A stretch of DNA of 64,000 nt. Origin: Candidatus Woesearchaeota archaeon. GTDB taxonomy: Archaea > Nanobdellota > Nanobdellia > Woesearchaeales > JABGUJ01. Location: contig JABGUJ010000001.1 in assembly GCA_018646625.1 (NCBI GenBank), positions 5,534 through 69,533 on the forward strand, in the 5' to 3' direction. The notes under the pieces are model-generated. The model ran no database searches. It was not told the DNA's origin and saw only the letters and a list, made by a program, of their open reading frames with translations. The position numbers were made by a program, and so were the translations under genes. Numbering within the stretch: position 1 is the stretch's first letter; each line of letters opens with the position of its first letter. Below are positions 1 through 64,000 of this stretch, in pieces.

Positions 1-81
1 CACCTCTATCTCCTAATTTTATTACTATTTTAAAATACTCACTAAATATTTATATCTTTCGGAAATGAAAAAAATCAGAAA

Positions 82-1209
82 TTATTCAAATGCTTCCTTC
101 AACTTTGAGAAAAAACCTTTGTTTGCTTGTATATCGTCGGCACTCTCTTTCGCATAGTTTCTAAGTAGCTGTTTTTGTGTTTTCGACAACGATTTTGGAA
201 TTTTAACATCAACCCTAACTTTCTGGTCTCCAACACCAAATCCTCTTAAACTTTTGATACCCAATCCCTTTAATCTGAACATAGTACCAGGTTGAGTTCC
301 AGCAGGTATTTTCATTTTCGCCTTACCATCCAAAGTAGGAACCTCAATCTCATCACCAAGTGTTGCTTGAATAAAACTAATCGGAACATCACTATAAAGA
401 TCTAACCCATCCCTTTGAAAAATCTTATGTGGCTTAACATGAAGAAACGCATACAAATCTCCTGACGGACCGCCTTTTTTGCCAGCCTCACCCTCTCCAG
501 CCAATCTTAGTCTTGAACCCGCATCAACACCAGCAGGAATATCAACACTCAACTTGGTCTTATTCAAAACTGAACCAGAACCATGACATTTACTACAAGG
601 ATTAACGATCTTTTTACCTTCTCCTCCACAAGTAGGACAAGCAGAAGCCGTCTGAAACACACCAAACGGAGTTCTTTGAGATCTAGTTACTTGACCAGAA
701 CCACCACAACCATCACAAGTCACAATATCCGAATCTGACTTTGCACCCTTACCATCACAAGTAGAACAAGTAGTTTCTCGTTCCAAAGAAAGACTCTTAT
801 TCACACCGGAAGCTGCTTCCTCCAATGTGATTTCCAAATCATATCTTAAATCTGAACCTCTTTGTGGACCATGAGCACCTCTACGTCTGCCTCCGCCAAA
901 GAACATATCAAATATATCACCAAAATCAGAAAATCCTCCGAAGTTTGAGAAATCCGAGAAATCAAACCCTCCTGCTCCGCCTTGGAAACCAGAAAAGTCA
1001 GCAGTACCATACTGATCATAGTGCGCTCTTTTCTTATCATCACCTAAAACAGCAGCAGCTTCATTAATTTCTTTAAATTTATCAGAAGCATCATCTTCTT
1101 TATTCAAATCTGGATGAAACTTTTTGGCCAATCGCTTATAGGCCTTCTTAATCTCCTCTTTAGAAGCACCTTTACTCAATCCAAGAGTTTTATAATAATC
1201 ATTACCCAT
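82..1209 (-). CDS. dnaJ: Molecular chaperone DnaJ (Hsp40)
   Basis: N-terminal J-domain with HPD motif (KKFHPDLN), Gly/Phe-rich linker, four CxxCxGxG zinc-finger repeats (CSTCDGKG, CDGCGGSG, CPTCGGEG, CSKCHGSG), C-terminal substrate-binding domain. Confidence 0.92.
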   Translation of the reverse strand: MGNDYYKTLGLSKGASKEEIKKAYKRLAKKFHPDLNKEDDASDKFKEINEAAAVLGDDKKRAHYDQYGTADFSGFQGGAGGFDFSDFSNFGGFSDFGDIFDMFFGGGRRRGAHGPQRGSDLRYDLEITLEEAASGVNKSLSLERETTCSTCDGKGAKSDSDIVTCDGCGGSGQVTRSQRTPFGVFQTASACPTCGGEGKKIVNPCSKCHGSGSVLNKTKLSVDIPAGVDAGSRLRLAGEGEAGKKGGPSGDLYAFLHVKPHKIFQRDGLDLYSDVPISFIQATLGDEIEVPTLDGKAKMKIPAGTQPGTMFRLKGLGIKSLRGFGVGDQKVRVDVKIPKSLSKTQKQLLRNYAKESADDIQANKGFFSKLKEAFE

Positions 1210-1735
1210 TTGCTAATCTCTCTCCAATCGCCTTTAACTCAGTCATAACTTCACTATTACTCTCAACTTCTCCAATCTTTTCACCTTCAGCAACATAGGA
1301 TTCAATTACTTCCATTCCATGTATAACACAAAAATCTTCTAAAACTTCAATTCCTTTCTTAGCAGACTGCTCCATTGCACCCACCATTACAACTGCAACT
1401 TTCTTTCCTTTCCACGCTTGAGATTCGTATTGCGGATTGGATCTATCAAAAAATACTTTTAGATTAGCAGTTACATTGTTAAAATAACAAGGAGAACCAA
1501 TCAATAGAACATCAGCATCCTTAATTTCACCAACCAAAACATCCATATCATCAGAAATAATACATTTCTTGGTATCAGAACAAGATTGATCCCCTTTACA
1601 AAGACCCATCTTAAGATCCTTTAAAGAAACTAACTTAGTTTCTGCTCCAAATTCTTTTGCAGAATTTAATATAACATTAAGCATACTTTCAGTATTCCCT
1701 TCTCTAGGACTTCCACTAATACCTAAAATCTTCAT
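1202..1735 (-). CDS. NADPH-dependent FMN reductase-like flavoprotein (flavodoxin fold)
   Basis: N-terminal MKILGISGSPREGNTE typical of NADPH-dependent FMN reductase / iron-sulfur flavoprotein family; overlaps dnaJ start by 8 nt. Confidence 0.55.
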   Translation of the reverse strand: MKILGISGSPREGNTESMLNVILNSAKEFGAETKLVSLKDLKMGLCKGDQSCSDTKKCIISDDMDVLVGEIKDADVLLIGSPCYFNNVTANLKVFFDRSNPQYESQAWKGKKVAVVMVGAMEQSAKKGIEVLEDFCVIHGMEVIESYVAEGEKIGEVESNSEVMTELKAIGERLANG

Positions 1736-2257
1736 TTAGTTCAACTCCGCGATCAAATCTTCTTCACTCATACCAGCTTGAGCTAAGATCTCAGCAAGAA
1801 TTCTTTTATTAAATTCTAATTTCTCAGAAAAAAAATCAGGTTTAGTTTCTTTTAACTTCGATCCTTCAAAACGTTTATCCAATCCAACCACTTTAGAGTT
1901 CTTAACTAAAGAATCCGCCGCAACCAGAATTTTCTGCTCAACAGTTGTAGGAGTCATTTCTTTATCATAAACATGACATGCAACCACATCAGCCACATCA
2001 CCATACCCAAGTTTCCTTAGAAAGACAGATCCTCGTTTTGCATGATTAAATCCATCATCCTCCACAGTATATCCAACATTTTGCAACAAAGAACCAGCAA
2101 CCACCAGCCCTTTATTCACTTGCACACCTGCAGACAACAACTTTTCAGCGAGCACCAAACTAACCTCAAAGAGTTTCTCAGTATGGTTAAGCAAATCTTC
2201 TTTCATTTCTTGCTTACCCAATAAATCATAACATTCTTGTTCAGTTGGTATCATCAT
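1736..2257 (-). CDS. HD-domain phosphohydrolase (HDIG-like)
   Basis: His/Asp pattern H..HD-like (HTEKLFEVS...AGSLLQNVGY...DSLVKN) resembling small HD/HDIG proteins; abuts upstream gene with no gap. Confidence 0.45.
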   Translation of the reverse strand: MMIPTEQECYDLLGKQEMKEDLLNHTEKLFEVSLVLAEKLLSAGVQVNKGLVVAGSLLQNVGYTVEDDGFNHAKRGSVFLRKLGYGDVADVVACHVYDKEMTPTTVEQKILVAADSLVKNSKVVGLDKRFEGSKLKETKPDFFSEKLEFNKRILAEILAQAGMSEEDLIAELN

Positions 2258-2289
2258 ACACCTCGTAAAAAAACAAAAGTAAAGAAGAA

Positions 2290-4152
2290 TTACTTCTTCT
2301 CATCTTTCTTTTCTTCTTTGAACTGAGCATCTACAACATCTTCTTCCTTCTTCCCATCTTCAGAAGGTGCTTCTTTCTGTTTCTCTGCTTGCTCAGCAGC
2401 GGCCTTTTGATAAAGTTCAGTTGCAGCTTCTTGTGCAACTTTGTTAACTTCCTCAATTTTTGCCTTTAATGCAGCCACATTTTTTTGTTCAGGTTCTAAA
2501 AGCTTTTTAAGTTCATCAATCTTGTCTTTGATTCCCTTAATCTTAGCTTCATCAACCTTACCTTCAAACTCTTTAAGAGTTTTTTCGGTACTGTAAACTA
2601 AAGTGTCAGCTGTATTGATAGTTTCAATCTCCTCTTTGCGCTTTTCATCCTCAGACGCATGAGCTTCAGCTTCTTTCTTCATCTTTTCTACTTCATCCTT
2701 ATTTAATTTAGTTGAAGCAGTCACAGTGATTTGCTGTTGCTTACCAGTTCCAAGATCTTTAGCAGAAACATTCACGATACCATTGGCATCAATATCGAAA
2801 GTAACCTCAACTTGAGGAACACCTCTAGGTGCCGGAGGAATACCAACAAGATCAAAGTTTCCTAACTTCTTATTATCGGCAGCCATTGCTCTTTCACCCT
2901 GCAAAACATGTATAGTTACAGCAGGTTGATTATCGGCAGCAGTTGAAAACACTTGAGATTTTTTTGTAGGAATAGTAGTGTTTCTTTCTATCAACTTAGT
3001 AAACACTCCACCTAACGTTTCAATTCCTAAAGATAAAGGAGTTACATCAAGCAAGAGAACATCTTTAACATCTCCAGCCAATACACCACCCTGGATTGCA
3101 GCACCAACTGATACACATTCCATAGGATCTACTCCTCGCTCTATTTTCTTACCCACTAAACCTTCAACAAACTTCTGTACGATAGGCATCCTAGTAGGAC
3201 CACCAACCATGATAATCTTACTAACATCATTGAGTGTAACCTTTGCATCAGCAACAGCTTGCTCAACTGGTTGTTTACATTTCTGCACAATAGCATCAAT
3301 AAGTTCATCCAATTTAGATCTAGTTATTTTAACAACCAAATGCTTAGGCTCGCCATCTTTCTGAGTAACGAAAGGTAAGTTAACTTCTGTTTCTAAAACA
3401 GTTGACAACTCAATCTTCGCCTTTTCGGCTGCTTCTCTAAGCCTTTGCATAGCAGTATCGTCATCACCCAAATCAATTCCTTCTTGTTTTTTAAATTCAT
3501 CAACCAGGAATTTCATCAGCACTTCATCCATATCTCTACCACCAAGATTAGTATCTCCGGAAGTAGATTTAACTTCAAAAACACCTTCACCAAATTCCAT
3601 TACAGTAACATCCAGCGTACCGCCACCAAAATCAAACACCATAATTTTATGATCTTGATCTGCTTTATCCAAACCATAAGCTAATGCAGCAGCAGTAGGT
3701 TCGTTGATTATTCTAACAACATCTAATCCAGCAATCGCACCAGCATCTTTAGTTGCTTGTCTCTGATTATCATCAAAGTACGCAGGAACAGTGATCACTG
3801 CTTTTTCAACAGAACCACCCAAAAAAGCTTCAGCGTCTTTCTTTATCTTTTGCAAAATAAATGCTGAAATTTGCTGAGGAGTATATTCCTTGCTATTAAC
3901 GGCATATTTGAAAGAAGTACCCATCTTTCTTTTTGCACCAGTGATTGTGTTTTTTGGATTACTCACTGCTTGCCTTCTGGCAGGCTCACCAACTAAAAGT
4001 TGACCATCTTTACTAAAAGCTACAACACTAGGTACAGTTTTACCTGCAACAGTTGCACCTTCAGCACTCGGAATAATTACAGGCTTACCACCCTCCAAAA
4101 CCGATGCGCAAGAGTTACTTGTTCCTAAATCAATACCAATTATTTTTGACAT
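2290..4152 (-). CDS. dnaK: Molecular chaperone DnaK (Hsp70)
   Basis: [14 protein letters not shown] and [11 protein letters not shown] actin-fold ATPase motifs, substrate-binding domain, Lys/Glu-rich C-terminal tail. Confidence 0.96.
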
Positions 4153-4167
4153 TTTCCATTACCTCCA

Positions 4168-4482
4168 TTAAATATTATTGTCCTTGACTTTACTGAAAGA
4201 TTTAGTTCTAAGCTCATCAACAAACTCATGAGTTAGCACCTTTCTACCATTGTCAACGAACTTCGTCACCTCAAGAAGTTTGATCAACTTGTTAAGTTTG
4301 AAGTTATCTCGATCCTCAACAGAGCCCAAGGCAGCATAAAGCGCCTGAATACTTGTCATCAGATCCACCTCAGTCGACTTACAAGTCACCAAAGTATCAA
4401 CAGCATCATCAGAATCTAAAAGATATCTTAAGATAGCCTCGGCCTCCAAAAACATCTTCTTCTTCATCTTCATTTCTTTCAT
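4168..4482 (-). CDS. Hypothetical protein inside the Hsp70 gene string
   Basis: Compact ORF between dnaK and upstream gene, same strand, short spacers; no recognisable motif. Confidence 0.35.
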   Translation of the reverse strand: MKEMKMKKKMFLEAEAILRYLLDSDDAVDTLVTCKSTEVDLMTSIQALYAALGSVEDRDNFKLNKLIKLLEVTKFVDNGRKVLTHEFVDELRTKSFSKVKDNNI

Positions 4483-4483
4483 T

Positions 4484-4993
4484 TTATCTTAAAATCTCAA
4501 AATTCAAAATCTTATTCAACAATGTTTCATCCTTTACTATATTCTTCAACTCACCACCATCCAAAGTTTTACCTCCAGATTTTAGATAAGTTGCATACTG
4601 TCTTATAGACTCAGGATCTTCATCATTAAGAAAATGATTTAACATAAACCAGAGATGTAGTTTTTCCCCATGCTCTGAACAGTTACCAACTTTACATCCT
4701 AATGGTTTAACTTCATGAATAGAACAACCTTTACCGTCAAAAAAAGTACAGGGACCGTAATGTTTTCCTTTCTTTTTATCTAACTTAGGTTTATGCAATG
4801 TCGTATTAAACATTTCAACAGCGTCTAAGCGAATATCTTTAAGACTATCAACAGAGATCTTTAGAAACTCTGCAATTTTATCTAGATCATCCTTAATCAA
4901 AAATCCAGACCCCATTTTACAACAATGATTCTTCCTATCACATTTTTTACCGTGACACAATACATCGTCCGCAGGAGTATTTTTCTTTATCAT
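4484..4993 (-). CDS. Cys-rich putative Fe-S/zinc-chelating protein (YkgJ/UPF0153-like)
   Basis: CHGKKCDRKNHCC cluster plus further Cys/His pairs (CTFFDGKGC, CKVGNCSEH); start overlaps grpE stop by 4 nt (ATGA). Confidence 0.4.
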   Translation of the reverse strand: MIKKNTPADDVLCHGKKCDRKNHCCKMGSGFLIKDDLDKIAEFLKISVDSLKDIRLDAVEMFNTTLHKPKLDKKKGKHYGPCTFFDGKGCSIHEVKPLGCKVGNCSEHGEKLHLWFMLNHFLNDEDPESIRQYATYLKSGGKTLDGGELKNIVKDETLLNKILNFEILR

Positions 4994-5493
4994 TTGCTCA
5001 CCTTGACTTTTGAATGTCTCAACACTTTATCTTTTAACATATAACCAACATGAAGCTCTTCCAAGACCACATCAGAATCATCATCCGACTTTTCACTCAA
5101 AAGCACTTCATGCGAATAAGGATCAAATTTCTTACCAACACACTCAATTTTTCTCAAACCAAAACTCTCAAGAACATCAAAAAACTGACTATAAATTAAC
5201 TTTAAACCTTTTGTAACTTGAGTCTCTTTACCATCCAAGTTCTTTAACGACAACTCAAAACTATCAAGCACAGGTAAAAACTTTTTAATAAAATCTCCAC
5301 AAGCATATTCAGAAAAATCCTTCTGCTCCTTCTCAACTCTTCGTTTATAATTCTCAAATTCAGCTTGTAATCTTTTCAAAGATTCAGTAAGCTCCGCTAT
5401 CTTCATATCTTTTTCATCAATCTTGATTTTAACATCAGATTTTTTACTAGAACATTTGCATGTTCCATGTCCACTGCCACATTTTTTTGTCAT
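4990..5493 (-). CDS. grpE: Nucleotide exchange factor GrpE with Cys-rich N-terminal extension
   Basis: LQAEFENYKRR and FLPVLDSFE GrpE motifs; extra CGSGHGTCKCS N-terminus; AAGGTGGGG SD-like sequence 7 nt upstream of ATG on minus strand. Confidence 0.8.
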   Translation of the reverse strand: MTKKCGSGHGTCKCSSKKSDVKIKIDEKDMKIAELTESLKRLQAEFENYKRRVEKEQKDFSEYACGDFIKKFLPVLDSFELSLKNLDGKETQVTKGLKLIYSQFFDVLESFGLRKIECVGKKFDPYSHEVLLSEKSDDDSDVVLEELHVGYMLKDKVLRHSKVKVSK

Positions 5494-5619
5494 GTAACCC
5501 CACCTTAAAAAAATAAATGAAAAACAAATTCACCTAACTACTCTTCCTCTTCTTCCTCGCATTCATCGAAGTCAGATTGGTTTTTCGTCAAATGTATACG
5601 TTTCATTCGCTTCACCCCT

Positions 5620-5636
5620 GTTGACCTTAAGTCAAC
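5620..5636. promoter_or_regulatory. Perfect 17-bp palindrome GTTGACCTTAAGTCAAC in the divergent grpE/regulator promoter region; related half-site repeat GTTGAACTCAAC at 5645-5656
   Basis: Read directly from the sequence; lies between divergent starts at 5493 (-) and 5797 (+), with TATA-like AATATATAAA and TTATATAGATA nearby. Confidence 0.4.
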
Positions 5637-5796
5637 CTGAACTAGTTGAACTCAACACCAATATATAAATCTTTCGGAAAAAGTAACATATCAACAAGAA
5701 GACCTGAAATCAACCAAGGCCCAAAAGTGGACAAAAATGCCCTTTCAGACATGAAAATAAGAAAGAATTATATAGATAACCCCATTAACCAACCAC

Positions 5797-6204
5797 ATGA
5801 AATTCATTAGCCACAAAATCACGATAGTGAGCAGCAACAAACCAGCAGAAAGCACATTAAACGATGAACTTCAATGGCTCGGCACAACTTTAGGCTTATT
5901 TGGTAACAGAGACAAAGACAATTCTTGCTTTAGAATATTTATCGAGCTTCTAAAAAGCACAAGAAGAAACAAAGCAATGAGCAGCGATGCAATCTCACTA
6001 AAGCTAAATCTTTCTCGAGGAACGGTTGTACATCACCTAAACAAAATGATGCAATCAGGAATAGTATTAAGAGAAGGTAACACATACGCATTAAGAGCAA
6101 ACACACTACAGGCAGTGATCGAAGAAGTACAAAAAGACGTTAACAGAACATTTTACGATATGATGCAAATTGCTAAAGAAATAGATGATGGCCTAGGCAT
6201 ATAG
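5797..6204 (+). CDS. Winged-helix transcriptional regulator (putative heat-shock operon regulator)
   Basis: HTH-like segment SLKLNLSRGTVVHHLNKMMQSGIVLREG; divergent from grpE across the palindromic region. Confidence 0.4.
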   Translation: MKFISHKITIVSSNKPAESTLNDELQWLGTTLGLFGNRDKDNSCFRIFIELLKSTRRNKAMSSDAISLKLNLSRGTVVHHLNKMMQSGIVLREGNTYALRANTLQAVIEEVQKDVNRTFYDMMQIAKEIDDGLGI

Positions 6205-6256
6205 ACTTCTCAATTCTAAGAAAAGTTTAAATAAACCATAATTCATAGAGAAATAA

Positions 6257-7129
6257 ATGAAAAAATTAGTGATTGGTGGACAAGCAGTGATCGAAGGGGT
6301 GATGATGAAATCACCAAAATATCTTTCTATAGCCGTAAGAAAACCTAACAAAAAAATATCTGTCAAGACTGAAAGTTTTAAGTCCATTACAGATAAATAC
6401 AAATGGTTAGGGTGGCCACTCATAAGAGGCGTCGTTAATCTAATCGAGATGCTAGCAATAGGTATGCAAGCACTAACCTTCTCCGCAAACGAAGCATCAG
6501 GAGAAGAGGAGGAAGAACTCACAAAAACAGAGATCATAACTACATTCTTAGCAGCAATGTTATTCACAGTCGCATTCTTTATTATTCTACCATTTTATCT
6601 AAGTAAATTGGTAGTTACGTCAGGACAAGGAATACTATTCAATCTACTTGACGGATTGATCAGAGTAGGATTATTCTTAGTATACGTACTAGTAATCCCA
6701 TTCATGAAAGACATAAGAGCAGTCTTCCAATATCACGGCGCAGAACACAAATCAGTACATTGTTACGAGTCCGGCAAGAAACTTACAGTAAAAAATGCAC
6801 AGAAATTCTCCACACTACACCCAAGATGCGGAACTAGTTTCTTATTGATAGTGTTGGTGATTAGCATATTGATTTTTTCATTAATCACATCAGAAAGTAC
6901 AATCATAAAAATATTAGCAAGAGTAGTTCTACTACCAGTTATCGCAGGACTATCCTACGAACTATTAAGATTTAGTGCAAGACACGAGAAAACTATTTGC
7001 TGCAGAGCAATTATCTGGCCAGGATTAATGTTACAAAAACTAACAACACGAGAACCTACAGATAAACAAGTTGAAGTTGCAATCAAAGCATTAGAAGCGG
7101 TACTAAAAAAAGAGAAGGTGAGGAAATAA
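6257..7129 (+). CDS. DUF1385-family membrane protein (YqhQ-like)
   Basis: N-terminal GGQAVIEGVMMKSP and FQYHGAEHK motifs characteristic of DUF1385; several TM segments. Confidence 0.55.
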   Translation: MKKLVIGGQAVIEGVMMKSPKYLSIAVRKPNKKISVKTESFKSITDKYKWLGWPLIRGVVNLIEMLAIGMQALTFSANEASGEEEEELTKTEIITTFLAAMLFTVAFFIILPFYLSKLVVTSGQGILFNLLDGLIRVGLFLVYVLVIPFMKDIRAVFQYHGAEHKSVHCYESGKKLTVKNAQKFSTLHPRCGTSFLLIVLVISILIFSLITSESTIIKILARVVLLPVIAGLSYELLRFSARHEKTICCRAIIWPGLMLQKLTTREPTDKQVEVAIKALEAVLKKEKVRK

Positions 7130-7509
7130 TGTTACAAATGAACGTGATACTACAAAAGATTACTATCGAAGAATTTCTTAGAGGAGTAGCCGATGCAAAA
7201 GTCTACTTCAATGACACACAAAATAAAGCACTGAAACTTAAAGTTGACATGAAAAATCCAGACTGCGCTGAAGAAATACTAGCCAGAATTCGACAACACG
7301 TACGAAAAGCACATGGACCATCAATACAAGAGACTCCTTTTGACGTTGTAAATGTCATGATTAAGGATGAGGAAGAGAACGAAAAACGAATAAACAAGTT
7401 TTTTATGTCCATCGCCAGCAGATTGAGCGCAAGAAACAGTAATGAAGCGTTCAATTTCATACAAACTTTGAGCAGCATCAAGAAACAGAAACTAGAATTC
7501 CCTCAATAA
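7129..7509 (+). CDS. Hypothetical protein
   Basis: ORF start overlaps stop of upstream gene (ATAATG); no recognised motif. Confidence 0.35.
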   Translation: MLQMNVILQKITIEEFLRGVADAKVYFNDTQNKALKLKVDMKNPDCAEEILARIRQHVRKAHGPSIQETPFDVVNVMIKDEEENEKRINKFFMSIASRLSARNSNEAFNFIQTLSSIKKQKLEFPQ

Positions 7510-7564
7510 ATCATTTTTATACTATTACGAATACTTTTTATAGTGTAAAACAATAATTACCCTC

Positions 7565-7942
7565 ATGAGAGTGATTGAGACTTGGTATATCATAACTACA
7601 CTAATTCTAGTAGCGATTCTAATTGAAACCGCTCTTAAGTTCAACAACATTCTAGATGTAATCAGAATAATAATATATCTGGCGGTGTTAATACTTGGTT
7701 ATTTTGTGTATGATGAACTAAGAAGCCGAAAAGGTTTCGAGAACAAACAACTCAAAAGAGCCGAAACAGTTTTTCATAAACATATAGTTCGTAAAGAGAA
7801 AGAAATCTCTGACTTGAAACAAGAAAAGGCCTTCTTGCTGTCTACAGCCATAAGAAGCTCTGAAGCAAAGGAAAGCAGCAAGAAAAAAGAAACCTTTAAA
7901 AAGTCAACAAAGACAAATAAAGCAATTTCGAAAGGAAGGTGA
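7565..7942 (+). CDS. Hypothetical membrane protein with Lys-rich coiled-coil tail
   Basis: Two N-terminal hydrophobic helices followed by a charged helical segment. Confidence 0.35.
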   Translation: MRVIETWYIITTLILVAILIETALKFNNILDVIRIIIYLAVLILGYFVYDELRSRKGFENKQLKRAETVFHKHIVRKEKEISDLKQEKAFLLSTAIRSSEAKESSKKKETFKKSTKTNKAISKGR

Positions 7943-7946
7943 TAGC

Positions 7947-8189
7947 ATGCCCGAAGACGAATTTTATGAAGAAGAACATTTGGACGAAGAAGAGTGCTAC
8001 GATGATGCAAAAGCTGAAGATAAGCTAGAAGACGACGAAGTTTCTGCAGAAGAAGCCGCGTTCATGGAAGGTTACAACAGCGCAGATCCGTTTGAAGAGA
8101 ATCAGAAAAAGGAAAAAGCGAAAGCTAAGGAAGAAGAGCCTTGGGACGAAGAAGAAACTACTGATGGAGATAGTAAAGAACCACTATAA
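7947..8189 (+). CDS. Highly acidic small protein
   Basis: 80 aa, about 45 percent Asp/Glu; starts 4 nt after the upstream stop. Confidence 0.3.
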   Translation: MPEDEFYEEEHLDEEECYDDAKAEDKLEDDEVSAEEAAFMEGYNSADPFEENQKKEKAKAKEEEPWDEEETTDGDSKEPL

Positions 8190-8315
8190 AACCTTCATGA
8201 AACAGCCATTTATTTTTTAACTTAATTTACAATTAGCATAGTGTTGAACTTATTCTTACACACCACAGAAAACCATATAAATTAACTTATCAACAAGACA
8301 TCGAGGATTAAACAC

Positions 8316-8942
8316 ATGAGAACACTCATTAAAGAAATAAATACCCTTAAACTACAGCCAATAAAGAAAGTAATAGATGATAGAATAAAAGAATTCCAGA
8401 AAGTAGGCAGGAAATCTAGCAAAGAACTGTTCAAAGAACTATGCTTTTGCACCTTAACTGCGAACTTTAATGCAGAAAGAGGAATTCAAATACAAAAAAC
8501 CATCAACAACGGGTTTCTAACATTCACAGAGAAAAAACTCGCTAAAGAACTTAAGAAACTAGGACACAGATTTCCTAATGCCAGAGCCAACTACATTCAT
8601 ACTAATCAAAAATACAAAGATAATCTCAAAAAAACATTATCCTCACACAAATCATCATATGAATCCAGAGAATGGTTAGAAAAAAACATAAAAGGTCTGG
8701 GATTTAAAGAAGCCAGCCATTTTCTAAGAAATATAGGATATGAAAACTTAGCAATAATTGATTTCCACATAATAAATCTTCTTGCAAAACACAATCTAAC
8801 AGAAAGCACAAGAACCATAAGTAAAAAGAAGTATATCGAAATCGAAATCATACTTTCAAAAATTGGTGAAAAAACCAAACTTAACCTTGCAGAACTTGAT
8901 CTGTATTTATGGTACATGGAAACCAATAAAGTGTTGAAATAG
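8316..8942 (+). CDS. Archaeal N-glycosylase/DNA lyase (Ogg2-type 8-oxoguanine DNA glycosylase)
   Basis: About 208 aa with HhH-GPD-like GLGFKEASHFLRNIGYENLAIIDFH segment; length and layout match archaeal Ogg2. Confidence 0.6.
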   Translation: MRTLIKEINTLKLQPIKKVIDDRIKEFQKVGRKSSKELFKELCFCTLTANFNAERGIQIQKTINNGFLTFTEKKLAKELKKLGHRFPNARANYIHTNQKYKDNLKKTLSSHKSSYESREWLEKNIKGLGFKEASHFLRNIGYENLAIIDFHIINLLAKHNLTESTRTISKKKYIEIEIILSKIGEKTKLNLAELDLYLWYMETNKVLK

Positions 8943-9013
8943 AACATCTAACACGCTACAACCATGTTTCTTAAACAGTAACCTTAATAAATACAATACT
9001 AATAGCATCCAAC

Positions 9014-10729
9014 ATGAGCTTTAAAGAAGAAATCTATGAATTGCTAAAAAAACACAACATACAAAACATCGAACTAGAGGTTCCTCCAGATTCAAAACTG
9101 GGTGACTTCGCCCTACCTTGTTTTACGTTAGCAGAAGAAAAGAAAAAAGCTCCAAATGCAATCGCAGAAGATCTTGCAAAAGAGATTCAACCAGAAGGTA
9201 GCGTTAAAGAAGTTAAGAACGTTGGACCTTATGTTAACTTTTTCATAGACAAGTCTAAACTTGCAGAACAAACAATCAAAAAAATATTTCAAGAAACAGA
9301 TCTATACGGACATTCTAAAGATGGAGAAGGAAAAAAAGTAGTAGTAGAGTTTCCTGCTCCAAATACGAACAAACCACTACATCTTGGCCATATGAGAAAC
9401 ATGGCTCTCGGCGCGTGTCTGGCGAATATAATCGAATGCCAAGGTTACAAAGTATTCAGAGTAAACCTAAACAACGATCGAGGAATTCACATTTGTAAAA
9501 GTATGCTGGCCTACAAACTTTGGGGAAACAACAACACTCCAGAATCTGATAAAATAAAGTCGGACCATTTTGTGGGTAAATATTATGTTGAATTTGCTAA
9601 GAAAGAGAAAGAAGATCCTAATTACACAGAACAAGCTCAAGAAATGTTAAGAAAATGGGAAGCAGAAGATTCTGAAATTAGATCATTGTGGGAAAAAATG
9701 AACTCTTGGGCATTATCTGGCTTCGATTCCACATACAAACACTTTGGATTACGACCTTTTGATAAAGTATACTACGAAAGTAATACATACAAAGATGGGA
9801 AAAACATCGTGTTAGAAGGATTAGATAAAGGACTATTTCAAAAAAGAGATGACGATGCAATTGTCGTTGATCTAGAAAAAGAAGGTCTAGGAGAAAAAGT
9901 ACTAGTAAGAGCTGATGGCACTACCGTATACATTACTCAAGACTTGCATCTCGCTAATCTAAAATACAACGAATTCAAATTTGATAGATCAGTTTATGTT
10001 GTTGCAACAGAACAAAAATATCATTTTAATGTACTCTTCACACTTCTAAAAAAGTTACAGTACCCTTTCGCAGAAGGATGCTACCACTTCTCATACGGTA
10101 TGGTACATCTCCCCGAAGGAAGAATGAAAAGTCGAGAAGGCACAGCAGTTGACGCTGACGATTTAATGACGAAGATGGAAAATATGGCTGGAGAAGCAAT
10201 AAAAGAACGACACAAAACACTGAGTAAAGATGAAGTTAAAAGCAGAAGTCAAGAAGTAGGCATCGGAGCAATCAAGTTTTATCTTCTAAAAAACGACGCC
10301 AACAAAGACATGACTTTTAATCCTAAGGAAAGCTTATCTTTTGAAGGAGACACAGGCCCATATCTACAATACACGCACGCAAGAGCATGCTCAATCTTAA
10401 GAAAAGCAAAAGAAGAGAAAGACTTAACTCCAAGTGCAGACATCGCATTCAATAAATTAGCAGATAAGTCGGAGTTAGCATTAATAGATACTTTAGCTCA
10501 GTTCCCCTCAAAAACCGAAGAATCATTCGCAGGATATAAACCACATCTCATTGGACAATATCTTCTAACACTAGCAAGAGCGTTCAACGAATTTTATCAC
10601 AGTTGTCCTTGCATTAAAGAAGAAAATGAAGAACTTGCAAAAGCCAGACTATCATTAATTGATTGTACAAGACAAACAATAAAGAATGGTCTCACCTTAT
10701 TAGGTATAACAGCAATTGAAGCCATGTAA
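9014..10729 (+). CDS. argS: Arginyl-tRNA synthetase
   Basis: Class I HIGH-type motif PLHLGHMRN, anticodon-binding C-terminal domain, 571 aa. Confidence 0.9.
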   Translation: MSFKEEIYELLKKHNIQNIELEVPPDSKLGDFALPCFTLAEEKKKAPNAIAEDLAKEIQPEGSVKEVKNVGPYVNFFIDKSKLAEQTIKKIFQETDLYGHSKDGEGKKVVVEFPAPNTNKPLHLGHMRNMALGACLANIIECQGYKVFRVNLNNDRGIHICKSMLAYKLWGNNNTPESDKIKSDHFVGKYYVEFAKKEKEDPNYTEQAQEMLRKWEAEDSEIRSLWEKMNSWALSGFDSTYKHFGLRPFDKVYYESNTYKDGKNIVLEGLDKGLFQKRDDDAIVVDLEKEGLGEKVLVRADGTTVYITQDLHLANLKYNEFKFDRSVYVVATEQKYHFNVLFTLLKKLQYPFAEGCYHFSYGMVHLPEGRMKSREGTAVDADDLMTKMENMAGEAIKERHKTLSKDEVKSRSQEVGIGAIKFYLLKNDANKDMTFNPKESLSFEGDTGPYLQYTHARACSILRKAKEEKDLTPSADIAFNKLADKSELALIDTLAQFPSKTEESFAGYKPHLIGQYLLTLARAFNEFYHSCPCIKEENEELAKARLSLIDCTRQTIKNGLTLLGITAIEAM

Positions 10730-11245
10730 TTACTTCAAGCCATAATGTTTTCTTAAAAGAAATAATAACTCAGGATGAAACTTTCCACCCTCTTCAATCA
10801 GTTTCTGAATCTCATCCATTGTAAAGTATTCAACCTTAATCACTTCTTCAGGATTAACTTCAAAAGGCCCATCAAAAACAACTTTGAAAGTTTCTAAGAA
10901 CTTCTTCAATCCTCTATCATCATCGTAAACATCTCTGTAAAGAAATCCTATAGGCATTTCCGTACCAAGTTCCTCCTTAAACTCTCGCAAGGCGCCCTGC
11001 ATATACGTTTCACCTGATTGAACATGCCCTCCAACTGGCGTACTCCAATGCAAAGGACAAAATGACTTATGTTCGCTTCTTAACTGCAAAGCTAGCTTAC
11101 CTTCATTATTAAAAATAAGAATATGAACTATCCTATGAAGTAATTTTTTCTCATAAATCTCAGAGATTGAGGCTTTACCAACAACTTGATCTTTATCATT
11201 TACTACATCAAGATATTCCATAGAAATTAAAGAATAAGAAGGCAT
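10730..11245 (-). CDS. NUDIX hydrolase
   Basis: Nudix box GGHVQSGETYMQGALREFKEELG. Confidence 0.8.
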   Translation of the reverse strand: MPSYSLISMEYLDVVNDKDQVVGKASISEIYEKKLLHRIVHILIFNNEGKLALQLRSEHKSFCPLHWSTPVGGHVQSGETYMQGALREFKEELGTEMPIGFLYRDVYDDDRGLKKFLETFKVVFDGPFEVNPEEVIKVEYFTMDEIQKLIEEGGKFHPELLFLLRKHYGLK

Positions 11246-11262
11246 TTAATAATCTTTTGTAG

Positions 11263-11838
11263 CTATTTAATAAGCCCCTTCTTCTCAAGAAGAAGATAAG
11301 GATAACCTCTCTTATCAGTATCTATATGATCTATTCCAAGTTGCTTTGCAAATTCCTCTAATTTTTGCCGAGTCAAGCTCACACCACCAAAATCTTTAAG
11401 TGCCTCTATCTCAACAAAAAAGCCAAGCTCAGCAACTTCATCCAGCGCAATCTCAAACTCATCATTAAAGACATAAGTTTCCCTTTTCTTATTAACCACG
11501 ATCAATGATTTAATATTCAGCTCAGAGAACATTTTTTTAATCATCTCTGGATTTGCCACTTCACTCTCATATTCATCACAATGTGTTGTAATTTCAACAT
11601 TCTCTGGATGAAAGTGTTTGTAGTTAAGTATAGCTTTATTTCCTCTCTTTCTAATACTCAACCACTCAAAAGGATAATCTGGCTCAACAAAATCCCTATT
11701 AGATAAAGTAAAATACTCATCGGTTTGATTTGAAACCCCTGCAAACTTCGCCTTCTGCTTAAGCACGGCCTTAACAGATGAAAAAAACATCTCGCTTACA
11801 GGGATCTTAATCTCCACTTCAATATTATCACTAGCCAT
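11263..11838 (-). CDS. CYTH-domain protein (triphosphate tunnel metalloenzyme / class IV adenylyl cyclase-like)
   Basis: N-terminal ExExK signature (NIEVEIKIPV) and overall 190-aa size. Confidence 0.65.
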   Translation of the reverse strand: MASDNIEVEIKIPVSEMFFSSVKAVLKQKAKFAGVSNQTDEYFTLSNRDFVEPDYPFEWLSIRKRGNKAILNYKHFHPENVEITTHCDEYESEVANPEMIKKMFSELNIKSLIVVNKKRETYVFNDEFEIALDEVAELGFFVEIEALKDFGGVSLTRQKLEEFAKQLGIDHIDTDKRGYPYLLLEKKGLIK

Positions 11839-12834
11839 CTAGATAGATACCTTAAAGTCGCTTCTTGCTTTGTTCTCTAACAAAGAATCACCAATACCTT
11901 TACCTACAAAAAAACTTTGTTCAGTAAAGATCACAGCAAGAGATTCCCAGAATGATCTTGGTTCCTCAAACGCAGCAGGTTTAGCTGTTATGTTCAGCTC
12001 AACTTCAATGTACTCTAGTGCTTCATCCATTCCACCTAAGCGATCAACTAAACCATTCTCTAATGCTTGCCTACCAGTATAATACTGACCAGTCGCCAAT
12101 TTTCTAACTTCAAAATCACTCATGTTTCTATTCTCTGCCACAGTAGAAATAAATTCATCATGCAACTCATCAAGAACATCTTGTATAATCTCTCGTTCAT
12201 CCTCAGGCATTTCCTTAAGTGGCGTACCTAAATCTTTATGCTTTCCAGCAACTAAGCGATTATACGACAAATTGTATCTATCTAAAAAACCATAAAGTTC
12301 AACATAAGAACCAATAACACCAATACTTCCAGTTAAAGACATCTTACTCGCAACAATATGATCTGTAGCAGTACTTACCCAATAAGCACCTGAGGCACCA
12401 ACTTCCCTTATCAAAGCCACCGAAGGTTTATCCATTTTATTGATTCTATTAGATATTTCTTCAGATGCTACAGGACTACCACCAGGAGAATTAACCTCAA
12501 ACAACACAGCTTCAATCAAAGGATTCTCGTCTGCTTTATCAATAAGTTTTACAATACTAGAAGATGCAGCACCACTAGAAGAACCAAAAGAACTAGAAGA
12601 CTCTGCAGTGATTACACCATGAACTTTAATTATCGCAACATTTGCGTCTCCGATTAACTCAGTACCATCAACTTCTACAAATAACAATGCAACTCCAGCA
12701 ATTACCAAACTAACTAAGCCCAGCATCACCAAAAAAAGAACTATGAATACCCACTTAAAAACACTCCCCACATTACTCTTCTTTTCATCAGATTTTTTAT
12801 TTTGCACCATAAAGCACCACATACTCCTGTTCAA
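11839..12834 (-). CDS. sppA: Signal peptide peptidase SppA (S49 family)
   Basis: N-terminal TM anchor, ClpP/crotonase-like core with NSPGGSPVASEE and SLTGSIGV motifs. Confidence 0.7.
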   Translation of the reverse strand: MNRSMWCFMVQNKKSDEKKSNVGSVFKWVFIVLFLVMLGLVSLVIAGVALLFVEVDGTELIGDANVAIIKVHGVITAESSSSFGSSSGAASSSIVKLIDKADENPLIEAVLFEVNSPGGSPVASEEISNRINKMDKPSVALIREVGASGAYWVSTATDHIVASKMSLTGSIGVIGSYVELYGFLDRYNLSYNRLVAGKHKDLGTPLKEMPEDEREIIQDVLDELHDEFISTVAENRNMSDFEVRKLATGQYYTGRQALENGLVDRLGGMDEALEYIEVELNITAKPAAFEEPRSFWESLAVIFTEQSFFVGKGIGDSLLENKARSDFKVSI

Positions 12835-13315
12835 CTTTTGTTTTACTAATTAACTCACTTAAACGTCTATTATCTTTATCAAAGAAAATATAAATTGGAT
12901 CTATTATCCAAAGCAACATAAATGGAAACACTGGTATAATAAACAAATTTCTCAAAAAAGCTTGCAAGTAAGTTAGTTCTCCTGTTTGAGATACAACCTT
13001 TACTCTAACCAACATCTGTCCAATGGTTTGACCAAATTTATATTGTAAGACCGACAAATATATCCAAGCCAAAATTGATATAACCATCACAGAAAAAAAC
13101 AACATCCCGTAATTAGGAGAATTCGCAAACACTTTCTGATATGCAGAAAGAGATAATTCCTCTGCACCACTAAAAAGCCTTAAAAATAAATTCTTAAACG
13201 ATTCAATGATCACAAAATCAATTATAATCAAATCAGCCAATAAAGAAATCAGCCTTCTAAGAAGTGAAGCATTACCAGTCACCTTTTTATTCATATCTGG
13301 AAGATCAAGATCCAT
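12797..13315 (-). CDS. RDD-family membrane protein
   Basis: RRLISLLADLIIIDFVII N-terminal RDD-like motif plus three TM helices. Confidence 0.5.
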   Translation of the reverse strand: MDLDLPDMNKKVTGNASLLRRLISLLADLIIIDFVIIESFKNLFLRLFSGAEELSLSAYQKVFANSPNYGMLFFSVMVISILAWIYLSVLQYKFGQTIGQMLVRVKVVSQTGELTYLQAFLRNLFIIPVFPFMLLWIIDPIYIFFDKDNRRLSELISKTKVEQEYVVLYGAK

Positions 13316-13400
13316 AGATTAAACTAGAAAAGGACGTTATTTAAACTTTGCCACCAATTCAATAGTAATACTTAAAAAGCAAATAACTATATCACCAGTT

Positions 13401-13685
13401 ATGGAAAAAGAAATAGCAGTAAGAAACTACTACGTAATATTCGTAATTGCAACAATCTTATACGTTCTTTCTCTTGCAAAATTCATTGCAGGAGGTTCTG
13501 ACTGGACTCTGTTTGCATTTTCGCTGCTAATCATGTTCTTATCCTTGTGGGGATCTGTAATTGCAAAGAAACTTCTAGGAAATAAGAGAAAGCCAGCTAG
13601 AAAAGTAGTTGTAAGAAGACGAAAAGCTGTCAAGAAGACCCCTACCAAGAAAAAGCCCGTAAAACGCAAAAAACGAAGGAAATAG
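13401..13685 (+). CDS. Small membrane protein with poly-basic C-terminal tail
   Basis: Two hydrophobic helices then KRKPARKVVVRRRKAVKKTPTKKKPVKRKKRRK. Confidence 0.35.
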   Translation: MEKEIAVRNYYVIFVIATILYVLSLAKFIAGGSDWTLFAFSLLIMFLSLWGSVIAKKLLGNKRKPARKVVVRRRKAVKKTPTKKKPVKRKKRRK

Positions 13686-13748
13686 GCGCTCTAATTCTAT
13701 TTAGTTTTACAAAAGATTTATAAATAGCCCTTTAATCGATTGAAATAT

Positions 13749-13823
13749 AGCGGGGTAGGGCAGCCAGGAGTGCCCGTCGGGCTCATAACCCGGAGGTCGG
13801 AGGTTCAAATCCTCTCCCCGCTA
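13749..13823 (+). tRNA. Initiator tRNA-Met (anticodon CAT)
   Basis: Cloverleaf read by hand: acceptor AGCGGGG/CCCCGCT with A1:U72, anticodon loop CTCATAA, G29-31:C39-41 in anticodon stem, T-arm GGAGG-TTCAAAT-CCTCT, discriminator A, no encoded CCA. Confidence 0.85.
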
Positions 13824-14251
13824 CTGTTCTTTTGGGGCTTTAGGCATGTTTAGGCTAATACAGTAGAGATTAAAATGTCAAGACGAATGCCACACCACAT
13901 AAGTCATAGATTACTAATTAGAGAACTGCAAGCTGCAGATCCAGATTTTCCGTCTAAACCCGCAAAATCAAGAACGTATCTGATTTAGAGACCAGACTTT
14001 ACGCGGGCGTTCATAAAGCAACATTCAAAGATGGTTCCGTATTCTACGTCAAAAACTCAGATGGACTAGCAAAACCGTTCGCATTCGAAGATGAAGAAAC
14101 AGGTAGAGCACACCTAGGTTTCTACCTTCACTTAAGAGATTTAGAATTTTATCATCCTGAAACTAGATTTATTCTATCAGAAGGAGAACATGGATTCCGA
14201 ATACTTTGTGCCTCACCAGAACTTACTACAACCTTAACAAAAGATAGAAAA

Positions 14252-14449
14252 ATGAGACTAGAACAATTTCCTGAAGATCAATACTGTTCCCAAAGAGATA
14301 AATTATTAGCAATTGCAGATAGAGAAATGTACCATGGAGATATAACTCAAAGCAGAAATTACGGTGCAACTGAATCGGGAGTTCTATACTACCATGATTT
14401 GCACATTTTCAAGGCAATACCTTCTGAACTAGTTCATCTTCCACTATAG
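14252..14449 (+). CDS. Hypothetical protein; possibly the 3' remnant of a longer disrupted ORF (frame open from 13958 without an ATG/GTG/TTG start)
   Basis: First in-frame ATG at 14252 but the reading frame is open about 100 codons upstream; overlapping frame-0 mini-ORF 13875-13988. Confidence 0.25.
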   Translation: MRLEQFPEDQYCSQRDKLLAIADREMYHGDITQSRNYGATESGVLYYHDLHIFKAIPSELVHLPL

Positions 14450-15228
14450 TGCAACACCTTTTTCTCCAGAAGCATGAATAACTTGTTGATTGCATACCCC
14501 AATACTCCTGTTAGTATAATGGCAGAATACATTTCAGGAATCTTATAAACCAATTGAGCATCTAAAATTCTATGACCTAATCCTACATTTGTACCAATGA
14601 ACATCTCCACCACTATTACTATAATCAAACAAAGCGATACTCCAAGACGATACCCTGTTACGATTTCAGGTAAAGACTCTGGAAGAATAACATGTCTAAA
14701 TAATTTAAAACCCTTAGCCTTATAGGCTCTTGCTGCTCTTAATCTTAACTTGTTGGCGTGCTTCACACCATACATGGAATTAACTACAATTATCAATGTA
14801 GAACCCCATACGGCGATTGCAATCTTAGCTGCGTCCCCTATTCCAAAAAAAAGCAAAAACAATGGAAACAAAGCAGTTGCAGGAATAGATCTAAAAAAAT
14901 CTACAACAAATTCCAAAGAATAATACACTTTTTTAAAATAACCCATCATCATTCCAATCGGTGTACCGATAATTATAGCAAGAAAAAACGAAACAAATAC
15001 TCTAACAAACGTTGCACCAACATCAGGTAAAATTTCCGCACTTAAACAAAGCCCTACAAGCTCACTAAACACAGTCCAAGGACCGGGAAGAAACAACGCA
15101 TTCACTAATTCTAAACTAGATGAAAACTGCCAAATCAAGATAATTAAGAGAGGCGTTAACAACATGTATCCTGTACGTCTAGTACCATCCTTATCCGAGA
15201 GAGTTTTGAGAAATTCTAACCTACTCAT
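14434..15228 (-). CDS. ABC transporter permease (NitT/TauT family, SsuC/ThiX-like)
   Basis: Six TM helices and EAA-like loop AARAYKAKGFKLFRHVILPESLPEIVTG. Confidence 0.8.
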   Translation of the reverse strand: MSRLEFLKTLSDKDGTRRTGYMLLTPLLIILIWQFSSSLELVNALFLPGPWTVFSELVGLCLSAEILPDVGATFVRVFVSFFLAIIIGTPIGMMMGYFKKVYYSLEFVVDFFRSIPATALFPLFLLFFGIGDAAKIAIAVWGSTLIIVVNSMYGVKHANKLRLRAARAYKAKGFKLFRHVILPESLPEIVTGYRLGVSLCLIIVIVVEMFIGTNVGLGHRILDAQLVYKIPEMYSAIILTGVLGYAINKLFMLLEKKVLHYSGR

Positions 15229-15989
15229 CTTGCCCCCCCATCATCTTCAAAAAGATCTAGAACTTTGTTTCTAATCTTGTAGAACCGTTCATCACGTAAC
15301 ATCTCAAGAGTTCTAGGTCGAGGCAAATCAACTTTAACAATCCCTTTAATTTCAGCAGGACGTTTAGATAATACTACAACCCTATCAGCGAGCAAAACAG
15401 CCTCATCAATTTCATGAGAAATAAACAAAGTGGTCTTCTTGTTTTCTCTCCAAATCTTCAATAATTCCATCTCCATTTTCCTAGAAGTATGATAATCCAA
15501 AGCAGAAAATGGTTCATCCATCAACAAAACATCAGGATTAAATGCTAAAGCTCTACAAATTGAAGTTAACTGCTTCATTCCCCCGGACAATTGATACAAA
15601 AATTTATTGTGGTGTTCCCATAAATTTACTTTCTGCAACAATTTGTTACCAACTTGTTCCCTTTTCGCTTTAGACACACCTTCCATCTCCAGACCAAAAG
15701 TCACATTGTCTATCACAGTTCTCCAAGGGAACATACTATCATGATAATTCTGAAAAACAAAACCCACTCTTGCATGCTCGGGATTTTTTTTATTTATAGT
15801 AACTCTACCTTCAAAGTCAGTTTCTAATCCACACAAAACATTAAACATTGTAGTCTTACCACACCCGTTAGGACCAAAGAAAGTTACAAATTCTCCCTCC
15901 TCAATATCGAGAGAGATATCTCTAATAGATTCAGTAACTGGATCATCATAATATGTTTTTTTAAGATTCTTGATCTTTATGTAAGTCAT
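15225..15989 (-). CDS. ABC transporter ATP-binding protein (NitT/TauT family)
   Basis: Walker A GPNGCGKTT, signature LSGGMKQ, Walker B LLMDEPFSALD; overlaps permease by 4 nt. Confidence 0.88.
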   Translation of the reverse strand: MTYIKIKNLKKTYYDDPVTESIRDISLDIEEGEFVTFFGPNGCGKTTMFNVLCGLETDFEGRVTINKKNPEHARVGFVFQNYHDSMFPWRTVIDNVTFGLEMEGVSKAKREQVGNKLLQKVNLWEHHNKFLYQLSGGMKQLTSICRALAFNPDVLLMDEPFSALDYHTSRKMEMELLKIWRENKKTTLFISHEIDEAVLLADRVVVLSKRPAEIKGIVKVDLPRPRTLEMLRDERFYKIRNKVLDLFEDDGGAR

Positions 15990-16485
15990 CTTGTCTCCCG
16001 TTCAAATAAAGTTGAGTTTCGGTAATAGCAGCATTCATACCTAAAGCCCAAGCACCCGCACAGATCATTGTTATTCCTGGCTTAGGAGTACCAGAAAGAT
16101 AATGAAATGCAGTAAACACACCTATATTAATCGCATATAACGTCAACATTCTAGGATACGCACTTTTTCTAGTTGTATATTTCTGAGGAATAGATCTATA
16201 GACCCTGCCCAAAGCAACACTATATGTCAATTGAAAAGCTAGTTGTTTTACAACAGTCAAAACACCTCTTCCGCTGCCGTCTTCATTCACACCTAAAGTA
16301 ATTGCGTAAAATCCACCATTTTTAGCAACTGCAAAACCAAAGTCTACTTTGTTCACAGTCTTAAAAAGATGTTTTGCACGTTCATAATGATTAAAGACAC
16401 AACCGCAAAGCGATTCGACAGTATCATTAATACGGATGCTAGTTTTCAGAACTATATCCTCTAATGAACCTCGATTAAATTCCAT
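15961..16485 (-). CDS. Hypothetical protein in the ABC transporter operon
   Basis: 174-aa ORF overlapping the ATPase start by 29 nt; no recognised motif. Confidence 0.35.
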   Translation of the reverse strand: MEFNRGSLEDIVLKTSIRINDTVESLCGCVFNHYERAKHLFKTVNKVDFGFAVAKNGGFYAITLGVNEDGSGRGVLTVVKQLAFQLTYSVALGRVYRSIPQKYTTRKSAYPRMLTLYAINIGVFTAFHYLSGTPKPGITMICAGAWALGMNAAITETQLYLNGRQDDLHKDQES

Positions 16486-16493
16486 GCTCCAAC

Positions 16494-18338
16494 CTAATAA
16501 AACAACCCGCTAACATTAATTCTCGAATCAAGATGCCCTGCCTCAAACATTTTATCTGCATAATGTTGTACTGACGTAGAATCCAAATCATCAGATCCTA
16601 AGAAGGGCACAATCATCAAATGTTCAACCATTTCTGAATCCACGTTTGCATATTCAATCAAGTATTGTGCAGCAATCTCGGGATTATCATTGATAAACTT
16701 CGCAGCTCGATCTTGTATTCTAACCAATTTATCCGCCAAAAGAAGATCATCAGTAACCAAATCAGAACTCATCACGCTACCAGATACCAAATCAGTGAAG
16801 TAAGTTACATATACCGCATCAACTAATGCCTTAGCAATTCCTTTTTGTATTGCATAAGTACCCATAGGCTCTAAAACCAAAATATCATCAACACTACCCG
16901 ATTCTAATGCATCGACAAGCAACGAAGGCGCCATTTGTATATATTCAAAAAATACATTTTCCGTACTCATAAGCTCCTCCACAATAACTTTAACACCAGA
17001 ACCAAGATATATCCCTAAGGTCTTGCCTTCAAGATCTAGTATGTTATTCATATCAGAATCCGCTTTAACTAAAATTCTTTGCAAAAAATGATCCTCATCA
17101 CCCTTAGCCAATCCAAATATCTTAACCGCATCCGAATGTTGTTGCTGAAGATAAAATAACGCTAAAGTATTCACACCACCAAAAGAAGCATGAACCCTCT
17201 CCGCAAGTATGGCCTCAATCATTGTATTGGTAGATTCAAACATAACGAGCTCCGCACTAAGTCCTTCGTCTTCAAAATAACCCTGTTCTTTCGCAACAAA
17301 CACAGGAAGATACTGCCCATGACCTCTATATCCAATCACAACCTCATGAACAGCACTCGGAGATTGATAGTAAATATTGCTAGTATCAACTTTAGTATCA
17401 AGAATATTTTCTTCATACAAAATATTAGCCATCTCTTGTGTTTTTTCTCTAAATTCATAAGTCAGATCAGAAGATTCTCCTAAAACATAAAACTGAGTAT
17501 ACGGAGCAATCTCTTCAGTCAACTTAGTATACTTAGGTAACAATTTCTTTGCTTCAAACTCATTTTCTTTAATGATTTTTAAAGCACGATCAAAAGCCCT
17601 GACAACTTTATCGGCATCAGCAGGACGACGTTCAACAAAATCAGATGAAAAAAATCCTGCACCAACAGGATAAGGATTCATAATATATTTGGCCCTTGGA
17701 GCTTTTTCTAGTATCTTAGCCATACCTTGTGAAACACCAATTGAACAGAACGGCTCAATAGTCAACAACGCATCAAACTGTTCATCAACTAATCCTTGTA
17801 ATTGTAATAACTTATCAACTTGTATAATTTCAGCAGCATCTTTGCTACCAAAAACATTCTTGAATATCAAAGTTAAACTAAGTTTTTGTGTTGTACCAAT
17901 GTACGTACCAAAAGATTTGCCTTTTAATTCAGAGATATCCGTTACATTAGAGTCAACATTGACCATCAAACAAGATCCTGAATGATTCAAGTTTTCAAAA
18001 GCAGGATAGAATATCTGAAATGCTCCAGGACTCTGTTCCTCAATCGGCAAATAACTAGTAACACCAATAAAAGCTTTATCAATTCTCCCTAAAACAACAT
18101 CATTCAAAAGAGTATTACCATCTCCATATTCAATATATTCCGCTACTAACCCTTCATCTTCCAAAAAACCATTCTCCAAGACAATAAAATCAGGAAGAAA
18201 TGCGCTAAGTTCCAGATAACCAATTCTAACTGGCTCACCATCTACTAAATTACCATTAACAACATTGCCAGTACCACAACCAAATAAAAAAAGTAAAAAA
18301 GTTAGTAAAATAAGTATTGTTCTCATTCTACACCCCAC
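16494..18338 (-). CDS. Lipoprotein with two tandem NMT1/SsuA-like solute-binding domains
   Basis: Lipobox LFGCGTGN; two internal repeats each starting with an RIGY/VIGY-type motif (PVRIGYLELSAFLP... and VVIGYRGHGQYLPVFVAKEQGYFEDEGL). Confidence 0.7.
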   Translation of the reverse strand: MGCRMRTILILLTFLLFLFGCGTGNVVNGNLVDGEPVRIGYLELSAFLPDFIVLENGFLEDEGLVAEYIEYGDGNTLLNDVVLGRIDKAFIGVTSYLPIEEQSPGAFQIFYPAFENLNHSGSCLMVNVDSNVTDISELKGKSFGTYIGTTQKLSLTLIFKNVFGSKDAAEIIQVDKLLQLQGLVDEQFDALLTIEPFCSIGVSQGMAKILEKAPRAKYIMNPYPVGAGFFSSDFVERRPADADKVVRAFDRALKIIKENEFEAKKLLPKYTKLTEEIAPYTQFYVLGESSDLTYEFREKTQEMANILYEENILDTKVDTSNIYYQSPSAVHEVVIGYRGHGQYLPVFVAKEQGYFEDEGLSAELVMFESTNTMIEAILAERVHASFGGVNTLALFYLQQQHSDAVKIFGLAKGDEDHFLQRILVKADSDMNNILDLEGKTLGIYLGSGVKVIVEELMSTENVFFEYIQMAPSLLVDALESGSVDDILVLEPMGTYAIQKGIAKALVDAVYVTYFTDLVSGSVMSSDLVTDDLLLADKLVRIQDRAAKFINDNPEIAAQYLIEYANVDSEMVEHLMIVPFLGSDDLDSTSVQHYADKMFEAGHLDSRINVSGLFY

Positions 18339-20167
18339 ATAAGATCCATAACATCTATTGGTTTCTGAATGATTTCCGCATCATAAAGAAAATCAGCCAA
18401 TTCAACATACTTATCATGTTGCGCATCTTCAATAGGATATTGTTCCATCAAAGGCACAGCAAAGGCCACATCTCTAGACAAACCCATATATTTAATCAAA
18501 ATCTCTCTCGCCTCGTCCGGATTCTCATCAATAAAATCCTGCGCATAAACAATAGCCCCCTTAAATCTTTTAGCAACATCTTCTTTATTCTCAATAAACT
18601 TAGTAGACATCGCACCACAACCAATATATGCCGGTTGTACCGCATCAGCAAATATGTTCCAAGAAATTGCTTTTACATTGCCTTGCAACAAAGCCACAGT
18701 CACAGTTGGTTGATAACCAAACAAAGCATCAATAGCTCCAGAGTTTAATGCATTCAATTGTTGAGAAGGTACTAACTTAATTAACTCAACAGACTCAGGA
18801 TCTACTCCCCTCTTACTCAAAAAAGTTTCAAAAAACAACGAAGCCGTTGAACCAGGAAATACTCCCACCTTCTTACCTACTAAATCATTCATCTCATTAA
18901 TGCCAGAATTATTCAAAGTCAACAACGCAGAAAAATTCGCAGTACCTGATTGTTCAGTCGAAGTATATATCATCAAATTACCAGGATTTAATGCCTCTAT
19001 AGCCAAAACCGGGACAACAGAAAATTCCACCACCGCATCAATACTATCTTGGACCAATGCTTCAGCCAATAAATTAGAACTCTCAATTAATTGATCTTCC
19101 ACTTGCAAACCATTCATCTCAAAGAAACCTTTCTCCTCAGCAACAAAAAGTGGCAAAGTAGGAACAATTTTTACATAGCCCACTCTAACCTTATCAAGTT
19201 TTTTTCTAGGTAATAACAGACTATTCGCGTCTATTTTTTTTTCAATAATACCAGAATTATAAAAGAAGTCTATATTATTCTGCAACACAAAAGGATCAAT
19301 ATTCTCTGCTTGATACAACAACGGTAATTTATCAACAACATCTTTCGCCAAGCCTATGTTATTTGAAAGAATACCCCTAGCAGAATCAGGATTATTAACT
19401 AAATAATCACTAGCTTCCATCATTGCTTTCTTCAGCCTAAGTACAACATCAGGATTCATTTCATAAAACCTAGTGGATATTGCATTAACCCCAATATAAG
19501 AAGACTCAACCGCATAAGAATACACATTTTCTTCTAATACTCGAACATCATAATTATGTATCAACATTGTTTTAAGAGGATCATAAGCCAGCAAGGCATC
19601 AATCGCTCCAGAAAGAAATGCTTCCATATGCAAACTTCCTTGCATCCGTACAAAATCGATAGAACTTACATCAACCCCTTCAGACGATAGTAAATGAGCA
19701 AGAATATTGGTTGCAGTAGTACCTGGATAAACTCCAATCTGTTTACCTTCAAGATCAGATAATGATCTGATCACAGAATCATTCTTAACCACCAATGCAG
19801 TAAATCCATGCTCCCTAGTCATTGGCCTAGCAAACAACAATTTAACCATACCAGGAGAAGATGATTCACTCATCAATATTGGAATAACTGATAGTGCAGA
19901 TGCAAAATCAATCTCATCAGTAAGCAAAGAATCAAGAGCCATATTAGAACTTCCTAATAAAACAGGTTCAACCTTAAGATTATATTTTTCAAAGAAACCC
20001 AAATCTTTTGCAACAAAATAAGTTAAACTGGGAGCAATATTTTGATACCCTATTCGAACTACATCATAATCTTGCTTTTCGCTCATTACAACATTTGCAT
20101 TAGTACCACAACCCAAAAATGAGCAGGTAATCAAAACTAAAAGTATCATACATAGTATCTTATCCAT
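18323..20167 (-). CDS. Paralogous lipoprotein with two tandem NMT1/SsuA-like solute-binding domains
   Basis: Lipobox FLGCGTNA; repeats VVRIGYQNIAPSLTYFVAKDLGFFEKYNL and VRVGYVKIVPTLPLFVAEEKGFFEMNGL; identical length (614 aa) to neighbour. Confidence 0.7.
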   Translation of the reverse strand: MDKILCMILLVLITCSFLGCGTNANVVMSEKQDYDVVRIGYQNIAPSLTYFVAKDLGFFEKYNLKVEPVLLGSSNMALDSLLTDEIDFASALSVIPILMSESSSPGMVKLLFARPMTREHGFTALVVKNDSVIRSLSDLEGKQIGVYPGTTATNILAHLLSSEGVDVSSIDFVRMQGSLHMEAFLSGAIDALLAYDPLKTMLIHNYDVRVLEENVYSYAVESSYIGVNAISTRFYEMNPDVVLRLKKAMMEASDYLVNNPDSARGILSNNIGLAKDVVDKLPLLYQAENIDPFVLQNNIDFFYNSGIIEKKIDANSLLLPRKKLDKVRVGYVKIVPTLPLFVAEEKGFFEMNGLQVEDQLIESSNLLAEALVQDSIDAVVEFSVVPVLAIEALNPGNLMIYTSTEQSGTANFSALLTLNNSGINEMNDLVGKKVGVFPGSTASLFFETFLSKRGVDPESVELIKLVPSQQLNALNSGAIDALFGYQPTVTVALLQGNVKAISWNIFADAVQPAYIGCGAMSTKFIENKEDVAKRFKGAIVYAQDFIDENPDEAREILIKYMGLSRDVAFAVPLMEQYPIEDAQHDKYVELADFLYDAEIIQKPIDVMDLMWGVE

Positions 20168-20217
20168 CTTGACCTCCAGAACACCCCTACAACTCTAAAG
20201 AGACAGAAAGCGAATTA

Positions 20218-20266
20218 TATAACTTTAATCCTTATAAGTTATAACTTTCTATCAATATATAACTTT
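20218..20266. repeat. Three direct copies of TATAACTTT (20218, 20240, 20258) in the divergent promoter between the SBP gene and the AbrB-PhoU regulator
   Basis: Read directly from the sequence. Confidence 0.35.
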
Positions 20267-20307
20267 TTTAGAAACACTTAAATAAAAGCGCGAACTACCA
20301 TAATTCG

Positions 20308-21246
20308 ATGAGAAGGAAAGTTATACAGCAAAATCCCACCACATTAGTAGTCTCATTACCAGCAAAATGGGCAAAAGCAAACGAAGTAACAAAAGGCGAT
20401 GAGTTGGACATTTCGGAACAAGAAGATAAACTAATTGTAAGCATAGCAGATCAATCAAAAAGAAAAGAAAGGACCGTCACATTAAATTTTAATAAAAAAC
20501 ATTGGGAAATCCCAAATAAAAAATATAAATATGTTCAAAGAATTCTTGCAGCACCATACAAAGCAGGATATGATGAAATCATAATAAGATCCGATTGCAA
20601 AGAAGTTTTAGAATACATCGAAAAAAGAGTTGAAACGTTCATAGGAATAGAAATAATTGACCAAGGAAGAGATTATTTCAAAATAAAAAACCTGGTTTCA
20701 GGGTTAGATGAAGAGTTTGATAATGTCTTTAGAAGAACATTACTAATAACAAATCGATTTGCCACAGAATCATTGGAAATAATAAAATCAAAAGAATATG
20801 ATGATCTAAAAAATCTTCTAAGACTAGAAAAAACCCATAACAAGATAACTGATTTCTGTAAAAGACTATTGGCAGCAAAAGACTACGATTCACCAAAGAA
20901 AACAAGATACCTTTATGCACTCATTGCAGAGAATGAAAGACTTGTCGACGAGTATAAAGACATCTGCAAATACATATTGAATAGTAAAAATCCAGAAATC
21001 AGCAAGGAAATTGTTACACTTCTAGAAGATACAAACAAATTAGTAGTACAATACTCAAATTCATTCTTTAAATTTGATCTCGAAAGCATCCACACATTAA
21101 CAAAAGGCTTTTGTAAAGAAGAAGAAACTGCGCTGCAATTATTCGATAAACCATCAACAAAAGATAAGAGAATAGTACATCACATTTTAAACATATTAAC
21201 AAAGACATACGAAATGGGCGAAGCCTTTCTAGAAATGAATATCTAA
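20308..21246 (+). CDS. AbrB/SpoVT-domain plus PhoU-like domain protein (putative regulator)
   Basis: N-terminal swapped-hairpin motif TTLVVSLPAKWAKANEVTKGDELDI; C-terminal helical PhoU-like repeats. Confidence 0.5.
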   Translation: MRRKVIQQNPTTLVVSLPAKWAKANEVTKGDELDISEQEDKLIVSIADQSKRKERTVTLNFNKKHWEIPNKKYKYVQRILAAPYKAGYDEIIIRSDCKEVLEYIEKRVETFIGIEIIDQGRDYFKIKNLVSGLDEEFDNVFRRTLLITNRFATESLEIIKSKEYDDLKNLLRLEKTHNKITDFCKRLLAAKDYDSPKKTRYLYALIAENERLVDEYKDICKYILNSKNPEISKEIVTLLEDTNKLVVQYSNSFFKFDLESIHTLTKGFCKEEETALQLFDKPSTKDKRIVHHILNILTKTYEMGEAFLEMNI

Positions 21247-23399
21247 GCACATCTTAGTAAATCCGATACTTCAGACCCAACAGAACAAAGTGCCTTATCT
21301 TCTCTAAATTTATGTGCAACTCGTTCTAACAAACCCTCTGGCGCATCAACATAATCACCAGAAAGATGAGCTGCCAGAACAGATCTCGACACGCCAGCAC
21401 CTTCAACAACACCCGCAACATACTCAGCACCTTCTCTGATTCGCGCATAAAACTCTCTGCTAATTAAACCTGTTAATTGCCTTTGAGTTGCTTCGTAGTT
21501 CTCGACGTTTGAATTAAACCTTTCAAGAACATCAAACACTTTTTGCTTAACTGCCAAAACCTCATCAAGAGATGCCTCAGGCCCAAGAACAGCATAATTT
21601 ACGACAATGTCTTCCGCAATCGACATCCTTTCAGCCGTAGAATAAAACCGTTCTTTAGGCGCGGGCAATGAATATAAAATATTTGTACTTTCAACTCTAT
21701 GAGGAGTAAACAAACCCTCAACATCTTGAGTTTTCAAATCAATACCATAGTGAACCCCTAATTCAATATCTTTATTATGCCAAAAAACTCTATCCATCCA
21801 ACCAGTATTCTCAGCATACATTTCATCAAAAGCATCTTTAATCTTAATCGATAATCCCTTTGCACGATCCGAAGAAGTATTCCCTCTAGAATCTAAGAAG
21901 GCTCTAAACTCAATTTCAACACCAAACTCCGCAAACAACTCTTCAACTTCCCGCTTAGTATCTCCACCTTTTACCCAATCATCATAAACATAAACCTTCT
22001 CTCCAGGCTTGACATCACCAAACCTAGATCTAAAAGCATCTAACTGGAGCTGCTTCGCATTAGAATTCAACATAGAATAAATCCAAAAATGTCTTTCCTC
22101 CATCACATCTAAAACAGGAGCTAGCTCATCTCTCGCAACACGCATCTTCTCTTCATCACCGCTCTGCCTATACTGTTTCTCTTTTTTTCGTAAAGCAGAA
22201 ATATCTCCTAATGCTTTCCGAACAGCACCAACATCACCAGAATAACTATCTGCAAAATCATCAGTTCTAACATAAGCTTCAGTCACTTTTTTTGCAGAAG
22301 TAAATTTAAAATAATCCACACTTGCATCTAACTTAACATCTAAAGTCGCAGACATTGCTTGCATCATCTTACCAATAGGTCTTGCACCTCTATCTGCAAT
22401 GAAAACCCTATCAACACCATTCTGAATTATATCTTCCAAATGCGGAAGAACAGCAAAAGCAAGACGACGAGCATCAATGTAATGCTCTCGTTGTTGTTGT
22501 CTCTTTTGTTGAGTCGGCGCAGCCACCACAGATCTAACATTTCTTGAATAGTCGCCCAAAGTATGATAGACAAAACCAATAGGAAGACCATTCTTCTCAG
22601 AAAAATCTCGCACTAAATCTAAATCATCACTAATACGATCAAGATTATCTTGCAATCCACATAAATGTTCAGCAGGAGTACCAACCACCGTACTGTAATT
22701 ACCATCATCAGTACAATCTTCGAATTGATCAATCAAACCTTCAACATTATCACGCACTGCAACCATAAAAGCAGGAGAACCATAATCAGTAAGAAATTTA
22801 CGATCTCTATCATCAAGAAAGTTATCATACAAATCCCAGAACTCAGGTTCCACAGGAGTAAAAGAAGAAGCAGTTTGTCTTATCAGATCAGAAAAATTCT
22901 CATCAGGATCCCGAACATAACATTCTGCCAATTGTACAAAAAAAGCAGTCCGATTATAATCCATGTTGTAAAGCAAAATATCATGCACAATACCACTAGC
23001 ATTAGTAACTTCTTTTCCAGCAAGAATCTCTTCCATAGAATCACTCAAACCATAACGTCGCAAATGATCTTTATAATCAGAAGAATTACCACCACAAACA
23101 CAGTGACCACTTAAGTCATCACAACCAACATAATTATCCTCTTTAATATTCTCTTGGTCATCTGCAAAGAAGTTACCGAAAAAATAAGCAGTCGTACAAT
23201 GATCACCATCACGCTGAGCATAAACATTAGCAAGCTTTTGAAGAACTTCTATTTTATCAAGTGGAGATTCCTGAGAAATATTACGCCTCATCTCCCAGCC
23301 TGAACTGACAGGAGCACTAGGATTACATCCAAACAACATACTAGCAAGTACAGCAGTGCTAATAACTCTACCAAATCGACTGAAAGGATTTAAAGCCAT
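21243..23399 (-). CDS. Large secreted lipoprotein of unknown function (718 aa), Asp/Arg-rich
   Basis: Signal peptide with lipobox SMLFGCNPS; composition unlike the Lys-rich housekeeping proteins. Confidence 0.5.
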   Translation of the reverse strand: MALNPFSRFGRVISTAVLASMLFGCNPSAPVSSGWEMRRNISQESPLDKIEVLQKLANVYAQRDGDHCTTAYFFGNFFADDQENIKEDNYVGCDDLSGHCVCGGNSSDYKDHLRRYGLSDSMEEILAGKEVTNASGIVHDILLYNMDYNRTAFFVQLAECYVRDPDENFSDLIRQTASSFTPVEPEFWDLYDNFLDDRDRKFLTDYGSPAFMVAVRDNVEGLIDQFEDCTDDGNYSTVVGTPAEHLCGLQDNLDRISDDLDLVRDFSEKNGLPIGFVYHTLGDYSRNVRSVVAAPTQQKRQQQREHYIDARRLAFAVLPHLEDIIQNGVDRVFIADRGARPIGKMMQAMSATLDVKLDASVDYFKFTSAKKVTEAYVRTDDFADSYSGDVGAVRKALGDISALRKKEKQYRQSGDEEKMRVARDELAPVLDVMEERHFWIYSMLNSNAKQLQLDAFRSRFGDVKPGEKVYVYDDWVKGGDTKREVEELFAEFGVEIEFRAFLDSRGNTSSDRAKGLSIKIKDAFDEMYAENTGWMDRVFWHNKDIELGVHYGIDLKTQDVEGLFTPHRVESTNILYSLPAPKERFYSTAERMSIAEDIVVNYAVLGPEASLDEVLAVKQKVFDVLERFNSNVENYEATQRQLTGLISREFYARIREGAEYVAGVVEGAGVSRSVLAAHLSGDYVDAPEGLLERVAHKFREDKALCSVGSEVSDLLRCA

Positions 23400-23641
23400 T
23401 TTTTTGCGGAATAGCTAAATAGAGAGGTTCTGCGCTTTATAAAGATTTCGCAAAGACACCACTTAAGAGGGACAACGAGTTTAATTTCCATATTGAAAAT
23501 AAACACCAAATACAAAATAGAACATTATATAAAGAGTAAATTAAAGGAATAGCAGAAACAGTCACTGTATCGAGTGTAAAAACAAGACACAGTGAAAAAA
23601 CATAAAAACTAAGATAAAAAATTTTAGTGGAGTAATAAAAA

Positions 23642-23839
23642 ATGAACGGAAGAGTAAAGTTCTTCAACGAACAAAAAGGATTTGGCTTTATTGAAGCTGA
23701 AGATGGAAAAGACTACTTTGTACACCAAACTGGTATTAACGAAGGCGTTGTAATCAGAGAGAATGATAATGTTTCTTTCGAAGTTGCTGACGGCGATAGA
23801 GGCCTAAAGGCTGTAAACGTTGCTCTAGCAGAAGAATAA
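23642..23839 (+). CDS. csp: Cold-shock protein (CspA family)
   Basis: RNP1/RNP2 motifs KGFGFI and DYFVHQ in a 65-aa protein; about 240-nt untranslated region upstream. Confidence 0.88.
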   Translation: MNGRVKFFNEQKGFGFIEAEDGKDYFVHQTGINEGVVIRENDNVSFEVADGDRGLKAVNVALAEE

Positions 23840-23896
23840 TTTTTACAAAAGACAAAAAAGGTCTAGGAAACTAGACCACTAAAGTCTTTGTCAAGA

Positions 23897-25033
23897 TTAA
23901 ACAAAAACAAATTTTTCTTTTTCTACCATTTTTATTGCAAGAGGCTTAGACACATCTCCAAATTCATCGAACGTAGTCAATCCTCCGACACCCCTATAGT
24001 CAGTAACACCATATAACTCATCTCTAATACAGATAGAGTCTTGGCCACAAACTTCTAGAGCTAAAGCAATAATCATAACAGCATCATAGCTATCTGCTGC
24101 AGTTCTCTCAGGCAAATCACCATAACGAGTAACAAAGTCATCAACAAAATCACCAATGATCATATCATCACTCTCAGGATCGAATGCAGGTGCAGTGTAA
24201 AGTATACCATCAGCCGCTTCACCAGCCACATCAAGTAAATCTTGACTTTCAATAATCACAGGCGCTAAGATTTGTGATTCAATACCCAATTCTTTTGCTT
24301 GTTTAACAGCCAACTCAAGTGACAAACCAGCAAAATAAACAACATCCGAATCGGATGACTTAATCTTAATCAACTGTGTTCTAAAATCATTAACAGATTT
24401 ATCATAAGACTCCTGCACAATAACCTCACCACCCAGTTCCCTAAATCTTGTAACAAACGCATCATTGTAATCTACACCATTAGCTAAATTCAAAAACAAC
24501 GTCGACGCAGTCCTCGCACCCAACACATCATAAGCATACTCAGCCATATACTTTCCATGTACATCTCCACTTATACTGTTCCTGAAAACAAAATCTCCTG
24601 CATCACGAATTCTAGGAGCAGATGCAACCGTAGAAAAAACAACAGTTTGCGAGATCTCAGCAACTGGAGCTACAGCCATAACGTTTGATGAACTTGTAGG
24701 ACCAATAACAACAGAAACTTTGTCATTATCAATTAATTTTCTAAGTGCCAACAAAGCCCTAGTCTTATCAAACATACTATCCTCATACACAACTTCTAAT
24801 CTTTTACCGCTAATGCCGCCTTTAGAATTAATTTCTTCAACAGCTAAATCAACACCTTTTCTAACATTCTCTGCATGCCATGCCGCCTTCCCAGTAAAAG
24901 GTTGAACCGCACCGATCTTGATAACATCATCTTCAACAACTTGAGCAGTAATTTGACTTGAACCGCAACCACCCAAAATAATGATCATAAATAAAGCTAA
25001 AGCTATCTTAAATTTCATTTGTAGTACCTCCAA
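23897..25033 (-). CDS. LivJ-like (Peripla_BP_6) solute-binding lipoprotein, orphan (cassette 1)
   Basis: Lipobox ILGGCGSS; N-terminal IKIGAVQPFTGKAAWHAENVRKGVDLAVEEINSKGGISGKRLEVVYEDS typical of the Leu/Ile/Val-binding family. Confidence 0.75.
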   Translation of the reverse strand: MEVLQMKFKIALALFMIIILGGCGSSQITAQVVEDDVIKIGAVQPFTGKAAWHAENVRKGVDLAVEEINSKGGISGKRLEVVYEDSMFDKTRALLALRKLIDNDKVSVVIGPTSSSNVMAVAPVAEISQTVVFSTVASAPRIRDAGDFVFRNSISGDVHGKYMAEYAYDVLGARTASTLFLNLANGVDYNDAFVTRFRELGGEVIVQESYDKSVNDFRTQLIKIKSSDSDVVYFAGLSLELAVKQAKELGIESQILAPVIIESQDLLDVAGEAADGILYTAPAFDPESDDMIIGDFVDDFVTRYGDLPERTAADSYDAVMIIALALEVCGQDSICIRDELYGVTDYRGVGGLTTFDEFGDVSKPLAIKMVEKEKFVFV

Positions 25034-25139
25034 CAGAATGCCTAAACCCTAATAATCAAAGAGTAAAGAAACTATATAAGAATTTGTCGTAAATAAAATA
25101 TGACAACATTTAAATATCTCATAGAATACACAAATACCA

Positions 25140-25838
25140 ATGAAAGAAGCGCTAAGAGAGTATGGGCTTTCAGACAACGAAGCAAACGTATATCTAGCAG
25201 TTCTAAAGTTAGGAGAATCACCCGTAACAGATATAGCCAACAAAGCCAACACTTACAGAACCTTAACGTACGAAGTCCTAAAATCATTAGAAGACAAAGG
25301 TTTAGTCAGCTCAGTAATAAGAGATAAGAAAAAACATTTTATTGTAGCAAGCCCTGAAAAATTATTACAAGGATTAAAAGAAAAAGAAAGAAGAATTCAA
25401 GAAATCATGCCAGACCTATTATCAATTCACAAATCTGTTTCTATTAAACCGACAATGACCGTATATTCAGGTACAGAAGGAATCAAAAATATTTTCCAAG
25501 ACATTCTTAACGTTGGAGAGGATTTCATAGCCATTGCATCAGTTGAACAAGTCAGATCAAAAATTGATTTTATGTTTAAACACTTCATATTAAAAAGAGT
25601 TGAACTGAAAATGAAGGCTAAACTAATTATTGACAAAGAACCACTAACAAAAGAACTCACAGAGTACAAAGTAATGGATTTTAGTGTACCAACCCTTCTA
25701 TATGTATACGCAAATAAAGTTGCAGTAATAAATGTTGGAACTGAATTAGTAGGAATGATAATTGAAAGTGAGGATTACGCTAAAACACAAAAAATGATGT
25801 TTGATTGGATGTGGAACACAGCTAAGAGTAAGCCATAG
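25140..25838 (+). CDS. TrmB-family HTH transcriptional regulator, short form (cassette 1)
   Basis: N-terminal LREYGLSDNEANVYLAVLKLGESPVTDIANKANTYRTLTYEVLKSLEDKGLVSS matches the TrmB HTH. Confidence 0.7.
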   Translation: MKEALREYGLSDNEANVYLAVLKLGESPVTDIANKANTYRTLTYEVLKSLEDKGLVSSVIRDKKKHFIVASPEKLLQGLKEKERRIQEIMPDLLSIHKSVSIKPTMTVYSGTEGIKNIFQDILNVGEDFIAIASVEQVRSKIDFMFKHFILKRVELKMKAKLIIDKEPLTKELTEYKVMDFSVPTLLYVYANKVAVINVGTELVGMIIESEDYAKTQKMMFDWMWNTAKSKP

Positions 25839-26952
25839 GAATACTATTTCTAATAACTTTAGGAGCTAAAACTTTACCAAAACCGCCAGTAACAGAATCA
25901 TAGTCTAAAACACCAGACGCACCTTGATAATTTCTCAACATTGCAACATACGCGCCTAAACAATCACTATTGAACTTAGAATTTTCACATTTGACTAATG
26001 CATTCTTCAATATCATCAATGCATCATAGCTATCTCTATTAACAATACCACTACTACGATTATAACGAGACATAAACTCAGACTCAAACCCTTTATCAAC
26101 AATACCAGAATAAACATACAATACCCCTTCATCAGCACCAGCCGCACCTTGAATCTCGTACGGTTCCTCGACAGCCATATCAGACAACAAAGTTAAATTC
26201 AAACCCAACTCCCTCATCTGATTAAATATTAATCCGCCCCTACCATAAAGAACAAGTATTGCATCAGCACCAGATTCAGAAATCTTAGCTAACCGAGTTC
26301 TAAAATCAGAATCCGAATAATCATAACTTTCAACAACTGTCAACTCACCACCTAAATTCCTCAACGTACTACCAAAAGCCCCAATATAAGCTTGCGCCCA
26401 ATCATTGTCAATGTGAATCACACCCACTTTTCGAACACCAGACTCAAAAGCAACTTTAGCCAATTCTTCACCTTCGCGACCTATCAAAAATCTCGTACTA
26501 AAATAATATTTAGTCAACTTACCAAAATTATCCCCAGGAGTAATTAGAAAAACTTTTTTCTCATCCACCAAATTTGCCGCAGCTTTAACAGAAGAACCAC
26601 AAAATGGACCCAACAAAGCAACAACATCATCCATCTCAACTAATTTATGAACGGCATTAACAGTATTCTGAGGTCTACAACCATCATCTTCGTAAACCAA
26701 CTCAATTAATCTACCATTAACACCACCTAAAGAATTAATTTCTTCGAGAGCCATTTCAAATCCGTCCCGCATACGTTCACCATAAAACGCAATCGGACCT
26801 GCAAAAGGACCTACCACTCCAACCTTAATCGGCTCTAGCTCCACACTCTCCTCTACAACATTATTAGAACAACCTACAACAAACAAAAGCAACAAAATCA
26901 TAAAAAATGCTAGTCTCATAGTATATTCATTAACAGAAGCATATTTAAACAT
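25822..26952 (-). CDS. LivJ-like solute-binding lipoprotein, orphan (extra copy)
   Basis: Lipobox VVGCSNN; IKVGVVGPFAGPIAFYGERMRDGFEMALEEINSLGGVNGRLIELVYEDD. Confidence 0.75.
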   Translation of the reverse strand: MFKYASVNEYTMRLAFFMILLLLFVVGCSNNVVEESVELEPIKVGVVGPFAGPIAFYGERMRDGFEMALEEINSLGGVNGRLIELVYEDDGCRPQNTVNAVHKLVEMDDVVALLGPFCGSSVKAAANLVDEKKVFLITPGDNFGKLTKYYFSTRFLIGREGEELAKVAFESGVRKVGVIHIDNDWAQAYIGAFGSTLRNLGGELTVVESYDYSDSDFRTRLAKISESGADAILVLYGRGGLIFNQMRELGLNLTLLSDMAVEEPYEIQGAAGADEGVLYVYSGIVDKGFESEFMSRYNRSSGIVNRDSYDALMILKNALVKCENSKFNSDCLGAYVAMLRNYQGASGVLDYDSVTGGFGKVLAPKVIRNSIPMAYS

Positions 26953-26971
26953 AACTATAAACTAAAACAAA

Positions 26972-27622
26972 ATGACACTTATTGTAGGTATTGACGAAGC
27001 AGGACGTGGACCAGTCATCGGACCATTAGTTATTGCAGGGGTAATGATCAATGAAAAAGACGAACCAAAACTAATCAAATTAGGCGTAAAAGATTCTAAA
27101 CAACTTACGGAAAAAAGAAGAAATGAGTTATTTCAAGAGATTAAAGACTTAGGCGTAGAATATGAAATTCTAATCATACATCCAGAAGAAATTGATGAAA
27201 CTCTAAGAAGTCCATCATCTAACTTAAACTGGTTAGAAGCAGACAAATCTGTAGAAATAATAAAAAAATTAAAACCTGATGGCGTCATATTAGATTGTCC
27301 ATCAACCGTTCCAGAAAAATACAAACAATATGTTGAACAAAAACTCAAAGACAAAACGAACGTGATTGCAGAACATAAAGCAGACGATACATATCCGGTA
27401 GTCAGTGCAGCTTCTATCTTAGCAAAAGTAACAAGAGACGCAGAGATTGAAGCAATAAAAAAGAAATACGGAGACTGCGGATCAGGCTATCCTTCAGATC
27501 CTAAAACTCAAGATTTTCTTAAGAAAAATTTTAAGAAATTTCCTGAAATATTCAGACAAACTTGGGAAAGTTACAAAAATATAATAAGAAAAAAAGAACA
27601 AAAAGGTTTAGGAGATTTTTAA
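26972..27622 (+). CDS. rnhB: Ribonuclease HII
   Basis: IVGIDEAGRGPVIGPLVIAGV catalytic motif and C-terminal SAASILAK motif. Confidence 0.88.
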   Translation: MTLIVGIDEAGRGPVIGPLVIAGVMINEKDEPKLIKLGVKDSKQLTEKRRNELFQEIKDLGVEYEILIIHPEEIDETLRSPSSNLNWLEADKSVEIIKKLKPDGVILDCPSTVPEKYKQYVEQKLKDKTNVIAEHKADDTYPVVSAASILAKVTRDAEIEAIKKKYGDCGSGYPSDPKTQDFLKKNFKKFPEIFRQTWESYKNIIRKKEQKGLGDF

Positions 27623-28755
27623 GCATCTACAAACTCGCCATCCCTAAACACTTTCAAGATAAAATCGCTTTCATCTCTTATAACATCTCCATTGTGATCA
27701 AATCTAAGACGACCAGAAGAACCTTCATGATCTACCCCGTATAATCCGTTTTTTATACAGACCGGATCTTCACCACACTGCTCTAACAACCCGGCATAGA
27801 TATATACAATATCATAAGCCAAGTAAGGATGAATTGTTGGTTCCTTCCCAGCAATCTCAATATATTTCTCTCGAAAACGTTTAGTCTTAGGATTATCGCT
27901 CTCCATATCAAACTCATAAAAGGAATATATTCCTTCAGCAGCCTCTCCCGCAATCTGATAAACTTCAGGACCCCACGAAGACGGATTAATCATAAATGGA
28001 ACATCAATACCCAACTCTCTTGCTTGTTTAACTATCAGACCCCCTTCTTCTGAATGAGACACAAAAAACATAACATCAGGATCACCCGACTTTATTTTCA
28101 AAAGATAAGTTCTAAAATCATGATCTCCGGTCTCAAACTTTTCATAAGCAATAATCTCGCCGCCCAACTCTTCAAACTTCTTCACAAAAGCATCTCCTAA
28201 CCCAACACCATAATCAGAGTTCTTCACAATAACTGCAGCTTTCTTAGCATTAAGAACTGAAACCGACTTTTCAGCAATCTTAAAAGCTTCAACATCGCCA
28301 GCAACCTTGGCCCTAAAAGTAAAATCGCCAGCATATCTCAAGTGAGGAACCGCAGAACCCGGAGTAAATATAGGAATTTGTGATTGCTCAGCAAATGGCG
28401 CAATGTACAAACTATTAACAGTCACATCACTTATCACTGCACTAACACCTCTTGCGGCTAGACTTTGAAATGCTTTTATCGCTTCCTTAGGTTGAGCCAT
28501 ACTATCTTCCATAATAATCTCTAAACGTTTACCATTTATTCCACCATTAGAATTAATTTCATCTTGCGCAATCTGCACGCCTCTCCACACCCTAACACCA
28601 TAAGAATCAGAATTCGCCCCACTCATTGGCATGACCGCCCCAATAGTATAAACTTCTTCTTGCTTAACTACTTCACCAGTAACCCCACATCCAACTATAA
28701 ACATCAAAGCTAACGCTACTAACAATAATCTTAATTTCATTTTTACCTCCAACAA
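27619..28755 (-). CDS. LivJ-like solute-binding lipoprotein, orphan (cassette 2)
   Basis: Lipobox IVGCGVTG; YTIGAVMPMSGANSDSYGVRVWRGVQIAQDEINSNGGINGKRLEIIMEDS. Confidence 0.75.
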   Translation of the reverse strand: MLEVKMKLRLLLVALALMFIVGCGVTGEVVKQEEVYTIGAVMPMSGANSDSYGVRVWRGVQIAQDEINSNGGINGKRLEIIMEDSMAQPKEAIKAFQSLAARGVSAVISDVTVNSLYIAPFAEQSQIPIFTPGSAVPHLRYAGDFTFRAKVAGDVEAFKIAEKSVSVLNAKKAAVIVKNSDYGVGLGDAFVKKFEELGGEIIAYEKFETGDHDFRTYLLKIKSGDPDVMFFVSHSEEGGLIVKQARELGIDVPFMINPSSWGPEVYQIAGEAAEGIYSFYEFDMESDNPKTKRFREKYIEIAGKEPTIHPYLAYDIVYIYAGLLEQCGEDPVCIKNGLYGVDHEGSSGRLRFDHNGDVIRDESDFILKVFRDGEFVDA

Positions 28756-28868
28756 CTTAACGCCAAAACACCTACTTCACCAAGAGCAAAATAAAGATAT
28801 AAAACATCCCCCACCCCGCAGGGGGTTGAATAGAAACACTTAAATAGAATTCAAGCTATAAAACCCCT

Positions 28869-29621
28869 ATGAACACAGAATTACTAAGAGAAATTGGCCT
28901 AACAGACTCTGAAATAAAGGTATATTTAGCATTATTAGAACTAGGATCATCTACCGCGGGACCGATAATAGAAAAATCAAAAGTAACATCATCAAAGATT
29001 TATGAAATACTAGAAAGGCTGATGCAAAAAGGATTAGTTAATTTTGTTATCAAATCTGGAACTCGCTACTACGATACACAATCTCCTTCAAGACTAAAAG
29101 AATATCTACAAGAGAAAAAAAGAACAATACAAGAACAAGAAATCGAAATTGAGAAACTAATTCCGCAACTTGAAATTAAAAGAGAATTAGCGAAGAACAA
29201 GAACGAAGCTTCAATCCATAAAGGCATCAAAGCAATTAAAAATTTCTACCTAAACATATTAGATGAGCTAAATCCAGGAGATGAATATTTTGTTCTTGGT
29301 GCAAATTATGGAGATCACGCAATGGGCATAAGATCCTTTTTTCATAAATACCACCAACAAAGAGCAGATAAAAAAATCAAATTAAATATGCTAGTAAACT
29401 CAGATACAAGAGGCACACTAGTAGAAACTACCGCCCTCAACTCGGAAGTTCGTTACCTCCCCCCGCATTTAATGAGTAACATGACAACAGTATTTTACAA
29501 AAACAAAGCATTTATTTTCTTCCTAACATCAGAACCCACCGGCTTCTTAATAGAAAGCAAAGAAGTCGTTGACGGATTTAGGTCATACTATGACACTTTC
29601 AAGAGAATAGCAAAAAAATAA
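28869..29621 (+). CDS. TrmB-family HTH regulator paralogue (cassette 2)
   Basis: LLREIGLTDSEIKVYLALLELGSSTAGPIIEKSKVTSSKIYEILERLMQKGLVNF. Confidence 0.7.
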   Translation: MNTELLREIGLTDSEIKVYLALLELGSSTAGPIIEKSKVTSSKIYEILERLMQKGLVNFVIKSGTRYYDTQSPSRLKEYLQEKKRTIQEQEIEIEKLIPQLEIKRELAKNKNEASIHKGIKAIKNFYLNILDELNPGDEYFVLGANYGDHAMGIRSFFHKYHQQRADKKIKLNMLVNSDTRGTLVETTALNSEVRYLPPHLMSNMTTVFYKNKAFIFFLTSEPTGFLIESKEVVDGFRSYYDTFKRIAKK

Positions 29622-29683
29622 AATCATATAGAAATACATTTAAAGAATAGTGCCTTAAGAGTTATAAGTTAGCAGAACAAGAG

Positions 29684-31033
29684 GTGAATTTTATTAACGA
29701 CAACAATCATGCATTTTATTTAGTAATGATAGTTTCTATAGTTGCAATTGTAGGAATATTTATTATTGTTTCTAGGGGACCAAACACATTAGAGAAAGAT
29801 ATTGCTGGAGAGGCAACTAGAGCAATCACAGGAGAGATCATAAAAAAACCATTAATGACGCATGTAAATGATGCGTGGATTTACTCCAACATGGAAGTCT
29901 TAGAACTTGGGAAGACTGTCAAAATTCACAGAACAAATGTACTTTTCAAGAAAAAATTAACACCCGAGATAAAAAAAATAAGAGACGCAAAAGCAACAAG
30001 ATTTGTTAGAATACCAAAGTTCATGATCTGTCTAAACAACATATGCAATAACTATAAATTGAGCGATAAAATTGTGATTGAGGAAATAACATATACGCTA
30101 AGCAGTACAGACAACAAAATTAGATTAATCTCTAACAATATTGATGATTGGGATATTCTTCCTCAGATAGCAACACAAATATTTGAACAGACAGAAACCC
30201 ATAATATTCCCGTGATAGAACCGGCAGGCCATTTTAAGACCTATATAGAAGAGAATGTCGATCAAAGGGTCCCTAAATACTTACAAGTTGGCATAATAGT
30301 AGATGACACCGACTACACAATAACTGATGAAGAAATAGAGGACTTCATCAGTCTTATGGACAAAGAACTGTCGAAAAAAACAAACATAAATGTGAAATTA
30401 CACGGAATAAGACATACAAATTTTGGAATAACGGCAGATAATTATTATAACGAAAACAATGATAATCCACCAGATTATGTCATTATCTTTAGAAGCAATA
30501 CAATCTCATTAAGTTATGGAGGTTACGCAATAACCTCCTCTAACCTCATCGAAGAAGGATACTGTAATAATTTTGTTTCTCCTTACCAGAGTGCAAATCT
30601 TATTTGGGGTGCTGTAATTGATTGGACTCATATATATTCCGGATGTGGTTATGACTTAGAGCATTACAAAAGCACAGGAGAGTTAAATCATATAAGTAAC
30701 GTAAGTTTAGATGATGGTTCATGCAAAAACCAAGCAGGGATAGCTTGTGTATTTAACGACATTGTTGAGTACTATGCCTGCAGTAATAAGGATCCCTCCC
30801 ACCCCTATCTACAAAGCAAGATGTCTTTTTTAGCATTTGTAGCCATACATGAATTATTACACCACTTCGGCAATACCCATAATTACGATCATTTTGGAAC
30901 AGACACATGTGATGATATCATGGGAAGCGAAGATTACAAGCAAAGCTGGAATCATCTTTCGTCTTTTGGCATGTGCCCCTATACCATCGACAATCTCGCA
31001 ACAAGTTATAATTATCTGCGAATATGTAGTTAA
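29684..31033 (+). CDS. Membrane-anchored putative zinc metallopeptidase with metzincin-type HExxHxxGxxH motif
   Basis: N-terminal TM anchor; near the C-terminus HELLHHFGNTH followed by Cys/Met-containing segment (TDTCDDIMGS...MCPY); otherwise no similarity recognised. Confidence 0.4.
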   Translation: MNFINDNNHAFYLVMIVSIVAIVGIFIIVSRGPNTLEKDIAGEATRAITGEIIKKPLMTHVNDAWIYSNMEVLELGKTVKIHRTNVLFKKKLTPEIKKIRDAKATRFVRIPKFMICLNNICNNYKLSDKIVIEEITYTLSSTDNKIRLISNNIDDWDILPQIATQIFEQTETHNIPVIEPAGHFKTYIEENVDQRVPKYLQVGIIVDDTDYTITDEEIEDFISLMDKELSKKTNINVKLHGIRHTNFGITADNYYNENNDNPPDYVIIFRSNTISLSYGGYAITSSNLIEEGYCNNFVSPYQSANLIWGAVIDWTHIYSGCGYDLEHYKSTGELNHISNVSLDDGSCKNQAGIACVFNDIVEYYACSNKDPSHPYLQSKMSFLAFVAIHELLHHFGNTHNYDHFGTDTCDDIMGSEDYKQSWNHLSSFGMCPYTIDNLATSYNYLRICS

Positions 31034-31034
31034 G

Positions 31035-32198
31035 TCACTCAACCAAAACAAATTCACCATTTCTAACAGTTTTCATTTGTATTGGCCGATAAAGGCCCCA
31101 AATTCCATTCTCAAACTCCAAGTCTCCGCCAGCTCCAGAATATGATTCCATAGACGACAAGTACTCCACTAAACAGTCAGCATCACCATCACAAACTTCA
31201 AAACCTTCAAATAATAACATCAAAACATCATATCCAACAGCACCATAGTACTTATCAACTAATGCCTCACCATAATGCAATTCATACTCAGCTATAAACT
31301 CAGCACTCACAACATCTTCAGGATCAAAGTCATACATAATAGCAGTAACACCATCAGCTGCGTCACCCGCTAAAGCAACAACACTATCATAAGACACCAA
31401 CTCTTGGCCATATACAGGCAACTCAACTTCAAGCTCCTTAATTTGCTTCAACATCATTGCCGCACCAGGAATACCAATTGGTAAAATCAACATCGCTTCT
31501 GGCTCTGCATCTTTAACCTTTAGGATTTGAGTTCTCATATCTGAAGAACCAAAGTCATAAGTCTCAGCAATAATAACATCCCCACCAAGTTTCTCAAACT
31601 CTTCTGTGAAAACTTCATAATAACCAATGGGATAATCATTGTTTTCATAGATTACACCAACAGTTTTTATTTCATGAGAGCTAATCAACTTTGCAGCTTC
31701 AGTTGCAGCCAACCGTGAAGATGCAGATATTCTAAAAACATAGTCACCCGCATATGTTATCTTTGGTGATGCAGCTACAGGAGTAATATGAATTATTTTG
31801 TTTGCTTCCGCAATCGGAGCAACAGCCAATGCAACACTGCTACAAATTCCTGTAACAATTACATCAACTTTATCCACATTAACAAACTTATTTGCAATAA
31901 TTGCAGCCTCACTTGGATTACACCTGCTATCCTCAACTACAATCTCAATCTTCTTACCACCCATATTGATCTGATCTAAAGCCAACAAAAGGGATTTTTC
32001 AACAGGATAACCAACACTAGCCAACGGCCCGGTCTGAGGAACCATGAATCCAACCTTAACTACATCTTTCTCAACTTTTACAACTTCACCAGTAACTGTA
32101 CCACAACCAGTAAATACGCTAAACACTAACAATAAAGCTACCGCTAAAACAATCAGTTTATTCATTTTAAGCCTCCAGATGACCTCTTTAGAAGCCAA
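31035..32198 (-). CDS. LivJ-like solute-binding lipoprotein, orphan (cassette 3)
   Basis: Lipobox FTGCGTVTG; VKVGFMVPQTGPLASVGYPVEKSLLLALDQIN...KIEIVVEDS. Confidence 0.75.
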   Translation of the reverse strand: MASKEVIWRLKMNKLIVLAVALLLVFSVFTGCGTVTGEVVKVEKDVVKVGFMVPQTGPLASVGYPVEKSLLLALDQINMGGKKIEIVVEDSRCNPSEAAIIANKFVNVDKVDVIVTGICSSVALAVAPIAEANKIIHITPVAASPKITYAGDYVFRISASSRLAATEAAKLISSHEIKTVGVIYENNDYPIGYYEVFTEEFEKLGGDVIIAETYDFGSSDMRTQILKVKDAEPEAMLILPIGIPGAAMMLKQIKELEVELPVYGQELVSYDSVVALAGDAADGVTAIMYDFDPEDVVSAEFIAEYELHYGEALVDKYYGAVGYDVLMLLFEGFEVCDGDADCLVEYLSSMESYSGAGGDLEFENGIWGLYRPIQMKTVRNGEFVLVE

Positions 32199-32268
32199 CC
32201 TCTTTTTTGTTACTACTTAACAGATACATTAAATATATAAATACTCCCTCCCACCAAGTGAGGTGTAA

Positions 32269-33027
32269 ATGAAAAAAGAGAAACTATCTTCAACATTAGA
32301 GAATATAGGCCTCACTAAAGGCGAAATCACAATTTACTTCTCATTACTAGAATTAGGCTCAACAACTACGGGAAAGATAATAGAAAACGCACAAATATCA
32401 TCTGGCAAAATATACGAAATACTTGACAAACTGATAAACAAAGGTTTGGTGAATTACATAGTAAAAGGAAAAATAAAATATTTTAATGCAGCCACACCAG
32501 ATTCTCTTTTAGAATTTGTTGAAGAGAAAAAATCTAACCTAGAAAAGAGAGAAAAAGAAATCAGAAACATTCTTCCAGATCTAAAAGAGTTACATAAATT
32601 CACAGAAGAAGAAAGTTGCGCAGTAGTCTATAAAGGGATCAAAGGATTAAAACATGCAGCAGATCTAACATTGGAACACGCAGAACCTGGTGATGAATAC
32701 ACAGCAATGGGATTAGTGGAACACAAACCAGAAAAATTCAACCTATTCTGGAGACAGTTCCATCAAAAACGTGCAGAGAAAGGTGTAAAAACAAGACTAC
32801 TATTTGCAGAGGAAAGCGAAAGATATGCAAAACAACTAAAAAACATTCCGTTATCAGAAGTAAGAGTCTTAAAATCAGTTAGCGCATCAGCTGTAACACT
32901 TATAGGCCCACATCTGAAAATAATAGATTACGACAGTGAAACCACAATATATATCAAGAATAAATACATAGCAAAATCATTCAAAGCATTCTTTGAAAGT
33001 CTTTGGAAACTAGGAGATAAAGTATAA
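32269..33027 (+). CDS. TrmB-family HTH regulator paralogue (cassette 3)
   Basis: LENIGLTKGEITIYFSLLELGSTTTGKIIENAQISSGKIYEILDKLINKGLVNY; GAGGTG SD 5 nt before ATG. Confidence 0.7.
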   Translation: MKKEKLSSTLENIGLTKGEITIYFSLLELGSTTTGKIIENAQISSGKIYEILDKLINKGLVNYIVKGKIKYFNAATPDSLLEFVEEKKSNLEKREKEIRNILPDLKELHKFTEEESCAVVYKGIKGLKHAADLTLEHAEPGDEYTAMGLVEHKPEKFNLFWRQFHQKRAEKGVKTRLLFAEESERYAKQLKNIPLSEVRVLKSVSASAVTLIGPHLKIIDYDSETTIYIKNKYIAKSFKAFFESLWKLGDKV

Positions 33028-33851
33028 TGACCCACATCAACGTCGATAAAAAACAACTAGACAAATTAAGAGAGCAAGGGTTCTTCGATATAGAACTAAA
33101 AACAGAATATGAAACACGAAGAATGCAAAGACTTCAACCCAAAACATCATTAATTCTCTACAATTCAAAAAAACTAGTAATCCAAGCAAGTGATGAAATC
33201 AAAAAACAAGTTGAACACACACTTAAAGACCTAGCAATTGGTAAGAAGTTAACAAAACAAGAAGTACAAAAGATCATCCTCACAGGCACCACCATTGGTT
33301 CGGATGAAACTCTAAAAGGCGATACATTTGGAGGGTTAGTTGTCGCAGCCGTAAGGGTAGATGACAAAACAAGAGAATCATTAGAATTACTAGGAGTACA
33401 AGATTCAAAAAAAATCAAAGATGAAAAGATTGCAGGATTCTCAGAAGAAATAAAACGAATAGTAGGGAAAGAAAACTACGCAATAAAAAACGTCAAACCA
33501 AAAGAATACAACAAACATGATTCACAAGATCTCCTTAACGCACTCCACACTCAAGTCGCATTAGAACTTGGTGAAGGAACTCACATAGTAGATCAATATC
33601 CAGGATGTAAAGTGGGGGATATCAAAGAATTCAAAGCAGAATCAAAATACCCCAGCGTTGCAGCCGCATCAATCATTGCAAGAGACGCAGCGTTAAAACA
33701 ATTAGGAACATTAAGCAACGAACTAGGCATAGATATTCCAAAAGGTTCAACACATGTTAAAGAAGCATTAGAATATCTAAAGAGGTCAAAGAGAAACCCT
33801 GAAGAGTTCGTAAAGATGCACTTCAGAAATGTTAAAGAAATATTCAGCTAA
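33027..33851 (+). CDS. rnhC: RNase HIII-like ribonuclease (RNase HII family with about 95-aa N-terminal extension)
   Basis: GSDETLKGDTFGGLVVAAV resembles the RNase HIII GSDE-GKGD catalytic motif; C-terminal KYPSVAAASIIAR matches the RNase HII-family SAASI motif; start overlaps the TrmB stop by 1 nt. Confidence 0.55.
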   Translation: MTHINVDKKQLDKLREQGFFDIELKTEYETRRMQRLQPKTSLILYNSKKLVIQASDEIKKQVEHTLKDLAIGKKLTKQEVQKIILTGTTIGSDETLKGDTFGGLVVAAVRVDDKTRESLELLGVQDSKKIKDEKIAGFSEEIKRIVGKENYAIKNVKPKEYNKHDSQDLLNALHTQVALELGEGTHIVDQYPGCKVGDIKEFKAESKYPSVAAASIIARDAALKQLGTLSNELGIDIPKGSTHVKEALEYLKRSKRNPEEFVKMHFRNVKEIFS

Positions 33852-33939
33852 AATGCCAAGATTCTGGCGTTACAGACATTAACAAGCAAAAACTTTATAA
33901 AAGTCGTAAAAAACAAATAAAGCAAAAAAGGGGATATGA

Positions 33940-36900
33940 TTGACTAAGATAAATAAATTGGTTATGAGGGGTTTCAAGAGCTTCGCTAAGAAGACAGAAC
34001 TCATCTTTGGAGATGATTTTAACGTCATTCTTGGCCCCAACGGATCAGGAAAATCTAATGTTCTAGACGCCCTATGCTTTGTATTAGGCAAGTCAAGTGC
34101 AAAAGCACTTAGAAGTGAAAAATCCGCCAACCTAATCTATAACGGTGGCAAGAGTAAAAAACCAGCATCCGAAGCAGAAGTTAGTATCTATTTCGACAAC
34201 ACAAAAAAAGAACTACCTACTGAAGAAGATCAAGTTAAGATCACAAGACTTGTAAAACCAAGCGGACAAAGCGTATACAAAATAAATGACGTAACAAGAA
34301 CTCGACATCACATCATAGAACTTCTAAGCATAGTGAAAATTAATCCTGATGGTTATAACATTATACTCCAAGGAGACATTGTGCGATTCTGTGAAATGTC
34401 ACCCAACGATCGTAGAGTTCTAATTGAAGATATATCTGGAATTGGCATGTATGAAGAAAAGAAGAACAAAGCCATAAATGAACTAAACAAAGTTGAAGAA
34501 AGACTAAAAGAAGTAGAAATTATACTATCAGAAAGAGAATCAAGACTTAAAGATCTAAAGAAAGAAAGAGATCAAGCACTAGCATTCAATGACCTTAACC
34601 AAAAAATAACCCAGAACAAAGCAACTTACATTTACAAGAACATAAAAAACAAACAAGAATCTGTTGATAAACAAGACAATAGAATTAGAAAAGAAAGAGA
34701 AGAACTAGACAAAGCAAATGGAGAAATCCAGAAAATCAAATATCTAATAGAACAAAAGAAGAAAGAAATTGAAGAAATTAATAAAGAAATTGAACAGAAA
34801 GGCGAGAAAGATCAAGTCACAATCCATAAACAAGTAGAAGAACTAAAAATTGATCTGGCAACATCTACAGATAAAGTCAAGAATCACGAAAATGAGATCG
34901 TGAAACTTAATACAAGAAAAGAAAATGTTAACCGAAGCCTGGCAGAGATACAAGCCAAAATAGATACCCTCTTCCAACAAAGAAATGATACTAAGAAATC
35001 GTTCCAGTCTGCTGCAAATCTAAAAGAAGAGATTGAAAAGAAAATTAAAGACTTTAAGAAGAAGAATAATCTCGATAACCTTGGAGACATAGAGAAAGAA
35101 GTTGACATCCTTGACACAGATGCAGAAGCTAAACAAAAAGAAATTCAAGATGCAAGACAGCAACAGCAAAACCTTCTAAGAGAAAAAGATAGAATTGAGA
35201 TGCAAATTCAATCTGTGGACGAGAAGATAAACAAAGTATTAGAGCTACAAAAAGAAAACAAATCTCAACTAGAAGAACTCAAATATAAGAAAGAAGAATT
35301 CAAGAAAACCACATCACAATTATCAAAGAGAATAAATGACGATTCAAGCTACGCCGCTCAATTAGGGGAATCCAGAAAAAAATTAATGGTGGCCAACGAA
35401 GAGCTAGCTAAACTAAGAAACAGAAGTGTAGGAATTCAAGAAAAGATAGCAGGAAACATCGCACTTAAAAGAATATTAGAAGAAAAGAAAAGCATCCCCG
35501 GGATCTACGGCACTGTCTCCGAGTTAGGAGAAGTTCAAACCAGATACTCTTTAGCACTAGAAGTCGCTGCGGGAGCTAAAATCAAAAGCGTAGTAGTAGA
35601 AAGCGACGCAGTTGCCTCTAAATGCATCTCATTCCTTAAAGAAAATAAATTAGGTATTGCAACATTTTTACCATTAAACAAAATTAAAGGCAGAACTAGC
35701 GACCCCAAAGTCAAAGTATTATCAAGATCAAATGGGGCACACGGCCTAGCCATTGATTTAATCACGTACGATTCAAAGTTCAAGAATGTATTTGAATACG
35801 TTTTCTCAGATACGGTGGTCGTTGAGAACATCACAACAGCAAGAAGAATTGGGATTGGTTCTGCTAAAATGGTTACTCTTGATGGAGATACGGCAGAGGT
35901 ATCAGGAGCAATGCAAGGCGGTTTTAGAAAACGAGAGAAAGGTTTAGGATTTGTAGAAAAAGAAGTATCAAGATCACTGAAACAATATGAAAAAGTCTCA
36001 GAAGAGATGGAAATAAAGATATCCTCAATACAAACACAGAAATCTGTCAATGAAGAAGAGATCGTAAAATTAAGAGAATTCAAAGCACATCTAGAAGGAG
36101 ACATAATCAAACTTGAAAAGATACTACATCTGGACTCAGGAGACACAGAAGCTAACAATAAACTAAGAAAAGAACTAGAACAACAAGCAGAAAAGATGGA
36201 CAGCGACATAAACAAAGTCCAGAACACCCTTAGTGGAATGAATCGAGAATTGGCCCAAAACAAGATAGCCAAACAAGAGTTAAGAAACAAGATTAACGAA
36301 CTAAGAAACCCTGTTTTGATTGCAGAATTAAACGCATTTGAAGAGAAAAGAAAAGAACTTAACGAAACCATGATCAAGACAGAAGCAGAGTTAAACAGCA
36401 TCAAAGCCCAAGTTAAAAACATATTAGAACCAGAAATATCAAACTTAAACAAAGTCAAGAGAGAACTCAAAAGTGAAGAAGAAAACATCACCGAGAGTAT
36501 AAAATCTACTAAAAAACACATTTCTAGCTTGAAAACAGAACTAACATCTAAAGAAAAAGAACAAAAACGATTCCAAGAACAATTTAAAGGATTATTTGGT
36601 CAAAGACAAAAACTTAGTGACGAAGTAAGCAAACAAGAAACTAAATTGGGTACATATGACGAACGTTCAAGACAAGCAGAACACAAAATAAACGCAATCT
36701 CATTAGAAAGTGCAAAGTTCAAAGCAGAACTTGAAGCGCTAAGACAAGAATATGAACCTTACAAAGATGTTGACTTAATTATGAACAAGTCCGTCGACCA
36801 ACTAAAACAAGAGATCTACAACGCAGAACGAAGAATAGAACGTATGGGTAGCATTAACATGAGATCTCTAGAAATCTATGATCAAATTGAAAAAGAATAC

Positions 36901-37434
36901 CATAGCTTAGTTGAAAAGAAAGAAAGACTAAGATTAGAGAAAGAAGATGTAATGGCCATGATGGATGAAATTGAAGGCAAAAAAGTAATACAGTTCATGA
37001 AAACGTTCGAAGGCGTTAATGAACATTTCAAAAACATCTTCCTAGCATTATCCACAAAAGGGGATGCCTCAATGGTTCTAGAAAATAAAGAACAGCCATT
37101 TGACGGCGGCGTATTAATTAAAGTAAAAATCTCAGGTAACAAGTTTATGGACATCAGAAGTTTATCGGGTGGAGAGAAAACAATGACTGCACTAGCATTT
37201 ATCTTCTCAATCCAAGAACACGATCCAGCATCATTCTACATAATGGACGAAGTTGATGCAGCTCTAGACAAAAAGAATTCCGAAAGGCTGGCACAACTAG
37301 TAAAGAAATACTGCGACAGAGCACAATACGTGGTAATAAGCCATAATGATTCAGTAATTTCAGAAGGAGATAGACTATACGGCGTATCAATGGACGAACA
37401 CGGAGTAAGTAAAGTTGTCAGCCTTAAAGTTTAG
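33940..37434 (+). CDS. smc: Chromosome segregation protein SMC
   Basis: N-terminal Walker A GPNGSGKSN, long coiled coils, hinge (IPGIYGTVSELGEV...), C-terminal signature LSGGEKT and Walker B FYIMDEVDAALD; 1164 aa. Confidence 0.9.
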   Translation: MTKINKLVMRGFKSFAKKTELIFGDDFNVILGPNGSGKSNVLDALCFVLGKSSAKALRSEKSANLIYNGGKSKKPASEAEVSIYFDNTKKELPTEEDQVKITRLVKPSGQSVYKINDVTRTRHHIIELLSIVKINPDGYNIILQGDIVRFCEMSPNDRRVLIEDISGIGMYEEKKNKAINELNKVEERLKEVEIILSERESRLKDLKKERDQALAFNDLNQKITQNKATYIYKNIKNKQESVDKQDNRIRKEREELDKANGEIQKIKYLIEQKKKEIEEINKEIEQKGEKDQVTIHKQVEELKIDLATSTDKVKNHENEIVKLNTRKENVNRSLAEIQAKIDTLFQQRNDTKKSFQSAANLKEEIEKKIKDFKKKNNLDNLGDIEKEVDILDTDAEAKQKEIQDARQQQQNLLREKDRIEMQIQSVDEKINKVLELQKENKSQLEELKYKKEEFKKTTSQLSKRINDDSSYAAQLGESRKKLMVANEELAKLRNRSVGIQEKIAGNIALKRILEEKKSIPGIYGTVSELGEVQTRYSLALEVAAGAKIKSVVVESDAVASKCISFLKENKLGIATFLPLNKIKGRTSDPKVKVLSRSNGAHGLAIDLITYDSKFKNVFEYVFSDTVVVENITTARRIGIGSAKMVTLDGDTAEVSGAMQGGFRKREKGLGFVEKEVSRSLKQYEKVSEEMEIKISSIQTQKSVNEEEIVKLREFKAHLEGDIIKLEKILHLDSGDTEANNKLRKELEQQAEKMDSDINKVQNTLSGMNRELAQNKIAKQELRNKINELRNPVLIAELNAFEEKRKELNETMIKTEAELNSIKAQVKNILEPEISNLNKVKRELKSEEENITESIKSTKKHISSLKTELTSKEKEQKRFQEQFKGLFGQRQKLSDEVSKQETKLGTYDERSRQAEHKINAISLESAKFKAELEALRQEYEPYKDVDLIMNKSVDQLKQEIYNAERRIERMGSINMRSLEIYDQIEKEYHSLVEKKERLRLEKEDVMAMMDEIEGKKVIQFMKTFEGVNEHFKNIFLALSTKGDASMVLENKEQPFDGGVLIKVKISGNKFMDIRSLSGGEKTMTALAFIFSIQEHDPASFYIMDEVDAALDKKNSERLAQLVKKYCDRAQYVVISHNDSVISEGDRLYGVSMDEHGVSKVVSLKV

Positions 37435-38555
37435 AATTCAGATAAAACATCCATAATTTCTTTAACAGTTTTGTCCCAAGAATATTTGTACATAATTGTT
37501 TTTCTAGCATGACTACCCATTTCTTTTCTTAAATCATCATTCTTAACAATTTTAGCTAGATGCGCAGCCATTTGCTCGGCATTACGCAGCTCAAACAAAT
37601 AACCATTTAACCCTCTTTTCACATATTTCTTAATCAAACCAACACCAGTTGTGACAACTGGAACACCACAACTCATTGCTTCCATAGTAGCAAGAGAAGT
37701 TGTTTCAGTAAGAGAAGATAAAGCAAACACATCCATCGCTTGATAATACGGAATCACATTATCCGTACCAGAAACCTCTATAATATTCGAAGAATCCTTA
37801 AAAATAGAATTAAAAGGCAATCCTTTACCGACAACCAATAACATCACGTCATCTCTTTTCTCTCTAAGAATCGAAAACGCATTGTAAAGCGTAGTCAAAT
37901 CTTTCTCTCTCGCAATCCTACCAGCATAGCCAATAACTTTTTTCCTGAAATTTATACCAATATTAGATTTTGCAATATTTTTATTTTTCGGAGGACAGAA
38001 TTTCTTAACATCTACACCCAAATGCACTAAATCCATCCTAGACTTAACACCAACTTTTCTCAACTCATCAATTAATCCATCATAAGGAACTAAAAGCAAA
38101 TCACATTTATTGTAAAAGTGCCTAGTCAACCATTTAATAGACTTTAAAGAGAACTTTTTAAGCAAAGGCCTTTCAAAAATACTTCTTGAAACCAACTCCC
38201 ACTCATAAGAATGAACAAAAGAAATTGTTGGCTTCTTATACTTCTTACCATACTTTATTGCCATCGCACCTATCGATCCTATGGTGTGTGACCAAACAAT
38301 ATCCGCATCCTTAACCAGTTTTTTAATTTTCCTGGGTTGAAGAGTAGCAGGAACAAAGTCACCAACCCTCATTTTATGCAACGGTACTCTAACAACAGTC
38401 ACCCCTTTTATTTCAACAACATGACCTTCGTAAGCCGGAGCAATAACTGTTACTTTGTATTTTTTAGCTAAATAAGGTAACAACTCAGCAAGAAATCTGG
38501 CAATACCATCCCATCTCGGGAGAAAACAATCCGATGCAATTAAGAGCTTTTTCAT
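37431..38555 (-). CDS. GT4-family glycosyltransferase (PIG-A/BshA-like GlcNAc transferase)
   Basis: GT-B fold with C-terminal motif SLTETTSLATMEAMSCGVPVV (the E-x7-E region of GT4 enzymes). Confidence 0.7.
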   Translation of the reverse strand: MKKLLIASDCFLPRWDGIARFLAELLPYLAKKYKVTVIAPAYEGHVVEIKGVTVVRVPLHKMRVGDFVPATLQPRKIKKLVKDADIVWSHTIGSIGAMAIKYGKKYKKPTISFVHSYEWELVSRSIFERPLLKKFSLKSIKWLTRHFYNKCDLLLVPYDGLIDELRKVGVKSRMDLVHLGVDVKKFCPPKNKNIAKSNIGINFRKKVIGYAGRIAREKDLTTLYNAFSILREKRDDVMLLVVGKGLPFNSIFKDSSNIIEVSGTDNVIPYYQAMDVFALSSLTETTSLATMEAMSCGVPVVTTGVGLIKKYVKRGLNGYLFELRNAEQMAAHLAKIVKNDDLRKEMGSHARKTIMYKYSWDKTVKEIMDVLSEF

Positions 38556-39205
38556 TTTAGCTTATAAAACTCTTCAGCATAACGATAGCCATGCTTGAAA
38601 CCATTCTTCATTGCTCTAGCGTATACTGCAGGAGTTAATTGAGCTAGAGCCAACCACTGGCTACTAAAACATTTTAATGATTTAATCTTATCACCAAACG
38701 TATCTGAAATATCAACAATTAATTTCGGCGAATCAGTCTTTCTAACATTCATCGTCCATATATTAAAAGCATACAACTCACCAGAGTATTTAATTTCATC
38801 TAAAAAAGTAGTAATAATCTCATGAACCGCCTTATGATCTTTATACAAAACATCATCCATAGAGTGAGTAAAAACCTTAACCGGCTTGTACTTTTTCATA
38901 ATATCTTTAAGTATTTGTTTAACTCTTGGTTGTTTAATCTCACTAGTCAAATGTAAATCTTGTAAACCCAGAAACACAGTATCTTTAACGCCAACAACCT
39001 TACCCGCTTCTTGAGACTCTTTTACTCTCATCTCAGCAGTATATTTTTTTTTTAACCACCAATGACTTCCTTCACCATATGAGAAAATAACTGCATAAAC
39101 ATTATATCCTTCCTTAGAATATTTAGCAATAGTTCCGCCCGCACCTATGATTTCATCATCAGGGTGTGCACAAAACACTACAACATTCTGTTTCTTTGCC
39201 ATCAA
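38552..39205 (-). CDS. PIG-L/LmbE-family N-acetylglucosaminyl deacetylase
   Basis: N-terminal VVFCAHPDDEIIGAGG zinc-binding motif; start overlaps the glycosyltransferase by 4 nt. Confidence 0.75.
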   Translation of the reverse strand: MMAKKQNVVVFCAHPDDEIIGAGGTIAKYSKEGYNVYAVIFSYGEGSHWWLKKKYTAEMRVKESQEAGKVVGVKDTVFLGLQDLHLTSEIKQPRVKQILKDIMKKYKPVKVFTHSMDDVLYKDHKAVHEIITTFLDEIKYSGELYAFNIWTMNVRKTDSPKLIVDISDTFGDKIKSLKCFSSQWLALAQLTPAVYARAMKNGFKHGYRYAEEFYKLK

Positions 39206-39354
39206 TTAGTATCCCTAAATTAGGGCTTTTTAAACATTGCGGGTAGAATAACGAAAGCTGTCTACCGCAACACTACATATATACACCAGAACAGCAATGC
39301 TTAAAAGAAAAAACAACACCTTTTTCTTACTAATTCATTAGGAGGGATTATAAT

Positions 39355-39981
39355 ATGACTAAAGCAACAACAATTTGCGTTCTAGTAGATGATGAAGAAA
39401 AATTAGTAGCTGAAGGTAGACAAGCTCTTGAAACTGCAGGCCACAAAGTTTTAGATTTAGACATTACTCAAGTAATGGCGCCAAGCGCATGGCAAACAAC
39501 ACTTGAACAAGCAGGTGGTAAAAGAGTTTATGTAGTACTTGATAAGAATTTTGAGTACAAAGCAGATGCAATAAAACCATACGCAGAAGGAGCTGACGCA
39601 GTACAACTAGCCGGGCAAGAACCTTCTGATGTTCCTGAAGACATTTCCGGCGGAGGCGCATTAGATTCAATTATTGCTGCCGCAGCAATGTACGGAGGAG
39701 AAATCGTTGTACAGGTCTTGACTTCCGAAAGAGATATGGGAACAGACTATGCAACTAGAGCAGATCACGGAGTTGAAATTTGGACAGGTCACAAAAGAGA
39801 TGTAGCTTATGGTGACAGAGTAACTCAAATAATAGATGCACATGCAGCAAAAGATGCAGCAGTTGCAAGAGATGCACCTGAACAAGTCATAGCAAAACAT
39901 TTTGACGACTTAAAAGAAGAGCACGGGGTCGAAAGACTTTATCTACAACAAAGAACAAGAAAAAGACCTGGAGCGGAATAG
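39355..39981 (+). CDS. Hypothetical Ala-rich protein with receiver-domain-like N-terminus
   Basis: TICVLVDDEEKLVAEGRQALETAGHKV resembles the start of a CheY-like REC domain; composition (Ala/Asp-rich, Lys-poor) is atypical for this window. Confidence 0.3.
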   Translation: MTKATTICVLVDDEEKLVAEGRQALETAGHKVLDLDITQVMAPSAWQTTLEQAGGKRVYVVLDKNFEYKADAIKPYAEGADAVQLAGQEPSDVPEDISGGGALDSIIAAAAMYGGEIVVQVLTSERDMGTDYATRADHGVEIWTGHKRDVAYGDRVTQIIDAHAAKDAAVARDAPEQVIAKHFDDLKEEHGVERLYLQQRTRKRPGAE

Positions 39982-39993
39982 GTCTATTCTTTT

Positions 39994-42282
39994 TTATTTT
40001 CTTTTTGCTTCTCTTTCTAAATCAGCATAATATGCTTGAGGTCCACCAATCTCAGAAACCTTATAGAATAAATCGTCATTTAAACCTGGAAGATAAACTT
40101 CTACTCTCGCGCCTTTAGTTGGTCCATTAGTAATATATCGAATTAAACCGCCCAATCCCCCTGTAATCATCTCGTGACTCGCAATTGCTCCAATACTATG
40201 ACCATCTTTTTTAGAAGAAGGTACCTCTAAACCGTCTGTCAATTTTACAGCTAGCTTAGCATCAAGATCTCCTGATTGAGTTATAATGGTCTTAACCAAA
40301 TCAGATTTTCCACTTAGAGTGTACGGATTTTCTTCAGCAGTAATAAATACTTTACCCCGCACAGATGCCTCAGCGGCGTTATCAACTAAATTTAACATCG
40401 CCGCCATCAATACATCTCGCTCAACATTAACATAGATATGTTCAGGTACTTGATTAATTATTTGTGCATGTCCTCGTGGAGATAAGTGTGCAACAATCTC
40501 ATCAATAAATCCTTTATAGTCAATAATAACAAACTTACCTTTGCGTTCTGTACCCGCCATAAGATCTTCAAGAAGATCTCTAAGTTTCACAGCTTGTTGA
40601 CAATTGAAAGCATCCTTCTTAATATTAGACGGAACTTCATTCGTTGGCGCACTAACCAAATAATCAAGACCATCATACAAAAAGCCATCATCATTATATC
40701 GGTCACCCGCAATCAAGACCAAATCTCCCAAATAAGAAGACAAAGAATCTCTTAAACATCTAAACGCATTAATCGTCAAAGGATTTGCTAAGTTTTTCCC
40801 ATCATGCGCTTTCTTCTTAACTCGCTTTCTTTCAACGAAAGCAGCTTCTTGAGTAGCAGTTAATCTCTCAACTTCCGCATCAGCCTCTGCAGCTCTTCGA
40901 GCAGCCTCGGCCTCACTAACTCGAGCACCCATAGTCTCCAACTGAGACTCAACCCTCTCAGTAACCAATCTAGATCTTTCAACAAGAGACTGACCCATTC
41001 GCGCCGAGTACGCTTGATTAGCTTCATCAATCTTTCCTGCAAGTACAACACGCGCCGCCTTTCGAGAAAAAGCTCTCCAAAATCTATTTGTTGGCTTATA
41101 GTAATAATGATCAAAACAAGCAGGACAATTATAAAAAACCCCTCTGCGAAAGATTCTCTTACCATGCAATTTTAAATCTTCATCCAGTTCACAGAGTAAA
41201 CCAACCTGCAATCCAGGCATCCCAATCAATCTTGGATCTAATTGTTGAGAATAGTTAGATAACACCCCAAAATTTCGAGAAGTCGATCCCCCTGCCACTT
41301 GCGGTGCAAGTGCATGTTCTAAGGTTTCAAGATCATACCCCCAACCCCGATCAACAGGGCGTTGCGGATCAAGCAATCTAACATACCTTCCAAAATATTT
41401 ACCATCTAAGAAAACAGACGTACCGTCTCTGCGCAGTTCATAACCAGTACCAAAATAAGTATTTAATCGATCAACAGTATCTTCTACACGAGATTGAGAA
41501 TGAGTTGCAACATGCTTAAATGGTTTAGCCCTCCACCCGAAAATAGGAATAGAAGAAACTAAAGGAGAAACAGACATCATACCTTGAGTAAACCATTCGT
41601 CCCAAAGACTATTTCTAACAGAATATTCACCCATCTGAACAGATGCTCCGGGTTCAGGACCGCCAAGATCAACATGTCTCATATCAAGAACTGTATTAAA
41701 TCTTTCACTCAAAACATGAGTCAGTGCAACAATGTTTTCAGGAATAGAAAAAGCAGTAGATTGATCAACATCTCTTACATGACGATGCGTCTCAGTAGTT
41801 ACAGACAAAGTAATTGAAGGATCGGGAGGATCAAGCAATGCAGCCCATTGCAACAGATTATGCATAAAAACATCTTCCATAACTTCATAAGGAATTCCTT
41901 TGAACGGAGAAGAAAACAAACGAATTAATCTTTCATCACTACACTCTAAAACATCATCCTTTTCTGCAGCCAAAGCATATATTTGAAACAATCTATTTTC
42001 TCTCAATCCATCCCAAAAAAAACTCACAGAAGAATACCAATCAACAAAAGAAAAATCACTTAACACCCGCCCCCCTTCCATTTTTTTAAGGTTAGGTCTT
42101 TTTTCGTACTTACCAACAACTTTGGCCCTCATAACATCCAGATCTATAAGTAAACTTCTACCAGAAATTGTTTTAGAAAGTTTATGCTTAATTGCCTTAC
42201 GATCTTCACCCTCTCTCAGAACCCTATCTAGAACATCATCTAGAGAGCTTGCGCTCGCTCCTCCTACTGCACTATGAACCAT
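39994..42282 (-). CDS. Large cytoplasmic protein with C-terminal GHKL/histidine-kinase-like ATPase domain (762 aa)
   Basis: C-terminal N-box-like MLNLVDNAAEAS, G-box-like GGLGGLI and ...EVYLPG ending; Arg-rich coiled-coil EAEAARRAAEADAEVERL; no TM segments; N-terminal 500 aa unrecognised. Confidence 0.45.
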   Translation of the reverse strand: MVHSAVGGASASSLDDVLDRVLREGEDRKAIKHKLSKTISGRSLLIDLDVMRAKVVGKYEKRPNLKKMEGGRVLSDFSFVDWYSSVSFFWDGLRENRLFQIYALAAEKDDVLECSDERLIRLFSSPFKGIPYEVMEDVFMHNLLQWAALLDPPDPSITLSVTTETHRHVRDVDQSTAFSIPENIVALTHVLSERFNTVLDMRHVDLGGPEPGASVQMGEYSVRNSLWDEWFTQGMMSVSPLVSSIPIFGWRAKPFKHVATHSQSRVEDTVDRLNTYFGTGYELRRDGTSVFLDGKYFGRYVRLLDPQRPVDRGWGYDLETLEHALAPQVAGGSTSRNFGVLSNYSQQLDPRLIGMPGLQVGLLCELDEDLKLHGKRIFRRGVFYNCPACFDHYYYKPTNRFWRAFSRKAARVVLAGKIDEANQAYSARMGQSLVERSRLVTERVESQLETMGARVSEAEAARRAAEADAEVERLTATQEAAFVERKRVKKKAHDGKNLANPLTINAFRCLRDSLSSYLGDLVLIAGDRYNDDGFLYDGLDYLVSAPTNEVPSNIKKDAFNCQQAVKLRDLLEDLMAGTERKGKFVIIDYKGFIDEIVAHLSPRGHAQIINQVPEHIYVNVERDVLMAAMLNLVDNAAEASVRGKVFITAEENPYTLSGKSDLVKTIITQSGDLDAKLAVKLTDGLEVPSSKKDGHSIGAIASHEMITGGLGGLIRYITNGPTKGARVEVYLPGLNDDLFYKVSEIGGPQAYYADLEREAKRK

Positions 42283-42392
42283 TAGAAAAAGATACTCACT
42301 TATAATTTAAATGCTTTACTAAAGCCCAGAAAAACCCTATTTAAAGCCCTCTAAACCAAAGACTTATAATCAATAACTAACCAAAACAAGGC

Positions 42393-43490
42393 ATGATTGA
42401 AATAAAAGAAGTAACTCGAGAAAACATAGCAGAATTTCTCAAACTTCCTGTAAAAATATACAAAAACGATCCAGAATGGGTACATCCAATAGATGAAGAT
42501 GAAGAATTATTCTTCTCAGACTCCAACCCTTGCTGGGACAATGTAAAGAAAAAACTTTTTATCGCAATAAAGAATAAAGAAACAGTTGGAAGAATCGCAG
42601 CATTCATTGATCCGTTCTATCAAAAGATTGAGAAAGTTGGTTACTTCGGCTGTTTCGAATCAATTAATGATAAAGAAGTTGCTAAGGCACTACTAAATGC
42701 AGCAGAACAATACATCAAACAAAACAAAATCAAAGAAATATGGGGACCAATCGATGGAAACATTGGACACAAATGTGGCCTACTACTAGAACACGAACCA
42801 CAAATCATTGCACCACTAATGAACTACCATCCTAAATACTATAAAGATTTAATGAAATCATGCAAATTAAAAAAACTAGTAGATACATTATCTTACAAAA
42901 TAGATATTTCTCAAGTAAAAGATAAAGATTTAGTAATTAACCAACCCACACACATCCACTTCAGACCAATAAGAAACGACAAAGTAGTAGATGACTGTCA
43001 CATTGGAACAAAAATAATAAACGCAGCGTTCAAACCAACAAAACACACATTATTCAGACCACACAAGATAGAAGAAGCAGAATTCCAATGGAAAGATGTT
43101 CCTATGCTCAATAACCCTCACTTAGCATTCTTCATCTACGACGAGAAAAAGAAAAAAGACTGTGGACTGGTCCTTAGCTTTCCAAACGTAAACATAATTG
43201 TTAAACACTTCAAAGGCAAGCTAAACTTCATCAACAAAATAAAATTCATTTTTAATAGAAATAAAATAGGAGAAGTAAAGTCCGACATCATGGCAGTTTT
43301 ACCAGAATACAAAGGTAAAGGACTGGGAAAACTTATGATGGTAAAGCTTCTAAGAAACATGAAAGAACAAGGTTTCCAAACATTAGAGTACTCATGGGTA
43401 TTAGAAACAAACAAAATATCCCGAAAAATTGCAGAACACTATGGCGGAAAAATAGATAAGAAATATAGAATATATCAGAAAAAGATCTAG
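42393..43490 (+). CDS. Putative GNAT-fold N-acyltransferase (365 aa)
   Basis: C-terminal acetyl-CoA-binding-like segment MAVLPEYKGKGLGKLMM. Confidence 0.35.
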   Translation: MIEIKEVTRENIAEFLKLPVKIYKNDPEWVHPIDEDEELFFSDSNPCWDNVKKKLFIAIKNKETVGRIAAFIDPFYQKIEKVGYFGCFESINDKEVAKALLNAAEQYIKQNKIKEIWGPIDGNIGHKCGLLLEHEPQIIAPLMNYHPKYYKDLMKSCKLKKLVDTLSYKIDISQVKDKDLVINQPTHIHFRPIRNDKVVDDCHIGTKIINAAFKPTKHTLFRPHKIEEAEFQWKDVPMLNNPHLAFFIYDEKKKKDCGLVLSFPNVNIIVKHFKGKLNFINKIKFIFNRNKIGEVKSDIMAVLPEYKGKGLGKLMMVKLLRNMKEQGFQTLEYSWVLETNKISRKIAEHYGGKIDKKYRIYQKKI

Positions 43491-44167
43491 ATAATCTTAG
43501 CCAAAACACTTTCTCCTGCTCTAACTTTATCCCCTTCTTTAACTAAAACTTTAACTTTATTAGCAGGCAGTACAACATCAACCTGAGAACCCATCTTAAT
43601 CATTCCAAACCTTTGTCCTTTCTTCACTTTACTACCTTTTTTCACCCAACAAACAACTTTGTTCACAGCTAAATCTGCAATTTGCACAACATAAACAGGA
43701 AACTTCCCTTTAATCAACACAACATTCCGTTCATTCACCCACATATGATGAGAATATTTGTAAAAAGGCCGTATATTTAGTAAAGTTCTAAACCACATTA
43801 TCGTCATTGCCAAATTGTTATGATTATAATGCTTGACATGATCAACCTTGCCTGCAATTGGCGCCCTATTAACGTGAACAGAAAAAGGACTCATAAACAC
43901 ACCAATCAAATACTTATCGCCATAAGATTTTTCTTTAATATCATCCTTAAGACTAATTTTTCTACCCCTCTTAACGGAAATCGGAACAACACCCTTCTTA
44001 ATCCTCTTAACATAAACGATTTCACCATCCGCAGGACTAACAACATTATTACCAGAAGGAACAACTCTATCAGGATCTCTAAAGAACCAAATAAATCTCC
44101 AATAAACCCACGCCATACACAAAACGCACAAAACCACTAATATCGCAAAACCACACACATTCATCAC
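43487..44167 (-). CDS. psd: Phosphatidylserine (archaetidylserine) decarboxylase proenzyme
   Basis: N-terminal TM anchor; FGMIKMGSQVDV self-cleavage-site-like G-S motif near the C-terminus; HVNRAPIAGKV region. Confidence 0.7.
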   Translation of the reverse strand: MMNVCGFAILVVLCVLCMAWVYWRFIWFFRDPDRVVPSGNNVVSPADGEIVYVKRIKKGVVPISVKRGRKISLKDDIKEKSYGDKYLIGVFMSPFSVHVNRAPIAGKVDHVKHYNHNNLAMTIMWFRTLLNIRPFYKYSHHMWVNERNVVLIKGKFPVYVVQIADLAVNKVVCWVKKGSKVKKGQRFGMIKMGSQVDVVLPANKVKVLVKEGDKVRAGESVLAKII

Positions 44168-45766
44168 TCACACATATTTTACCTTTATCCCATGTTTATG
44201 AGGATACTTTTCAAACTCATACAAATTAATAATCAAAGGGCTTTTGCCAGTTTTCTTCTGCAATATTGAAAAATTAAGTGGAAAGTCAGTACTTAATTTA
44301 GTAAAATAACGCATAACAGCAGCATGTGCTTTTTTCTCTAACGCTTTACTTTTACGCTGCTTTTTCTTCAATTGCACATCAATCTGCAAGAAAGGATTAT
44401 AGTTCTTATCATAAACTTCTTGTAATCTAAACACACCCGAAAACTGTTTCAAAAATTGTTTATTAGAAAAAATAACATCATGAATATATTCAGGATAAAT
44501 CAATTGACCTATAAAATTCACAGTACCATCAGATCTACCTACAACAAAAACAAAAGGAGTTGGAAGTTCAAGTTTCAAAGAAACACCGTGCTCTTTTAAG
44601 ATCTTATTAACTTTATCATTAGTTAACAATCCGCCAACGTCATGTATATTATACCTAATCAAAGGCATCATCGCCTTCAGATCACAGTTAGTAAATATCA
44701 ATTCATCTTTCTTATTAGTTTCAATGAAATACTTAGTAGGATCATACTGAAACAAAGTCGGCAAAACAGAAGCATACGTTCCATAAATTGCTTTTCGCAA
44801 CTTTTTATCATTCATACACAAATAACGAATATAAGCAGAATCTTTTGTTTCATTAACACCAGTTATTCCCAAATCTGATGCACCAAACGCAGAAAAAATA
44901 AATCCCTTACGATCATCTCGCATAGATGTGCCTAAAATAGTAGACATGTGCTGCCTCCATCCTTCAGTAAAAGGTTCAGCACCAAGAAGCAAGTTAATTT
45001 TATATCGCTTAAAATTAATCTTTTTCCGTACGCCTTCTTCAAATAAATTCTTAGTAAAATGAGGAGTACCAGCAAAGATAAATTGATCATATTCATCTTT
45101 CATATCTTTGAAAATATCAAGACTTTCCTCCATGTCCGCACCAGGAGCAATAACTGAACACTTAGAATCAGCAATCATCAACAAATCCACACCACTAACC
45201 CAAGATCCCAATGCAAAAGTGTCAACTAACAAGGTTTTTTCTTTAGTAATATTAAATAACAAATCCAGTCCTAGAGCCGCAAAGTTCTTTGACTCCTTTT
45301 GCTCTTCTCTAGATTTCGCCCAAGTACTTGCCTTGCCACTATACCCGGAACTTCTAGCCAATAAACTACATTTAGAAACATCCATCCCAACACAAAGATC
45401 ACTTAAACCTTTAGAAGTTTTAACATAATCATTCTTTGTCATCATAGGAACATACTTCACAAAGTCATCAAAATCCGCAACATCAGATATTATCACATTC
45501 CTAGAAGATAAAAAGTTTTCATAATGAGAAATATTCAAAGCTGCACGCTTAAACGCTGCCACCACTTTGCGCTTCGCCATAATATCAAGATCTTTAGGTG
45601 AAGAATTCAGAATCAAAGATCTTAAGAAATCAATATTATGAGCATTTCTACGCATAAAACTATCCAGCACAGCAGCTGGAAGATACCTCACCACTTTTGA
45701 CAACATAATACTATACTCCAAAAGAAGGTATTTAAAGGTTTTTAACCAAAGGACAGAGAAATTCAA
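44168..45766 (-). CDS. Putative adenylate-forming enzyme (PaaK/F390-synthetase/GH3-like)
   Basis: SSGYSGKAS resembles the SSGTTGKP P-loop of phenylacetate-CoA-ligase-like enzymes; 532 aa. Confidence 0.35.
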   Translation of the reverse strand: MNFSVLWLKTFKYLLLEYSIMLSKVVRYLPAAVLDSFMRRNAHNIDFLRSLILNSSPKDLDIMAKRKVVAAFKRAALNISHYENFLSSRNVIISDVADFDDFVKYVPMMTKNDYVKTSKGLSDLCVGMDVSKCSLLARSSGYSGKASTWAKSREEQKESKNFAALGLDLLFNITKEKTLLVDTFALGSWVSGVDLLMIADSKCSVIAPGADMEESLDIFKDMKDEYDQFIFAGTPHFTKNLFEEGVRKKINFKRYKINLLLGAEPFTEGWRQHMSTILGTSMRDDRKGFIFSAFGASDLGITGVNETKDSAYIRYLCMNDKKLRKAIYGTYASVLPTLFQYDPTKYFIETNKKDELIFTNCDLKAMMPLIRYNIHDVGGLLTNDKVNKILKEHGVSLKLELPTPFVFVVGRSDGTVNFIGQLIYPEYIHDVIFSNKQFLKQFSGVFRLQEVYDKNYNPFLQIDVQLKKKQRKSKALEKKAHAAVMRYFTKLSTDFPLNFSILQKKTGKSPLIINLYEFEKYPHKHGIKVKYV

Positions 45767-46595
45767 GAATCACTGCCTCTAATTCATCAGCATCTTCAAC
45801 AACAACCATGTGATGATTATCTCTAAGAACCCTTAGTTCAGCAGATTTGTGTAACGTTTGAATCTCCTTAGTAAATCTGGGAGGAATAACCGGATCTTGA
45901 TCTCCAGCAAGAAGCAAGAGAGGCATTTCCAAAGATCTTATTGCGCCATCTATTTTAGATTGATTCTTAAAAACATACTTCTCAACATTATCTAAAGTTT
46001 TTACAATACTTCTCAAAGGAGTTAAATGTACAAGATGAGATAAAAGATGTAGATCTTCCCTCATACCTGATGCAGACAAATCAACATCACCAAATCCTCT
46101 CAAATGATTATGATGAGAAAGCTTATGCTTCGAAATATATCTCAAAAGATGAGTAAGATATGGTTTCAAATTTAACAAACGTTCATGATCAAAAGGATAT
46201 GTTCGTGCACTCTCGACCAACACCATAGCAGAAGGACGCAAAGACTTGTACAACATACAATAATTAATTGCCACCGCGCCACCCAGACTATGACCCAGGA
46301 ATGCAAAATTTTCAATCTTCTCTTTTTTCAAAATTGCCCTTATATCTTTAGAAAAATTAGGCAATCTATACTTGGACATTGCATCAGGAGCATCGGATTT
46401 ACCATGACCCCTCATATCAATAGCCAACAAAGAAAAACCTACTCGCTTAAAATAATCAAACTCTTTTTTCCATATAGTCCAGTTAGCACCAACACCATGA
46501 AGAAAAACTAAAGTGAATGGAGATTTGCCTTTATGATAATGATAATAGATTCTCGTACCATCAAAAGACTTCATTCTTCGCATAGAAATAACCAA
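45732..46595 (-). CDS. Alpha/beta-fold hydrolase
   Basis: Nucleophile elbow GHSLGG, HG oxyanion motif (FLHGVGAN), C-terminal His. Confidence 0.7.
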   Translation of the reverse strand: MVISMRRMKSFDGTRIYYHYHKGKSPFTLVFLHGVGANWTIWKKEFDYFKRVGFSLLAIDMRGHGKSDAPDAMSKYRLPNFSKDIRAILKKEKIENFAFLGHSLGGAVAINYCMLYKSLRPSAMVLVESARTYPFDHERLLNLKPYLTHLLRYISKHKLSHHNHLRGFGDVDLSASGMREDLHLLSHLVHLTPLRSIVKTLDNVEKYVFKNQSKIDGAIRSLEMPLLLLAGDQDPVIPPRFTKEIQTLHKSAELRVLRDNHHMVVVEDADELEAVILEFLCPLVKNL

Positions 46596-46637
46596 CAGAC
46601 TATGAATTTATAAAACATACTAAGAAAAAGAAAAAAA

Positions 46638-47114
46638 TCACTTCAAAGCGGTATAGATATCATGTTCCGAGTCGTCTGAATCTTCATGAAATCTATCATC
46701 ATACAATTCAAAGAAAATCTTTGATTTATCCTCAACAAGATTAAGCTTCTTAAACTCCTCTTCAAGAGCACAATACGTCTCACCAACTTTAGATATATTA
46801 CCCTTATGTGTCACAACAAAATACTTTGCGGCAGGAACTTTTTGAAGTTTCATCCCTTCAGGCACAAAACCATCATCCTTCACTTCAACTCCAGCAATAT
46901 GCTCAAAAGAACAATCATCGCCTTCTATCCCTTCTGCCACGTTACACAAACCATAAAACAAATCGCCAGATCGATTTTTAATCTCTTGCAGCCTTGGAAC
47001 AAAAGCATTCCAAGAATCCTTAAGTCTAGCAGGATAATTAGGCTCTTTCAACGAAACCTTGATTGGCATCCCAATCACAAAAAATTCATCTTTCTCAACA
47101 ATTTTATGATCCAC
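46638..47114 (-). CDS. GyrI-like small-molecule-binding domain protein
   Basis: About 155 aa with the pattern typical of AraC-effector-binding/GyrI-like proteins (EFFVIGMPIKV..., FEHIAGVEV...). Confidence 0.5.
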   Translation of the reverse strand: MDHKIVEKDEFFVIGMPIKVSLKEPNYPARLKDSWNAFVPRLQEIKNRSGDLFYGLCNVAEGIEGDDCSFEHIAGVEVKDDGFVPEGMKLQKVPAAKYFVVTHKGNISKVGETYCALEEEFKKLNLVEDKSKIFFELYDDRFHEDSDDSEHDIYTALK

Positions 47115-47277
47115 TTCACATCACCAAAACTAAAACAATCTAACTCAATTAAATACATATCGTAAGAATGTCCAGTGTCCAGTGAAATAATAAGAAATGC
47201 GCCGACACATAAACATAGGTAAAATTGAGGGGATTAATACCTCAACACATTTAAATTCAAATATTTCTGATAATGAT

Positions 47278-47859
47278 ATGAAAACAATCGAAATATTCAC
47301 AAGAAGCGAATTTAGAACATGGCTAAAAAAACACCATAAAACAGAAAACAAAGTAGCAGTTGTAATACATAAAAAACACACTTCTAAACCATCCCCGACT
47401 CATAGAGAACTAATGGAAGAAGCCATATGCTTTGGATGGATAGATACAACTGTAAAAAGGTTAGATGAAGATAGATACATCCGAAATTTTACTAAAAGAA
47501 ATAATAATAGCAAATGGAGCAATAATACAATCAGATATGCGAAAGAGTTGGTTAAACAAAAAAGAATGAGGCCTCAAGGCTTAAAATATTACAAAGAGGG
47601 ATTAGCAAAGCCAACACACGATTTTGGCATACCTAGAAAACCCACCATGCCAGACGAATTAAAAAAATCTTTAGCTAGAGATAAAAGAGCCAAGTCCGGC
47701 TTTGAAGAATATCCTCCTTCAACAAAAATAATGTTTTATAGGTGGATATTGCGTGGAAAAAAAGAAGAAACAAGAGCCAAACGAATAAAGATAACTATTG
47801 AAAAAGCTAAAGCAGGAAATAGGGATGTCTTTACTACTTCTCAAAAAATCAATCAATAG
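47278..47859 (+). CDS. YdeI/OmpD-associated family protein
   Basis: FRTWLKKHH...AVVIHKK...EAICFGWIDT matches the YdeI-family N-terminus; start chosen at internal ATG 47278 rather than ORF-track 47197. Confidence 0.5.
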   Translation: MKTIEIFTRSEFRTWLKKHHKTENKVAVVIHKKHTSKPSPTHRELMEEAICFGWIDTTVKRLDEDRYIRNFTKRNNNSKWSNNTIRYAKELVKQKRMRPQGLKYYKEGLAKPTHDFGIPRKPTMPDELKKSLARDKRAKSGFEEYPPSTKIMFYRWILRGKKEETRAKRIKITIEKAKAGNRDVFTTSQKINQ

Positions 47860-47893
47860 ATAGTAATTAGGTAGCGCATTAGAACATAAAAAA

Positions 47894-48042
47894 TGCGCCG
47901 GCCGGGACTTTCGACAATAGCAGGTTTGACAGTCCCACAAGGAGACCAACTGGTCAGTTTTTACAACATCAACCCGCCAATTCTTTCGAACCCGGATCAA
48001 AGGCTTGGAAGGCCTCTATCCTAGCCATTAGACTACCGGCGC
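47894..48042 (-). tRNA. tRNA-Gly (anticodon TCC) interrupted by an intron of about 74 nt located in the T-loop (position 59/60)
   Basis: Hand-folded: GCGCCGG acceptor paired with CCGGCGC 149 nt away; D-arm TAGTCTAATGGCTAGGATA; anticodon stem-loop GAGGC-CTTCCAA-GCCTT; T-stem CCGGG...CCCGG split by AGAATTGG...GTCGAAAG, with the TCGAAAG heptamer repeated at both junctions; discriminator A, no CCA. Confidence 0.6.
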
Positions 48043-48068
48043 ATAGAACCAGAAAAAAATTAGTGGAT

Positions 48069-49130
48069 TTATAAGCCTTTCGACTTACTTAGCTCTTCTC
48101 TAAACTGTTCCATAAATCTATCAAAATCCCTCAAAGACACAGAAGCACCGCAAGCCAAATCATGACCACCGCCGTTACCTTCTATCCCCACCAAAGCCTT
48201 TTTCAAAATATTAGAAATATTAACTTTACTTGACCTCAAACTTAACTTCATATCGCCAGACTTTTCTCTACCCAACATAATAATCTTAGTAGGAAAAAGA
48301 TATAACATTTCATTAGATAATTCTTTTGTAAAACTATTTCTATCAGCCCTATAAGCATAAAACAAAATTTTATCTTTAGTTGCTGCTTTCTTCGCTTCAT
48401 TCAAAATCTCATCATACTCAACTTTAAGCTTCTCATAACGTTTGTAAATATACTTGCCTCGTGGAGTTTCTTGATTCAATATCTCATAAGGTGAAGCAAT
48501 CCTTGTAAGAATCTTAATACACTTCATAGCCTCATCTGTTTTCCCTTTGAGTATAAAAGAAACAACTTTAACCAATTCACCTAACTTAGAATCAAACAAA
48601 GCTTGAGGAGGAGTTTTAATTTTCTTAGATAACAAATCAGGATATTGCGCAATAAATTCATCTTTAAAATCAGGCAAATACCAATCACCAACACAACCCA
48701 TCATTGCAATCCACAAATCATGTTTCACAACTTGATAAGCCATACAACTTGTTGGTTGAATTTCGCCACGCGTTCTAGAATTAAAATATTCAACTTTATC
48801 CATATTTTGTGGTTCGTGATGATCTAACCAAACTACAGGAATATGAACTCTATCTAAAAAGTCTTGGCTAACTAAGGGTTTATCCAATATAAAAATCTTA
48901 TCAGGATCATACTCTTCAACCTTTTTAAGAAACTGTGGAGTAACTTCAGGAGAATTTTTCACCATTACTCCGCGCCCTTCACGCAAATACCTGTAGAACA
49001 AAAGAAAAGATGCAGTCCCATCCGGATCTGAATCAAAAAGAAACAAAGGTCTAGTACAATGATCTAATTCGTCTTTTATTTTGATTAATTGCTTTTGAGA
49101 TAAAACCATGGAAACACGACTCCTAGCCAA
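48069..49130 (-). CDS. DHH/DHHA1 phosphoesterase (NrnA/RecJ-like)
   Basis: DHH motifs DSDPDG and LDHHEP, DHHA1 motif GGGH (GIEGNGGGHDLACGA). Confidence 0.75.
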   Translation of the reverse strand: MARSRVSMVLSQKQLIKIKDELDHCTRPLFLFDSDPDGTASFLLFYRYLREGRGVMVKNSPEVTPQFLKKVEEYDPDKIFILDKPLVSQDFLDRVHIPVVWLDHHEPQNMDKVEYFNSRTRGEIQPTSCMAYQVVKHDLWIAMMGCVGDWYLPDFKDEFIAQYPDLLSKKIKTPPQALFDSKLGELVKVVSFILKGKTDEAMKCIKILTRIASPYEILNQETPRGKYIYKRYEKLKVEYDEILNEAKKAATKDKILFYAYRADRNSFTKELSNEMLYLFPTKIIMLGREKSGDMKLSLRSSKVNISNILKKALVGIEGNGGGHDLACGASVSLRDFDRFMEQFREELSKSKGL

Positions 49131-49263
49131 TTTATAAAACTTACCTGAATATAAGATAAAAGACTAGGGGAGTACAAAGTACTCACCACCCCCTAGCAAT
49201 TTCGCCTTGTGTTTTCGCCAAAAAACTGTGATTAATGCATTCTGAGGCTTAATATGCCCAGAT

Positions 49264-49389
49264 CTATCGTTTAAGTTTTTCTTTCACCGCTTCGTTAATG
49301 AACTTCTCTATAGTTTTCTCATTAGTTATACAGGCGATTTTGAGCTTCTTATGAAGCTCATCCGTAATCTCGATATTGACTCTGCCCAT
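49264..49389 (-). CDS. Small ribbon-helix-helix (CopG/Arc-like) protein, 41 aa, absent from the ORF track
   Basis: Translation MGRVNIEITDELHKKLKIACITNEKTIEKFINEAVKEKLKR has the beta-strand then two helices of RHH repressors/antitoxins. Confidence 0.4.
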   Translation of the reverse strand: MGRVNIEITDELHKKLKIACITNEKTIEKFINEAVKEKLKR

Positions 49390-49564
49390 GATATTAGTTA
49401 AATAAGTTAGTTAGGTTATATTAATAAAATAACTAATATTACTTATTTAAATAACTTTGCATCTCAAAAACCACAAAAAACAGTAAAAAAAACAACGTCT
49501 AAAACTAACAACTAAACGAGAAATAAATTATTTCTACGTCGACAAAAACACAAAGAAAATAGGT

Positions 49565-49789
49565 TTACTCTTCTTCAGAAGATGAATTATCTTCACCAGA
49601 ATTCAATTCATCAAGCTGATCTATTCTGCCTTCAACAAAAGTCTTAAGCCGTTTAGCTTCGTCCTCAACCGTAACTAAATAAGAAAGATCCCCGAAATGT
49701 TCTTCAGCACAATCCAGACAGTACGCGTCCTTAGAGTCCTTAATCATGTACTCCGCCGGTTTACCACAAATGAAACATTTTTTAGACAT
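49565..49789 (-). CDS. Small zinc-ribbon protein with acidic tail
   Basis: CFICG...CLDC pair, C-terminal DELNSGEDNSSSEEE. Confidence 0.4.
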   Translation of the reverse strand: MSKKCFICGKPAEYMIKDSKDAYCLDCAEEHFGDLSYLVTVEDEAKRLKTFVEGRIDQLDELNSGEDNSSSEEE

Positions 49790-49846
49790 AATAAAGATAA
49801 AACAAAAAAATCATTTATAAATCTTTTCTATGAGATAGTAACAAAC

Positions 49847-50476
49847 TCAAGCATCCAAGATAGATACAACTTCTGAGAAGATCTCTTGAGGCGTACTTTC
49901 AGTACCAACTCTAGACAATAGACCTTTCTGATCATAATAATCAGTCAAAGGCGCAGTCTTATTCTTATATTCAACAAGCCGCTCTTTCACAGTTTCAGGT
50001 TTCTGATCTTCTCGCTGATACAAAACACCACCACAAGAATCACATTTACCTTCCTCTTTAGGAGGTTTAGTTTTAACATTAAAGATCGCACTACACTCTT
50101 TACAAGTCCATCTTGTTGCCAACCTATCCAAAACTGTTTCTTCAGAACAAGTTAACTCAATTACTTTACTAATCTCAGTAATTTTATCTAAAGCTTCAGC
50201 TTGAGGAATAGTTCTTGGAAAACCATCAAAAAGAAATCCTTTTTCACAATCAGGTTCTTTAAGTCTATCTTCAACAATACCAATAACAACTTCATCAGGA
50301 ACAAGCTCCCCTTTATCCATAAAGTCCTTTGCCTTTTGTCCCATTTCTGTTTCATTCTTAATAGCTTCTCTAAGAATATCACCAGTAGAAATATGAGCTA
50401 CACCGTACTTCTCAACCACCATTTCAGCGATTGTTCCTTTACCAGCACCAGGCTGACCTAAAAAAATTAATTTCAT
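49847..50476 (-). CDS. adk: Adenylate kinase, bacterial long type with zinc-binding lid
   Basis: Walker A GQPGAGKGT, LID CKECSA...CDSCGG. Confidence 0.88.
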   Translation of the reverse strand: MKLIFLGQPGAGKGTIAEMVVEKYGVAHISTGDILREAIKNETEMGQKAKDFMDKGELVPDEVVIGIVEDRLKEPDCEKGFLFDGFPRTIPQAEALDKITEISKVIELTCSEETVLDRLATRWTCKECSAIFNVKTKPPKEEGKCDSCGGVLYQREDQKPETVKERLVEYKNKTAPLTDYYDQKGLLSRVGTESTPQEIFSEVVSILDA

Positions 50477-50481
50477 TCACT

Positions 50482-50934
50482 TCACCCCAAATATTTTAGT
50501 TGTTCTTTCAATTTTATTTCATCTTTCCAAGAGTTTTTCAGAGCCAATACGATAGATGACATAATCAACATCAACTCATCCCATTCCTGAAACACTTTGT
50601 TAATAAATTTTGCACTCTTATCATCATCTTCTTTCAAAGACAACTCAAGTGCTTCTCTAGAGAGAAACATAAATCTAGAATAAACCTTAAAGATCTTATC
50701 CCTAAGAATTTCATCAACACTACTTAATTCGTGCAATGAAGCAAAAGAACCTTCACCATGAACTAAATCATCAATTATCTTAATATGCCTTTCAAGACGC
50801 TCCAAGATCCTGCTCCTGATTGAACGAACAAGAAATTCATCATCCTCGAGAGTACTAATCTCAAACAACCTATTCAAAGAATCATAGTCAGGTAAACTAT
50901 ACCTGGACTTAATTTGGTCATAAAGTTCTTTCAT
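50482..50934 (-). CDS. Hypothetical protein
   Basis: 150-aa helical ORF immediately upstream of adk. Confidence 0.35.
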   Translation of the reverse strand: MKELYDQIKSRYSLPDYDSLNRLFEISTLEDDEFLVRSIRSRILERLERHIKIIDDLVHGEGSFASLHELSSVDEILRDKIFKVYSRFMFLSREALELSLKEDDDKSAKFINKVFQEWDELMLIMSSIVLALKNSWKDEIKLKEQLKYLG

Positions 50935-50949
50935 TAATCAAATCCTCAA

Positions 50950-51022
50950 AGCCTCTGGAGGGAATTGAACCCTCGATCTCTCGATTACAAGTCGAGTGCA
51001 TTAGCCGCTATGCTACAGAGGC
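50950..51022 (-). tRNA. tRNA-Thr (anticodon TGT)
   Basis: Hand-folded: GCCTCTG/CAGAGGC acceptor, D-arm GCAT-AGCGGCTA-ATGC, anticodon CTCGA-CTTGTAA-TCGAG, T-arm GAGGG-TTCAATT-CCCTC, discriminator U. Confidence 0.85.
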
Positions 51023-51077
51023 ACTAAAGCCCTTAAATTCGCAGTTTATTTATAAAATTATTGTAGAAATCGACCAA

Positions 51078-51704
51078 TTACCAAAGACCTTTCTGCGGGA
51101 AGAACGGTGTAGATCTTGGCAAGAACTCCTTTAATTCCAAGTAATTCTTCACAGCCCCCTGAAAAGTATAAACATGGGTCCTAAGAATCTTTTTATGATC
51201 TTCAATATTCTTCTTATACCAACGTTTTCTAAAAATAGACGAAAAATGAGTTAACAAAGGACTTTTACTCCAGAAATCACTTTGAAAATCCACTAAAAGA
51301 TTGCCGTAGAACTTAAACTCAATCTCACCAACATTAGTTTTATACTTTTTACCTTCCACCATTACTTCAGTATTAGCGATTGCAACAAGATGTGCACTGG
51401 TTAAGATATTATAACATAAAAAATTAGAGCCGTCTGGCCTGTGCTGAGCAATCCACCACCACCAAATATGTTTAACACCGCCTTCATGCTCTTCAAGATA
51501 AAACTTTTCAAAATATTTCTCAGCACCAGTAGTATCCATAGTAGCCATATTAGTAATATCAGTATAATCGTTTTCTAGAAGCCATTCTTTACAAAAATCA
51601 TAAATATTTTTCAAATGAAAGACATCTTTATATTTAACAATCAACTCACCATTGCCGCCTATAACGTCAATGGAGTCCATATTTCCAGACAATGGTCCAC
51701 TCAT
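51078..51704 (-). CDS. Hypothetical protein
   Basis: 208-aa ORF, Trp/Tyr-rich, no motif recognised. Confidence 0.35.
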   Translation of the reverse strand: MSGPLSGNMDSIDVIGGNGELIVKYKDVFHLKNIYDFCKEWLLENDYTDITNMATMDTTGAEKYFEKFYLEEHEGGVKHIWWWWIAQHRPDGSNFLCYNILTSAHLVAIANTEVMVEGKKYKTNVGEIEFKFYGNLLVDFQSDFWSKSPLLTHFSSIFRKRWYKKNIEDHKKILRTHVYTFQGAVKNYLELKEFLPRSTPFFPQKGLW

Positions 51705-51736
51705 ACCATAATAGACCCGGAGAAGGTATTTAAAGA

Positions 51737-52456
51737 TTATTGTTTAAGGCGAAGAAATCTAACAAGAAACCCTAGTCTAAGTTCAAATAAAAAGAATAGA
51801 GTGAAAATTCTAGCTAAACCAAAAACAGACAAAGGATTTACAAAACATTCAACATTCCCTTTCTTAACAGCACGAACCACTCCTAAAACTGTTTTAGCAG
51901 ATTTAACAGCAGTATAACTCTTCCCAAATTGAAAACTGAAATGAGAATCACTTGTCGCAACGATCGGTTTAGAAAATTTTTTTGCAACTTTTCTCGCATG
52001 ACCATTAAGATCTAAGACAATTGATGTAAACGAGCTCATTTCAATCGCATCAAACAAATCAATATGCTTTACTAACTTACCACGCAAACAATTCATCAAA
52101 ACATGATAAGGATGGGGAGCAATAATCAAAGAGTTTCTAAACTTATTTCTCAGCTCACGCAAATCATCAAAAGTATCAACATTCTCAGATTGTTTCTTAG
52201 GCGCATTCAATATTAAGACATGCGCACCATTTATGGTTTTCTCAATTCCAGGAATAAGCAAGATTCCTTTTTTCTTAGCATAAGCAAAAACTTGTTTATC
52301 TTCTAACTGAAAATCATGGTGAGTAAATGCTAAAACATCAAATTTCCCTTCAACAGCACGATCAATAATATCATAAGGCGAATAGATTACTTTCTTCTGT
52401 ACAGTATTATCCTTAGGATCTCTATTTGTATGAATATGAAAGTCTGCTTTTAACAT
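51737..52456 (-). CDS. PHP-domain metal-dependent phosphoesterase
   Basis: N-terminal ADFHIHT and THHD motifs of the PHP family. Confidence 0.65.
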   Translation of the reverse strand: MLKADFHIHTNRDPKDNTVQKKVIYSPYDIIDRAVEGKFDVLAFTHHDFQLEDKQVFAYAKKKGILLIPGIEKTINGAHVLILNAPKKQSENVDTFDDLRELRNKFRNSLIIAPHPYHVLMNCLRGKLVKHIDLFDAIEMSSFTSIVLDLNGHARKVAKKFSKPIVATSDSHFSFQFGKSYTAVKSAKTVLGVVRAVKKGNVECFVNPLSVFGLARIFTLFFLFELRLGFLVRFLRLKQ

Positions 52457-52540
52457 AATCTAGATCTCAATCTGCACATATTTAAAGCTACCCAACAGAC
52501 AAAAGAAAATTATATAAACACAATATATACAGAATCCCGC

Positions 52541-53734
52541 ATGATCATAGGTATAGTCGGAAAACCGTCCGTTGGAAAGTCCACATTCTTTAAAGCAGCT
52601 ACGCTTGCAGATGTAGACATAGCCAATTACCCATTCACCACAATAAAACCCAATCACGCAGTAGGTTTTGTAAAAATTGACTGCGTAGATCAACACTTCA
52701 ATAAACAATGTAATCCACGAGAAGGATATTGTATAAATCACAAAAGATTTGTTCCAGTTGACCTAGTAGATGTCGCAGGCTTAGTACCAGGAGCACATGA
52801 AGGACTCGGCATGGGTTCACAATTTCTCAGCGATCTTAATCAAGCAGACGCGCTTATTCACGTAATAGACATATCCGGTTCAATAAATGAAAAAGGGGAA
52901 CCCGTAGAAAAACTAAGCTACGATCCCGCTAATGACGTCAGATTTTTAGAAGAAGAACTAGACTATTGGTATTTGGGGATAATGAAAAAAGGATGGGAAA
53001 AATTCGCAAGAACCACCATACAAGAAAAGAAAGAAATTCACAAATCCTTAGGTAAACAACTAGGCGGCCTTGGCGTAAATGAAAACATGGTTGAAGATAT
53101 CATAAAGAAGCTTAATTTAGACAAAGAAAAACCATTATCTTGGACAGAAGAAGAATTGTTTCAACTTGCAAGAGAATTGAGAATCAGAACAAAACCCATG
53201 CTAATTGCAGCCAACAAGATTGACGTTCCAGGAGCCTCAGACAATCTCGAAAGATTAAGAAAAGAATTCCCAGAATATACATTTGTTCCATGTAGTTCAG
53301 AAAGTGAGTTAGCACTAAAAGAAGCAGCAAAACATGGATTAATTGATTACGTTCCTGGTGAAAATAATTACACAGTAAAAGGAGATCTTAGTGAAGCACA
53401 AACTAAAGCATTAGAGTTCATAAAAACAAACATGCTTGATAAGTTTAATACAACCGGCGTACAAGATACATTAAACGCAGCCATATTTGATGTTTTAAAA
53501 TACATTGCAATCTTCCCTGGAGGAATGACCAAACTAGAAGATCAACACGGTAACGTTCTCCCTGATTGCTTCTTACTAAAAGAAAAATCAACAGCATTAG
53601 ACTTTGCATTCAAAATCCATACTGATTTAGGAAAAAGATTCATTTGCGCTAAAGATGTTAAAACAAGAATGACAGTTGGCAAAGATCACGTTCTAAAACA
53701 CCGAGATGTTGTTGAAATCGTTTCTGATAAATAA
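52541..53734 (+). CDS. Obg-family GTPase (Ygr210/YchF-like)
   Basis: G1 GKPSVGKST, G2 region PFTTIKPN, G4 NKID, about 400 aa. Confidence 0.7.
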   Translation: MIIGIVGKPSVGKSTFFKAATLADVDIANYPFTTIKPNHAVGFVKIDCVDQHFNKQCNPREGYCINHKRFVPVDLVDVAGLVPGAHEGLGMGSQFLSDLNQADALIHVIDISGSINEKGEPVEKLSYDPANDVRFLEEELDYWYLGIMKKGWEKFARTTIQEKKEIHKSLGKQLGGLGVNENMVEDIIKKLNLDKEKPLSWTEEELFQLARELRIRTKPMLIAANKIDVPGASDNLERLRKEFPEYTFVPCSSESELALKEAAKHGLIDYVPGENNYTVKGDLSEAQTKALEFIKTNMLDKFNTTGVQDTLNAAIFDVLKYIAIFPGGMTKLEDQHGNVLPDCFLLKEKSTALDFAFKIHTDLGKRFICAKDVKTRMTVGKDHVLKHRDVVEIVSDK

Positions 53735-53735
53735 T

Positions 53736-54860
53736 CTATTCAACAACCACAAAACCGTTCTCCGTTATTTGTTTAACAAAAACTTCTCTTTCTGCCACTT
53801 GTTCTTCTGTAAATGAGAACACACCACTCGCCCCGTTATAATCAAACACATTTCGACTTTCTGAAACCATACAATCAACACTGTCACAATTACTACCAAT
53901 TCCGGCCATTAACATAATTGCATCATAAGCAAACGCGGCGTTCATCTCAGGCTCTTCGCCGTATTTCACCTCATACCTGACCGCAAAATCACTTTCATCG
54001 ACCCTAAACGGATAAGTATATGTAACCCCATATGCGCTTTTACCAACAGTATTAACTAACAATTTTGTTTGCGATAACCAAGGACCAATAAATTTAACAT
54101 CCACATCATATTCGCCAGCCTGTTTTAACAGATTTGCAAAATGAGGAGGATTAAATGAAGTAAAGATTGCCTCAGTTCTATGTTCTTTTGCTTTCAACAA
54201 AGCCGTTCTCAAATCAGCAGATTCAAATTTATCAACAGATTCAATAATTGTTATTTCACCACCATTTTGTTCAAAAGCACGTTGAAAATGTTCTCTATAA
54301 CTTTGTCCGAAAAAATCATGTTGATGAAAAATCGCAACCTTAGTTACGCCATTATCAATAACGTGCTCCGCAAGTTTATCCATTTCATTCGATATAGCAG
54401 GAGGCATGTTAAACAAATGCGGGTGTTTGCCAATCAAAGGATCGGTTCTTACCGAAATACTATAAGTTAAAGCTTTTCCTTCAGTTATAGGTGCAACAGC
54501 AGGAGTTACTGCGCCACAATATACAATAATCTTGTCCAAACCATCAACATCCAAAAGCTTACTAACTGTTTTAGTACCTTCAGTTGGACTGCACTTATCA
54601 TCTTCAACAATAAGTCGTACCAGCCTATTATTAATTCCACCTGCTCGATTTATATCATCTACAGCCATCTGCGCCCCTTGTAAAGCCCACTCACCATACA
54701 GAGCAACAGGACCCGTTAAAGGTAAACTGAACCCAATCTCAATATCCTCATAAACGCTCTTACCAGTTATGGAACTAGACCCACAACCCATGATTAATAC
54801 TACCACTATCAATATCATAGCCAATTTCACTCTAACCACCAAGTCAAAAGAAAGCAACAA
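53736..54860 (-). CDS. LivJ-like solute-binding lipoprotein, orphan (cassette 4)
   Basis: Lipobox IMGCGSSS; IEIGFSLPLTGPVALYGEWALQGAQMAVDDINRAGGINNRLVRLIVEDD. Confidence 0.75.
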   Translation of the reverse strand: MLLSFDLVVRVKLAMILIVVVLIMGCGSSSITGKSVYEDIEIGFSLPLTGPVALYGEWALQGAQMAVDDINRAGGINNRLVRLIVEDDKCSPTEGTKTVSKLLDVDGLDKIIVYCGAVTPAVAPITEGKALTYSISVRTDPLIGKHPHLFNMPPAISNEMDKLAEHVIDNGVTKVAIFHQHDFFGQSYREHFQRAFEQNGGEITIIESVDKFESADLRTALLKAKEHRTEAIFTSFNPPHFANLLKQAGEYDVDVKFIGPWLSQTKLLVNTVGKSAYGVTYTYPFRVDESDFAVRYEVKYGEEPEMNAAFAYDAIMLMAGIGSNCDSVDCMVSESRNVFDYNGASGVFSFTEEQVAEREVFVKQITENGFVVVE

Positions 54861-54929
54861 ACCATATATATTTTTACCATACTACGACATTACGACAATA
54901 TTTATAAAGTAGCAAAGAACACCAAGTAT

Positions 54930-55703
54930 ATGAACACAAAAATCTTAGAAAAAGCAGGCTTAACAAATAACGAAATAAAAGTTTATCTTGCTCTTTTATC
55001 TCTTGGATCAGTAAGCGCGGGAGAAATAATAAAAAAATCAGAATTACACAGAGCAGCAGTTTATGACACCCTAGAAAGACTCATGGACAAAGGTCTTGTT
55101 TCTTATGTAATCAAAGCAAACAGAAAATATTTTGAAGCCGCAATGGCAAAAAACTTAGTAGAAATAATAGAAAAAAAAGAAAAAAAAATCAAAAAAGAAA
55201 AACAAGAACTACTAAAAATCATCCCGGACTTAGAAGCAAAAAGAAAACTAGGTAAAGAAGCTCAAGAAGTTACTTTGTTTAAAGGAAATAAAGGATTAAA
55301 ATCAATATTTCAAGATTGGTTAGAAGACGATAAAGAAAATCTAGTTATTGGTGCATTCGCCGAAGAAGCAGAGTCGCTTCAATACCATATGAAATACTCT
55401 CTACCAAGCTTTCACAAACGCAGAGAAAGAAAGAAACAAGTTATGAAGTTTATTTTCACTGAGAAATCCATTGCAAGAGCCAAACAATTAAGCAAATACA
55501 AATACACTCCAATAAGAATCCTAAAAGCACCCTTCGCTTCTCCTACATCAATACAAATTTACGGAGAGAAAGTAGCGATACTATTATGGTCTTCAGATCC
55601 AATAGGCATAGTTATGAGAAGCAAAGAAATCTCAAACGCATACAGAGAATACTTCAAAGTGTTATGGAACATGTCCGTTGATCTAAAAGAATATATGAAA
55701 TAA
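54930..55703 (+). CDS. TrmB-family HTH regulator paralogue (cassette 4)
   Basis: ILEKAGLTNNEIKVYLALLSLGSVSAGEIIKKSELHRAAVYDTLERLMDKGLVSY. Confidence 0.7.
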   Translation: MNTKILEKAGLTNNEIKVYLALLSLGSVSAGEIIKKSELHRAAVYDTLERLMDKGLVSYVIKANRKYFEAAMAKNLVEIIEKKEKKIKKEKQELLKIIPDLEAKRKLGKEAQEVTLFKGNKGLKSIFQDWLEDDKENLVIGAFAEEAESLQYHMKYSLPSFHKRRERKKQVMKFIFTEKSIARAKQLSKYKYTPIRILKAPFASPTSIQIYGEKVAILLWSSDPIGIVMRSKEISNAYREYFKVLWNMSVDLKEYMK

Positions 55704-55704
55704 A

Positions 55705-56733
55705 TCACAAATCTCTATAACGAGCAGCAACATCATCAAAACCAAGAAGACCAGCAATATTTCCACAAACAATTTTTGCAGCACGACGATAAACGCAAGG
55801 ATCATATTCATCAGTTGAAATATCCTCCGAACAATCCTCAAAACGCTTCAAGTCAGATTCAAAAATTGGTTTTAAGTCATCAAAATAAGAGTAACCGTTA
55901 TTTCTACCCAACATCCTAACTAATTCTAGCTGCGAGTACATAACTATTAGACTCCCAGGTTCATCAGCAGTTTGTAGCATTTCTAAAGCACCGTCATAAA
56001 GCGATCTTTCCAACTCAGCAACATCCATACCCAAATCTTTTGCAGAATCATTAGAAAAATAATATAATGATTTTACAGGCACATTAACTCCTCTCAGAAT
56101 ATTATCCATAGGAAACAAAAACATCGCCAAGTTTGAAACAGTATTATCATCATTGCCTAAAATAGAATATACTTTATCAACAAGTCCACGTTCATATGCA
56201 CTCGCATCAACACCTAACTCTTCTGCTTTTAATCTCGCATCTTCAACAAGAGATTGAAAAAAAGAAAAATTCCATTGACTATTAGTACAATCAAACAAAT
56301 CCAAATTAGTACTTGCTTTAGCATAACACTGAGCAACAGGATTATCTCCATCACAGTCAAATCTCCCTGCAAGTGCTTCAGCAACCTTCTTCTCAAATGC
56401 GGCTACATTAATACTAGCACAGGTTTCATTATAAGCTGCAAGATCTTTCTCATATTGAACAATCTCATCAGGAGAAGCATCTTCACTCGGAAGTATAGGT
56501 TCCATAGGCCAACCGTTTTTACCTTCGGCACGCAAACAATCGGACAAATCACTTCTTGCAGAAACCAAATGTCCTAAATGAGCACCATCTTGAGGAAAGG
56601 AAGCAGAACTAGCTGCATGAAATGCACGATCATAAGCATCAAGAACATCAGATTTATCTGGAGACCTCAAAGTCAAAGCCAAAACTGCAGCAGTTATAAG
56701 CGCTCCAATACCTAAATATCTACCTAAAGTCAT
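55705..56733 (-). CDS. Secreted Cys-containing protein of unknown function, Ala/Asp-rich
   Basis: Signal peptide LGIGALITAAVLALTL; composition atypical for this window. Confidence 0.4.
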   Translation of the reverse strand: MTLGRYLGIGALITAAVLALTLRSPDKSDVLDAYDRAFHAASSASFPQDGAHLGHLVSARSDLSDCLRAEGKNGWPMEPILPSEDASPDEIVQYEKDLAAYNETCASINVAAFEKKVAEALAGRFDCDGDNPVAQCYAKASTNLDLFDCTNSQWNFSFFQSLVEDARLKAEELGVDASAYERGLVDKVYSILGNDDNTVSNLAMFLFPMDNILRGVNVPVKSLYYFSNDSAKDLGMDVAELERSLYDGALEMLQTADEPGSLIVMYSQLELVRMLGRNNGYSYFDDLKPIFESDLKRFEDCSEDISTDEYDPCVYRRAAKIVCGNIAGLLGFDDVAARYRDL

Positions 56734-56845
56734 CTTCTAAAAAAGAACACACAACTACTATTTAAATCTTTCGTCACTTTAGAGTGACTAATATCTACAA
56801 CAGCTTAAAGCGCCGTATTCAAACAGTACAAAGAATATATGAAAT

Positions 56846-58066
56846 CTAAAGCTTAAGAATTCGATCAATTTCTTCTTTAAGGCGTTTTTCATAATCAGTT
56901 TTAGTTTCGCCTTCCCTTTTCTCCTGAGACAATGCACCCATCATCCCTTCAGTCATAATTCTCTCATCTTCAGGAGTCAAATTTTCAACACTAACTTGAC
57001 CAACATGTTCTCGGATCAACTTGCCCTCAACTTCATCAACACTCCCCTGCTCAACTTTGACTTCTTCAAAATCCTCACCAGTCAATTTAGTAGTGTTACG
57101 CATAACAAAATATGCACCAGCACTATCCAAAGTCGAATGAATCATATTAAAATCAATATCTGAAGGCTTACCAGAACTTAACCGACCAACTAATCGCATA
57201 GTAACAATATGATTTGACAAATCTTTCCCGTTAACAAGAGAAAGCAACTCATCTTCAACTTGATTAGGGTTCATCCCAGCACAATCCAATTTAATCTTAA
57301 AAGAAGCATACAATTCAAGAGGAAAATATTCTAACCATTCATCTTTCTCAGTATCAATAAAATATAAACCGCCATGGCCCAAATCTTCGATCTCTTTAAA
57401 ATTGCAAGGAAACAAAGGACCAGGATAAACTATTCGTCCATATCCCTCTTCATTTTTATCAAAGATATAGTGAACGTGTCCACCAGCATAATAATCGAAA
57501 CATTTTGGCAACAAAGATAATGGCGCAGCATCCATCTGCTCTAATTCTTTTGGTTTAAACTCAGACAAAGCAGTATGAAACATAAATATCTTAAACCCAG
57601 TTTCATCTTCAAGATTAGTTTTATCTAAACTTTCATAATAACTTCTCTCCAACATACCTTTCTTACCAATCATCCCAGTAATCTTTGCACCAGTCTTTTC
57701 ATCAACGCTAAATCTTAATATTAATTTATTCTCCTCAACTCCACCTTTAACCACATTAACTGCAAGACCTGCCTCCTCCAACACATCCAACATAGTCTTA
57801 CCAGAAGCTGCAAAATCATGACTTCCTGCAATTAAATAAAATGGAATTGATGCATCCTTTAGTGATTTCAATTTACCAACAACAATTTTTAACAAATCAA
57901 CTGGCGGCATTGCAGTATTAAACAAATCACCAGAAAACAACACAAAATCTACAGCACGAGATAAACATTCATCTATTGCTTTAATGAACGCATCAGTAGA
58001 TGCACTCTTAAGTTTAGGGTCTCTCCAAGAACCAATGTGTACGTCAGCTAAATGTGCAAATCTCAT
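56846..58066 (-). CDS. mre11: DNA double-strand break repair nuclease Mre11
   Basis: Calcineurin-like phosphoesterase motifs LADVHIG, GDLFN, AGSHD, GGHVH. Confidence 0.8.
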   Translation of the reverse strand: MRFAHLADVHIGSWRDPKLKSASTDAFIKAIDECLSRAVDFVLFSGDLFNTAMPPVDLLKIVVGKLKSLKDASIPFYLIAGSHDFAASGKTMLDVLEEAGLAVNVVKGGVEENKLILRFSVDEKTGAKITGMIGKKGMLERSYYESLDKTNLEDETGFKIFMFHTALSEFKPKELEQMDAAPLSLLPKCFDYYAGGHVHYIFDKNEEGYGRIVYPGPLFPCNFKEIEDLGHGGLYFIDTEKDEWLEYFPLELYASFKIKLDCAGMNPNQVEDELLSLVNGKDLSNHIVTMRLVGRLSSGKPSDIDFNMIHSTLDSAGAYFVMRNTTKLTGEDFEEVKVEQGSVDEVEGKLIREHVGQVSVENLTPEDERIMTEGMMGALSQEKREGETKTDYEKRLKEEIDRILKL

Positions 58067-58098
58067 AATACAAAAAAAGTCATAATTACTTATAAAGC

Positions 58099-59616
58099 TT
58101 ACCTAATCGCACTAAAATCTTTCTTAACACTCTCAGAAATTTGTTTCTTAACCAAATCAGAAAATAAAGGAATCTTAATCGGCATCGCAAACTTAGCAAA
58201 ATTAGAAGTTATTATCGCCTCACCCTTATCCAAAGAAGCAATTGTTCTATTATCATTACTCAAATCCTGAGCAGCACTTTCAATAATAGCTTGCCTTTCA
58301 GGTGCCATCTCAATACCTAAAATAATTTTCGTATTCATGTTAGCAAGAATTTGACGAGGAATCAAAGAAGGAAGCTGAGTGATTGCAAACAAACCGACTT
58401 TAAACTTTCGACCCTCTCTAGCAATAGTTGAAAAAATATTAGGACCGCGCTCTAAAGCTTCTTTACCTAAAACACGTGGCGCCTCCTCCAACACAATTGA
58501 AATAACGGGCTTGTCATCCAGTTCCCCTTTAAATTTATAATAACGATATCTCGAAAGGATTTCTGAAGCAATCAAACTTCCAACTAAGATCTCAACACTA
58601 CCACCAAAATTAGAAGTGTCAACAACAACGATCTTACCAAGTTCTAACTCTCGAACTATATCGCCAATAGTCGTCTCTCCAGCACTTAGATCAAAAACAC
58701 CATTACATCCTAATCTGAAGTTTGAAAAACTTAAATCCAATAAACCCATTACCTTTCTCTTAACAACCGCAAGAGTAGCTTCATTAAACAAATTATCTAA
58801 TGGCTTCTCCATAACAATGGCCTCAATCCATTCCCTGCCATATTTTTTATAATAAAACGACAAAGCATCTTTTTGAGGCATACTCCAATCTACTGCACCA
58901 TCAAAATGCTGCGGCTTTAGATTTCTAATATTAATCTTAAGACTCATTGCACCTACTGGCGGATTTCTAGGGGTGTAGTAAACAACACTACCCGAAGATG
59001 GATGGTCCTTCAAACCCAACCCATCTCTACCATAATATTCATCATGTGGATCTAAAACCAACACACCAGCATAACTTTTGTCGACATTATCCCATAAAAT
59101 ACAAGAAGTAAGATTACTTTTACCCCTTCCCGTAGTTGCAGGAACTAAAACGTGATGAGATAGTACACTTTTACCATCCAAATAAACAGGAACATCCAAT
59201 ACTTTACTACCAGAACGTAAATTGCCTACAAAAAAAGGATTTTTTGGACGAGTAATAAACTTAAGATCATCTTTTTCCACTTCACGAACTTTTGAAAAAA
59301 ACGAAGGCATACTTTTAGAAATCTTAACACCAGAAGAATCTACGGTGATTAAACTTTTAAGCAAAGCAAGATTATAATTTCTCAATTCAGAATCAAAGAA
59401 ATTCTCATCAGATCCATCTTCTAATTGCAAACCAGAAACTAATTCCAGATTCTGTTGCGAAATCTGAGAACCAAAAAGTAAATCATAAACTTGCATCATT
59501 ATCTTCTTGCCAGAACTTTCAGCAATCATCAATTCTCCCAGTTCTACATCAACATCACTTTTCTGTCTAACAAGAATCTTAGAAAATTCCCCACCTACAA
59601 TCTGTCCTTTCACCAT
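58099..59616 (-). CDS. herA: HerA-type hexameric ATPase/helicase (FtsK-HerA superfamily)
   Basis: Walker A ATTGRGKS, Walker [10 protein letters not shown], downstream TQ motif (AITQLPS). Confidence 0.75.
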
Positions 59617-59625
59617 TTTAAAGAG

Positions 59626-59799
59626 TTAAAAACCAATAGCAGAACGAACCACATCCCAGTATAAATAAAGTCCCGCACCAAGCAGCACAAGTACCACTAA
59701 CACAACAAGCAAGATTTTAAAGTCAATCGGCTTAGATTTAGCAGAAGCAGTATTCTCTTCAGTTTCAACCTTTGCCGTTTTTTTAGCCTTGCCAAACAT
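59626..59799 (-). CDS. Small single-pass membrane protein (57 aa), absent from the ORF track
   Basis: MFGKAKKTAKVETEENTASAKSKPIDFKILLVVLVVLVLLGAGLYLYW...; sits between the PIN-like gene and herA. Confidence 0.25.
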   Translation of the reverse strand: MFGKAKKTAKVETEENTASAKSKPIDFKILLVVLVVLVLLGAGLYLYWDVVRSAIGF

Positions 59800-60531
59800 T
59801 TATCCAGTCCTCTTGTGCTTTAGAACTACTCTAACTGCTTTGTTTAAATCTCTTTCTGAAATGGCACATCCACTCAGTTTTAAACCCCAAAAAACGCTTT
59901 CTATAAGCTCCCTATTCGCATCAGCAATATCGGGAAGCTTAGGCATATATTGATCAAGAATACCCATGTCATACGCAACTGACATCAACTCAAGAGATCT
60001 TAATACTTTAATATCTCCAACCAGCTCTTTAAACTCTCTCAAACATCTTTTATCTTCTTTGATTTTTGTTCTAAGCTTATGTTGCAATAATTTCCTCAAC
60101 TCATGAGGCGCTTCAATAAGTTTACGCATTGTACGCTCATCGATCACAATCGCTTGAGCACCAGTCAACATTGCACATGCAACAACTTGAACCTCTGCAA
60201 AGTGAACTATAGTAATTGGATGACCTCGCGCAATAAAACACCGATTAGCCAAATCGTTTAACTTCTCAGCCAAATTAGTAATCTCAAGATCATCAAAAAC
60301 AGTAATCACTCCACGTCTGATGTACTTAAGAACTTGCAAAGCTTCAAATTTAAACTTCCGTGTTCGCAACGGTTTCTCAATCACTTCCTTGTAAACTTTG
60401 GGAGTAATAATAAATTCACCCTTAAAACTATTCTTAAGAGGATCCAGAGTCCAAAGAAGATTATTCATTGTTAAACTAATCAAAGGACCAGTATCAAAGA
60501 TCAATGCTTTATGAAAATCTAGAGATTTCAT
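59800..60531 (-). CDS. PIN-like domain protein (putative nuclease), 243 aa
   Basis: N-terminal ALIFDTGPLISL and later acidic residues (AIVIDERT) resemble a PIN fold; could instead be a degenerate NurA-like nuclease. Confidence 0.35.
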   Translation of the reverse strand: MKSLDFHKALIFDTGPLISLTMNNLLWTLDPLKNSFKGEFIITPKVYKEVIEKPLRTRKFKFEALQVLKYIRRGVITVFDDLEITNLAEKLNDLANRCFIARGHPITIVHFAEVQVVACAMLTGAQAIVIDERTMRKLIEAPHELRKLLQHKLRTKIKEDKRCLREFKELVGDIKVLRSLELMSVAYDMGILDQYMPKLPDIADANRELIESVFWGLKLSGCAISERDLNKAVRVVLKHKRTG

Positions 60532-61193
60532 AAATCAAACAACCCCCTAACATATTTCATTCTAGAATCTACAGTAACCCCTTCTTTAGCTGAAGGCATG
60601 TCAACCTTACCAGCATAGTCCATTAATTCCCATTGAGATAAATTAAGAACACTCGCTGCTTGAGCCATGGAAATACCCTTACCATACAACATACTTCCTT
60701 TCTTAATCATAGACTTTTGAAGAACATCTTGAACATAAACTCTAAATTTCTCATCAAACCCAGAAATCAAACCGAAAATGGAATTCATTCTCTCCCTATA
60801 ACGATTATAATCATCATTAGACAAAAGATCATAACACTTTTTCAAATTCTTAGAAACTTTTTTGATAAAATTACCCGCAATTTCGCCACGTTCAATTATT
60901 TTAGAAAGCGCATATATCACCACAGCAACTGAAACAGAATCTTTTTCTTGAAAAATACTGGCTTCGTAAACCGCTTCATCACTAAGTTTCTTAAGATCCC
61001 CTACTTTACCTAACTTAACCAATACTATGGACCGCTTAAGAACTTCAAGAATTTCGCGTTTAACTTCACCCCTCATAACAATAATATCCGTTTGAACAAT
61101 TATAAAGCTTTCGATGAAACTATCGAAAACAGAAGAAAGGGGGCTTGAAAACTTAAAAAACAAAAGGTTTATATAGTAACTTGGCCCCATCAA
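60528..61193 (-). CDS. Hypothetical protein with C-terminal HTH-like segment (true start may be the internal ATG at 61076)
   Basis: GISMAQAASVLNLSQWELMDYAG helix-turn-helix-like; stop overlaps the PIN-like gene start by 4 nt. Confidence 0.3.
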   Translation of the reverse strand: MMGPSYYINLLFFKFSSPLSSVFDSFIESFIIVQTDIIVMRGEVKREILEVLKRSIVLVKLGKVGDLKKLSDEAVYEASIFQEKDSVSVAVVIYALSKIIERGEIAGNFIKKVSKNLKKCYDLLSNDDYNRYRERMNSIFGLISGFDEKFRVYVQDVLQKSMIKKGSMLYGKGISMAQAASVLNLSQWELMDYAGKVDMPSAKEGVTVDSRMKYVRGLFDL

Positions 61194-61262
61194 TTTTTAG
61201 GTTAACCCTGGTTTGGGGCGTTAATTAATTAGTAAAGGTTTGTAAATATAATTGGTGGTTGA

Positions 61263-61895
61263 ATGTTAAATATCGTTCAGAGATTTATGAAAAGATTGGT
61301 GAGACAATTCTTTAAGAAGAAAAAAAAGGTGAAGATCGGGTTGTATGGTCCTCCAAACGGTGGTAAAACAACGCTAGCAAATCGAATCTGCGAAGACTGG
61401 CTCGGAGAAGAGATGGGATCTGTTTCTGCAATTGAACACGAAACTAGAGAAATCAAGATTAAAGAAGAAATTTCTGTAAAATCTGGTAAGAAAGAATTAA
61501 AATTCAACTTAGTAGACACTCCAGGCATTGCAACTAAAATTGATTACGAAGACTTTGTTAAAAAAGGCATGAGTGAAAAGAAAGCCAAACAAAGAGCTAA
61601 AGAAGCAACAAAAGGAGTTATCGACGCAATCAAATGGCTTGATGAAATGGATGTAGTAATCGTAGTTCTAGATGGAACTAAAGACCCATACTCGCAAGTT
61701 AATATTACAATCGTTGGAAATTTAGCAGCAAGGGACATCCCTGTATTAATTGTCTGCAACAAGATGGATCTTAAAAAAGCAAAGAAGAAAAAGATTGAAG
61801 CAGCATTTCCGCAATACGACGTTGTACCAATAAGCGCTAAAACAGGAAAAAACATCGACAAGTTTTACGAAGCACTATTCGTAATAGCAGGATAA
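61263..61895 (+). CDS. Small Ras-superfamily GTPase
   Basis: G1 GPPNGGKTT, G3 DTPG, G4 NKMD, G5 SAK. Confidence 0.7.
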   Translation: MLNIVQRFMKRLVRQFFKKKKKVKIGLYGPPNGGKTTLANRICEDWLGEEMGSVSAIEHETREIKIKEEISVKSGKKELKFNLVDTPGIATKIDYEDFVKKGMSEKKAKQRAKEATKGVIDAIKWLDEMDVVIVVLDGTKDPYSQVNITIVGNLAARDIPVLIVCNKMDLKKAKKKKIEAAFPQYDVVPISAKTGKNIDKFYEALFVIAG

Positions 61896-61914
61896 AAAAA
61901 GAGGTTATTAGAAA

Positions 61915-62358
61915 ATGAGTTTAACTTTGCAATTTGTGCCGTATGGTGAAATAGAAAATCTTGATTCCACCGCAAAGGTAAACAAACTTATCAAGATAGT
62001 AAAAGAAGAAAAGATCATCTTACTAGAAGGAAGAATTGAGAAAAACGAAGAAACCCTTCTTATCAAAAAAACTATGGAAGAGATTGGTCCAAAGTTTAAA
62101 GGAATTGAACTATTTGTGATGTATCCTAAGGATGAAGAAAGCGATCCTATACAGAGATTAAAGAAAAGTGTAGTAGATATGTTACTAGGAAATAGACAGG
62201 GATTAACCATCATAGGCCCTGCAACAATCGTTAAAGAAATAAGAAAAGATCCAGATAAGATACAATTACTAACAAAGAACCTATCAAAAAGAAAGAAAAC
62301 ACCTGCATCAAGATCAAAGTCTACTAAAAAAAAGACTAAGACTAAAAAAAGGAAATAA
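61915..62358 (+). CDS. Conserved archaeal protein, DUF2073-like (assignment from memory)
   Basis: 147-aa ORF 19 nt downstream of the GTPase, Lys-rich C-terminal tail. Confidence 0.4.
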   Translation: MSLTLQFVPYGEIENLDSTAKVNKLIKIVKEEKIILLEGRIEKNEETLLIKKTMEEIGPKFKGIELFVMYPKDEESDPIQRLKKSVVDMLLGNRQGLTIIGPATIVKEIRKDPDKIQLLTKNLSKRKKTPASRSKSTKKKTKTKKRK

Positions 62359-62370
62359 AGGTTTAGATAA

Positions 62371-62760
62371 ATGCCACATCAGTGCGTCAGGTGTAGTGCC
62401 CTATATGATGACGGGGCCCAAGAAATTCTACAAGGTTGCAGTAAGTGCTCTGCCAAAGTTTTCTTCTATATAAGGAAAGACCATTTAAAGAAAACTCAAG
62501 AACAAGTTGAAAAACTCTCTCCCAAAGATAAAGAGCAGATAGAAAAAGACGTAAAAGAAATGGTGGGCAACACCGAACAAGACGCCCCAGTAATTCTCGA
62601 TCTCGAATCCATCAGAGTTAAAAAGCCAGGTAAATTTGAAATAGACTTAGTTAAATTATTCAAAGACGATCCTTTGATCTATAAACTTGCAGATGGTAAA
62701 TACATGATTGACCTTCCAAAAACATTCAAGAAAGGTCTTGACAAATTTGAAGAAAACTAA
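62371..62760 (+). CDS. Zn-ribbon protein, DUF2072-like
   Basis: N-terminal CVRC...CSKC zinc ribbon; 12 nt after the upstream gene. Confidence 0.45.
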   Translation: MPHQCVRCSALYDDGAQEILQGCSKCSAKVFFYIRKDHLKKTQEQVEKLSPKDKEQIEKDVKEMVGNTEQDAPVILDLESIRVKKPGKFEIDLVKLFKDDPLIYKLADGKYMIDLPKTFKKGLDKFEEN

Positions 62761-62769
62761 AAGTTAATT

Positions 62770-63630
62770 CTAAAATAAACTCAGAAATATTCCCGGGGTA
62801 ACCATGCCTTCTAAAAATGAAGATATCAATATCAATGTAAGAGATATCAAAAACAAAATCAAAGAGTCTTTCACTACATTAGTAAACTTCTTACTTCCAA
62901 ATTGTTCTAAAACTAAAGCTTTAGAAACCAAACCACCAGCAATAGCAGCAATCAAAAATCCAAGAACTTCGGGCACTAAATGAATCGCAAAAACTCCAAT
63001 AATCTGAAAGAATTCAAGAAGACTATTAGCTAAAAAACGAGATACCAACATTATAGCCGCGGAAAAGATTGAAGCATTCAATACCAACAAATAGATTCCA
63101 CCAGCACCGTAAAAAAACGACAGTATAAAACAAACAATAGCCACACCAACATTATTCTGTAAAAGATTAAAGAAATTAGTAATACTTCCAGCAGACTCTC
63201 TGTTGACAAAATCCTCTATTGCAGATTCAGTAAAATTATTACCAGTCAAAAACTTTGCCTGAAATCCAAAAACCGTATCATAAGACACAAACTCATCAAC
63301 ATAAGATGTCTGAGCCAGGTGCCCTAACAACAAATAACCAAAAAAAATACCTAAAAACAGCATTCCATAAATCTTAAAGATTTGAACATGATTTTTCAAG
63401 AAATGTTTTACCCCCACTCGCCTTTCAATCTCTTCCTCCAATTTCAAAAGTTTAACAACAGTAGGAACAACCAAAATAGTAATAAAAAACAAGGTTGCCA
63501 TTGAAGCATCACTAGAAAAAAAGTAATTAGCAGTAGAAAAACCTACGAGGACGTAAAGTACCCCTAGAAAAAAGGCAAACAAAGGATGCCTTAGTAAACG
63601 TTTTTTAGTAAATATGTCGCTTATTGCCAT
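62770..63630 (-). CDS. SpoIIM-like (DUF95) multi-pass membrane protein
   Basis: Six predicted TM helices; layout resembles the stage II sporulation protein M family. Confidence 0.45.
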   Translation of the reverse strand: MAISDIFTKKRLLRHPLFAFFLGVLYVLVGFSTANYFFSSDASMATLFFITILVVPTVVKLLKLEEEIERRVGVKHFLKNHVQIFKIYGMLFLGIFFGYLLLGHLAQTSYVDEFVSYDTVFGFQAKFLTGNNFTESAIEDFVNRESAGSITNFFNLLQNNVGVAIVCFILSFFYGAGGIYLLVLNASIFSAAIMLVSRFLANSLLEFFQIIGVFAIHLVPEVLGFLIAAIAGGLVSKALVLEQFGSKKFTNVVKDSLILFLISLTLILISSFLEGMVTPGIFLSLF

Positions 63631-63638
63631 CTATTTAT

Positions 63639-63926
63639 TTAACGAATCCTTGCTCTGAACTTCTCATGACTATTACTTGCACTAGGCACGTGATGGACAT
63701 GATGTTGATGATTTGGCGTCTCTTCTTTTTTCCTACTTTTCTTAAACAAACCTAAAGTTATATCAGATTTAGAAAGTAAATATAATCCAAGCACTATCGC
63801 CACCAATAAAAGTATCACCCACCAAACAATCCCAGCAGATAAAAAATCTTTAAAGAATGCCCAAGCGCCACCTACAGCTCTAACGCTATTCTCGCCTAAA
63901 TCTTCAACAACTGTTTTCTTAGCCAC
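63639..63926 (-). CDS. Small membrane protein with His-rich C-terminus; reading frame stays open to the window edge so the gene may be longer
   Basis: ORF-track start is a GTG; upstream in-frame codons (…KPLVVAKK…) continue past position 64000. Confidence 0.35.
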   Translation of the reverse strand: MAKKTVVEDLGENSVRAVGGAWAFFKDFLSAGIVWWVILLLVAIVLGLYLLSKSDITLGLFKKSRKKEETPNHQHHVHHVPSASNSHEKFRARIR

Positions 63927-64000
63927 AACTAACGGTTTTTCTTTTTTAGGCTTAACAGCTGGTTTATCTTCAGGCTCAGAAGCTTGCTCATAAGATGACT

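Follow-up and report, generated by a model that had tools for sequence, protein, structure and literature searches.

A candidate membrane-anchored zinc endopeptidase with an adamalysin-like metzincin domain in a Woesearchaeota archaeon

A 449-aa protein encoded in the 64-kb stretch of Woesearchaeota DNA that we analysed (the window) is probably a type II membrane-anchored, outward-facing zinc endopeptidase with a metzincin domain closest in fold to the adamalysins/ADAMs, and we put the probability of this reading at about 0.72. It has a hydrophobic anchor, belongs to a family with conserved residues, and yields a confident predicted fold with similarity to metzincins. Zinc binding and peptidase activity at the cell surface are probable. 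The original prediction had called it a candidate surface protease, and this appears probable, as the catalytic residues are nearly invariant and the predicted fold is adamalysin-like.

Gene, membrane anchor and N-terminal region

The gene is located at 29684..31033 on the forward strand, stop codon included, and begins with a GTG that is the earliest start codon past the upstream stop. This GTG, which lies within GAGGTG, yields 449 aa, whereas some public annotations in the same cluster take the in-frame ATG at 29726 and arrive at a 435-aa form, leaving the choice of start codon ambiguous. The hydrophobic N-terminal segment is retained with either start. NCBI lists the identical protein as MBT3406143.1 (hypothetical protein HN419_03155, Candidatus Woesearchaeota archaeon), and identical or at least 90% identical copies were found on eight contigs of Woesearchaeota MAGs. 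The gene is real, as shown by these eight contigs and by 188 protein clusters that conserve its C-terminal 254 aa. The gene may have an archaeal promoter of its own in a TTTAAA box situated some 40 nt before it. A scan for sigma-70 promoters and intrinsic terminators, which is unsuited to archaea, gave counts close to those of shuffled controls.

Hydropathy analysis identified a transmembrane signal-anchor at aa ~10–30 (AFYLVMIVSIVAIVGIFIIVS; 29711..29773, forward strand). Its Kyte–Doolittle 19-mer mean was 3.08, and it was the sole such segment in the protein. Thus, the ORF call and the hydropathy profile confirmed the predicted 449-aa ORF with an N-terminal transmembrane segment. No lipobox and no obvious signal-peptidase site were found in the anchor segment; homologues contain signal or lipoprotein peptides at the equivalent place. 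Among 124 Met-starting homologues, 96 had an N-terminal hydrophobic segment, judged by eye to be signal peptides, lipoprotein signals or anchors. Pfam analysis revealed accessory N-terminal domains in some family members (SLH, Big_2, PG_binding_1, CARDB and Somatomedin_B), the first four being of surface type. Judged from these sequences, the family is one of secreted or surface proteins. The flanks of the transmembrane segment showed almost no charge bias, so the topology call rests on the homologues and the cysteine pattern. The anchor is predicted to be oriented N-in, C-out, which would display the catalytic domain outside the Woesearchaeota cell. The extracytoplasmic location that had been proposed is therefore likely, being consistent with the 96 of 124 hydrophobic N-termini and the surface-type domains.

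Downstream of the anchor, alignment, the AF2 model and the limits of the profile matches delimited a lineage-specific region (aa 31–195; 29774..30268, forward strand) containing C116 and C121. No homologues of this region were found outside its own Woesearchaeota cluster, the profile matches beginning at aa 197, and its pLDDT was below 50 in a full-length AF2 model built from a 4-sequence alignment. The region may serve as a stalk or a prosegment. In some relatives the lipoprotein signal directly abuts the catalytic domain, indicating that a prodomain is not a family feature.

Conserved domain and predicted zinc-binding motif

The catalytic domain (aa 196–449; 30269..31030, forward strand) has a predicted metzincin/adamalysin-like fold and belongs to an uncharacterised family. 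Searched on its own, the protein had no match above threshold in Pfam, NCBIfam or PDB; the sole relevant hint, from Pfam, was Reprolysin_3 (E 0.037). A word-indexed protein search found three homologues with 40–43% identity over the C-terminal 55% only. Repeating it with alignments brought almost no gain, and in one run variable N-terminal regions swamped the candidates. An exhaustive HMMER search with a profile of aa 196–449 against 1.84 billion cluster representatives identified 188 proteins at E ≤ 1e-3, 171 at E ≤ 1e-10 and 63 at E ≤ 1e-30. Nearly all of the 188 matches spanned the whole 254-residue domain, which lay at the C-terminus of the matched protein, and the clusters came from uncultivated Chloroflexota, Patescibacteria, DPANN archaea, Acidobacteriota and others. 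The window protein matched the family profile over its full length (6.8e-127) and contains all invariant and nearly invariant columns. The family pattern extends over about 250 aa: GGY...CN.F.SP...W.H...CGYD...C.N..G..CV...Y.C...HExxHxFGxxGNxDH[FY]GTxxC...[MI]CP...F..S...C. The protein outside its motif had been described as lacking recognisable similarity; this description holds for aa 31–195, which are unique, but not for aa 196–449, which form one conserved catalytic domain.

No Pfam or NCBIfam model reached threshold on the aa 196–449 domain. When 130 members were scanned, the recurrent weak Pfam matches were Reprolysin_3 (15 members), Aspzincin_M35 (6), Reprolysin_5 (3) and M64 (2). These recurrent signals came from zincin families only, and none matched consistently. 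The family profile also gave weak PDB sequence matches to snake-venom metalloproteinases, ADAM17, ADAM8 and the predicted zincin-like metalloprotease 3e11; those to ADAM17 began at HExxH and reached the C-terminal Cys. No sequence match to a known peptidase family rose to its curated threshold. The one remaining PDB match of the profile, to SAKe6FR, was rejected as a repeat-protein artefact on the 'GYD' segment.

The predicted zinc-binding motif HELLHHFGNTHNYDH covers aa 389–403 (30848..30892, forward strand), as judged by conservation counts and by the active-site helix at aa 381–395 in the model. The string HELLHHFGNTH that had been noticed near the C-terminus is present at aa 389–399, followed by NYDHFGTDTCDDIMGS and later by GMCPY (aa 429–433). 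HExxHxxGxxH was expected 6.5e-5 times by chance, given the protein's own composition, and the HExxH at aa 389–393 was the only one among ORFs of at least 150 aa in the 64-kb window.

Conservation was counted over 133 aligned members with the full domain, numbered as in the window protein. H389 (133/133), E390 (130/133) and H393 (132/133) were essentially invariant among these homologues, and F395 and G396 were present in 109 and 113 members, respectively. Position 399 was Gly in 88 of the 133 (66%), with a His at that spacing in 2 of 130, but D402 (107/133, 80%) and H403 (128/133, 96%) were conserved. The first three homologues had already shown Gly at 399 in all three, with N400, D402 and H403 invariant. 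In the family motif, hHEhhHxFGxxGNxDH[FY]GTxxC, the conserved third His thus follows the first by 14 residues, a spacing that ranges from 12 to 17 in some members. The metzincin clan MA(M) is defined by HExxHxxG/NxxH/D, a motif that places the third zinc ligand three positions beyond the Gly (PMC11674741). The window protein fits this extended motif by letter (H389...H399); the conserved His of the family is at +14. By alignment, the conserved third His is H403, within HExxHxFGxxGNxDH, and the canonical HExxHxxGxxH is an idiosyncrasy of the window protein, H399 not being conserved in the family. The exact HExxHxxGxxH, as read in the original prediction, was thus not borne out as the functional family motif.

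Predicted fold, probable disulfides and proposed mechanism

AF2 modelling with a 130-sequence alignment gave a pLDDT of 96.8 and a pTM of 0.93 for the catalytic domain; with four sequences the pLDDT was 40 and the model was unusable. The N-terminal part of the model contained a strand at aa 199–207, a long backing helix at 215–233, and strands at 236–245, 265–269, 280–284 and 308–312. A Cys-rich insert with a hairpin at 354–366 preceded the active-site helix (381–395), which bears H389, E390 and H393 and stops at G396. It was followed by a one-turn helix (399–402), H403, short helices at 407–413 and 418–421, and a C-terminal helix at 432–439. The model therefore contained the elements of the metzincin fold, an N-terminal subdomain with its sheet and its backing and active-site helices, and a C-terminal subdomain with the C-terminal helix. 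Structure prediction thus indicated with confidence a metzincin/adamalysin-like fold that is compatible with a zincin. The fold of the clan is reproduced, and its two sequence hallmarks are followed only loosely.

In a structural comparison, the highest values were obtained for ADAM8 (11.5), ADAMTS5 (11.4), an elapid venom metalloproteinase (3k7n; 11.3) and Atrolysin C (11.2), followed by ADAM22 (10.8), ADAMTS1 (10.6), ADAM17 (10.4), CpaA (9.7), Mirolysin (9.6), Ulilysin (9.1), Archaemetzincin (8.8) and Fragilysin (8.5). About 145 residues superposed at ~3 Å. The top Foldseek matches were also adamalysins (E ~1e-4), with a TM of only ~0.3 because about 100 residues are inserts.

Conserved cysteines are found in two parts of the domain. 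The Cys-rich insert, delimited by conservation and the model (C321-G-Y-D...C347...C355...C366; 30644..30781, forward strand), contains C321 (133/133), C347 (130/133), C355 (133/133) and C366 (129/133), together with G322 (133/133) and Y323 (130/133). These four invariant Cys are all upstream of HExxH, and G279 and G280 were conserved in 129 and 122 of the 133 members. The C-terminal subdomain segment from C409 to C431 (30908..30979, forward strand) includes M413 (CDDIMGS) and M430 (GMCP); here C409 was found in 120, C431 in 122 and P432 in 111 of the 133.

The more variable cysteines came and went together. C294 and C448 were both present in 65 of the 133 members, both missing in 48 and discordant in 20, and C409 and C431 were both present in 116 and both missing in 7. 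Such paired presence and absence is the behaviour of disulfide partners. ADAM17 contains the disulfides C423–C453 and C365–C469. HMMER and hhalign alignments, which also took in leucurolysin, placed C409 at ADAM17 C423, C431 at C453 (which in ADAM17 opens the C-terminal helix in the context ...FSQC SKQ...) and C448 at C469. The hhalign comparison of the family with the ADAM17 catalytic domain had a probability of only 28% over 22 columns, and the C-terminal part of the ADAM17 sequence used agrees with the PDB alignment. With C409, C431 and C448 aligned to bonded cysteines of ADAM17, the ADAM topology appears to be reproduced by the two variable pairs: a C409–C431 disulfide equivalent to C423–C453 and a C294–C448 disulfide equivalent to C365–C469 are both probable. 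Family M12B is characterised by one disulfide from the stretch behind the third His to the beginning of the C-terminal helix and by another that fastens the C-terminus to the N-terminal subdomain, and the Cys co-occurrence and ADAM17 alignments are consistent with this arrangement. In the AF2 register, C355 lies opposite C366 across the predicted beta-hairpin, and these two probably form a disulfide, which would leave C321 and C347 as the fourth pair.

The Met-turn is a sequence hallmark of the metzincin clan (PMC11674741), and a downstream Met had been proposed to supply it. Neither candidate was strictly conserved. M413 was Met in 44% of members, or ~60% when small shifts were allowed. M430, directly before the C-terminal helix at aa 432–439, was Met in 51%, Ile in 27% and Leu in 8%. 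Met was absent from both positions in 27 of 117 members, a departure from the canonical hallmark at family level. The distance from M413 to the Cys at the start of the C-terminal helix is 18 residues, equal to that from M435 to C453 in ADAM17; by spacing, M413 matches the ADAM17 Met-turn better than M430.

We propose the following mechanism. H389 and H393 on the active-site helix would be zinc ligands, and E390 would be the general base polarising the catalytic water. Beyond the turn at G396, a one-turn helical insertion would lead to the third ligand, H403 in the family. In the window protein, H399, one turn earlier at the canonical position, might substitute for it or assist it, since the helix register of the AF2 model could bring H399 close to H403. 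A hydrophobic residue of the C-terminal subdomain, M413 or M430 (Met, Ile or Leu in relatives), would pack under the metal, and four disulfides (C294–C448, C321–C347, C355–C366 and C409–C431) would rigidify the ectodomain. The substrates are most likely extracellular or surface proteins or peptides, and the enzyme may help the cell to scavenge nutrients, to remodel its own surface or to act on that of a host.

Relation to known metzincins, distribution and genomic context

The nearest known group in fold, the adamalysins/ADAMs/ADAMTS of family M12B (ADAM8 4dd8, atrolysin C 1dth, ADAM17/TACE), shares only 12–17% identity with the window domain, and the Reprolysin models stay below their cut-off (best Reprolysin_3 15–16 bits versus 22.4). 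M12B enzymes have ...GxxHD with the third His at +10, whereas the family described here has ...GxxGNxDH with the His at +14. The CIM Met-turn motif of M12B is absent from the family, a 50-residue Cys-rich insert (aa 316–375) precedes the active-site helix, about 100 of the 254 residues do not superpose, and no cysteine-switch prodomain, disintegrin or EGF modules were recognisable. The lower pappalysins (ulilysin, mirolysin and cytophagalysin; M43) have the canonical HExxHxxGxxH, calcium sites and a conserved Met-turn followed two residues on by a Tyr switch; the family described here conserves none of these. In leishmanolysin (M8), a surface-anchored metzincin, an insertion moves the third His away from the canonical +10. 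That insertion is ~60 residues long, compared with four here, and leishmanolysin was not among the top structural matches. By its sequence and modelled features, the protein would work like an adamalysin-type metzincin while falling outside M12B, the models of which fail and the motif of which differs, and outside M54, the signature of which is absent.

The M54 family calls for closer comparison. An archaemetzincin-like enzyme would use H399 as the third ligand and its downstream Cys for a structural Cys4 metal site, a second site that the original prediction had also envisaged. The archaemetzincin (M54) signature is HEXXHXXGXXHCX4CXMX17CXXC, in which four Cys make up a second metal site (PMC3427221). 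This signature is absent from the window protein, in which H399 is followed by NYDHFGTDTCDDIMGS, with no Cys at +11, no CX4CXM and no CXXC; nor was there a Pfam Peptidase_M54 match. Archaemetzincins are small cytoplasmic proteins of ~160–190 aa without an anchor, in contrast to the anchored window protein with its different Cys positions and pairing. Position 399 is Gly in two-thirds of the family and rarely His, the invariant Cys are upstream rather than downstream of HExxH, and the other Cys come and go in pairs. In addition, ADAMs are clearly better structural matches, and the family is mostly bacterial. The cysteines behave as four disulfides, and this pairing pattern, together with the missing signature, argues against a second metal site of the archaemetzincin type. 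We regard such an enzyme as very improbable. A specialised metzincin-fold hydrolase (glycoprotein- or cell-wall-specific, like CpaA and OgpA), an antagonistic effector or a non-catalytic binding module is also quite unlikely. The near invariance of the catalytic Glu and the three His speaks against the non-catalytic version, and a specialised substrate would still imply a peptidase mechanism and so overlaps with our reading of the protein as a surface zinc endopeptidase.

The remaining alternative concerns the neighbouring genes. The upstream neighbour, 62 nt before the protease gene and on the same strand, encodes a TrmB-family regulator (28869..29621, forward strand; Pfam TrmB 1.7e-17). The downstream neighbour is a convergent gene for a lipoprotein-like binding protein of the Peripla_BP_6 (LivK) type (31035..32198, reverse strand; Pfam 6.5e-50), and the stops of the two genes are 1 nt apart. 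The protease could work with this cassette, being regulated by TrmB and releasing peptides or amino acids for the LivK-type binding proteins, an arrangement in which the position of the gene, the five such binding proteins and four TrmB genes of the window, and the dependence of DPANN archaea on external nutrients would all make sense. Other binding protein/TrmB pairs in the window lack a protease, however, and the TTTAAA box could give the gene a promoter of its own. Loci from other genomes also argue against it. We sampled taxa with a degenerate DNA pattern for HExxHx[FY]G-x5-DH[FY] on one-genome-per-species GTDB contigs, a sample biased to exactly this spacing, and obtained 79 stretches, 50 of which encode true family members (E < 1e-30). 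In the flanks examined, no neighbour family recurred in more than 4 of the 50 loci, and Peripla_BP_6 or TrmB homologues were found near the protease in none of them. The genomic context of the 50 loci gave no clue to the substrate. The adjacency to binding proteins that had been pointed out is thus real in the window but recurs in none of the other genomes examined; it is not evidence of a functional link, and a joint function with the cassette is unlikely.

About 31 of the 50 loci were from Chloroflexota (mostly Anaerolineales), six from DPANN archaea (Micrarchaeota, Woesearchaeota and one unclassified archaeon), six from Patescibacteria, four from Acidobacteriota, two from Oligoflexia/Bacteriovoracaceae, and one each from Phycisphaeraceae, Gammaproteobacteria and Deltaproteobacteria. 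Among named relatives, the one nearest to the catalytic domain of the window protein was from an uncultured Phycisphaeraceae (44% identity), with the Micrarchaeota relatives at 32–40% and the other Woesearchaeota copy at 31%. That the Phycisphaeraceae relative is closer than the other Woesearchaeota copy hints at horizontal transfer between domains.

We tentatively suggest, at somewhat less than even odds, that these proteins constitute a new metzincin family characterised by HExxHxxG-x5-DH, by a dispensable Met-turn Met (Met, Ile, Leu or absent) and by occurrence in reduced-genome or episymbiotic lineages (DPANN and Patescibacteria) and Anaerolineae. Its concentration in those lineages would suggest a shared role at the cell surface or host interface, spread by horizontal transfer. 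If confirmed, the family would extend the definition of the metzincin clan, the third His being shifted by four and the methionine not invariant, and would make ADAM-type catalytic domains accessible through a simple model from bacteria or archaea. For DPANN/CPR biology it adds a candidate surface protease where host interaction and nutrient acquisition are poorly understood. A profile from the 133 aligned sequences would turn ~190 'hypothetical protein' clusters into predicted metallopeptidases. This should be useful to peptidase specialists and for annotation of DPANN, CPR and Anaerolineae genomes; the mechanism itself is unsurprising.

Several other features of the window were observed. The five Peripla_BP_6 genes are at 23897–25033, 25822–26952, 27619–28755, 31035–32198 and 53736–54860, all on the reverse strand, and the TrmB-family regulators (~250 aa) at 25140–25838, 28869–29621, 32269–33027 and 54930–55703. 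Four of the five binding-protein genes are divergently paired with a TrmB gene, which looks like a repeated module. The binding-protein and TrmB genes are interspersed with housekeeping genes (DnaK, DnaJ, ArgRS, two RNase HII paralogues, SMC and HerA), and no ABC permease or ATPase gene was seen directly beside them. The two RNase HII-family genes (26972–27622 and 33027–33851) are 5.4 kb apart, each just downstream of a module; the product of the second (274 aa) has a ~90-aa N-terminal extension and may be RNase HIII-like. Two adjacent, overlapping 614-aa ORFs on the reverse strand (16494–18338 and 18323–20167) each contain duplicated NMT1/THI5-like (SsuA/phosphonate-type) domains, the pair being tandem paralogues of double-domain binding proteins. 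Three reverse-strand ORFs (21243–23399, 39994–42282 and 44168–45766; 718, 762 and 532 aa) had no Pfam match at E ≤ 1e-5. In a further ORF of 312 aa (20308–21246), a short N-terminal domain resembling a MazE/AbrB-type antitoxin was the only one detected (Pfam E 4.7e-7).

Follow-up and report, generated by a model that had tools for sequence, protein, structure and literature searches.

A convergent gene pair in a Woesearchaeota contig

Two convergent genes occupy positions 39,355–42,282 of the window, by which we mean the whole 64,000-nucleotide stretch of Candidatus Woesearchaeota archaeon DNA analysed here. The smaller open reading frame (ORF; 39355..39981, + strand) encodes a 208-amino-acid stand-alone receiver-like protein, assigned by comparing its family profile with receiver domains. 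The larger ORF (39994..42282, − strand) encodes a 762-amino-acid soluble protein resembling a sensor histidine kinase, and a 12-nt spacer (GTCTATTCTTTT; 39982..39993) separates the two convergent stop codons. The first-pass annotation, made by reading the sequence, gave this arrangement with exact coordinates, and the peptides it quoted are all present: NLVDNAAEAS (residues 631–640), GGLGGLI (708–714), VEVYLPG (727–733) and CPAC (386–389) in the large protein, and ICVLVDDEE (residues 7–15) in the small one. Its description of the large protein as free of transmembrane segments agrees with a Kyte–Doolittle 19-residue mean that peaks at 1.06.

NCBI names the large protein ‘HAMP domain-containing histidine kinase [Candidatus Woesearchaeota archaeon]’. 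A search of the protein for a HAMP domain gave no Pfam or NCBIfam match at E ≤ 1, and the product name looks generic. The small protein is annotated ‘hypothetical’. The window also holds another Lys-poor, Arg-rich orphan ORF (21243–23399), for which paralogy was rejected (BLASTP E 1.7).

Kinase-like core of the large protein

The C-terminal domain had been read as a histidine-kinase-type ATPase, and both profile searches of the PDB and hhalign agree. The kinase-family profile matched 63 PDB sequences at E ≤ 0.01; among the 60 matches listed, all were histidine-kinase transmitter or CA domains, including those of CheA and hybrid kinases. ThkA (3a0r) scored best (1.9e-23), with KinB at 3e-20 and HK853 at 4e-11. 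In hhalign, the family aligned with 72 canonical DHp+CA sequences at 99.8% (E 8.4e-28, 207 columns), and this alignment defines a DHp-like region at residues 490–580 (40543..40815, − strand). The catalytic ATP-binding (CA, predicted Bergerat-fold) domain follows at residues 581–735 (40078..40542, − strand), placed by the family profile against the PDB and by Pfam HATPase_c. The latter match is sub-threshold in the window protein (18.3 bits against a cut-off of 26.4), 7 of 10 relatives tested pass the cut-off, and HisKA-type Pfam models have no match in the window protein. A single-sequence AF2 model of the protein reached a pLDDT of 34.3, too low for use.

The first-pass annotation had found no recognizable H-box, a claim that was not borne out. 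The hhalign alignment starts at a divergent H-box, AHDGKN (residues 492–497; nt 40792–40809, − strand; family consensus A-H-D-x-K-N). Column conservation, counted throughout over 26 kinase-family sequences, shows His493 (nt 40804–40806, − strand) to be invariant (26/26). Because the profile alignment puts this residue on the phospho-accepting His of HK853, an H-box is present in the 762-amino-acid protein, with His493 as the predicted phospho-acceptor.

The CA motifs are kept with one exception. Within the N-box NLVDNAAEAS (nt 40363–40392, − strand), NLVDNA (631–636) fits the pattern NxxxNA, with Asn635 (nt 40378–40380) in 26/26 sequences and Asn631 in 24/26. The G2 box, GHSIG (residues 694–698; nt 40189–40203, − strand), contributes two glycines, G694 and G698, that occur in all 26 sequences and align with GTGLG of HK853; a Lys or Arg at position 691 is equally constant. 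The exception is the variant G1 box ITQSG (nt 40270–40284, − strand), in which Gln669 (nt 40276–40278) falls on the G1 Asp, so that the DxGxG pattern is lost. The first G1 glycine (G671) is found in 24/26 members and the second is absent. With the G1 Asp missing family-wide, ATP-dependent autophosphorylation of the large protein is not assured.

A degenerate pair would be one explanation of this motif: without the G1 Asp, the capacity to bind ATP would have been lost, leaving a non-catalytic scaffold or a phosphatase-only protein that binds or merely dephosphorylates its receiver-like partner, or that is coupled to it by conformation without phosphotransfer. Gln replaces the adenine-pairing Asp in 25/26 family members, as against Asp in 72/72 reference kinases, and this fits such a reading, as do the missing second glycine and the family-wide weakness of the HATPase_c scores. 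Pseudokinases, however, usually lose several catalytic residues, whereas His493, Asn635, the G2 glycines and K/R691 are all retained in every sequence, a sign of strong purifying selection, and the receiver keeps its full Asp/Asp/Asp/Thr/Lys set. In ThkA, moreover, an Asn at the G1 site supports nucleotide binding (10.1101/2022.12.12.520123). We regard a degenerate pair as unlikely.

Receiver-like partner

The receiver core spans approximately residues 1–150 of the 208-amino-acid protein. Its active-site set comprises Asp12/Asp13 (nt 39388–39393), the predicted phospho-acceptor Asp63 (nt 39541–39543), Thr123 (nt 39721–39723) and Lys147 (nt 39793–39795), all on the + strand. An insert of ~35 residues lies between β3 and β4, and the tail (151–208) is unconserved and has a basic stretch at its end. 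Pfam Response_reg found no match in this protein or in any member of its family at E ≤ 1. By hhalign, the small-protein family matched 68 receiver domains at 96.1% (E 2.9e-9), three negative controls giving 0.2% or less, and D12/13, D63, T123 and K147 aligned with D12/13, D57, T87 and K109 of CheY. Residues D13, G29, D63, G79 and K147 do not vary among family members, and T123 is conserved. The window protein as a lone query reached 29.5% against receivers; given this value and the missing Pfam match, the receiver assignment rests on a profile of 6–7 sequences. With the active-site set in register with CheY and a 96.1% profile match, the receiver-like character proposed in the first-pass annotation is supported.

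When the small-family profile was run against the PDB, 27 of 37 sub-threshold matches were receiver domains. A single-sequence AF2 model (pLDDT 46.9) displayed the β/α alternation expected of a receiver; Foldseek searches with this low-confidence model returned only generic α/β matches with a TM of about 0.3, none at E ≤ 0.001.

The best single-sequence matches of the small protein point elsewhere, to 2qr6 (IMPDH/GMP-reductase; E 0.004) and NCBIfam GuaB3 (E 0.0066), and would be consistent with a fragment-like (β-α) phosphate-binding relative of IMPDH, GuaB3 and FabK TIM-barrel segments that adjoins the kinase gene by coincidence. These matches are marginal, however, spanning ~75–90 residues of a single β-α-β segment, and relatives of the protein do not give them; a TIM barrel would also need more than the 208 residues or less available. 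Against receivers, the family profile reaches 96% with the catalytic residues in register, and its invariant positions are the receiver set, which makes a TIM-barrel fragment very unlikely. The large protein is very probably a sensor histidine kinase of the soluble type and the small one its stand-alone receiver, both so diverged that most of each escapes standard domain models.

N-terminal domain and linker

Residues 1–406 of the large protein (41065..42282, − strand) form a lineage-specific putative sensor domain of ~400 residues. Its conserved motifs are THSQSR (260–265), LCE-D (363–369) and R--R-G-FY....DH-YY (376–395), and the domain is common to relatives P0003–P0006 at 28–34% identity. 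The first-pass annotation recognized nothing in this region, and our searches bear it out: the domain matched nothing in Pfam, NCBIfam or the PDB (best PDB E 1.3), the PDB having been searched with a profile of the domain as well. The N-terminal regions of kinase subfamilies B and C have no detectable kinship to it. One ortholog (P0006, locus L009) carries this domain in the corresponding syntenic position, joined there to a kinase core of canonical type with the motifs AAHELHQPV, DKGPGV and GTGLGL (HATPase_c, 45.9 bits). We infer the sensor role of the domain from its position.

The CPAC pair singled out in the first-pass annotation is present in the window protein and is not conserved, relatives reading CEEC, SEAC, APAT or APQV at this place; a metal site at CPAC was rejected for that reason.

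An Ala/Glu/Arg-rich, helical linker visible in the sequence (residues ~407–489; 40816..41064, − strand) leads into the H-box helix. Relatives have a comparable Ala/Glu-rich stretch ahead of their H-box, and the low-confidence AF2 model of the large protein has helices at 407–450 and 457–494.

A small family and its conserved neighbours

Exhaustive phmmer (HMMER) searches gathered a kinase family of 29 clusters, whose named members are all DPANN archaea. Word-index homolog searches with each protein recovered only the queries themselves. The same search with the family alignment returned canonical bacterial kinases only, without any family members, and supplied the reference HisKA and REC domains used above. 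Pattern scans of genomes and metagenomes added three loci only, exact-protein look-ups being far more productive. Searches of the papers available for this analysis gave no description of the kinase/receiver family. The pair is part of a small family known to date from DPANN archaea only.

The small gene follows the kinase gene directly and convergently in 7 of 10 loci (the window, L007, L010, L011, L012, L013 and L017), with L018 a borderline eighth; across L007, L010–L013 and L017, the spacing of the convergent genes varies, with a 10-nt overlap at L017 as one extreme and 149 nt as the other. The first-pass annotation had named absence of the pair elsewhere as a refutation; since the pair does recur, its reading of the two genes as a unit is supported. 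Locus L016 has a PIN-like gene where the receiver would be, and at L014, the locus of an ortholog with a canonical core, the gene downstream runs in the same direction as the kinase gene, and its likeness to a receiver is no more than suggestive (E 0.012).

Two further genes are conserved nearby. One (44168..45766, − strand) encodes a divergent 532-amino-acid PaaK-like adenylate-forming enzyme of the phenylacetate-CoA-ligase family and is a neighbour of the kinase gene in 10/10 loci. This protein has no Pfam match and scores 2.5e-11 with NCBIfam PaaK models, far below their cut-off; its family profile matched PaaK 4r1l in the PDB at 3.8e-15. The other (45732..46595, − strand) encodes an α/β-hydrolase (Abhydrolase_1, Pfam 1e-25). 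Of the 10 loci with DNA, seven have it next to the PaaK-like gene (the window, L011, L012, L013, L016, L017 and L018), as does one place without DNA. Two neighbours are subfamily-specific: a phosphatidylserine decarboxylase gene (43487..44167, − strand; Pfam 2.6e-48), present in the window, L007, L009, L011 and L015, and a GNAT acetyltransferase gene (42393..43490, + strand; Pfam 5e-12), which the window shares with L007 and L011. The latter is divergent from the kinase gene, with which it has a 110-nt upstream region in common.

Composition and inheritance

The first-pass annotation had called both proteins Arg/Ala-rich and Lys-poor, unlike nearly every other protein of the window, and had taken this as a sign of horizontal acquisition as a unit. 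The compositional part stands in part. True outliers are Ala, at 14.4% (z 4.3) of the 208-amino-acid protein, and Arg, at 7.3% (z 2.3) of the 762-amino-acid protein. Lys is indeed low (5.4–5.8%, z about −1.2), but 14 of 54 other ORFs lie at or below 6%. The N-terminal region of the large protein, described as Arg/Trp/Tyr-rich, exceeds the other ORFs in Arg (8.1% versus 4.0 ± 1.5%) and Trp (1.9% versus 0.8 ± 0.7%); Tyr, at 3.7% versus 3.6%, is therefore not enriched.

The unusual composition sits at the amino-acid level (GC1/GC2), and codon choice is host-like: GC3 of the pair is 0.21 and 0.25 with a host mean of 0.27, and its synonymous codons give likelihood z-scores of +0.19 and −0.08. Other Woesearchaeota have the locus in synteny, with ~30% protein identity. 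Host-like codon usage and conserved synteny together leave recent horizontal transfer, and with it acquisition as a unit, unsupported.

The same data bear on an alternative raised in the first-pass annotation, a defence role based on a GHKL ATPase. On this reading the pair would be an anti-phage or conflict module, its ATPase working like MORC-type or other defence GHKL proteins and the small protein serving as effector or regulator. GHKL ATPases occur in defence systems, both proteins are orphan-like to standard models, and the PIN-like gene beside the kinase at one related locus would suit such a module. PADLOC, however, found no matches, and PHROGs gave a marginal one, to ‘kinase’ (E 0.0036). 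The PDB matches listed are all two-component kinases, with no GHKL protein of the MutL, GyrB, Hsp90 or MORC type among them, and the core includes a DHp whose His is conserved. Synteny and vertical inheritance mark the locus, which lies among genes of housekeeping or of lipid/acyl metabolism, shows host-like codon usage and has no mobile-element or island signature. We consider a defence role extremely unlikely.

Comparison with known two-component systems

The closest solved relatives of the kinase are the class I (HisKA-type) kinases ThkA of T. maritima (3a0r) and KinB of G. stearothermophilus (3d36). Common to these and the window kinase are a DHp helix bearing the phospho-acceptor His, a CA domain behind it, the NxxxNA N-box, a ‘TTK’ lid and the G2 glycines; ThkA further resembles the window family in having an amide residue in place of the G1 Asp, in lacking the second G1 glycine and in being cytoplasmic. 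The window kinase differs from class I kinases in its H-box (AHDxKN rather than SHELRTPL), in its G1 box (QSG, where Gln stands in for Asp or Asn), in a ~30-residue insertion in the DHp hairpin, and in its input, a ~400-amino-acid domain without known relative in place of PAS, GAF or HAMP.

Loss of the G1 Asp with the rest of the CA site kept is also seen in VanS-A/VanS-C, ThkA and BA2291. VanS, ThkA and BA2291 carry Asn, whereas the window family carries Gln, fixed across the lineage. BA2291 of Bacillus anthracis, an Asp-to-Asn kinase, is reportedly GTP-dependent (Scaramozzino et al. 2009, PMC2632060, as cited in PMC5862856). Asn occupies the G1 position of ThkA, where it hydrogen-bonds to adenine, and of VanS, and an amide side chain at G1 is compatible with nucleotide binding (10.1101/2022.12.12.520123).

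Like CheY-type regulators that consist of REC only, the small protein has a single receiver core, no recognizable output domain and a kinase gene beside it. Unlike typical REC-only proteins, it escapes Pfam Response_reg and has its β3–β4 insert and a variable C-terminal tail. Most two-component systems are co-transcribed, whereas the genes of this pair are convergent and not co-transcribed. Archaea typically have cytoplasmic kinases and stand-alone REC proteins, the latter being their commonest response-regulator type (PMC5847659). Surveys of two-component systems across archaea report next to none in DPANN, with one pair in one Micrarchaeota genome and none in Nanoarchaeota; Woesearchaeota fall outside their coverage (PMC5847659).

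Proposed function and implications

Both proteins are homologous to kinase and receiver domains, their catalytic residues are kept except for the G1 Asp, and the adjacency of their genes is conserved. On these sequence data, the pair is likely to be a two-component system that is specific to a lineage of DPANN (Woesearchaeota) archaea and has diverged strongly. The large protein would be a cytoplasmic sensor histidine kinase in which the ~400-residue N-terminal domain acts as the presumed input, passing through a long Ala/Glu-rich helix to the DHp helix with the putative phospho-accepting His493 in AHDxKN. The C-terminal CA domain, of predicted Bergerat fold, keeps Asn635 for Mg binding along with the G2 glycines and has Gln669 in place of the adenine-reading Asp. 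Autophosphorylation and His-to-Asp transfer would follow, with the small protein as the cognate stand-alone receiver offering an acidic pocket (Asp12/Asp13), the phospho-acceptor Asp63, Thr123 and Lys147. As it has no recognizable output domain, the receiver is predicted to act by protein–protein contacts. The first-pass annotation spoke of a non-canonical signalling module; the term is fair for the motifs and the gene orientation, while the phosphotransfer that we infer would be canonical chemistry.

The always-adjacent PaaK-like acyl-adenylate/CoA ligase and the α/β-hydrolase may be functionally linked to the pair, which, if true, could mean that it senses or controls an acyl or lipid-related metabolite. 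A bolder version, which we think unlikely, has the G1 Asp-to-Gln clade altered in nucleotide use (GTP or a different donor, for instance) and the input domain sensing a product or intermediate of the PaaK-like ligase and hydrolase. If true, it would amount to a dedicated acyl/lipid-status circuit in reduced-genome, probably host-dependent DPANN archaea that domain censuses have missed.

The pair leaves the known chemistry of two-component signalling unchanged and is, as judged from sequence, best classed as a probable lineage-specific variant of that system. The kinase family supplies a Gln that occurs naturally and is fixed at the adenine-reading G1 position, as well as a new candidate input domain, and its rigid linkage to the PaaK-like ligase points to a physiological input. 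A probable kinase–receiver pair conserved across Woesearchaeota-type metagenome-assembled genomes stands against the near-absence of such systems in DPANN censuses; since both partners largely escape Pfam, domain-count surveys would under-report signalling in these reduced genomes.

A convergent gene pair beyond routine annotation

The window, a stretch of a Woesearchaeota MAG with a GC content of 35%, carries two convergent ORFs whose stop codons lie 12 nt apart: one for a small protein of 208 amino acids (39355-39981, + strand) and one for a kinase of 762 amino acids (39994-42282, - strand). The same two proteins also occur on contig JABHCO010000020.1 of assembly GCA_018673515.1 and on at least 20 near-identical metagenome contigs. 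All peptides cited in the first-pass annotation were found in them, and its reading of the kinase as soluble was borne out, a hydrophobic segment of transmembrane grade being absent from either protein. Database searches with the single sequences returned little. Pfam gave one match to the kinase, HATPase_c at 18.3 bits over residues 624-732 (under the 26.4 cut-off), and none to the small protein; NCBIfam gave kinase matches, all far below threshold, and PHROGs gave marginal matches. Using phmmer against the PDB, we obtained no match for the kinase and a marginal IMPDH-type match for the small protein, and word-index searches of 5.8 billion proteins retrieved nothing beyond the queries themselves. 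The NCBI product name assigned to the kinase by PGAP, 'HAMP domain-containing histidine kinase', appears to be a generic label; neither a HAMP domain nor a transmembrane segment is detectable behind it.

The kinase family has a predicted histidine-kinase transmitter with a Gln-type G1 box

Exhaustive searching of 1.84 billion cluster representatives with phmmer (E <= 1e-3) placed the kinase in a family of 29 proteins; those of its members that bear a taxon name all come from MAGs labelled Woesearchaeota, 'Nanoarchaeota archaeon' or 'archaeon'. Four of them (representatives P0003-P0006) share its N-terminal ~400 residues at 28-34% identity; about 25 match it over the C-terminal ~300 residues only. 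A profile of this family matched 63 PDB sequences at E <= 0.01, and the 60 listed were all histidine-kinase transmitter or catalytic ATP-binding (CA) domains, those of CheA and hybrid kinases among them, with ThkA on top (1.9e-23), KinB at 3.1e-20, and ZraS, FixL and HK853 also present. MutL, GyrB, Hsp90 and MORC proteins were absent from the matches listed. Nothing supported the role in defence that the first-pass annotation had offered as an alternative: the PDB matches listed for the family profile are histidine kinases, and PADLOC matched neither protein.

We compared 26 family sequences by hhalign with 72 canonical modules, each comprising a dimerisation/phospho-acceptor region (DHp) and a CA domain, from bacterial kinases retrieved by family-alignment search; HK853 and EnvZ sequences served as seeds only. 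The two aligned at 99.8% (E 8.4e-28) over 207 columns. Because this alignment begins at the H-box, with the window's KKKAHDGKNLANPL opposite HK853 ANISHELRTPL and His493 on the phospho-accepting His of HK853, and because His493 is present in 26 of 26 family sequences (consensus A-H-D-x-K-N), the earlier statement that the kinase lacks any recognisable H-box is wrong at the profile level. Asn635 of the N-box (NLxxNAxEAS), K/R691 and the G2 glycines G694 and G698 are likewise found in 26 of 26. As judged from these alignments, the true anomaly is the G1 box, which reads QSG instead of DxGxG: Gln669 occupies the G1 Asp position in 25 of 26 family sequences, and the same position holds Asp in 72 of 72 reference kinases. 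The sole family member with Asp there, P0020, has a canonical core (DNGTG/GTGLG). The C-terminal half of the kinase is thus predicted to be a bona fide transmitter module in which two of the motifs are atypical.

The G1 Asp of histidine kinases pairs with the adenine amine (10.1101/2022.12.12.520123). VanS-A/C and ThkA carry Asn at this position, without the second Gly, and ThkA retains an Asn-adenine hydrogen bond (10.1101/2022.12.12.520123), so there is precedent for an amide at G1; a passage of the same source describes another Asp-to-Asn kinase that prefers GTP. In our profile-PDB alignment, NSG of ThkA, the top match, lies opposite the family's QSG. We found no described case in the literature of Gln at G1 fixed across a lineage.

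A novel candidate input domain joined to two kinds of core

The N-terminal ~400 residues have conserved motifs of their own (THSQSR, LCE-D and R--R-G-FY....DH-YY) and gave no match in Pfam, NCBIfam or the PDB. The CPAC pair in this region is unconserved among relatives. An hhalign comparison links the domain distantly to the N-terminal region of a single other subfamily (68.8%, E 4.5e-5), and no relation to those of two further subfamilies was detected. At least three types of input region are therefore found with a single type of transmitter, as would be anticipated of sensor kinases. Orthologs of the P0006 type, which keep the syntenic site (L009 2155-4722, L014 295-2841 and L015 2208-4754), join the same N-terminal domain to a canonical core (AAHELHQPV, DKGPGV and GTGLGL; HATPase_c 45.9 bits). 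This arrangement independently argues that the N-terminal domain is the input module of a histidine kinase, and the P0006-type ortholog looks like a natural swap of transmitter modules on one input domain.

The small protein is a candidate receiver

Gene-context look-ups covering members of all kinase subfamilies revealed a small gene, without Pfam match, that directly follows the kinase gene and is encoded on the other strand. A BLASTP chain joins its products across loci (L007-L011 2e-8, L010-L013 8e-9, L011-L012 2e-4), reaching the window protein from L007 at 5e-4 (8e-5 in a two-sequence comparison), and the L017 protein matches the small-family HMM at 5.4e-11. Five residues are invariant in the family alignment (D13, G29, D63, G79 and K147, window numbering), which also keeps a Thr in a V-x-T-S/G strand. 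Against 68 receiver domains (CheY, Spo0F and PhoB as seeds and 65 taken from hybrid kinases in the databases), the small family scored 96.1% by hhalign (E 2.9e-9), and three unrelated alignments used as negative controls scored <= 0.2%. The register sets D12/D13 on CheY D12/D13, D63 on D57, T123 on T87 and, at a relaxed alignment threshold, K147 on K109. Receiver domains also made up 27 of the 37 sub-threshold PDB matches of the small-family profile. No small-family member reached Pfam Response_reg, and the window protein by itself scored only 29.5% against receivers.

These family-level comparisons identify the small protein as a putative diverged receiver whose pairing with the kinase is conserved. 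Checked for co-occurrence elsewhere, the pair held up: a receiver-like gene lies downstream in 7 of 10 loci with downstream DNA (the window, L007, L010, L011, L012, L013 and L017), and L018 is borderline (36.6%, E 3.7e-4). In L016, from a 'Nanoarchaeota archaeon', a PIN-like gene takes the place of the receiver (5996-6466, - strand); its 154-156-aa product (VLLDTGPL...) looks by eye like a PIN-domain, VapC-like protein, and ~850 nt without a convincing ORF lie beyond it. The gene next to the canonical-core ortholog in L014 is co-directional and encodes 193 aa with a non-significant receiver match (E 0.012); this protein shows receiver-like motifs (YAEDEN, LLLDKDM, VMLTG, LTKG) and a coiled-coil tail.

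The most rigid neighbour is a PaaK-like gene

Beside the kinase gene, 10 of 10 loci encode a protein of ~500-532 aa without Pfam match. Its family profile matched PDB 4r1l at 3.8e-15, and NCBIfam PaaK gave 2.5e-11, far under cut-off, identifying it as a predicted divergent PaaK-like adenylate-forming enzyme. This gene, at 44168-45766 (- strand) in the window and also found in L007, L009-L013 and L016-L018, is the most rigid linkage of the neighbourhood, exceeding the kinase-receiver pairing. In 7 of the 10 loci with DNA, and in one place without DNA, an alpha/beta-hydrolase gene goes with it. Between ligase and kinase lie a phosphatidylserine decarboxylase (4 of 10 loci, plus L015) and a GNAT (3 of 10), both confined to the query's own subfamily among the loci seen. 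From gene adjacency, the pair may be linked to acyl/lipid metabolism.

Upstream of the PaaK-like gene in L007, a 271-aa ORF (3434-4249, - strand) has a receiver-like start (KLIFLEDNYILRNGLKKGL); if real, it would give that genome another cryptic receiver close to the locus. Just past the receiver gene, four related loci carry a further conserved family, of 216-318-aa proteins without Pfam match (L007 10883-11533; L011 7957-8913; L012 7969-8823 and 1544-2416; L013 7636-8526); their N-terminal start is Lys-rich/hydrophobic, and Gly-rich repeats are present. In the window, no member of this family turned up close to the pair.

Synteny points to vertical inheritance

The two genes had been proposed to be horizontally acquired as a unit. 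Their GC3 (0.206 and 0.245, versus 0.274 +/- 0.032 in 54 other window ORFs) and synonymous-codon log-likelihood z-scores (+0.19 and -0.08) are host-like, and their raised GC (0.42 and 0.39) is located in codon positions 1 and 2 and hence reflects amino-acid composition. Relatives at ~30% identity keep the synteny, which is a sign of vertical inheritance in this lineage, and together these results give no support to acquisition as a unit. Both proteins are indeed Lys-poor, but not unlike nearly every other protein, as had been suggested: 14 of the 54 other ORFs share this trait.

Among Lys-poor products, a 718-aa ORF (21243-23399, - strand; Lys 4.6%, Arg 7.0%) resembles the kinase in composition and was rejected as its paralog (BLASTP E 1.7); a 342-aa ORF (55705-56733, - strand) combines 11.1% Ala with the window's lowest Lys, 3.8%. 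Neither matched Pfam or NCBIfam. Five Lys-poor ORFs of 374-387 aa, all on the - strand (23897-25033, 25822-26952, 27619-28755, 31035-32198 and 53736-54860), are probably a paralogous solute-binding set; domain matches are known for the 31035-32198 copy, which corresponds to an L001 product matching Peripla_BP_5/6 and ANF_receptor. Short genes on the + strand are interleaved with the first four. GC skew across the window is strongly negative over - strand genes and near zero or positive over + strand genes (the 6-10 kb and 33-37 kb stretches are examples); coding strands are therefore purine (G) rich, and the skew follows gene orientation.

A probable diverged two-component system in DPANN archaea

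On the sequence comparisons, the pair is very probably a lineage-specific, strongly diverged two-component variant in DPANN archaea. The N-terminal domain would sense a cytoplasmic signal and a helical linker would pass it on to the DHp; the CA domain, whose G1 box is of the Gln type, would bind a nucleotide of uncertain identity and, to judge from the conserved residues, phosphorylate His493. Given the conserved active site and gene adjacency, the phosphoryl group may then move to receiver Asp63. The receiver, without an output domain, would work through protein-protein interaction, as has been suggested for REC-only regulators of archaea (PMC5847659). Among two-component genes the conserved convergent orientation stands out as unusual; the spacing varies between an overlap of 10 nt and a gap of about 150 nt.

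The kinase label was already available from automated annotation; the receiver and the family features were unannotated. The pair is real and conserved, yet ordinary in principle as signalling, and what sets it apart is its atypical H-box, Gln-type G1 box, and its predicted novel input domain and cryptic receiver.

Follow-up and report, generated by a model that had tools for sequence, protein, structure and literature searches.

A woesearchaeal tRNA-Gly(UCC) gene interrupted in its T-loop, at position 59/60, by a 77-nt intron with a predicted relaxed BHB motif

The window, that is, the whole stretch of 64,000 nt analysed here, carries on its minus strand (48042..47894) a real tRNA-Gly(UCC) gene of Woesearchaeota (DPANN), broken by a single 77-nt insert (47984..47908) that is located in the T-loop, between A59 and U60. 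Excising the insert in silico returns a canonical 72-nt tRNA, called Gly(tcc) by ARAGORN in the spliced form only, with no call on the unspliced sequence. Considering the sequence together with its predicted folds, we are highly confident that this is a functional gene, made as one precursor whose 59/60 intron would be of the BHB type and protein-spliced, with EndA cutting and the exons being ligated. The initial annotation had proposed a tRNA-Gly(UCC) interrupted at T-loop position 59/60, and the cloverleaf, the ARAGORN result on the spliced form and a syntenic orthologue all bear this out; its gene span of 47894-48042 was exact, the strand being minus, and its intron length of about 74 nt has to be corrected to 77 nt. 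The features, in the order of the minus strand and with a slash marking each predicted cut, are as follows.

48067..48074, minus strand: TATA-box-like TTATAAAT, centred ~28 nt upstream of G1 (sequence reading), putative promoter.
47985..48042, minus strand: 5′ exon, tRNA positions 1-59, 58 nt given a 4-nt variable region (direct reading; Rfam tRNA, 22.7 bits; ARAGORN after splicing).
48042..48036 and 47901..47895, minus strand: acceptor stem, GCGCCGG with CCGGCGC, 7/7 paired.
48007..48009, minus strand: anticodon UCC, positions 34-36 (position table; ARAGORN tcc).
47986..47990, minus strand: T-loop U54 U55 C56 G57 (A58), 5′ strand of the central BHB helix (MFE and constrained folds).
47979..47985, minus strand: 5′ splice-site region, A59/AGAAU, unpaired opposite UUG (47917..47915), with the cut predicted between 47985 and 47984.
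47908..47984, minus strand: intron, 77 nt, delimited by the BHB geometry and the need for a 7-nt T-loop UUCGAAU.
47918..47979, minus strand: intron body, a long imperfect helix of 47979..47965 with 47934..47918 including 4 G-U pairs.
47944..47955, minus strand: apical 12-nt element GACCAGUUGGUC, self-complementary as RNA via G-U pairs.
47910..47914, minus strand: intron (U)CGAA, 3′ strand of the central helix and second copy of the apparent repeat.
47907..47909, minus strand: 3-nt bulge AG/U60, where the 3′ cut is predicted between 47908 and 47907.
47894..47907, minus strand: 3′ exon, with U60, T-stem half CCCGG, acceptor strand CCGGCGC and A73.
47894, minus strand: discriminator A73.
47888..47893, minus strand: T6 run directly after the discriminator (sequence reading), likely terminator.

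The 5′ exon comprises the acceptor 5′ strand, U8 and A9, the D arm (GUCU/GGAU), the anticodon arm (stem GAGGC/GCCUU, loop CUUCCAA), the variable region, the T-stem 5′ half CCGGG and T-loop residues U54-A59 (UUCGAA); every part named in the initial annotation, from the complementary acceptor strands to the CCCGG of the 3′ portion, is present. Once spliced, the sequence has the cloverleaf of an archaeal elongator tRNA-Gly, with stems of 7 bp (acceptor), 4 bp (D), 5 bp (anticodon) and 5 bp (T), a 7-nt anticodon loop and, after intron removal, a 7-nt T-loop of the form UUCRANN; the predicted exon-exon junction is GGGUUCGAA-UCCCGG (...UUCGAA-UCCCGG...). CCA is not encoded at the end of the 3′ exon. 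In archaea the glycine identity elements are C2:G71, G3:C70 and discriminator A73. Direct reading finds all of them here, along with G1:C72. G+C content is 45% in the intron and 61% in the exons, against ~35% in the window, and an anchored pattern gave 1 match in the window versus 0 expected (100 shuffles). Since three assemblies made independently of one another (ENA ERZ27237601, NCBI GCA_018673515.1 and JGI 3300004111) contain the same gene and insert without a single mismatch, an assembly artefact is ruled out.

At the unspliced locus, neither ARAGORN nor Rfam at the gathering threshold returned anything, and Rfam in E-value mode recovered the 5′ part only. Extended to the whole 64 kb, the E-value scan yielded two intact tRNAs and the interrupted tRNA-Gly(UCC), with no other hidden tRNA. 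The tRNA-Met at 13749 has A1:U72 together with a GGG/CCC anticodon stem, as archaeal initiators do. tRNA-Gly(UCC) reads the GGA and GGG glycine codons, and since ARAGORN and gathering-threshold Rfam overlook it, automated annotation of this genome and of many related DPANN genomes may report it as 'missing'. Incomplete tRNA sets were indeed noted in new DPANN genomes by Kaneta et al. (PMC5829648), and DPANN were not part of the training set of the tRNAscan-SE 2.0 BHB models, which was drawn from Crenarchaeota, Euryarchaeota and Thaumarchaeota (PMC8450103).

The spliced tRNA is identical at 65/72 positions to its orthologue, an intron-less tRNA-Gly(UCC) of Woesearchaeota B3_Woes (L005:4064-4135; ARAGORN Gly(tcc)), which lies directly downstream of a DHH phosphoesterase orthologue, the same slot as that of the window gene. 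Acceptor pairs 4:69, 5:68 and 7:66 differ between the two genes, with pairing kept across the intron. The DHH protein adjacent to the window gene matches a protein listed at NCBI under 'Candidatus Woesearchaeota archaeon' with 100% identity, the alignment covering 98% of the query ORF. Downstream of its closest homologues (57% identity, loci L001-L004) the tRNA is absent, and the DHH/tRNA-Gly synteny holds for the more distant L005 only. The TATA-like TTATAAAT overlaps the last codons (3′ end) of the upstream DHH gene, and we infer from its sequence that it acts as the promoter; the L005 locus has TTTATAAAG at the same distance upstream. The T6 run likely represents an archaeal terminator.

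Folding the exon-intron junctions, a check proposed in the initial annotation, returned a BHB-like structure (hBH/BHL) both in the unconstrained fold of the precursor (z = -4.5) and in the cloverleaf-constrained one (-58.1 kcal/mol versus a minimum of -63.0). On the 3′ side, a 3-nt bulge lies between the T stem and a 4-bp exon-intron helix, UUCG:CGAA. On the 5′ side, the splice site falls in a 6x3 internal loop and not in the clean 3-nt bulge of a strict hBHBh′ motif, with A58 paired or unpaired depending on the fold; as modelled, the motif is of the relaxed class, hBH/BHL type, and the 6x3 loop agrees with the earlier expectation that an endonuclease of relaxed BHB specificity would be required. 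Cuts placed two nt into each bulge leave the T-loop UUCGAAU and restore the canonical mature tRNA. Position 59/60 is the exact structural analogue of 37/38, both lying between the 6th and 7th nt of a 7-nt loop on a 5-bp stem. In a comparison of 56 distinct T-loop introns, of which 6 are strict and 26 present a 5-bp helix and a 2-nt bulge, the 5′ site of the window gene falls towards the relaxed end.

This junction structure is conserved, with covariation. Over 22 interrupted tRNA-Gly(UCC) genes, the helix between T-loop positions 54-57 and intron positions -6 to -3 is 94% paired, pair 57:-6 being GC in 11, AU in 5 and GU in 1, and the identical 3-nt bulge (two intron nt and U60) recurs in 22/22 aligned junctions. 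Sliding the partner columns lowers the pairing of T stem and central helix together from 97.5% to 17-69%. A compensatory change from G57:C to A57:U is seen in relatives, in which UUCAAA T-loops go with intron UGAA.

In the mechanism that we propose, a single precursor would be transcribed from the TATA-like box ~28 nt upstream and end at the T6 run. The T stem, the 3-nt bulge AG/U60 and the 4-5 bp helix U54-G57(A58):(U)CGAA would make up the hBH part of the motif, with the 5′ cut site A59/A across the central helix, in an asymmetric internal loop, giving a relaxed BHB. EndA, the archaeal splicing endonuclease, would cut both sites, an RtcB-type ligase would join the exons into the canonical T-loop UUCGAAU, and CCA would be added after splicing; the released intron would probably be circularised by the ligase, with a predicted back-spliced junction ...GUCGAAAG-AGAAUUGG.... 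Transcription, cleavage, ligation and the type of EndA are what we infer from this arrangement, and efficient cleavage at the relaxed 6x3 5′ site is an assumption of the model. A phmmer search with M. jannaschii EndA (query validated at 371 bits against PDB 1a79) found no EndA homologue among the 337 ORFs of the window that reach 50 aa.

Two pattern-based scans of the collection (fixed T arm CCGGG/CCCGG, gap ranges 60-90 and 45-75) returned ~60 further T-loop-interrupted tRNA genes (Gly, Ala, Glu and Asp), mostly in DPANN archaea, a count that does not equal the frequency of T-loop introns, shorter introns and other T-arm sequences falling outside the pattern. With position 59/60 also among the recurrent non-canonical intron positions (PMC4090602), the initial description of a T-loop intron as non-canonical stands and its presumed rarity was overstated. 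The scans further show the same intron families shared by tRNA-Gly and tRNA-Ala and by tRNA-Gly and tRNA-Glu, and in homologues interrupted by one intron, very different acceptor halves are still 7/7 complementary across the insert. The gene is a further example of an already known T-loop 59/60 intron, fairly ordinary given that the position is known and is common among relatives. For models of DPANN EndA specificity it is one more substrate to explain, a long T-loop intron with relaxed BHB from Woesearchaeota, and the homologue set, spanning intron-less and intron-containing woesearchaeal orthologues as well as the same intron families in different tRNAs, is a dataset for intron gain, loss and transposition.

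The intron interior is itself structured, its body being capped by the hairpin GACC-AGUU-GGUC and folding alone at -23.4 kcal/mol. A C/D-box sRNA was considered and rejected: UGAUGU and CUGA are separated by only 8 nt, relatives lack them, and Rfam gives no C/D match at the locus. Group I and II ribozyme cores take at least ~200 nt. A self-splicing intron was likewise discarded, the insert having 77 nt and Rfam at E <= 10 returning only tRNA.

From relatives we defined here a family of 59/60 introns, 'AGAAGAGGUUUAGC...GUAAAACCUGUCUCGAAAG' (alignments A2/A3/A5), found in tRNA-Gly(UCC) and tRNA-Ala(GGC), with a conserved three-helix core, invariant junction bases and strong covariation in one hairpin. 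The 8-nt core element CCNNNNGG is a perfect palindrome in 7/7 variants seen, all of them in relatives, and the self-complementarity of its hairpin is kept by repeated compensatory changes that include the two central bases. Three non-tRNA copies of the core, with their own promoter-like box and T-run, share a contig with the tRNA and follow it at a distance of ~0.8-1 kb downstream; these stand-alone copies, also confined to relatives, resemble small-RNA genes. Checked by eye as K-turn or C/D RNA, H/ACA RNA, disguised tRNA or 5S rRNA, the stand-alone RNAs fit none. Since the central helix of their BHB-like stem varies (4, 5 or 6 bp), their processing by EndA is uncertain.

The window intron may belong distantly to this family, and it is conceivable, if rather unlikely, that besides being spliced out it delivers a structured small RNA, freed and perhaps circularised by EndA and ligase in the manner of the tRNA-Trp C/D intron. 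Such a role would suit the conserved core, with its covarying hairpin and invariant junction bases, the palindromic CCNNNNGG and the non-tRNA copies with promoter-like box and T-run, and the window intron with its T-arm flanks scores 52.5 bits against the family model (unrelated T-loop introns 22-40, members 70-103), its interior being the top nhmmer match to the family in the window (E = 0.014). With the core-only CM, however, the score drops to 14.9 bits, with E = 0.22 across the window, and does not exceed that of a chance match at 28820; some of the family's conserved junction bases differ in the window intron, and CCAGUUGG is not a palindrome as DNA. The apical GACCAGUUGGUC may correspond to the CCNNNNGG hairpin, a match made by eye; both CM alignments of the window intron place that hairpin on other bases, ~3 nt upstream of GACCAGUUGGUC. 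Within the window, CM R1 found no second intron copy, and a search for a stand-alone core copy with the core-only CM R2, filters off, yielded nothing above chance level, the best match (28820-28868, 15.9 bits) being without the palindromic hairpin; no Rfam family matches the intronic or the stand-alone form of the core.

We would go further only with considerable doubt, and speculate that the 77-nt insert is more than a spacer and that the released, possibly circular RNA of this family dimerises through an intermolecular CCNNNNGG duplex. Such a duplex is suggested because the central CCNNNNGG bases cannot pair within one molecule and yet stay complementary. If true, T-loop introns of these reduced genomes would serve to deliver a new small-RNA class, and through the family an independent gene would be tied to how tRNA introns arise and move.

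The heptamer TCGAAAG occurs twice, at 47989..47983 and 47914..47908. The initial annotation rightly reported this duplication and took it as the ambiguity of BHB splice sites, a reading that does not hold, given that splicing at equal offsets inside the repeat leaves a 9-nt T-loop. TTCGAA is its own reverse complement, and the intron strand looks like a direct repeat because the T-loop is palindromic and that strand pairs with T-loop positions 54-58; in relatives with UUCAAA T-loops, the intron UGAA is the complement and no repeat is seen. The duplication is a by-product of BHB pairing and not junction ambiguity. The same relatives speak against a pseudogene in which a MITE-like element entered tRNA-Gly, with TCGAAAG as 7-bp target-site duplication and the intron helix as terminal inverted repeats. 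A 7-nt direct repeat does flank the insert, itself a long imperfect foldback, and a haloarchaeal locus (L046) looks exactly so, with a 9-bp direct repeat GTTCAATTC and no BHB pairing. For the window gene we nevertheless hold this to be very improbable: taking out the insert with one repeat copy leaves a 9-nt T-loop, UUCGAAU being restored by the BHB-predicted sites only, the 'inverted repeat' has 4 G-U among 15 pairs and is complementary as RNA only, both exons are intact and co-vary across genomes, and the gene sits in the slot orthologous to that of an intron-less one.

A split gene of the Nanoarchaeum equitans kind, its halves transcribed separately and joined in trans, is hardly credible even though both DPANN and Thermoproteales do have split and permuted tRNAs (PMC3218864, PMC3239211), the halves here being collinear on the same strand, 77 nt apart, with an intervening sequence that folds on itself, no TATA-like box before the 14-nt 3′ exon, and one TATA-like box and one T-run flanking the whole unit.

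Splicing of the precursor as a BHB-type intron, the reading that we prefer, has its closest counterpart in ARMAN-2 (Candidatus Micrarchaeum acidiphilum), whose own splicing endonuclease cuts, in vitro, the 59/60 hBH intron of pre-tRNA-Cys(GCA) (Fujishima et al. 2011, PMC3239211) and whose pre-tRNA-Pro(GGG) has introns at 53/54 and 59/60 (PMC3239211). The tRNA-Cys case shares with the window gene the DPANN host, the T-loop insertion point and a relaxed hBH motif. It differs in its intron of 13 nt versus 77 nt with a long internal helix and in its epsilon2 EndA; the window gene belongs to a different tRNA and lineage (Gly(UCC), Woesearchaeota). A study whose genomes included a woesearchaeal one found DPANN EndAs with an L3 loop to be linked with the disruption of tRNA genes (PMC5829648).

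Non-canonical BHB introns of Thermoproteales transpose between tRNA genes, as far as the summary in PMC4090602 of Sugahara 2008 and Fujishima 2010 conveys. Like the window gene, this group presents protein-spliced introns at non-canonical sites including 59/60, and both there and in our scans one finds homologous introns in more than one tRNA species. The introns of Thermoproteales are for the most part short. The group differs in belonging to the TACK superphylum and having an (alpha-beta)2 EndA with an L1 loop. The euryarchaeal tRNA-Trp intron encodes a C/D-box sRNA. It resembles the window intron as a long structured tRNA intron, and the latter may also persist independently after excision, although it lacks conserved C/D boxes. 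Compared with the canonical 37/38 hBHBh′ intron, as Marck and Grosjean (2003) are cited for it in PMC6379350, the window intron lies in the T arm, a 6x3 internal loop replaces the 5′ bulge, and the precursor has a disrupted mature-domain elbow, which some EndAs use as a ruler. The geometry is nonetheless the same in the other arm: loop nt 1-4 pair with the intron 3′ end, followed by a 3-nt bulge with the 3′ splice site.

The initial annotation, which had read this minus-strand locus as a tRNA-Gly(UCC) gene with an intron inside its T-loop, between positions 59 and 60 and not at the usual 37/38, is confirmed, and its interpretation is sound in essence, with three corrections concerning the length of the intron, the meaning of the repeat at its junctions and its supposed rarity. 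The gene and its immediate surroundings are composed as follows:

48042..47894, minus strand: interrupted tRNA-Gly(UCC) gene (sequence reading)
48009..48007, minus strand: anticodon UCC
47984..47908, minus strand: insert of 77 nt
centred ~28 nt upstream of G1, minus strand: TATA-like TTATAAAT (sequence reading)
immediately 3′ of A73, minus strand: T6 run
48069..49130, minus strand: DHH/DHHA1 phosphoesterase gene, directly upstream of the tRNA-Gly

Read 5′ to 3′, the gene is laid out as GCGCCGG UA GUCU AAUGGCUA GGAU A GAGGC CUUCCAA GCCUU UGAU CCGGG UUCGAA / 77 nt / U CCCGG CCGGCGC A, with the full set of class-I tRNA stems, A73 as discriminator and CCA not encoded; the insert had been put at about 74 nt. 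Both ARAGORN and Rfam at its gathering threshold miss the gene in the window, and the Rfam match in E-value mode is limited to the 5′ part (22.7 bits). ARAGORN, proposed at the outset as a check, makes no call on the unspliced sequence and returns tRNA-Gly(tcc) once the 77 nt are deleted in silico. A pattern anchored on the interrupted T-arm has one match in the window against 0 expected from shuffles, and the minimum-free-energy fold of the precursor reaches z = -4.5. An assembly artefact is excluded because three independent assemblies, each from another source, have the identical gene and insert (0 mismatches).

Standard tools report only two tRNAs in these 64 kb (G+C ~35%), tRNA-Met (13749-13823, plus strand) and tRNA-Thr(UGU) (50950-51022, minus strand), both without intron; the tRNA-Met is of the archaeal initiator type, as its A1:U72 and GGG/CCC anticodon stem show. 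A 93-aa ORF with a TTG start (47719-48000, minus strand) covers most of the tRNA-Gly gene. It shares the gene's strand and is almost certainly spurious, yet gene-calling software that fails to recognise the tRNA could annotate this ORF instead.

The DHH product matches an NCBI protein labelled Candidatus Woesearchaeota archaeon (100% identity over 98% of the query ORF), its remaining homologues being from Woesearchaeota or Nanoarchaeota. Woesearchaeota B3_Woes (L005) retains the DHH/tRNA-Gly arrangement around a more distant homologue (52%): downstream of the DHH orthologue, at equal spacing and preceded by a similar TATA-like box, stands a tRNA-Gly(UCC) without intron, to which the spliced window tRNA is identical at 65 of 72 positions. 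Five of the seven differences fall in the acceptor stem and keep the 5′ and 3′ exons paired (4:69 C-G to G-C, 5:68 C-G to U-G and 7:66 G-C to A-U). Both exons thus belong to a single functional gene, and the insert is a gain or loss specific to a lineage. Leaving aside the window's own species, the nearest DHH homologues (L001-L004, 56-57% identity) lack a downstream tRNA, so that the synteny is patchy. Among Woesearchaeota-labelled matches, L005, L007 and L047 are intron-less and the window, L040 and L045 contain an intron.

Unconstrained and cloverleaf-constrained folds return the same structure for T-arm and intron, in which the following elements are predicted:

T stem CCGGG/CCCGG
47909..47907, minus strand: 3-nt bulge A-G-U60 on the 3′ strand
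47990..47986 with 47914..47910, minus strand: helix U54-U55-C56-G57(-A58) : intron (U-)C-G-A-A
internal loop, A59-A-G-A-A-U facing U-U-G
long imperfect intron helix with four G-U pairs and the cap hairpin GACC-AGUU-GGUC

By the bulge-helix-bulge (BHB) rule of Marck & Grosjean and Li/Abelson, cuts fall two nt into each 3-nt bulge flanking a 4-bp helix, which places them after A59 and before U60. Cutting there leaves the canonical T-loop UUCGAAU, bearing out the proposed insertion point; site 59/60 is to the T-loop exactly what the canonical 37/38 is to the anticodon loop. The search for a BHB or hBH motif at the junctions finds a 3′ half predicted to be strict and a 5′ site within a 6x3 loop, which assigns the modelled motif to the relaxed hBH/BHL class (PMC3239211, PMC6379350). 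The heptamer TCGAAAG does stand at both junctions, as initially described; its interpretation as a sign of junction ambiguity does not hold. TTCGAA is its own reverse complement, so the intron segment pairing with T-loop 54-58 reads as a direct repeat, and since splicing at equal offsets inside the repeat gives a 9-nt loop, the repeat is no marker of ambiguous junctions.

In one genome per species, a search for the anticodon and T arms of tRNA-Gly(UCC) with a gap of 60-90 nt after them yielded 47 loci, 21 of them interrupted at 59/60 with junction pairing and a 22nd (L046) interrupted there without it. The interrupted loci belong to Woese-, Nano-, Micr- and Aenigmatarchaeota and to MAGs labelled otherwise, with inserts of 13-85 nt; in single-intron genes, acceptor halves of widely differing sequence are still 7/7 complementary over the insert. 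T-loop 54-57 pairs fully with intron -6..-3 in 18 of the 21 junction-paired loci (19/22 with the window), pair 58:-7 being confined to a subset that includes the window. This helix is 94% paired in an ungapped junction alignment, where pair 57:-6 is GC in 11 cases, AU in 5 and GU in 1; for the T stem and the 54-57 helix, tested together, sliding the partner columns lowers pairing from 97.5% to 17-69%. Where A57 replaces G57 (T-loop UUCAAA), the intron has U for C, giving UGAA and no repeat, and these comparative data settle what the heptamer means.

A metagenome scan (CCGGGTTCGAA, gap, TCGAAAGTCCCGG) added 40 further loci, and 59/60 is among the recurrent non-canonical intron positions of the literature (PMC4090602); calling a T-loop intron uncommon, as was done initially, overstates its rarity. 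The metagenome loci are tRNA-Gly(UCC), many with an extra intron at 37/38, along with tRNA-Gly(CCC) (L056, L061, L068, L078, L079, L087), tRNA-Ala(GGC) (L059) and (CGC) (L090), tRNA-Glu(UUC) (L091) and (CUC) (L069) and tRNA-Asp(GUC) (L065, L071). Many of the genes for tRNAs other than tRNA-Gly(UCC) are interrupted a second time, either at 37/38 or at a site upstream of it. Recognisably homologous introns are common to Gly/Ala and Gly/Glu tRNAs, which is what transposition or copying of introns from gene to gene would produce. When 56 distinct T-loop introns were folded with the 3′ half constrained, the 5′ site was strict (4-bp helix, clean 3-nt bulge) in 6, had a 5-bp helix and 2-nt bulge in 26 and was more relaxed in 24, with the window at the relaxed end.

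About nine of the 47 genome-scan matches show an intact tRNA-Gly(UCC) and, 50-90 nt on, a second copy of its final 13-14 nt, made up of TCCCGG and the 3′ strand of the acceptor. Such loci (L010, L014, L019, L025, L029, L034, L036, L037, L041, L047) come from haloarchaea, Methanosarcinales-labelled MAGs, Nanohaloarchaea and Woesearchaeota, and in L014 a tRNA-Gly(UCC) with a 13-nt 59/60 intron precedes the duplicated end. Their spacers form no BHB junction, and the duplications may be remnants of integrase att-site duplications.

That the window tRNA-Gly is a pseudogene is unlikely given its perfect exons, orthologous position and conserved junction. Separate transcription of the two halves is implausible: the 3′ exon measures 14 nt, is separated from the 5′ exon by 77 nt and has no promoter-like box ahead of it. 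Insertion of a transposon that duplicated its target site can be rejected, since it would leave the 9-nt T-loop, the intron helix depends on G-U pairs and the repeat vanishes in relatives with a non-palindromic T-loop. A useful contrast to the window's intron is the Halobacteriales MAG QS_3_64_16 (L046:3437-3552), where the T-loop of a tRNA-Gly(UCC) is split by 80 nt that lie between the copies of a 9-bp direct repeat (GTTCAATTC) and show no complementarity to that T-loop; this looks like a true insertion with target duplication and is probably a pseudogene.

Seventeen distinct introns of relatives, in tRNA-Gly(UCC) and one tRNA-Ala(GGC), form a family in alignments A2/A3 (L031, L040, L043, L057, L059, L060, L063, L064, L066, L067, L070, L072, L080, L081, L083, L086, L092) with the layout AGAAGAGGUUUAGCUUAGAAAAUCC-NNNN-GGUUAGC-hairpin-GUAAAACCUGUCUCGAAAG, a closing helix and conserved junction bases. 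One hairpin covaries strongly (5-8 double changes per pair). In a second 'hairpin', CC-NNNN-GG, all seven sequence variants seen have a perfectly palindromic four-base loop (AATT, ACGT, TGCA, CTAG, GCGC, AGCT, ATAT), implying at least 6 compensatory double changes, adjacent bases unable to pair in cis included. The two middle bases have no possible partner in the same molecule, and the pattern points either to an RNA duplex formed between molecules or to a mutational bias that corrects towards palindromes.

The window's GACCAGUUGGUC (47944-47955, minus strand), self-complementary via G-U pairs only, possibly corresponds to this palindromic element when equated by eye; both model alignments put the family hairpin ~3 nt upstream of it. 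A family covariance model including the T-arm flanks scores the window intron at 52.5 bits (members 70-103, unrelated T-loop introns 22-40), a model of the core without tRNA flanks at 14.9 bits (E = 0.22 window-wide), and nhmmer on the intron interior has its top match at E = 0.014. These scores suggest that the window intron belongs to the family but do not establish it. Outside tRNAs, the family model also detects three copies of the core, none of them in the window:

L086:3741-3822, minus strand: non-tRNA core copy
L057:8256-8348, plus strand: non-tRNA core copy
L060:329-405, minus strand: non-tRNA core copy

All three share the strand of an intron-bearing tRNA-Gly that lies ~0.8-1 kb upstream, and each is enclosed by a long terminal stem containing a 3-nt bulge, with a conserved GGTGGTAAGAAAT-plus-TATA-like motif upstream and a T-run downstream. 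They resemble an independent gene for a small RNA, paralogous to the intron, and have no match in Rfam.

Beyond the gene anatomy, conserved and covarying junction and orthology observed here, we propose that the whole interrupted gene would be transcribed as a single precursor and cleaved by the splicing endonuclease EndA at A59|A and G|U60, the exons being joined by RtcB-type ligation, the intron probably circularised and CCA added to the tRNA. No EndA gene is encoded in the 64-kb window.

Efficient cutting of relaxed motifs is confined to EndAs with specificity-broadening insertions; an 'L3' loop occurs in DPANN EndAs, alpha4 types included, and is associated with many disrupted tRNA genes, and the DPANN survey, which included a Woesearchaeota genome, noted that tRNA sets were incomplete, which suggests that disrupted genes had gone undetected (PMC5829648, PMC6379350). 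For non-canonical introns, tRNAscan-SE 2.0 relies on models whose training data came from Cren/Euryarchaeota and Thaumarchaeota (PMC8450103). In ARMAN-2, introns interrupt pre-tRNA-Pro at 53/54 and 59/60, and pre-tRNA-Cys has an hBH intron that its epsilon2 EndA cleaves in vitro (PMC3239211); the latter sits at 59/60 like the window's, but measures 13 nt against 77 nt. Introns at 59/60 having been published, the kind is already known, and the window gene is a new, long example from a lineage in which genes like it are to be expected, though their annotation is poor.

Follow-up and report, generated by a model that had tools for sequence, protein, structure and literature searches.

The window analysed here, a stretch of 64,000 nucleotides from the genome of a Candidatus Woesearchaeota archaeon (DPANN), contains a string of five genes on the minus strand (Table 1). 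The same five ORFs, proposed earlier in a sequence-only reading of this DNA, were called by independent gene callers on identical contigs. One start was revised: the HTH gene had been drawn as 60528-61193, from an alternative TTG start at 61193 (221 aa), whereas the gene callers and homologues place its start at the ATG at 61076 (182 aa). The 4-nt start/stop overlaps that had been described for the upstream genes hold for the HTH and PIN genes, but not for the PIN gene and the 57-aa ORF, which abut (0 nt), or for the 57-aa ORF and herA, which are 9 nt apart. A further 32 nt separate herA from mre11. The five genes would be co-transcribed, and the divergent intergenic region presumably holds promoters for both directions.

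Table 1. Features of the herA-mre11 locus, with positions in the window.
Feature	Coordinates	Strand	Description
mre11	56846..58066	-	406-aa Mre11-family nuclease: nuclease domain, probable capping domain, C-terminal helices
herA	58099..59616	-	505-aa HerA hexameric-translocase-type ATPase: HAS-barrel and RecA-like core
57-aa ORF	59626..59799	-	Charged N-terminus and one predicted transmembrane (hydrophobic) helix
PIN-domain nuclease, COG2405/DUF3368 (VapC-like)	59800..60531	-	243 aa, with a C-terminal helical extension of ~80 residues
HTH partner	60528..61076	-	182 aa: N-terminal six-helix bundle and C-terminal UPF0175 (COG2886) HTH
Divergent intergenic region	61077..61262	.	186 nt between the HTH-PIN-herA-mre11 string and arvA (oapA)

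Of the 35 related loci with arvA, 31 have divergent arvCBA genes upstream of herA. Downstream of mre11, gatB and gatA are likewise syntenic in the Woesearchaeota/Nanoarchaeota clade to which the window belongs, which makes conservation of gene order within the clade weak evidence either way. The 57-aa ORF had no significant family match among Pfam and NCBIfam profiles, and no homologue was found in the related loci (0/80) or elsewhere outside near-identical contigs. It appears to be lineage-specific, and its significance is doubtful.

The 505-aa protein matched Pfam DUF87 (5.4e-26), and its closest solved structure was HerA of S. solfataricus (4d2i, 1.7e-25); matches to the HAS-barrel (E = 0.093) and HerA_C profiles were weak. 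It missed the NCBIfam equivalog cut-offs of HerA_Thermprot (102 vs 800 bits) and helicase_HerA (94 vs 970 bits), as expected, since both models carry the names of other groups (Thermoproteota; generic HerA) and the sequence is of DPANN/Methanobacteria type. The Walker motifs and the AREGRKF motif (arginine finger) were invariant in 36-80 orthologues. Identity was 44-55% to 46 HerAs located in nurA-herA-mre11-rad50 strings, those of Methanothermobacter included, and 53% to HerA of Methanothermobacter thermautotrophicus. Judged by its sequence, the protein is a bona fide HerA.

The product of the adjacent gene matched Pfam Metallophos (3e-13) and NCBIfam Mre11_Pyroc (5.6e-28), while the NCBIfam model Mre11_Sulfo aligned with residues 3-346 (profile positions 2-334 of 374, 1.8e-20). 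Its closest solved structure was P. furiosus Mre11 (1ii7, 1e-22). The protein is 38% identical to its Methanothermobacter counterpart and 32-39% identical to the Mre11s encoded directly 5' of rad50 in 51/51 related loci. We searched for the five calcineurin-like phosphoesterase motifs (DxH, GDxxH/D, GNHD, H and GHxH) and found the corresponding residues, D8/H10, G46-D47, H83-D84, H164 and H197/H199, to be invariant in 56 of 56 orthologues. In motif III, Ser82 replaces the usual Asn, and Ser occupies this position in all clade sequences (56/56) and all rad50-linked relatives (50/50). By these profile, structure and motif matches the 406-aa protein is a bona fide Mre11, and both gene assignments of the sequence-only reading stood.

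Archaeal herA and nurA usually accompany mre11 and rad50. We constructed HMMs from 40 NurA and 74 Rad50 sequences and searched six-frame translations of 1.41 Mb with them; this set consisted of the window and 94 loci, almost all of them from the clade of the window, with 80 species-level clade genomes represented. Neither Rad50 nor NurA was detected in the window or in the ~9.6 kb that follow it to the right on the source contig, in agreement with the earlier observation that neither gene is adjacent. The pattern extended across the clade: rad50 was found within about 10 kb in 0/80 clade loci, and the 1.41 Mb contained a single nurA match (1/80 clade loci; L020), in a gene divergent from herA. 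A 1164-aa protein encoded at 33940-37434 was rejected as a displaced Rad50, as it had been before. It matched SMC_hinge (4.1e-32), had no zinc hook and scored only 41 bits with the Rad50 HMM, which marks it as a true SMC.

The nearest relatives of the two proteins are encoded in the order nurA-herA-mre11-rad50, and not in the order herA-mre11-rad50-nurA that had been taken as canonical. The four genes are contiguous in 45-51 related loci, including those of Methanothermobacter and Methanobacterium: mre11 preceded rad50 in 51/51, herA was present in 45/45 and nurA (PF09376) preceded herA in 40/42. A rad50 gene with Rad50_zn_hook also lies directly downstream in loci L092 and L093. Within the clade, 39 loci had enough flanking sequence, and in 34 of these mre11 is found 3' of herA in the same orientation; several loci show a 4-nt overlap of the two genes. 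Set against the intact operon of the relatives, the clade counts for rad50 and nurA indicate that the operon has been broken up.

For the 243-aa protein, a PIN-like or a degenerate NurA-like identity had been suggested. Its AlphaFold2 model (pLDDT 95.4) has a PIN fold, and a fold search returned only VapC/PIN matches; NurA or a degenerate NurA (RNase-H-like, PF09376) was rejected on this basis. The acidic residues D13, E49, E113 and D131 were invariant or nearly so in 68 homologues, and PF11848 was precomputed for most of the PIN homologues listed. UPF0175 (PF03683) was matched by 48 of 58 members of the HTH-partner family (best E 2.8e-5), with the window copy below threshold. The PIN gene was accompanied by the HTH gene in 43/46 loci, and UPF0175 genes have been reported exclusively beside COG2405 PIN genes (PMC5499597, PMC2701414). 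Family membership supports the assignment of HTH and PIN to a known toxin-antitoxin-type pair. The earlier suggestion of a toxin-antitoxin-like insertion was upheld as to family (VapC-like COG2405/DUF3368 PIN and UPF0175 HTH; PMC5499597), but not as to recent insertion: the pair is enlarged, occurs once per locus examined and keeps its position clade-wide.

In 19 of 30 loci with enough flanking sequence the pair is located 5' of herA in the same orientation, and PIN shares the strand of herA in every locus having both. Of the five-gene string whose co-occurrence had been proposed as a check, the contiguous HTH-PIN-herA-mre11 part recurs in four other genomes and the 57-aa ORF in none of the related loci. 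The linkage of the pair to herA exceeds what two unrelated modules need. Each nevertheless occurs apart from the other, the pair without herA in L004, L006 and the Pacearchaeota locus L174, and herA-mre11 without the pair in L008 and L010, for example, and in 13 loci with at least 8.5 kb of upstream sequence, which argues that they are separate modules.

Taken together, the assigned families and folds, the statistics on synteny and the separate occurrence of the modules suggest that the locus is probably the product of operon rearrangement and no new system, with two separable two-gene modules placed one after the other where gene order is conserved in Woesearchaeota/Nanoarchaeota. The first, herA-mre11, would be a remnant in place of a euryarchaeal-type nurA-herA-mre11-rad50 end-resection operon. 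HerA would serve as a hexameric ATP-driven DNA translocase and Mre11 as a Mn2+-dependent nuclease, and the two may process DNA double-strand ends for RadA-mediated recombination. We assume that rad50 and nurA are most likely encoded elsewhere in the genome. The second module would be an enlarged UPF0175(HTH)-PIN(COG2405) pair of the VapBC toxin-antitoxin type, in which the PIN protein, a predicted active metal-dependent ribonuclease, would be bound and regulated by its HTH partner. Rather than mobile, this pair looks positionally fixed and passed on vertically, and it is probably not a partner of HerA.

Mre11 is generally held to require Rad50 as its partner (SbcD-SbcC in bacteria), and DPANN genomes are reduced. 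An alternative that we consider unlikely is that the clade has lost Rad50, and mostly NurA, leaving HerA-Mre11 as a self-sufficient helicase-nuclease in which HerA gives the ATP-driven DNA handling of Rad50. The absence of rad50 in cis from the 80 clade loci, against its presence in all 51 related loci, would fit such a loss, as would genome reduction and the very strong conservation of herA (62-70% identity across 80 clade genomes), which is expected of an indispensable motor. The motif II position equivalent to PfMre11 His52 is Asn50 in the window, with Asn in 53/56 clade Mre11s vs His in 43/50 rad50-linked relatives. A PfMre11 H52S mutant is impaired in exonuclease activity (PMC8824468), and the clade-specific Asn could be a sign that the nuclease mode has changed, perhaps along with the partnership. 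In addition, a physical HerA-Mre11 interaction has been reported in Sulfolobus (PMC2288612), and we found one 954-aa HerA-Mre11 fusion. However, this fusion itself precedes rad50. The C-terminal ~60 residues of Mre11 can be aligned with the same region in rad50-linked relatives, with a comparable pattern of conservation, and the partner-facing regions (the Mre11 C-terminal helices and the HerA HAS-barrel) are similarly conserved in the clade and in operon-bearing relatives. NurA adjoins herA in one clade genome, indicating that dispersal happens within the clade, and an absence from 10 kb is uninformative on the remainder of a ~1-2 Mb genome. It is quite unlikely that a large Woesearchaeota/Nanoarchaeota clade has given up Rad50, and mostly NurA, and processes DNA ends with a two-component HerA-Mre11 machine with the clade-specific Asn at the His52 equivalent of its Mre11, which would make this a cellular Mre11 acting free of Rad50.

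Another reading, which we regard as very unlikely, is that the HTH-regulated PIN protein has taken over from NurA as the HerA-docking nuclease, forming an HTH-PIN-HerA-Mre11 machine. The PIN gene does take the place immediately 5' of herA where the related operons have nurA, its strand is always that of herA, there is overlap or near-overlap with the start of herA in at least seven loci (L014, L018, L024, L038, L041, L056 and L077), and the contiguous four-gene string is found beyond the window. Yet its fold is VapC-like, typical of RNases and not the RNase-H-like fold of NurA, and its fixed partner is an antitoxin-type UPF0175 protein. The pair is kept where herA is not nearby, 13 loci have herA-mre11 with no pair within 8.5 kb, and unrelated genes (CorA, radical SAM, deoxyhypusine synthase) often lie between PIN and herA. 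A third reading, in which the herA-like gene and the metallophosphoesterase gene belong to an anti-phage or mobile-element HerA-effector defence module instead of a repair module, is effectively refuted by orthology and synteny. PADLOC HerA models do match the ATPase (best 7e-27), and a toxin-antitoxin-like PIN/HTH pair adjoins it. However, neither Sir2 nor DUF4297 nor any other known effector is encoded alongside, PADLOC gave no meaningful match for the phosphoesterase, the nearest relatives are located in nurA-herA-mre11-rad50 operons, and the genes are vertically conserved in synteny among housekeeping genes (arvABC, gatBA) in 80 genomes.

Under the rearrangement that we favour, herA and mre11 have remained together throughout a whole DPANN clade, whereas rad50 and nurA are gone from the locus. 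Gene order in this clade thus suggests that the closer coupling is that between HerA and Mre11. If rad50 and nurA lie elsewhere in the clade genomes, this is an ordinary operon rearrangement; the point of interest is a possible Rad50-independent function of HerA-Mre11, and the clade genomes form a concrete set in which to examine Rad50-independent Mre11 function. The enlarged, positionally fixed UPF0175-PIN pair may represent a toxin-antitoxin-type module that a reduced genome has stably retained and passes on vertically.

Compared with the euryarchaeal-type nurA-herA-mre11-rad50 operon, the locus shares the order of herA followed by mre11, the common strand and the tight spacing, and its ATPase and phosphoesterase motifs are equally intact, the family-wide Ser of motif III included. 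It differs in that the window and its clade are without the upstream nurA and the downstream rad50, with the single nurA exception, in the Asn that clade Mre11s carry at the His52 equivalent, and in the unrelated genes that the window's relatives often carry between herA and mre11. In bacterial and archaeal systems such as that of Deinococcus radiodurans, the four genes need not cluster and HerA works with a single dedicated nuclease (PMC8708640); unlike in these two-component HerA-NurA resection complexes, whose genes lie apart from those of Mre11-Rad50, HerA here stays with Mre11 and not with NurA. The second module resembles the VapBC-like UPF0175 (COG2886)-COG2405/DUF3368 pairs, whose solved member is SSO1118 (PDB 2mdt): in both, the HTH gene lies upstream of the PIN gene and overlaps it, and the PIN fold with its acidic tetrad and the UPF0175 and DUF3368 matches are shared. 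The Pacearchaeota pair has two extra genes between the HTH and PIN partners. In contrast to known pairs, both proteins here are enlarged, by the C-terminal extension of the PIN protein and the six-helix bundle of its partner, and the pair is present as one copy per locus examined at a fixed position, usually beside arvABC, across a large clade, and is not patchy or mobile.

The genes of this string are canonical members of their families, and in their arrangement a known operon has been broken up across the clade, beside a PIN/HTH pair of a known type. All five minus-strand ORFs of the sequence-only reading were present exactly as it had placed them, and they were also predicted by independent gene callers on metagenomic contigs of identical sequence. 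The 4-nt start/stop overlaps that it reported were found at the HTH/PIN junction, whereas the other junctions abut or have gaps. For the HTH gene, the ATG at 61076 is the most likely start codon and would give 182 aa; it agrees with the gene callers and with all homologues. The 243-aa PIN protein has the same sequence as HN419_03000 of a Candidatus Woesearchaeota (DPANN) archaeon. On the opposite strand, the arvA/B/C (oapA/B/C) operon, whose Haloferax counterparts drive extracellular-vesicle formation (PMC10927574), runs away from the string. Directly downstream of mre11, a 342-aa protein with an N-terminal hydrophobic segment had no family match, and its occurrences were limited to near-identical contigs. 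An Rfam scan of the window returned two tRNAs and nothing else. The window's set of substrate-binding proteins is unusually large for a small genome; five paralogous ~375-aa proteins carry lipoprotein-like signal sequences, with Peripla_BP_6/ANF_receptor domains in the paralogue examined, and near them are two double NMT1/THI5-like proteins of 614 aa each, in tandem.

Coordinates of features in the window and in loci retrieved from other genomes or contigs (L-numbers)
Locus	Position (strand)	Feature	Detail
Window	61263-62760 (+)	arvA/B/C	small GTPase, DUF2073/OapB, Zn-ribbon OapC
Window	(-)	HTH gene	4-nt overlap with PIN gene
Window	59800-60531 (-)	PIN gene	abuts 57-aa ORF
Window	(-)	57-aa ORF	9 nt to herA
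Window	(-)	herA, 505 aa	32 nt to mre11
Window	(-)	mre11, 406 aa	
Window	55705-56733 (-)	342-aa protein	
Window	53736-54860	~375-aa paralogue	the one examined
Window	31035-32198	~375-aa paralogue	
Window	27619-28755	~375-aa paralogue	
Window	25822-26952	~375-aa paralogue	
Window	23897-25033	~375-aa paralogue	
Window	16494-20167	two NMT1/THI5-like proteins	
L020	984-1994 (-)	NurA	
L093	149-3013	HerA-Mre11 fusion	954 aa
L093	3003-5450	zinc-hook Rad50	
L093	5452-6966	VRR-NUC-domain protein	504 aa
L174	10001-11761	HTH/PIN pair without herA	Pacearchaeota
L014	11558-12379	helical/coiled-coil insert	no Walker A
L018	4905-5693	helical/coiled-coil insert	no Walker A
L044	11526-12317	helical/coiled-coil insert	no Walker A
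L064	11539-12375	helical/coiled-coil insert	no Walker A; others exist
L075	9638-9871	~77-aa basic repeat protein	
L068	9611-9859	~77-aa basic repeat protein	
L051	9681-9914	~77-aa basic repeat protein	five more loci

The 406-aa protein matched Metallophos (3e-13) and the NCBIfam Mre11 models, with scores far below the equivalog cut-offs and a Mre11_Sulfo alignment spanning residues 3-346; its best solved relative was P. furiosus Mre11 (1e-22). The 505-aa protein matched DUF87/HerA (5e-26), with S. solfataricus HerA as its best solved relative (1.7e-25). Searched exhaustively by profile, the Mre11-like query gave 371 cluster representatives at E<=1e-30, and gene context was informative for two of them: in a Thermoplasmatota member an overlapping gene for a zinc-hook Rad50 comes next, and a HerA-Mre11 fusion precedes genes for Rad50 and a VRR-NUC protein. 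Using the Rad50s from these two contexts as bait, we retrieved 80 metagenomic loci. There, mre11 of the window's family stood directly upstream of rad50 in all 51 loci with room for it, herA lay upstream of mre11-rad50 in 45/45 rad50-linked loci, and a ~365-aa gene passing the Pfam NurA threshold was directly upstream of herA in 40 of 42. By exact-sequence matches, some of these nurA-herA-mre11-rad50 operons belong to Methanothermobacter thermautotrophicus and Methanobacterium. Compared with the proteins of rad50-linked operons, the window HerA was 44-55% identical (53% to Methanothermobacter) and the window Mre11 32-39%. Based on these identities and on the operon context of the relatives, which is the decisive evidence, the window herA and mre11 are genuine members of the euryarchaeal-type nurA-herA-mre11-rad50 set. 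The sequence-only reading had named both genes correctly. A defence-system HerA was rejected, as PADLOC found no effector and the locus is syntenic with housekeeping genes.

The fusion shares 48% identity with the window's HerA; as a singleton from a contig of 7 kb, it may be a sequencing or frameshift artefact. Direct HerA-Mre11 contact has been documented in Sulfolobus (PMC2288612), and this single natural fusion is consistent with it. HerA would act as an ATP-driven hexameric translocase and Mre11 as a dimeric Mn2+ nuclease, and together they may prepare DNA ends for recombination by opening and trimming them.

A HerA alignment scanned against species-representative genomes gave 558 relatives, of which the best 80 are 62-70% identical. 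Their titles are of Woesearchaeota/Nanoarchaeota type, save some records otherwise labelled. Many records with the locus (L015, L018-L021, L023, and others) bear the title 'uncultured Methanosarcinales archaeon', and one record is called 'Aminicenantes bacterium'; these titles are probably automated mislabels, since the records group with Woesearchaeota/Nanoarchaeota by their gene content and by HerA identity of 62-69%. The clade order is arvCBA (divergent), then HTH-PIN, herA and mre11 on one strand. Among the 35 related loci with arvA, 31 have it upstream of herA in divergent orientation, with HTH-PIN or herA as its neighbour. mre11 followed herA within 8.5 kb in 34 of 39 loci with enough flank and was directly adjacent in 17/62, several of the pairs having a 4-nt overlap. 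PIN was found in the 8 kb preceding herA in 19/30 loci with enough flank, was directly adjacent in 17/73, and had an HTH companion in 43/46. gatB and gatA usually come after mre11 on the opposite strand. The region is a conserved syntenic block, so adjacency by itself is weak evidence of shared function.

Inserts between the modules were unrelated to DNA repair (CorA, GGDEF, DNA methylase, PurL, radical SAM, deoxyhypusine synthase, and small helical proteins). Many relatives, but not the window, have diverse same-strand helical/coiled-coil proteins of 150-280 aa between herA and mre11. Where the window has its 57-aa ORF, between PIN and herA, 8 related genomes encode a very basic ~77-aa protein with two tandem repeats (VAKVGVKKxxGYLYFVDKxGDVSRAKMARGGRKK).

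To search for rad50 and nurA, HMMs from 40 NurA and 74 Rad50 sequences were run on six-frame translations of the window and 94 loci, nearly all from the clade (1.41 Mb). Over this sequence the Rad50 model found no Rad50 and the NurA model one NurA, in L020; the remaining matches were SMC plus weak coiled-coil or ABC-like matches. The L020 NurA is full length, divergent from herA, has no rad50 alongside, and is the sole NurA found in the window's clade. The source contig, followed to ~9.6 kb past the window's right edge, contained neither gene. The reported absence of both genes beside herA-mre11 is therefore true for the window and, with this one NurA exception, for the clade loci scanned. The hinge domain of the window SMC is present as described and rules it out as a displaced Rad50. 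Genes inserted in the herA/mre11 and PIN/herA gaps were rejected as hidden NurA or Rad50 by their Pfam families, listed with the inserts, as was a 905-aa inserted protein by its lack of a Walker A motif. A weak Rad50-HMM match in L027 was discarded, its coverage being limited to the coiled-coil part of the model. Literature searches brought up no specific work on Rad50, Mre11 or HerA in DPANN/Woesearchaeota.

Among 56 clade orthologues, Mre11 showed no variation at any of its metal-binding and catalytic residues. Motif III reads GSHD rather than the usual GNHD (Ser for Asn, window residue 82) in 56/56 clade members and 50/50 rad50-linked relatives, all 106 sequences; judged by this distribution, the serine is a family trait unconnected with the rearrangement. 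At the position aligned with PfMre11 His52 (window residue 50), Asn was found in 53/56 clade members and His in 43/50 rad50-linked relatives; the H52S mutant of PfMre11 is described as impaired in exonuclease activity (PMC8824468). The Mre11 C-terminal helices, a candidate Rad50-binding region, were similarly conserved in the clade and in rad50-linked relatives. So was the HAS-barrel of HerA, the NurA-docking face in characterised complexes. Conservation of these partner-facing regions argues, indirectly, that the usual partners still exist. Rad50 and NurA are most likely supplied from elsewhere in the genome; that they are dispensable in the clade is less likely. The significance of the locus would be much higher only if complete clade genomes are without Rad50.

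The 243-aa protein, read earlier as PIN-like or a degenerate NurA, is not the latter, since the fold search gave PIN/VapC matches only and the NurA HMM had no match. Most of its 125 homologues, whose named sources are Woese-, Nano- or Pacearchaeota-type with one labelled only 'bacterium', have a precomputed PF11848/DUF3368 match. The protein has four conserved acidic residues with VapC-like spacing and an extra helical domain (residues ~160-243). Its HTH partner combines an N-terminal six-helix bundle with a C-terminal HTH, and 48 of 58 members of the partner family have UPF0175 matches. UPF0175 has been reported exclusively adjoining COG2405 PIN genes, the pair being classed as a toxin-antitoxin system (PMC5499597, PMC2701414). 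The predicted function of the PIN protein is that of an active ribonuclease, restrained by its UPF0175 partner. P0119 (402 aa) was rejected as an HTH-PIN fusion because it did not resemble the HTH protein.

The pair occurs without herA beside an XPD-like helicase (L004), beside arvABC (L006) and among ribosomal protein genes (L174), while herA-mre11 lacks the pair in L008, L010 and 13 loci with 8.5 kb or more of flank upstream; the two modules are thus separable. In L174, a low-molecular-weight phosphatase gene (132 aa) and a 45-aa ORF lie between HTH and PIN, all four overlapping in one string. The proposal of a toxin-antitoxin-like insertion stood in part: the pair is of a known PIN/HTH type and separable from herA, but its position is too widely conserved for a recent insertion. 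Compared with toxin-antitoxin systems, the window's pair is unusual in that both proteins are enlarged, and the HTH/PIN pair in having one copy in each locus examined and a conserved position across a large clade.
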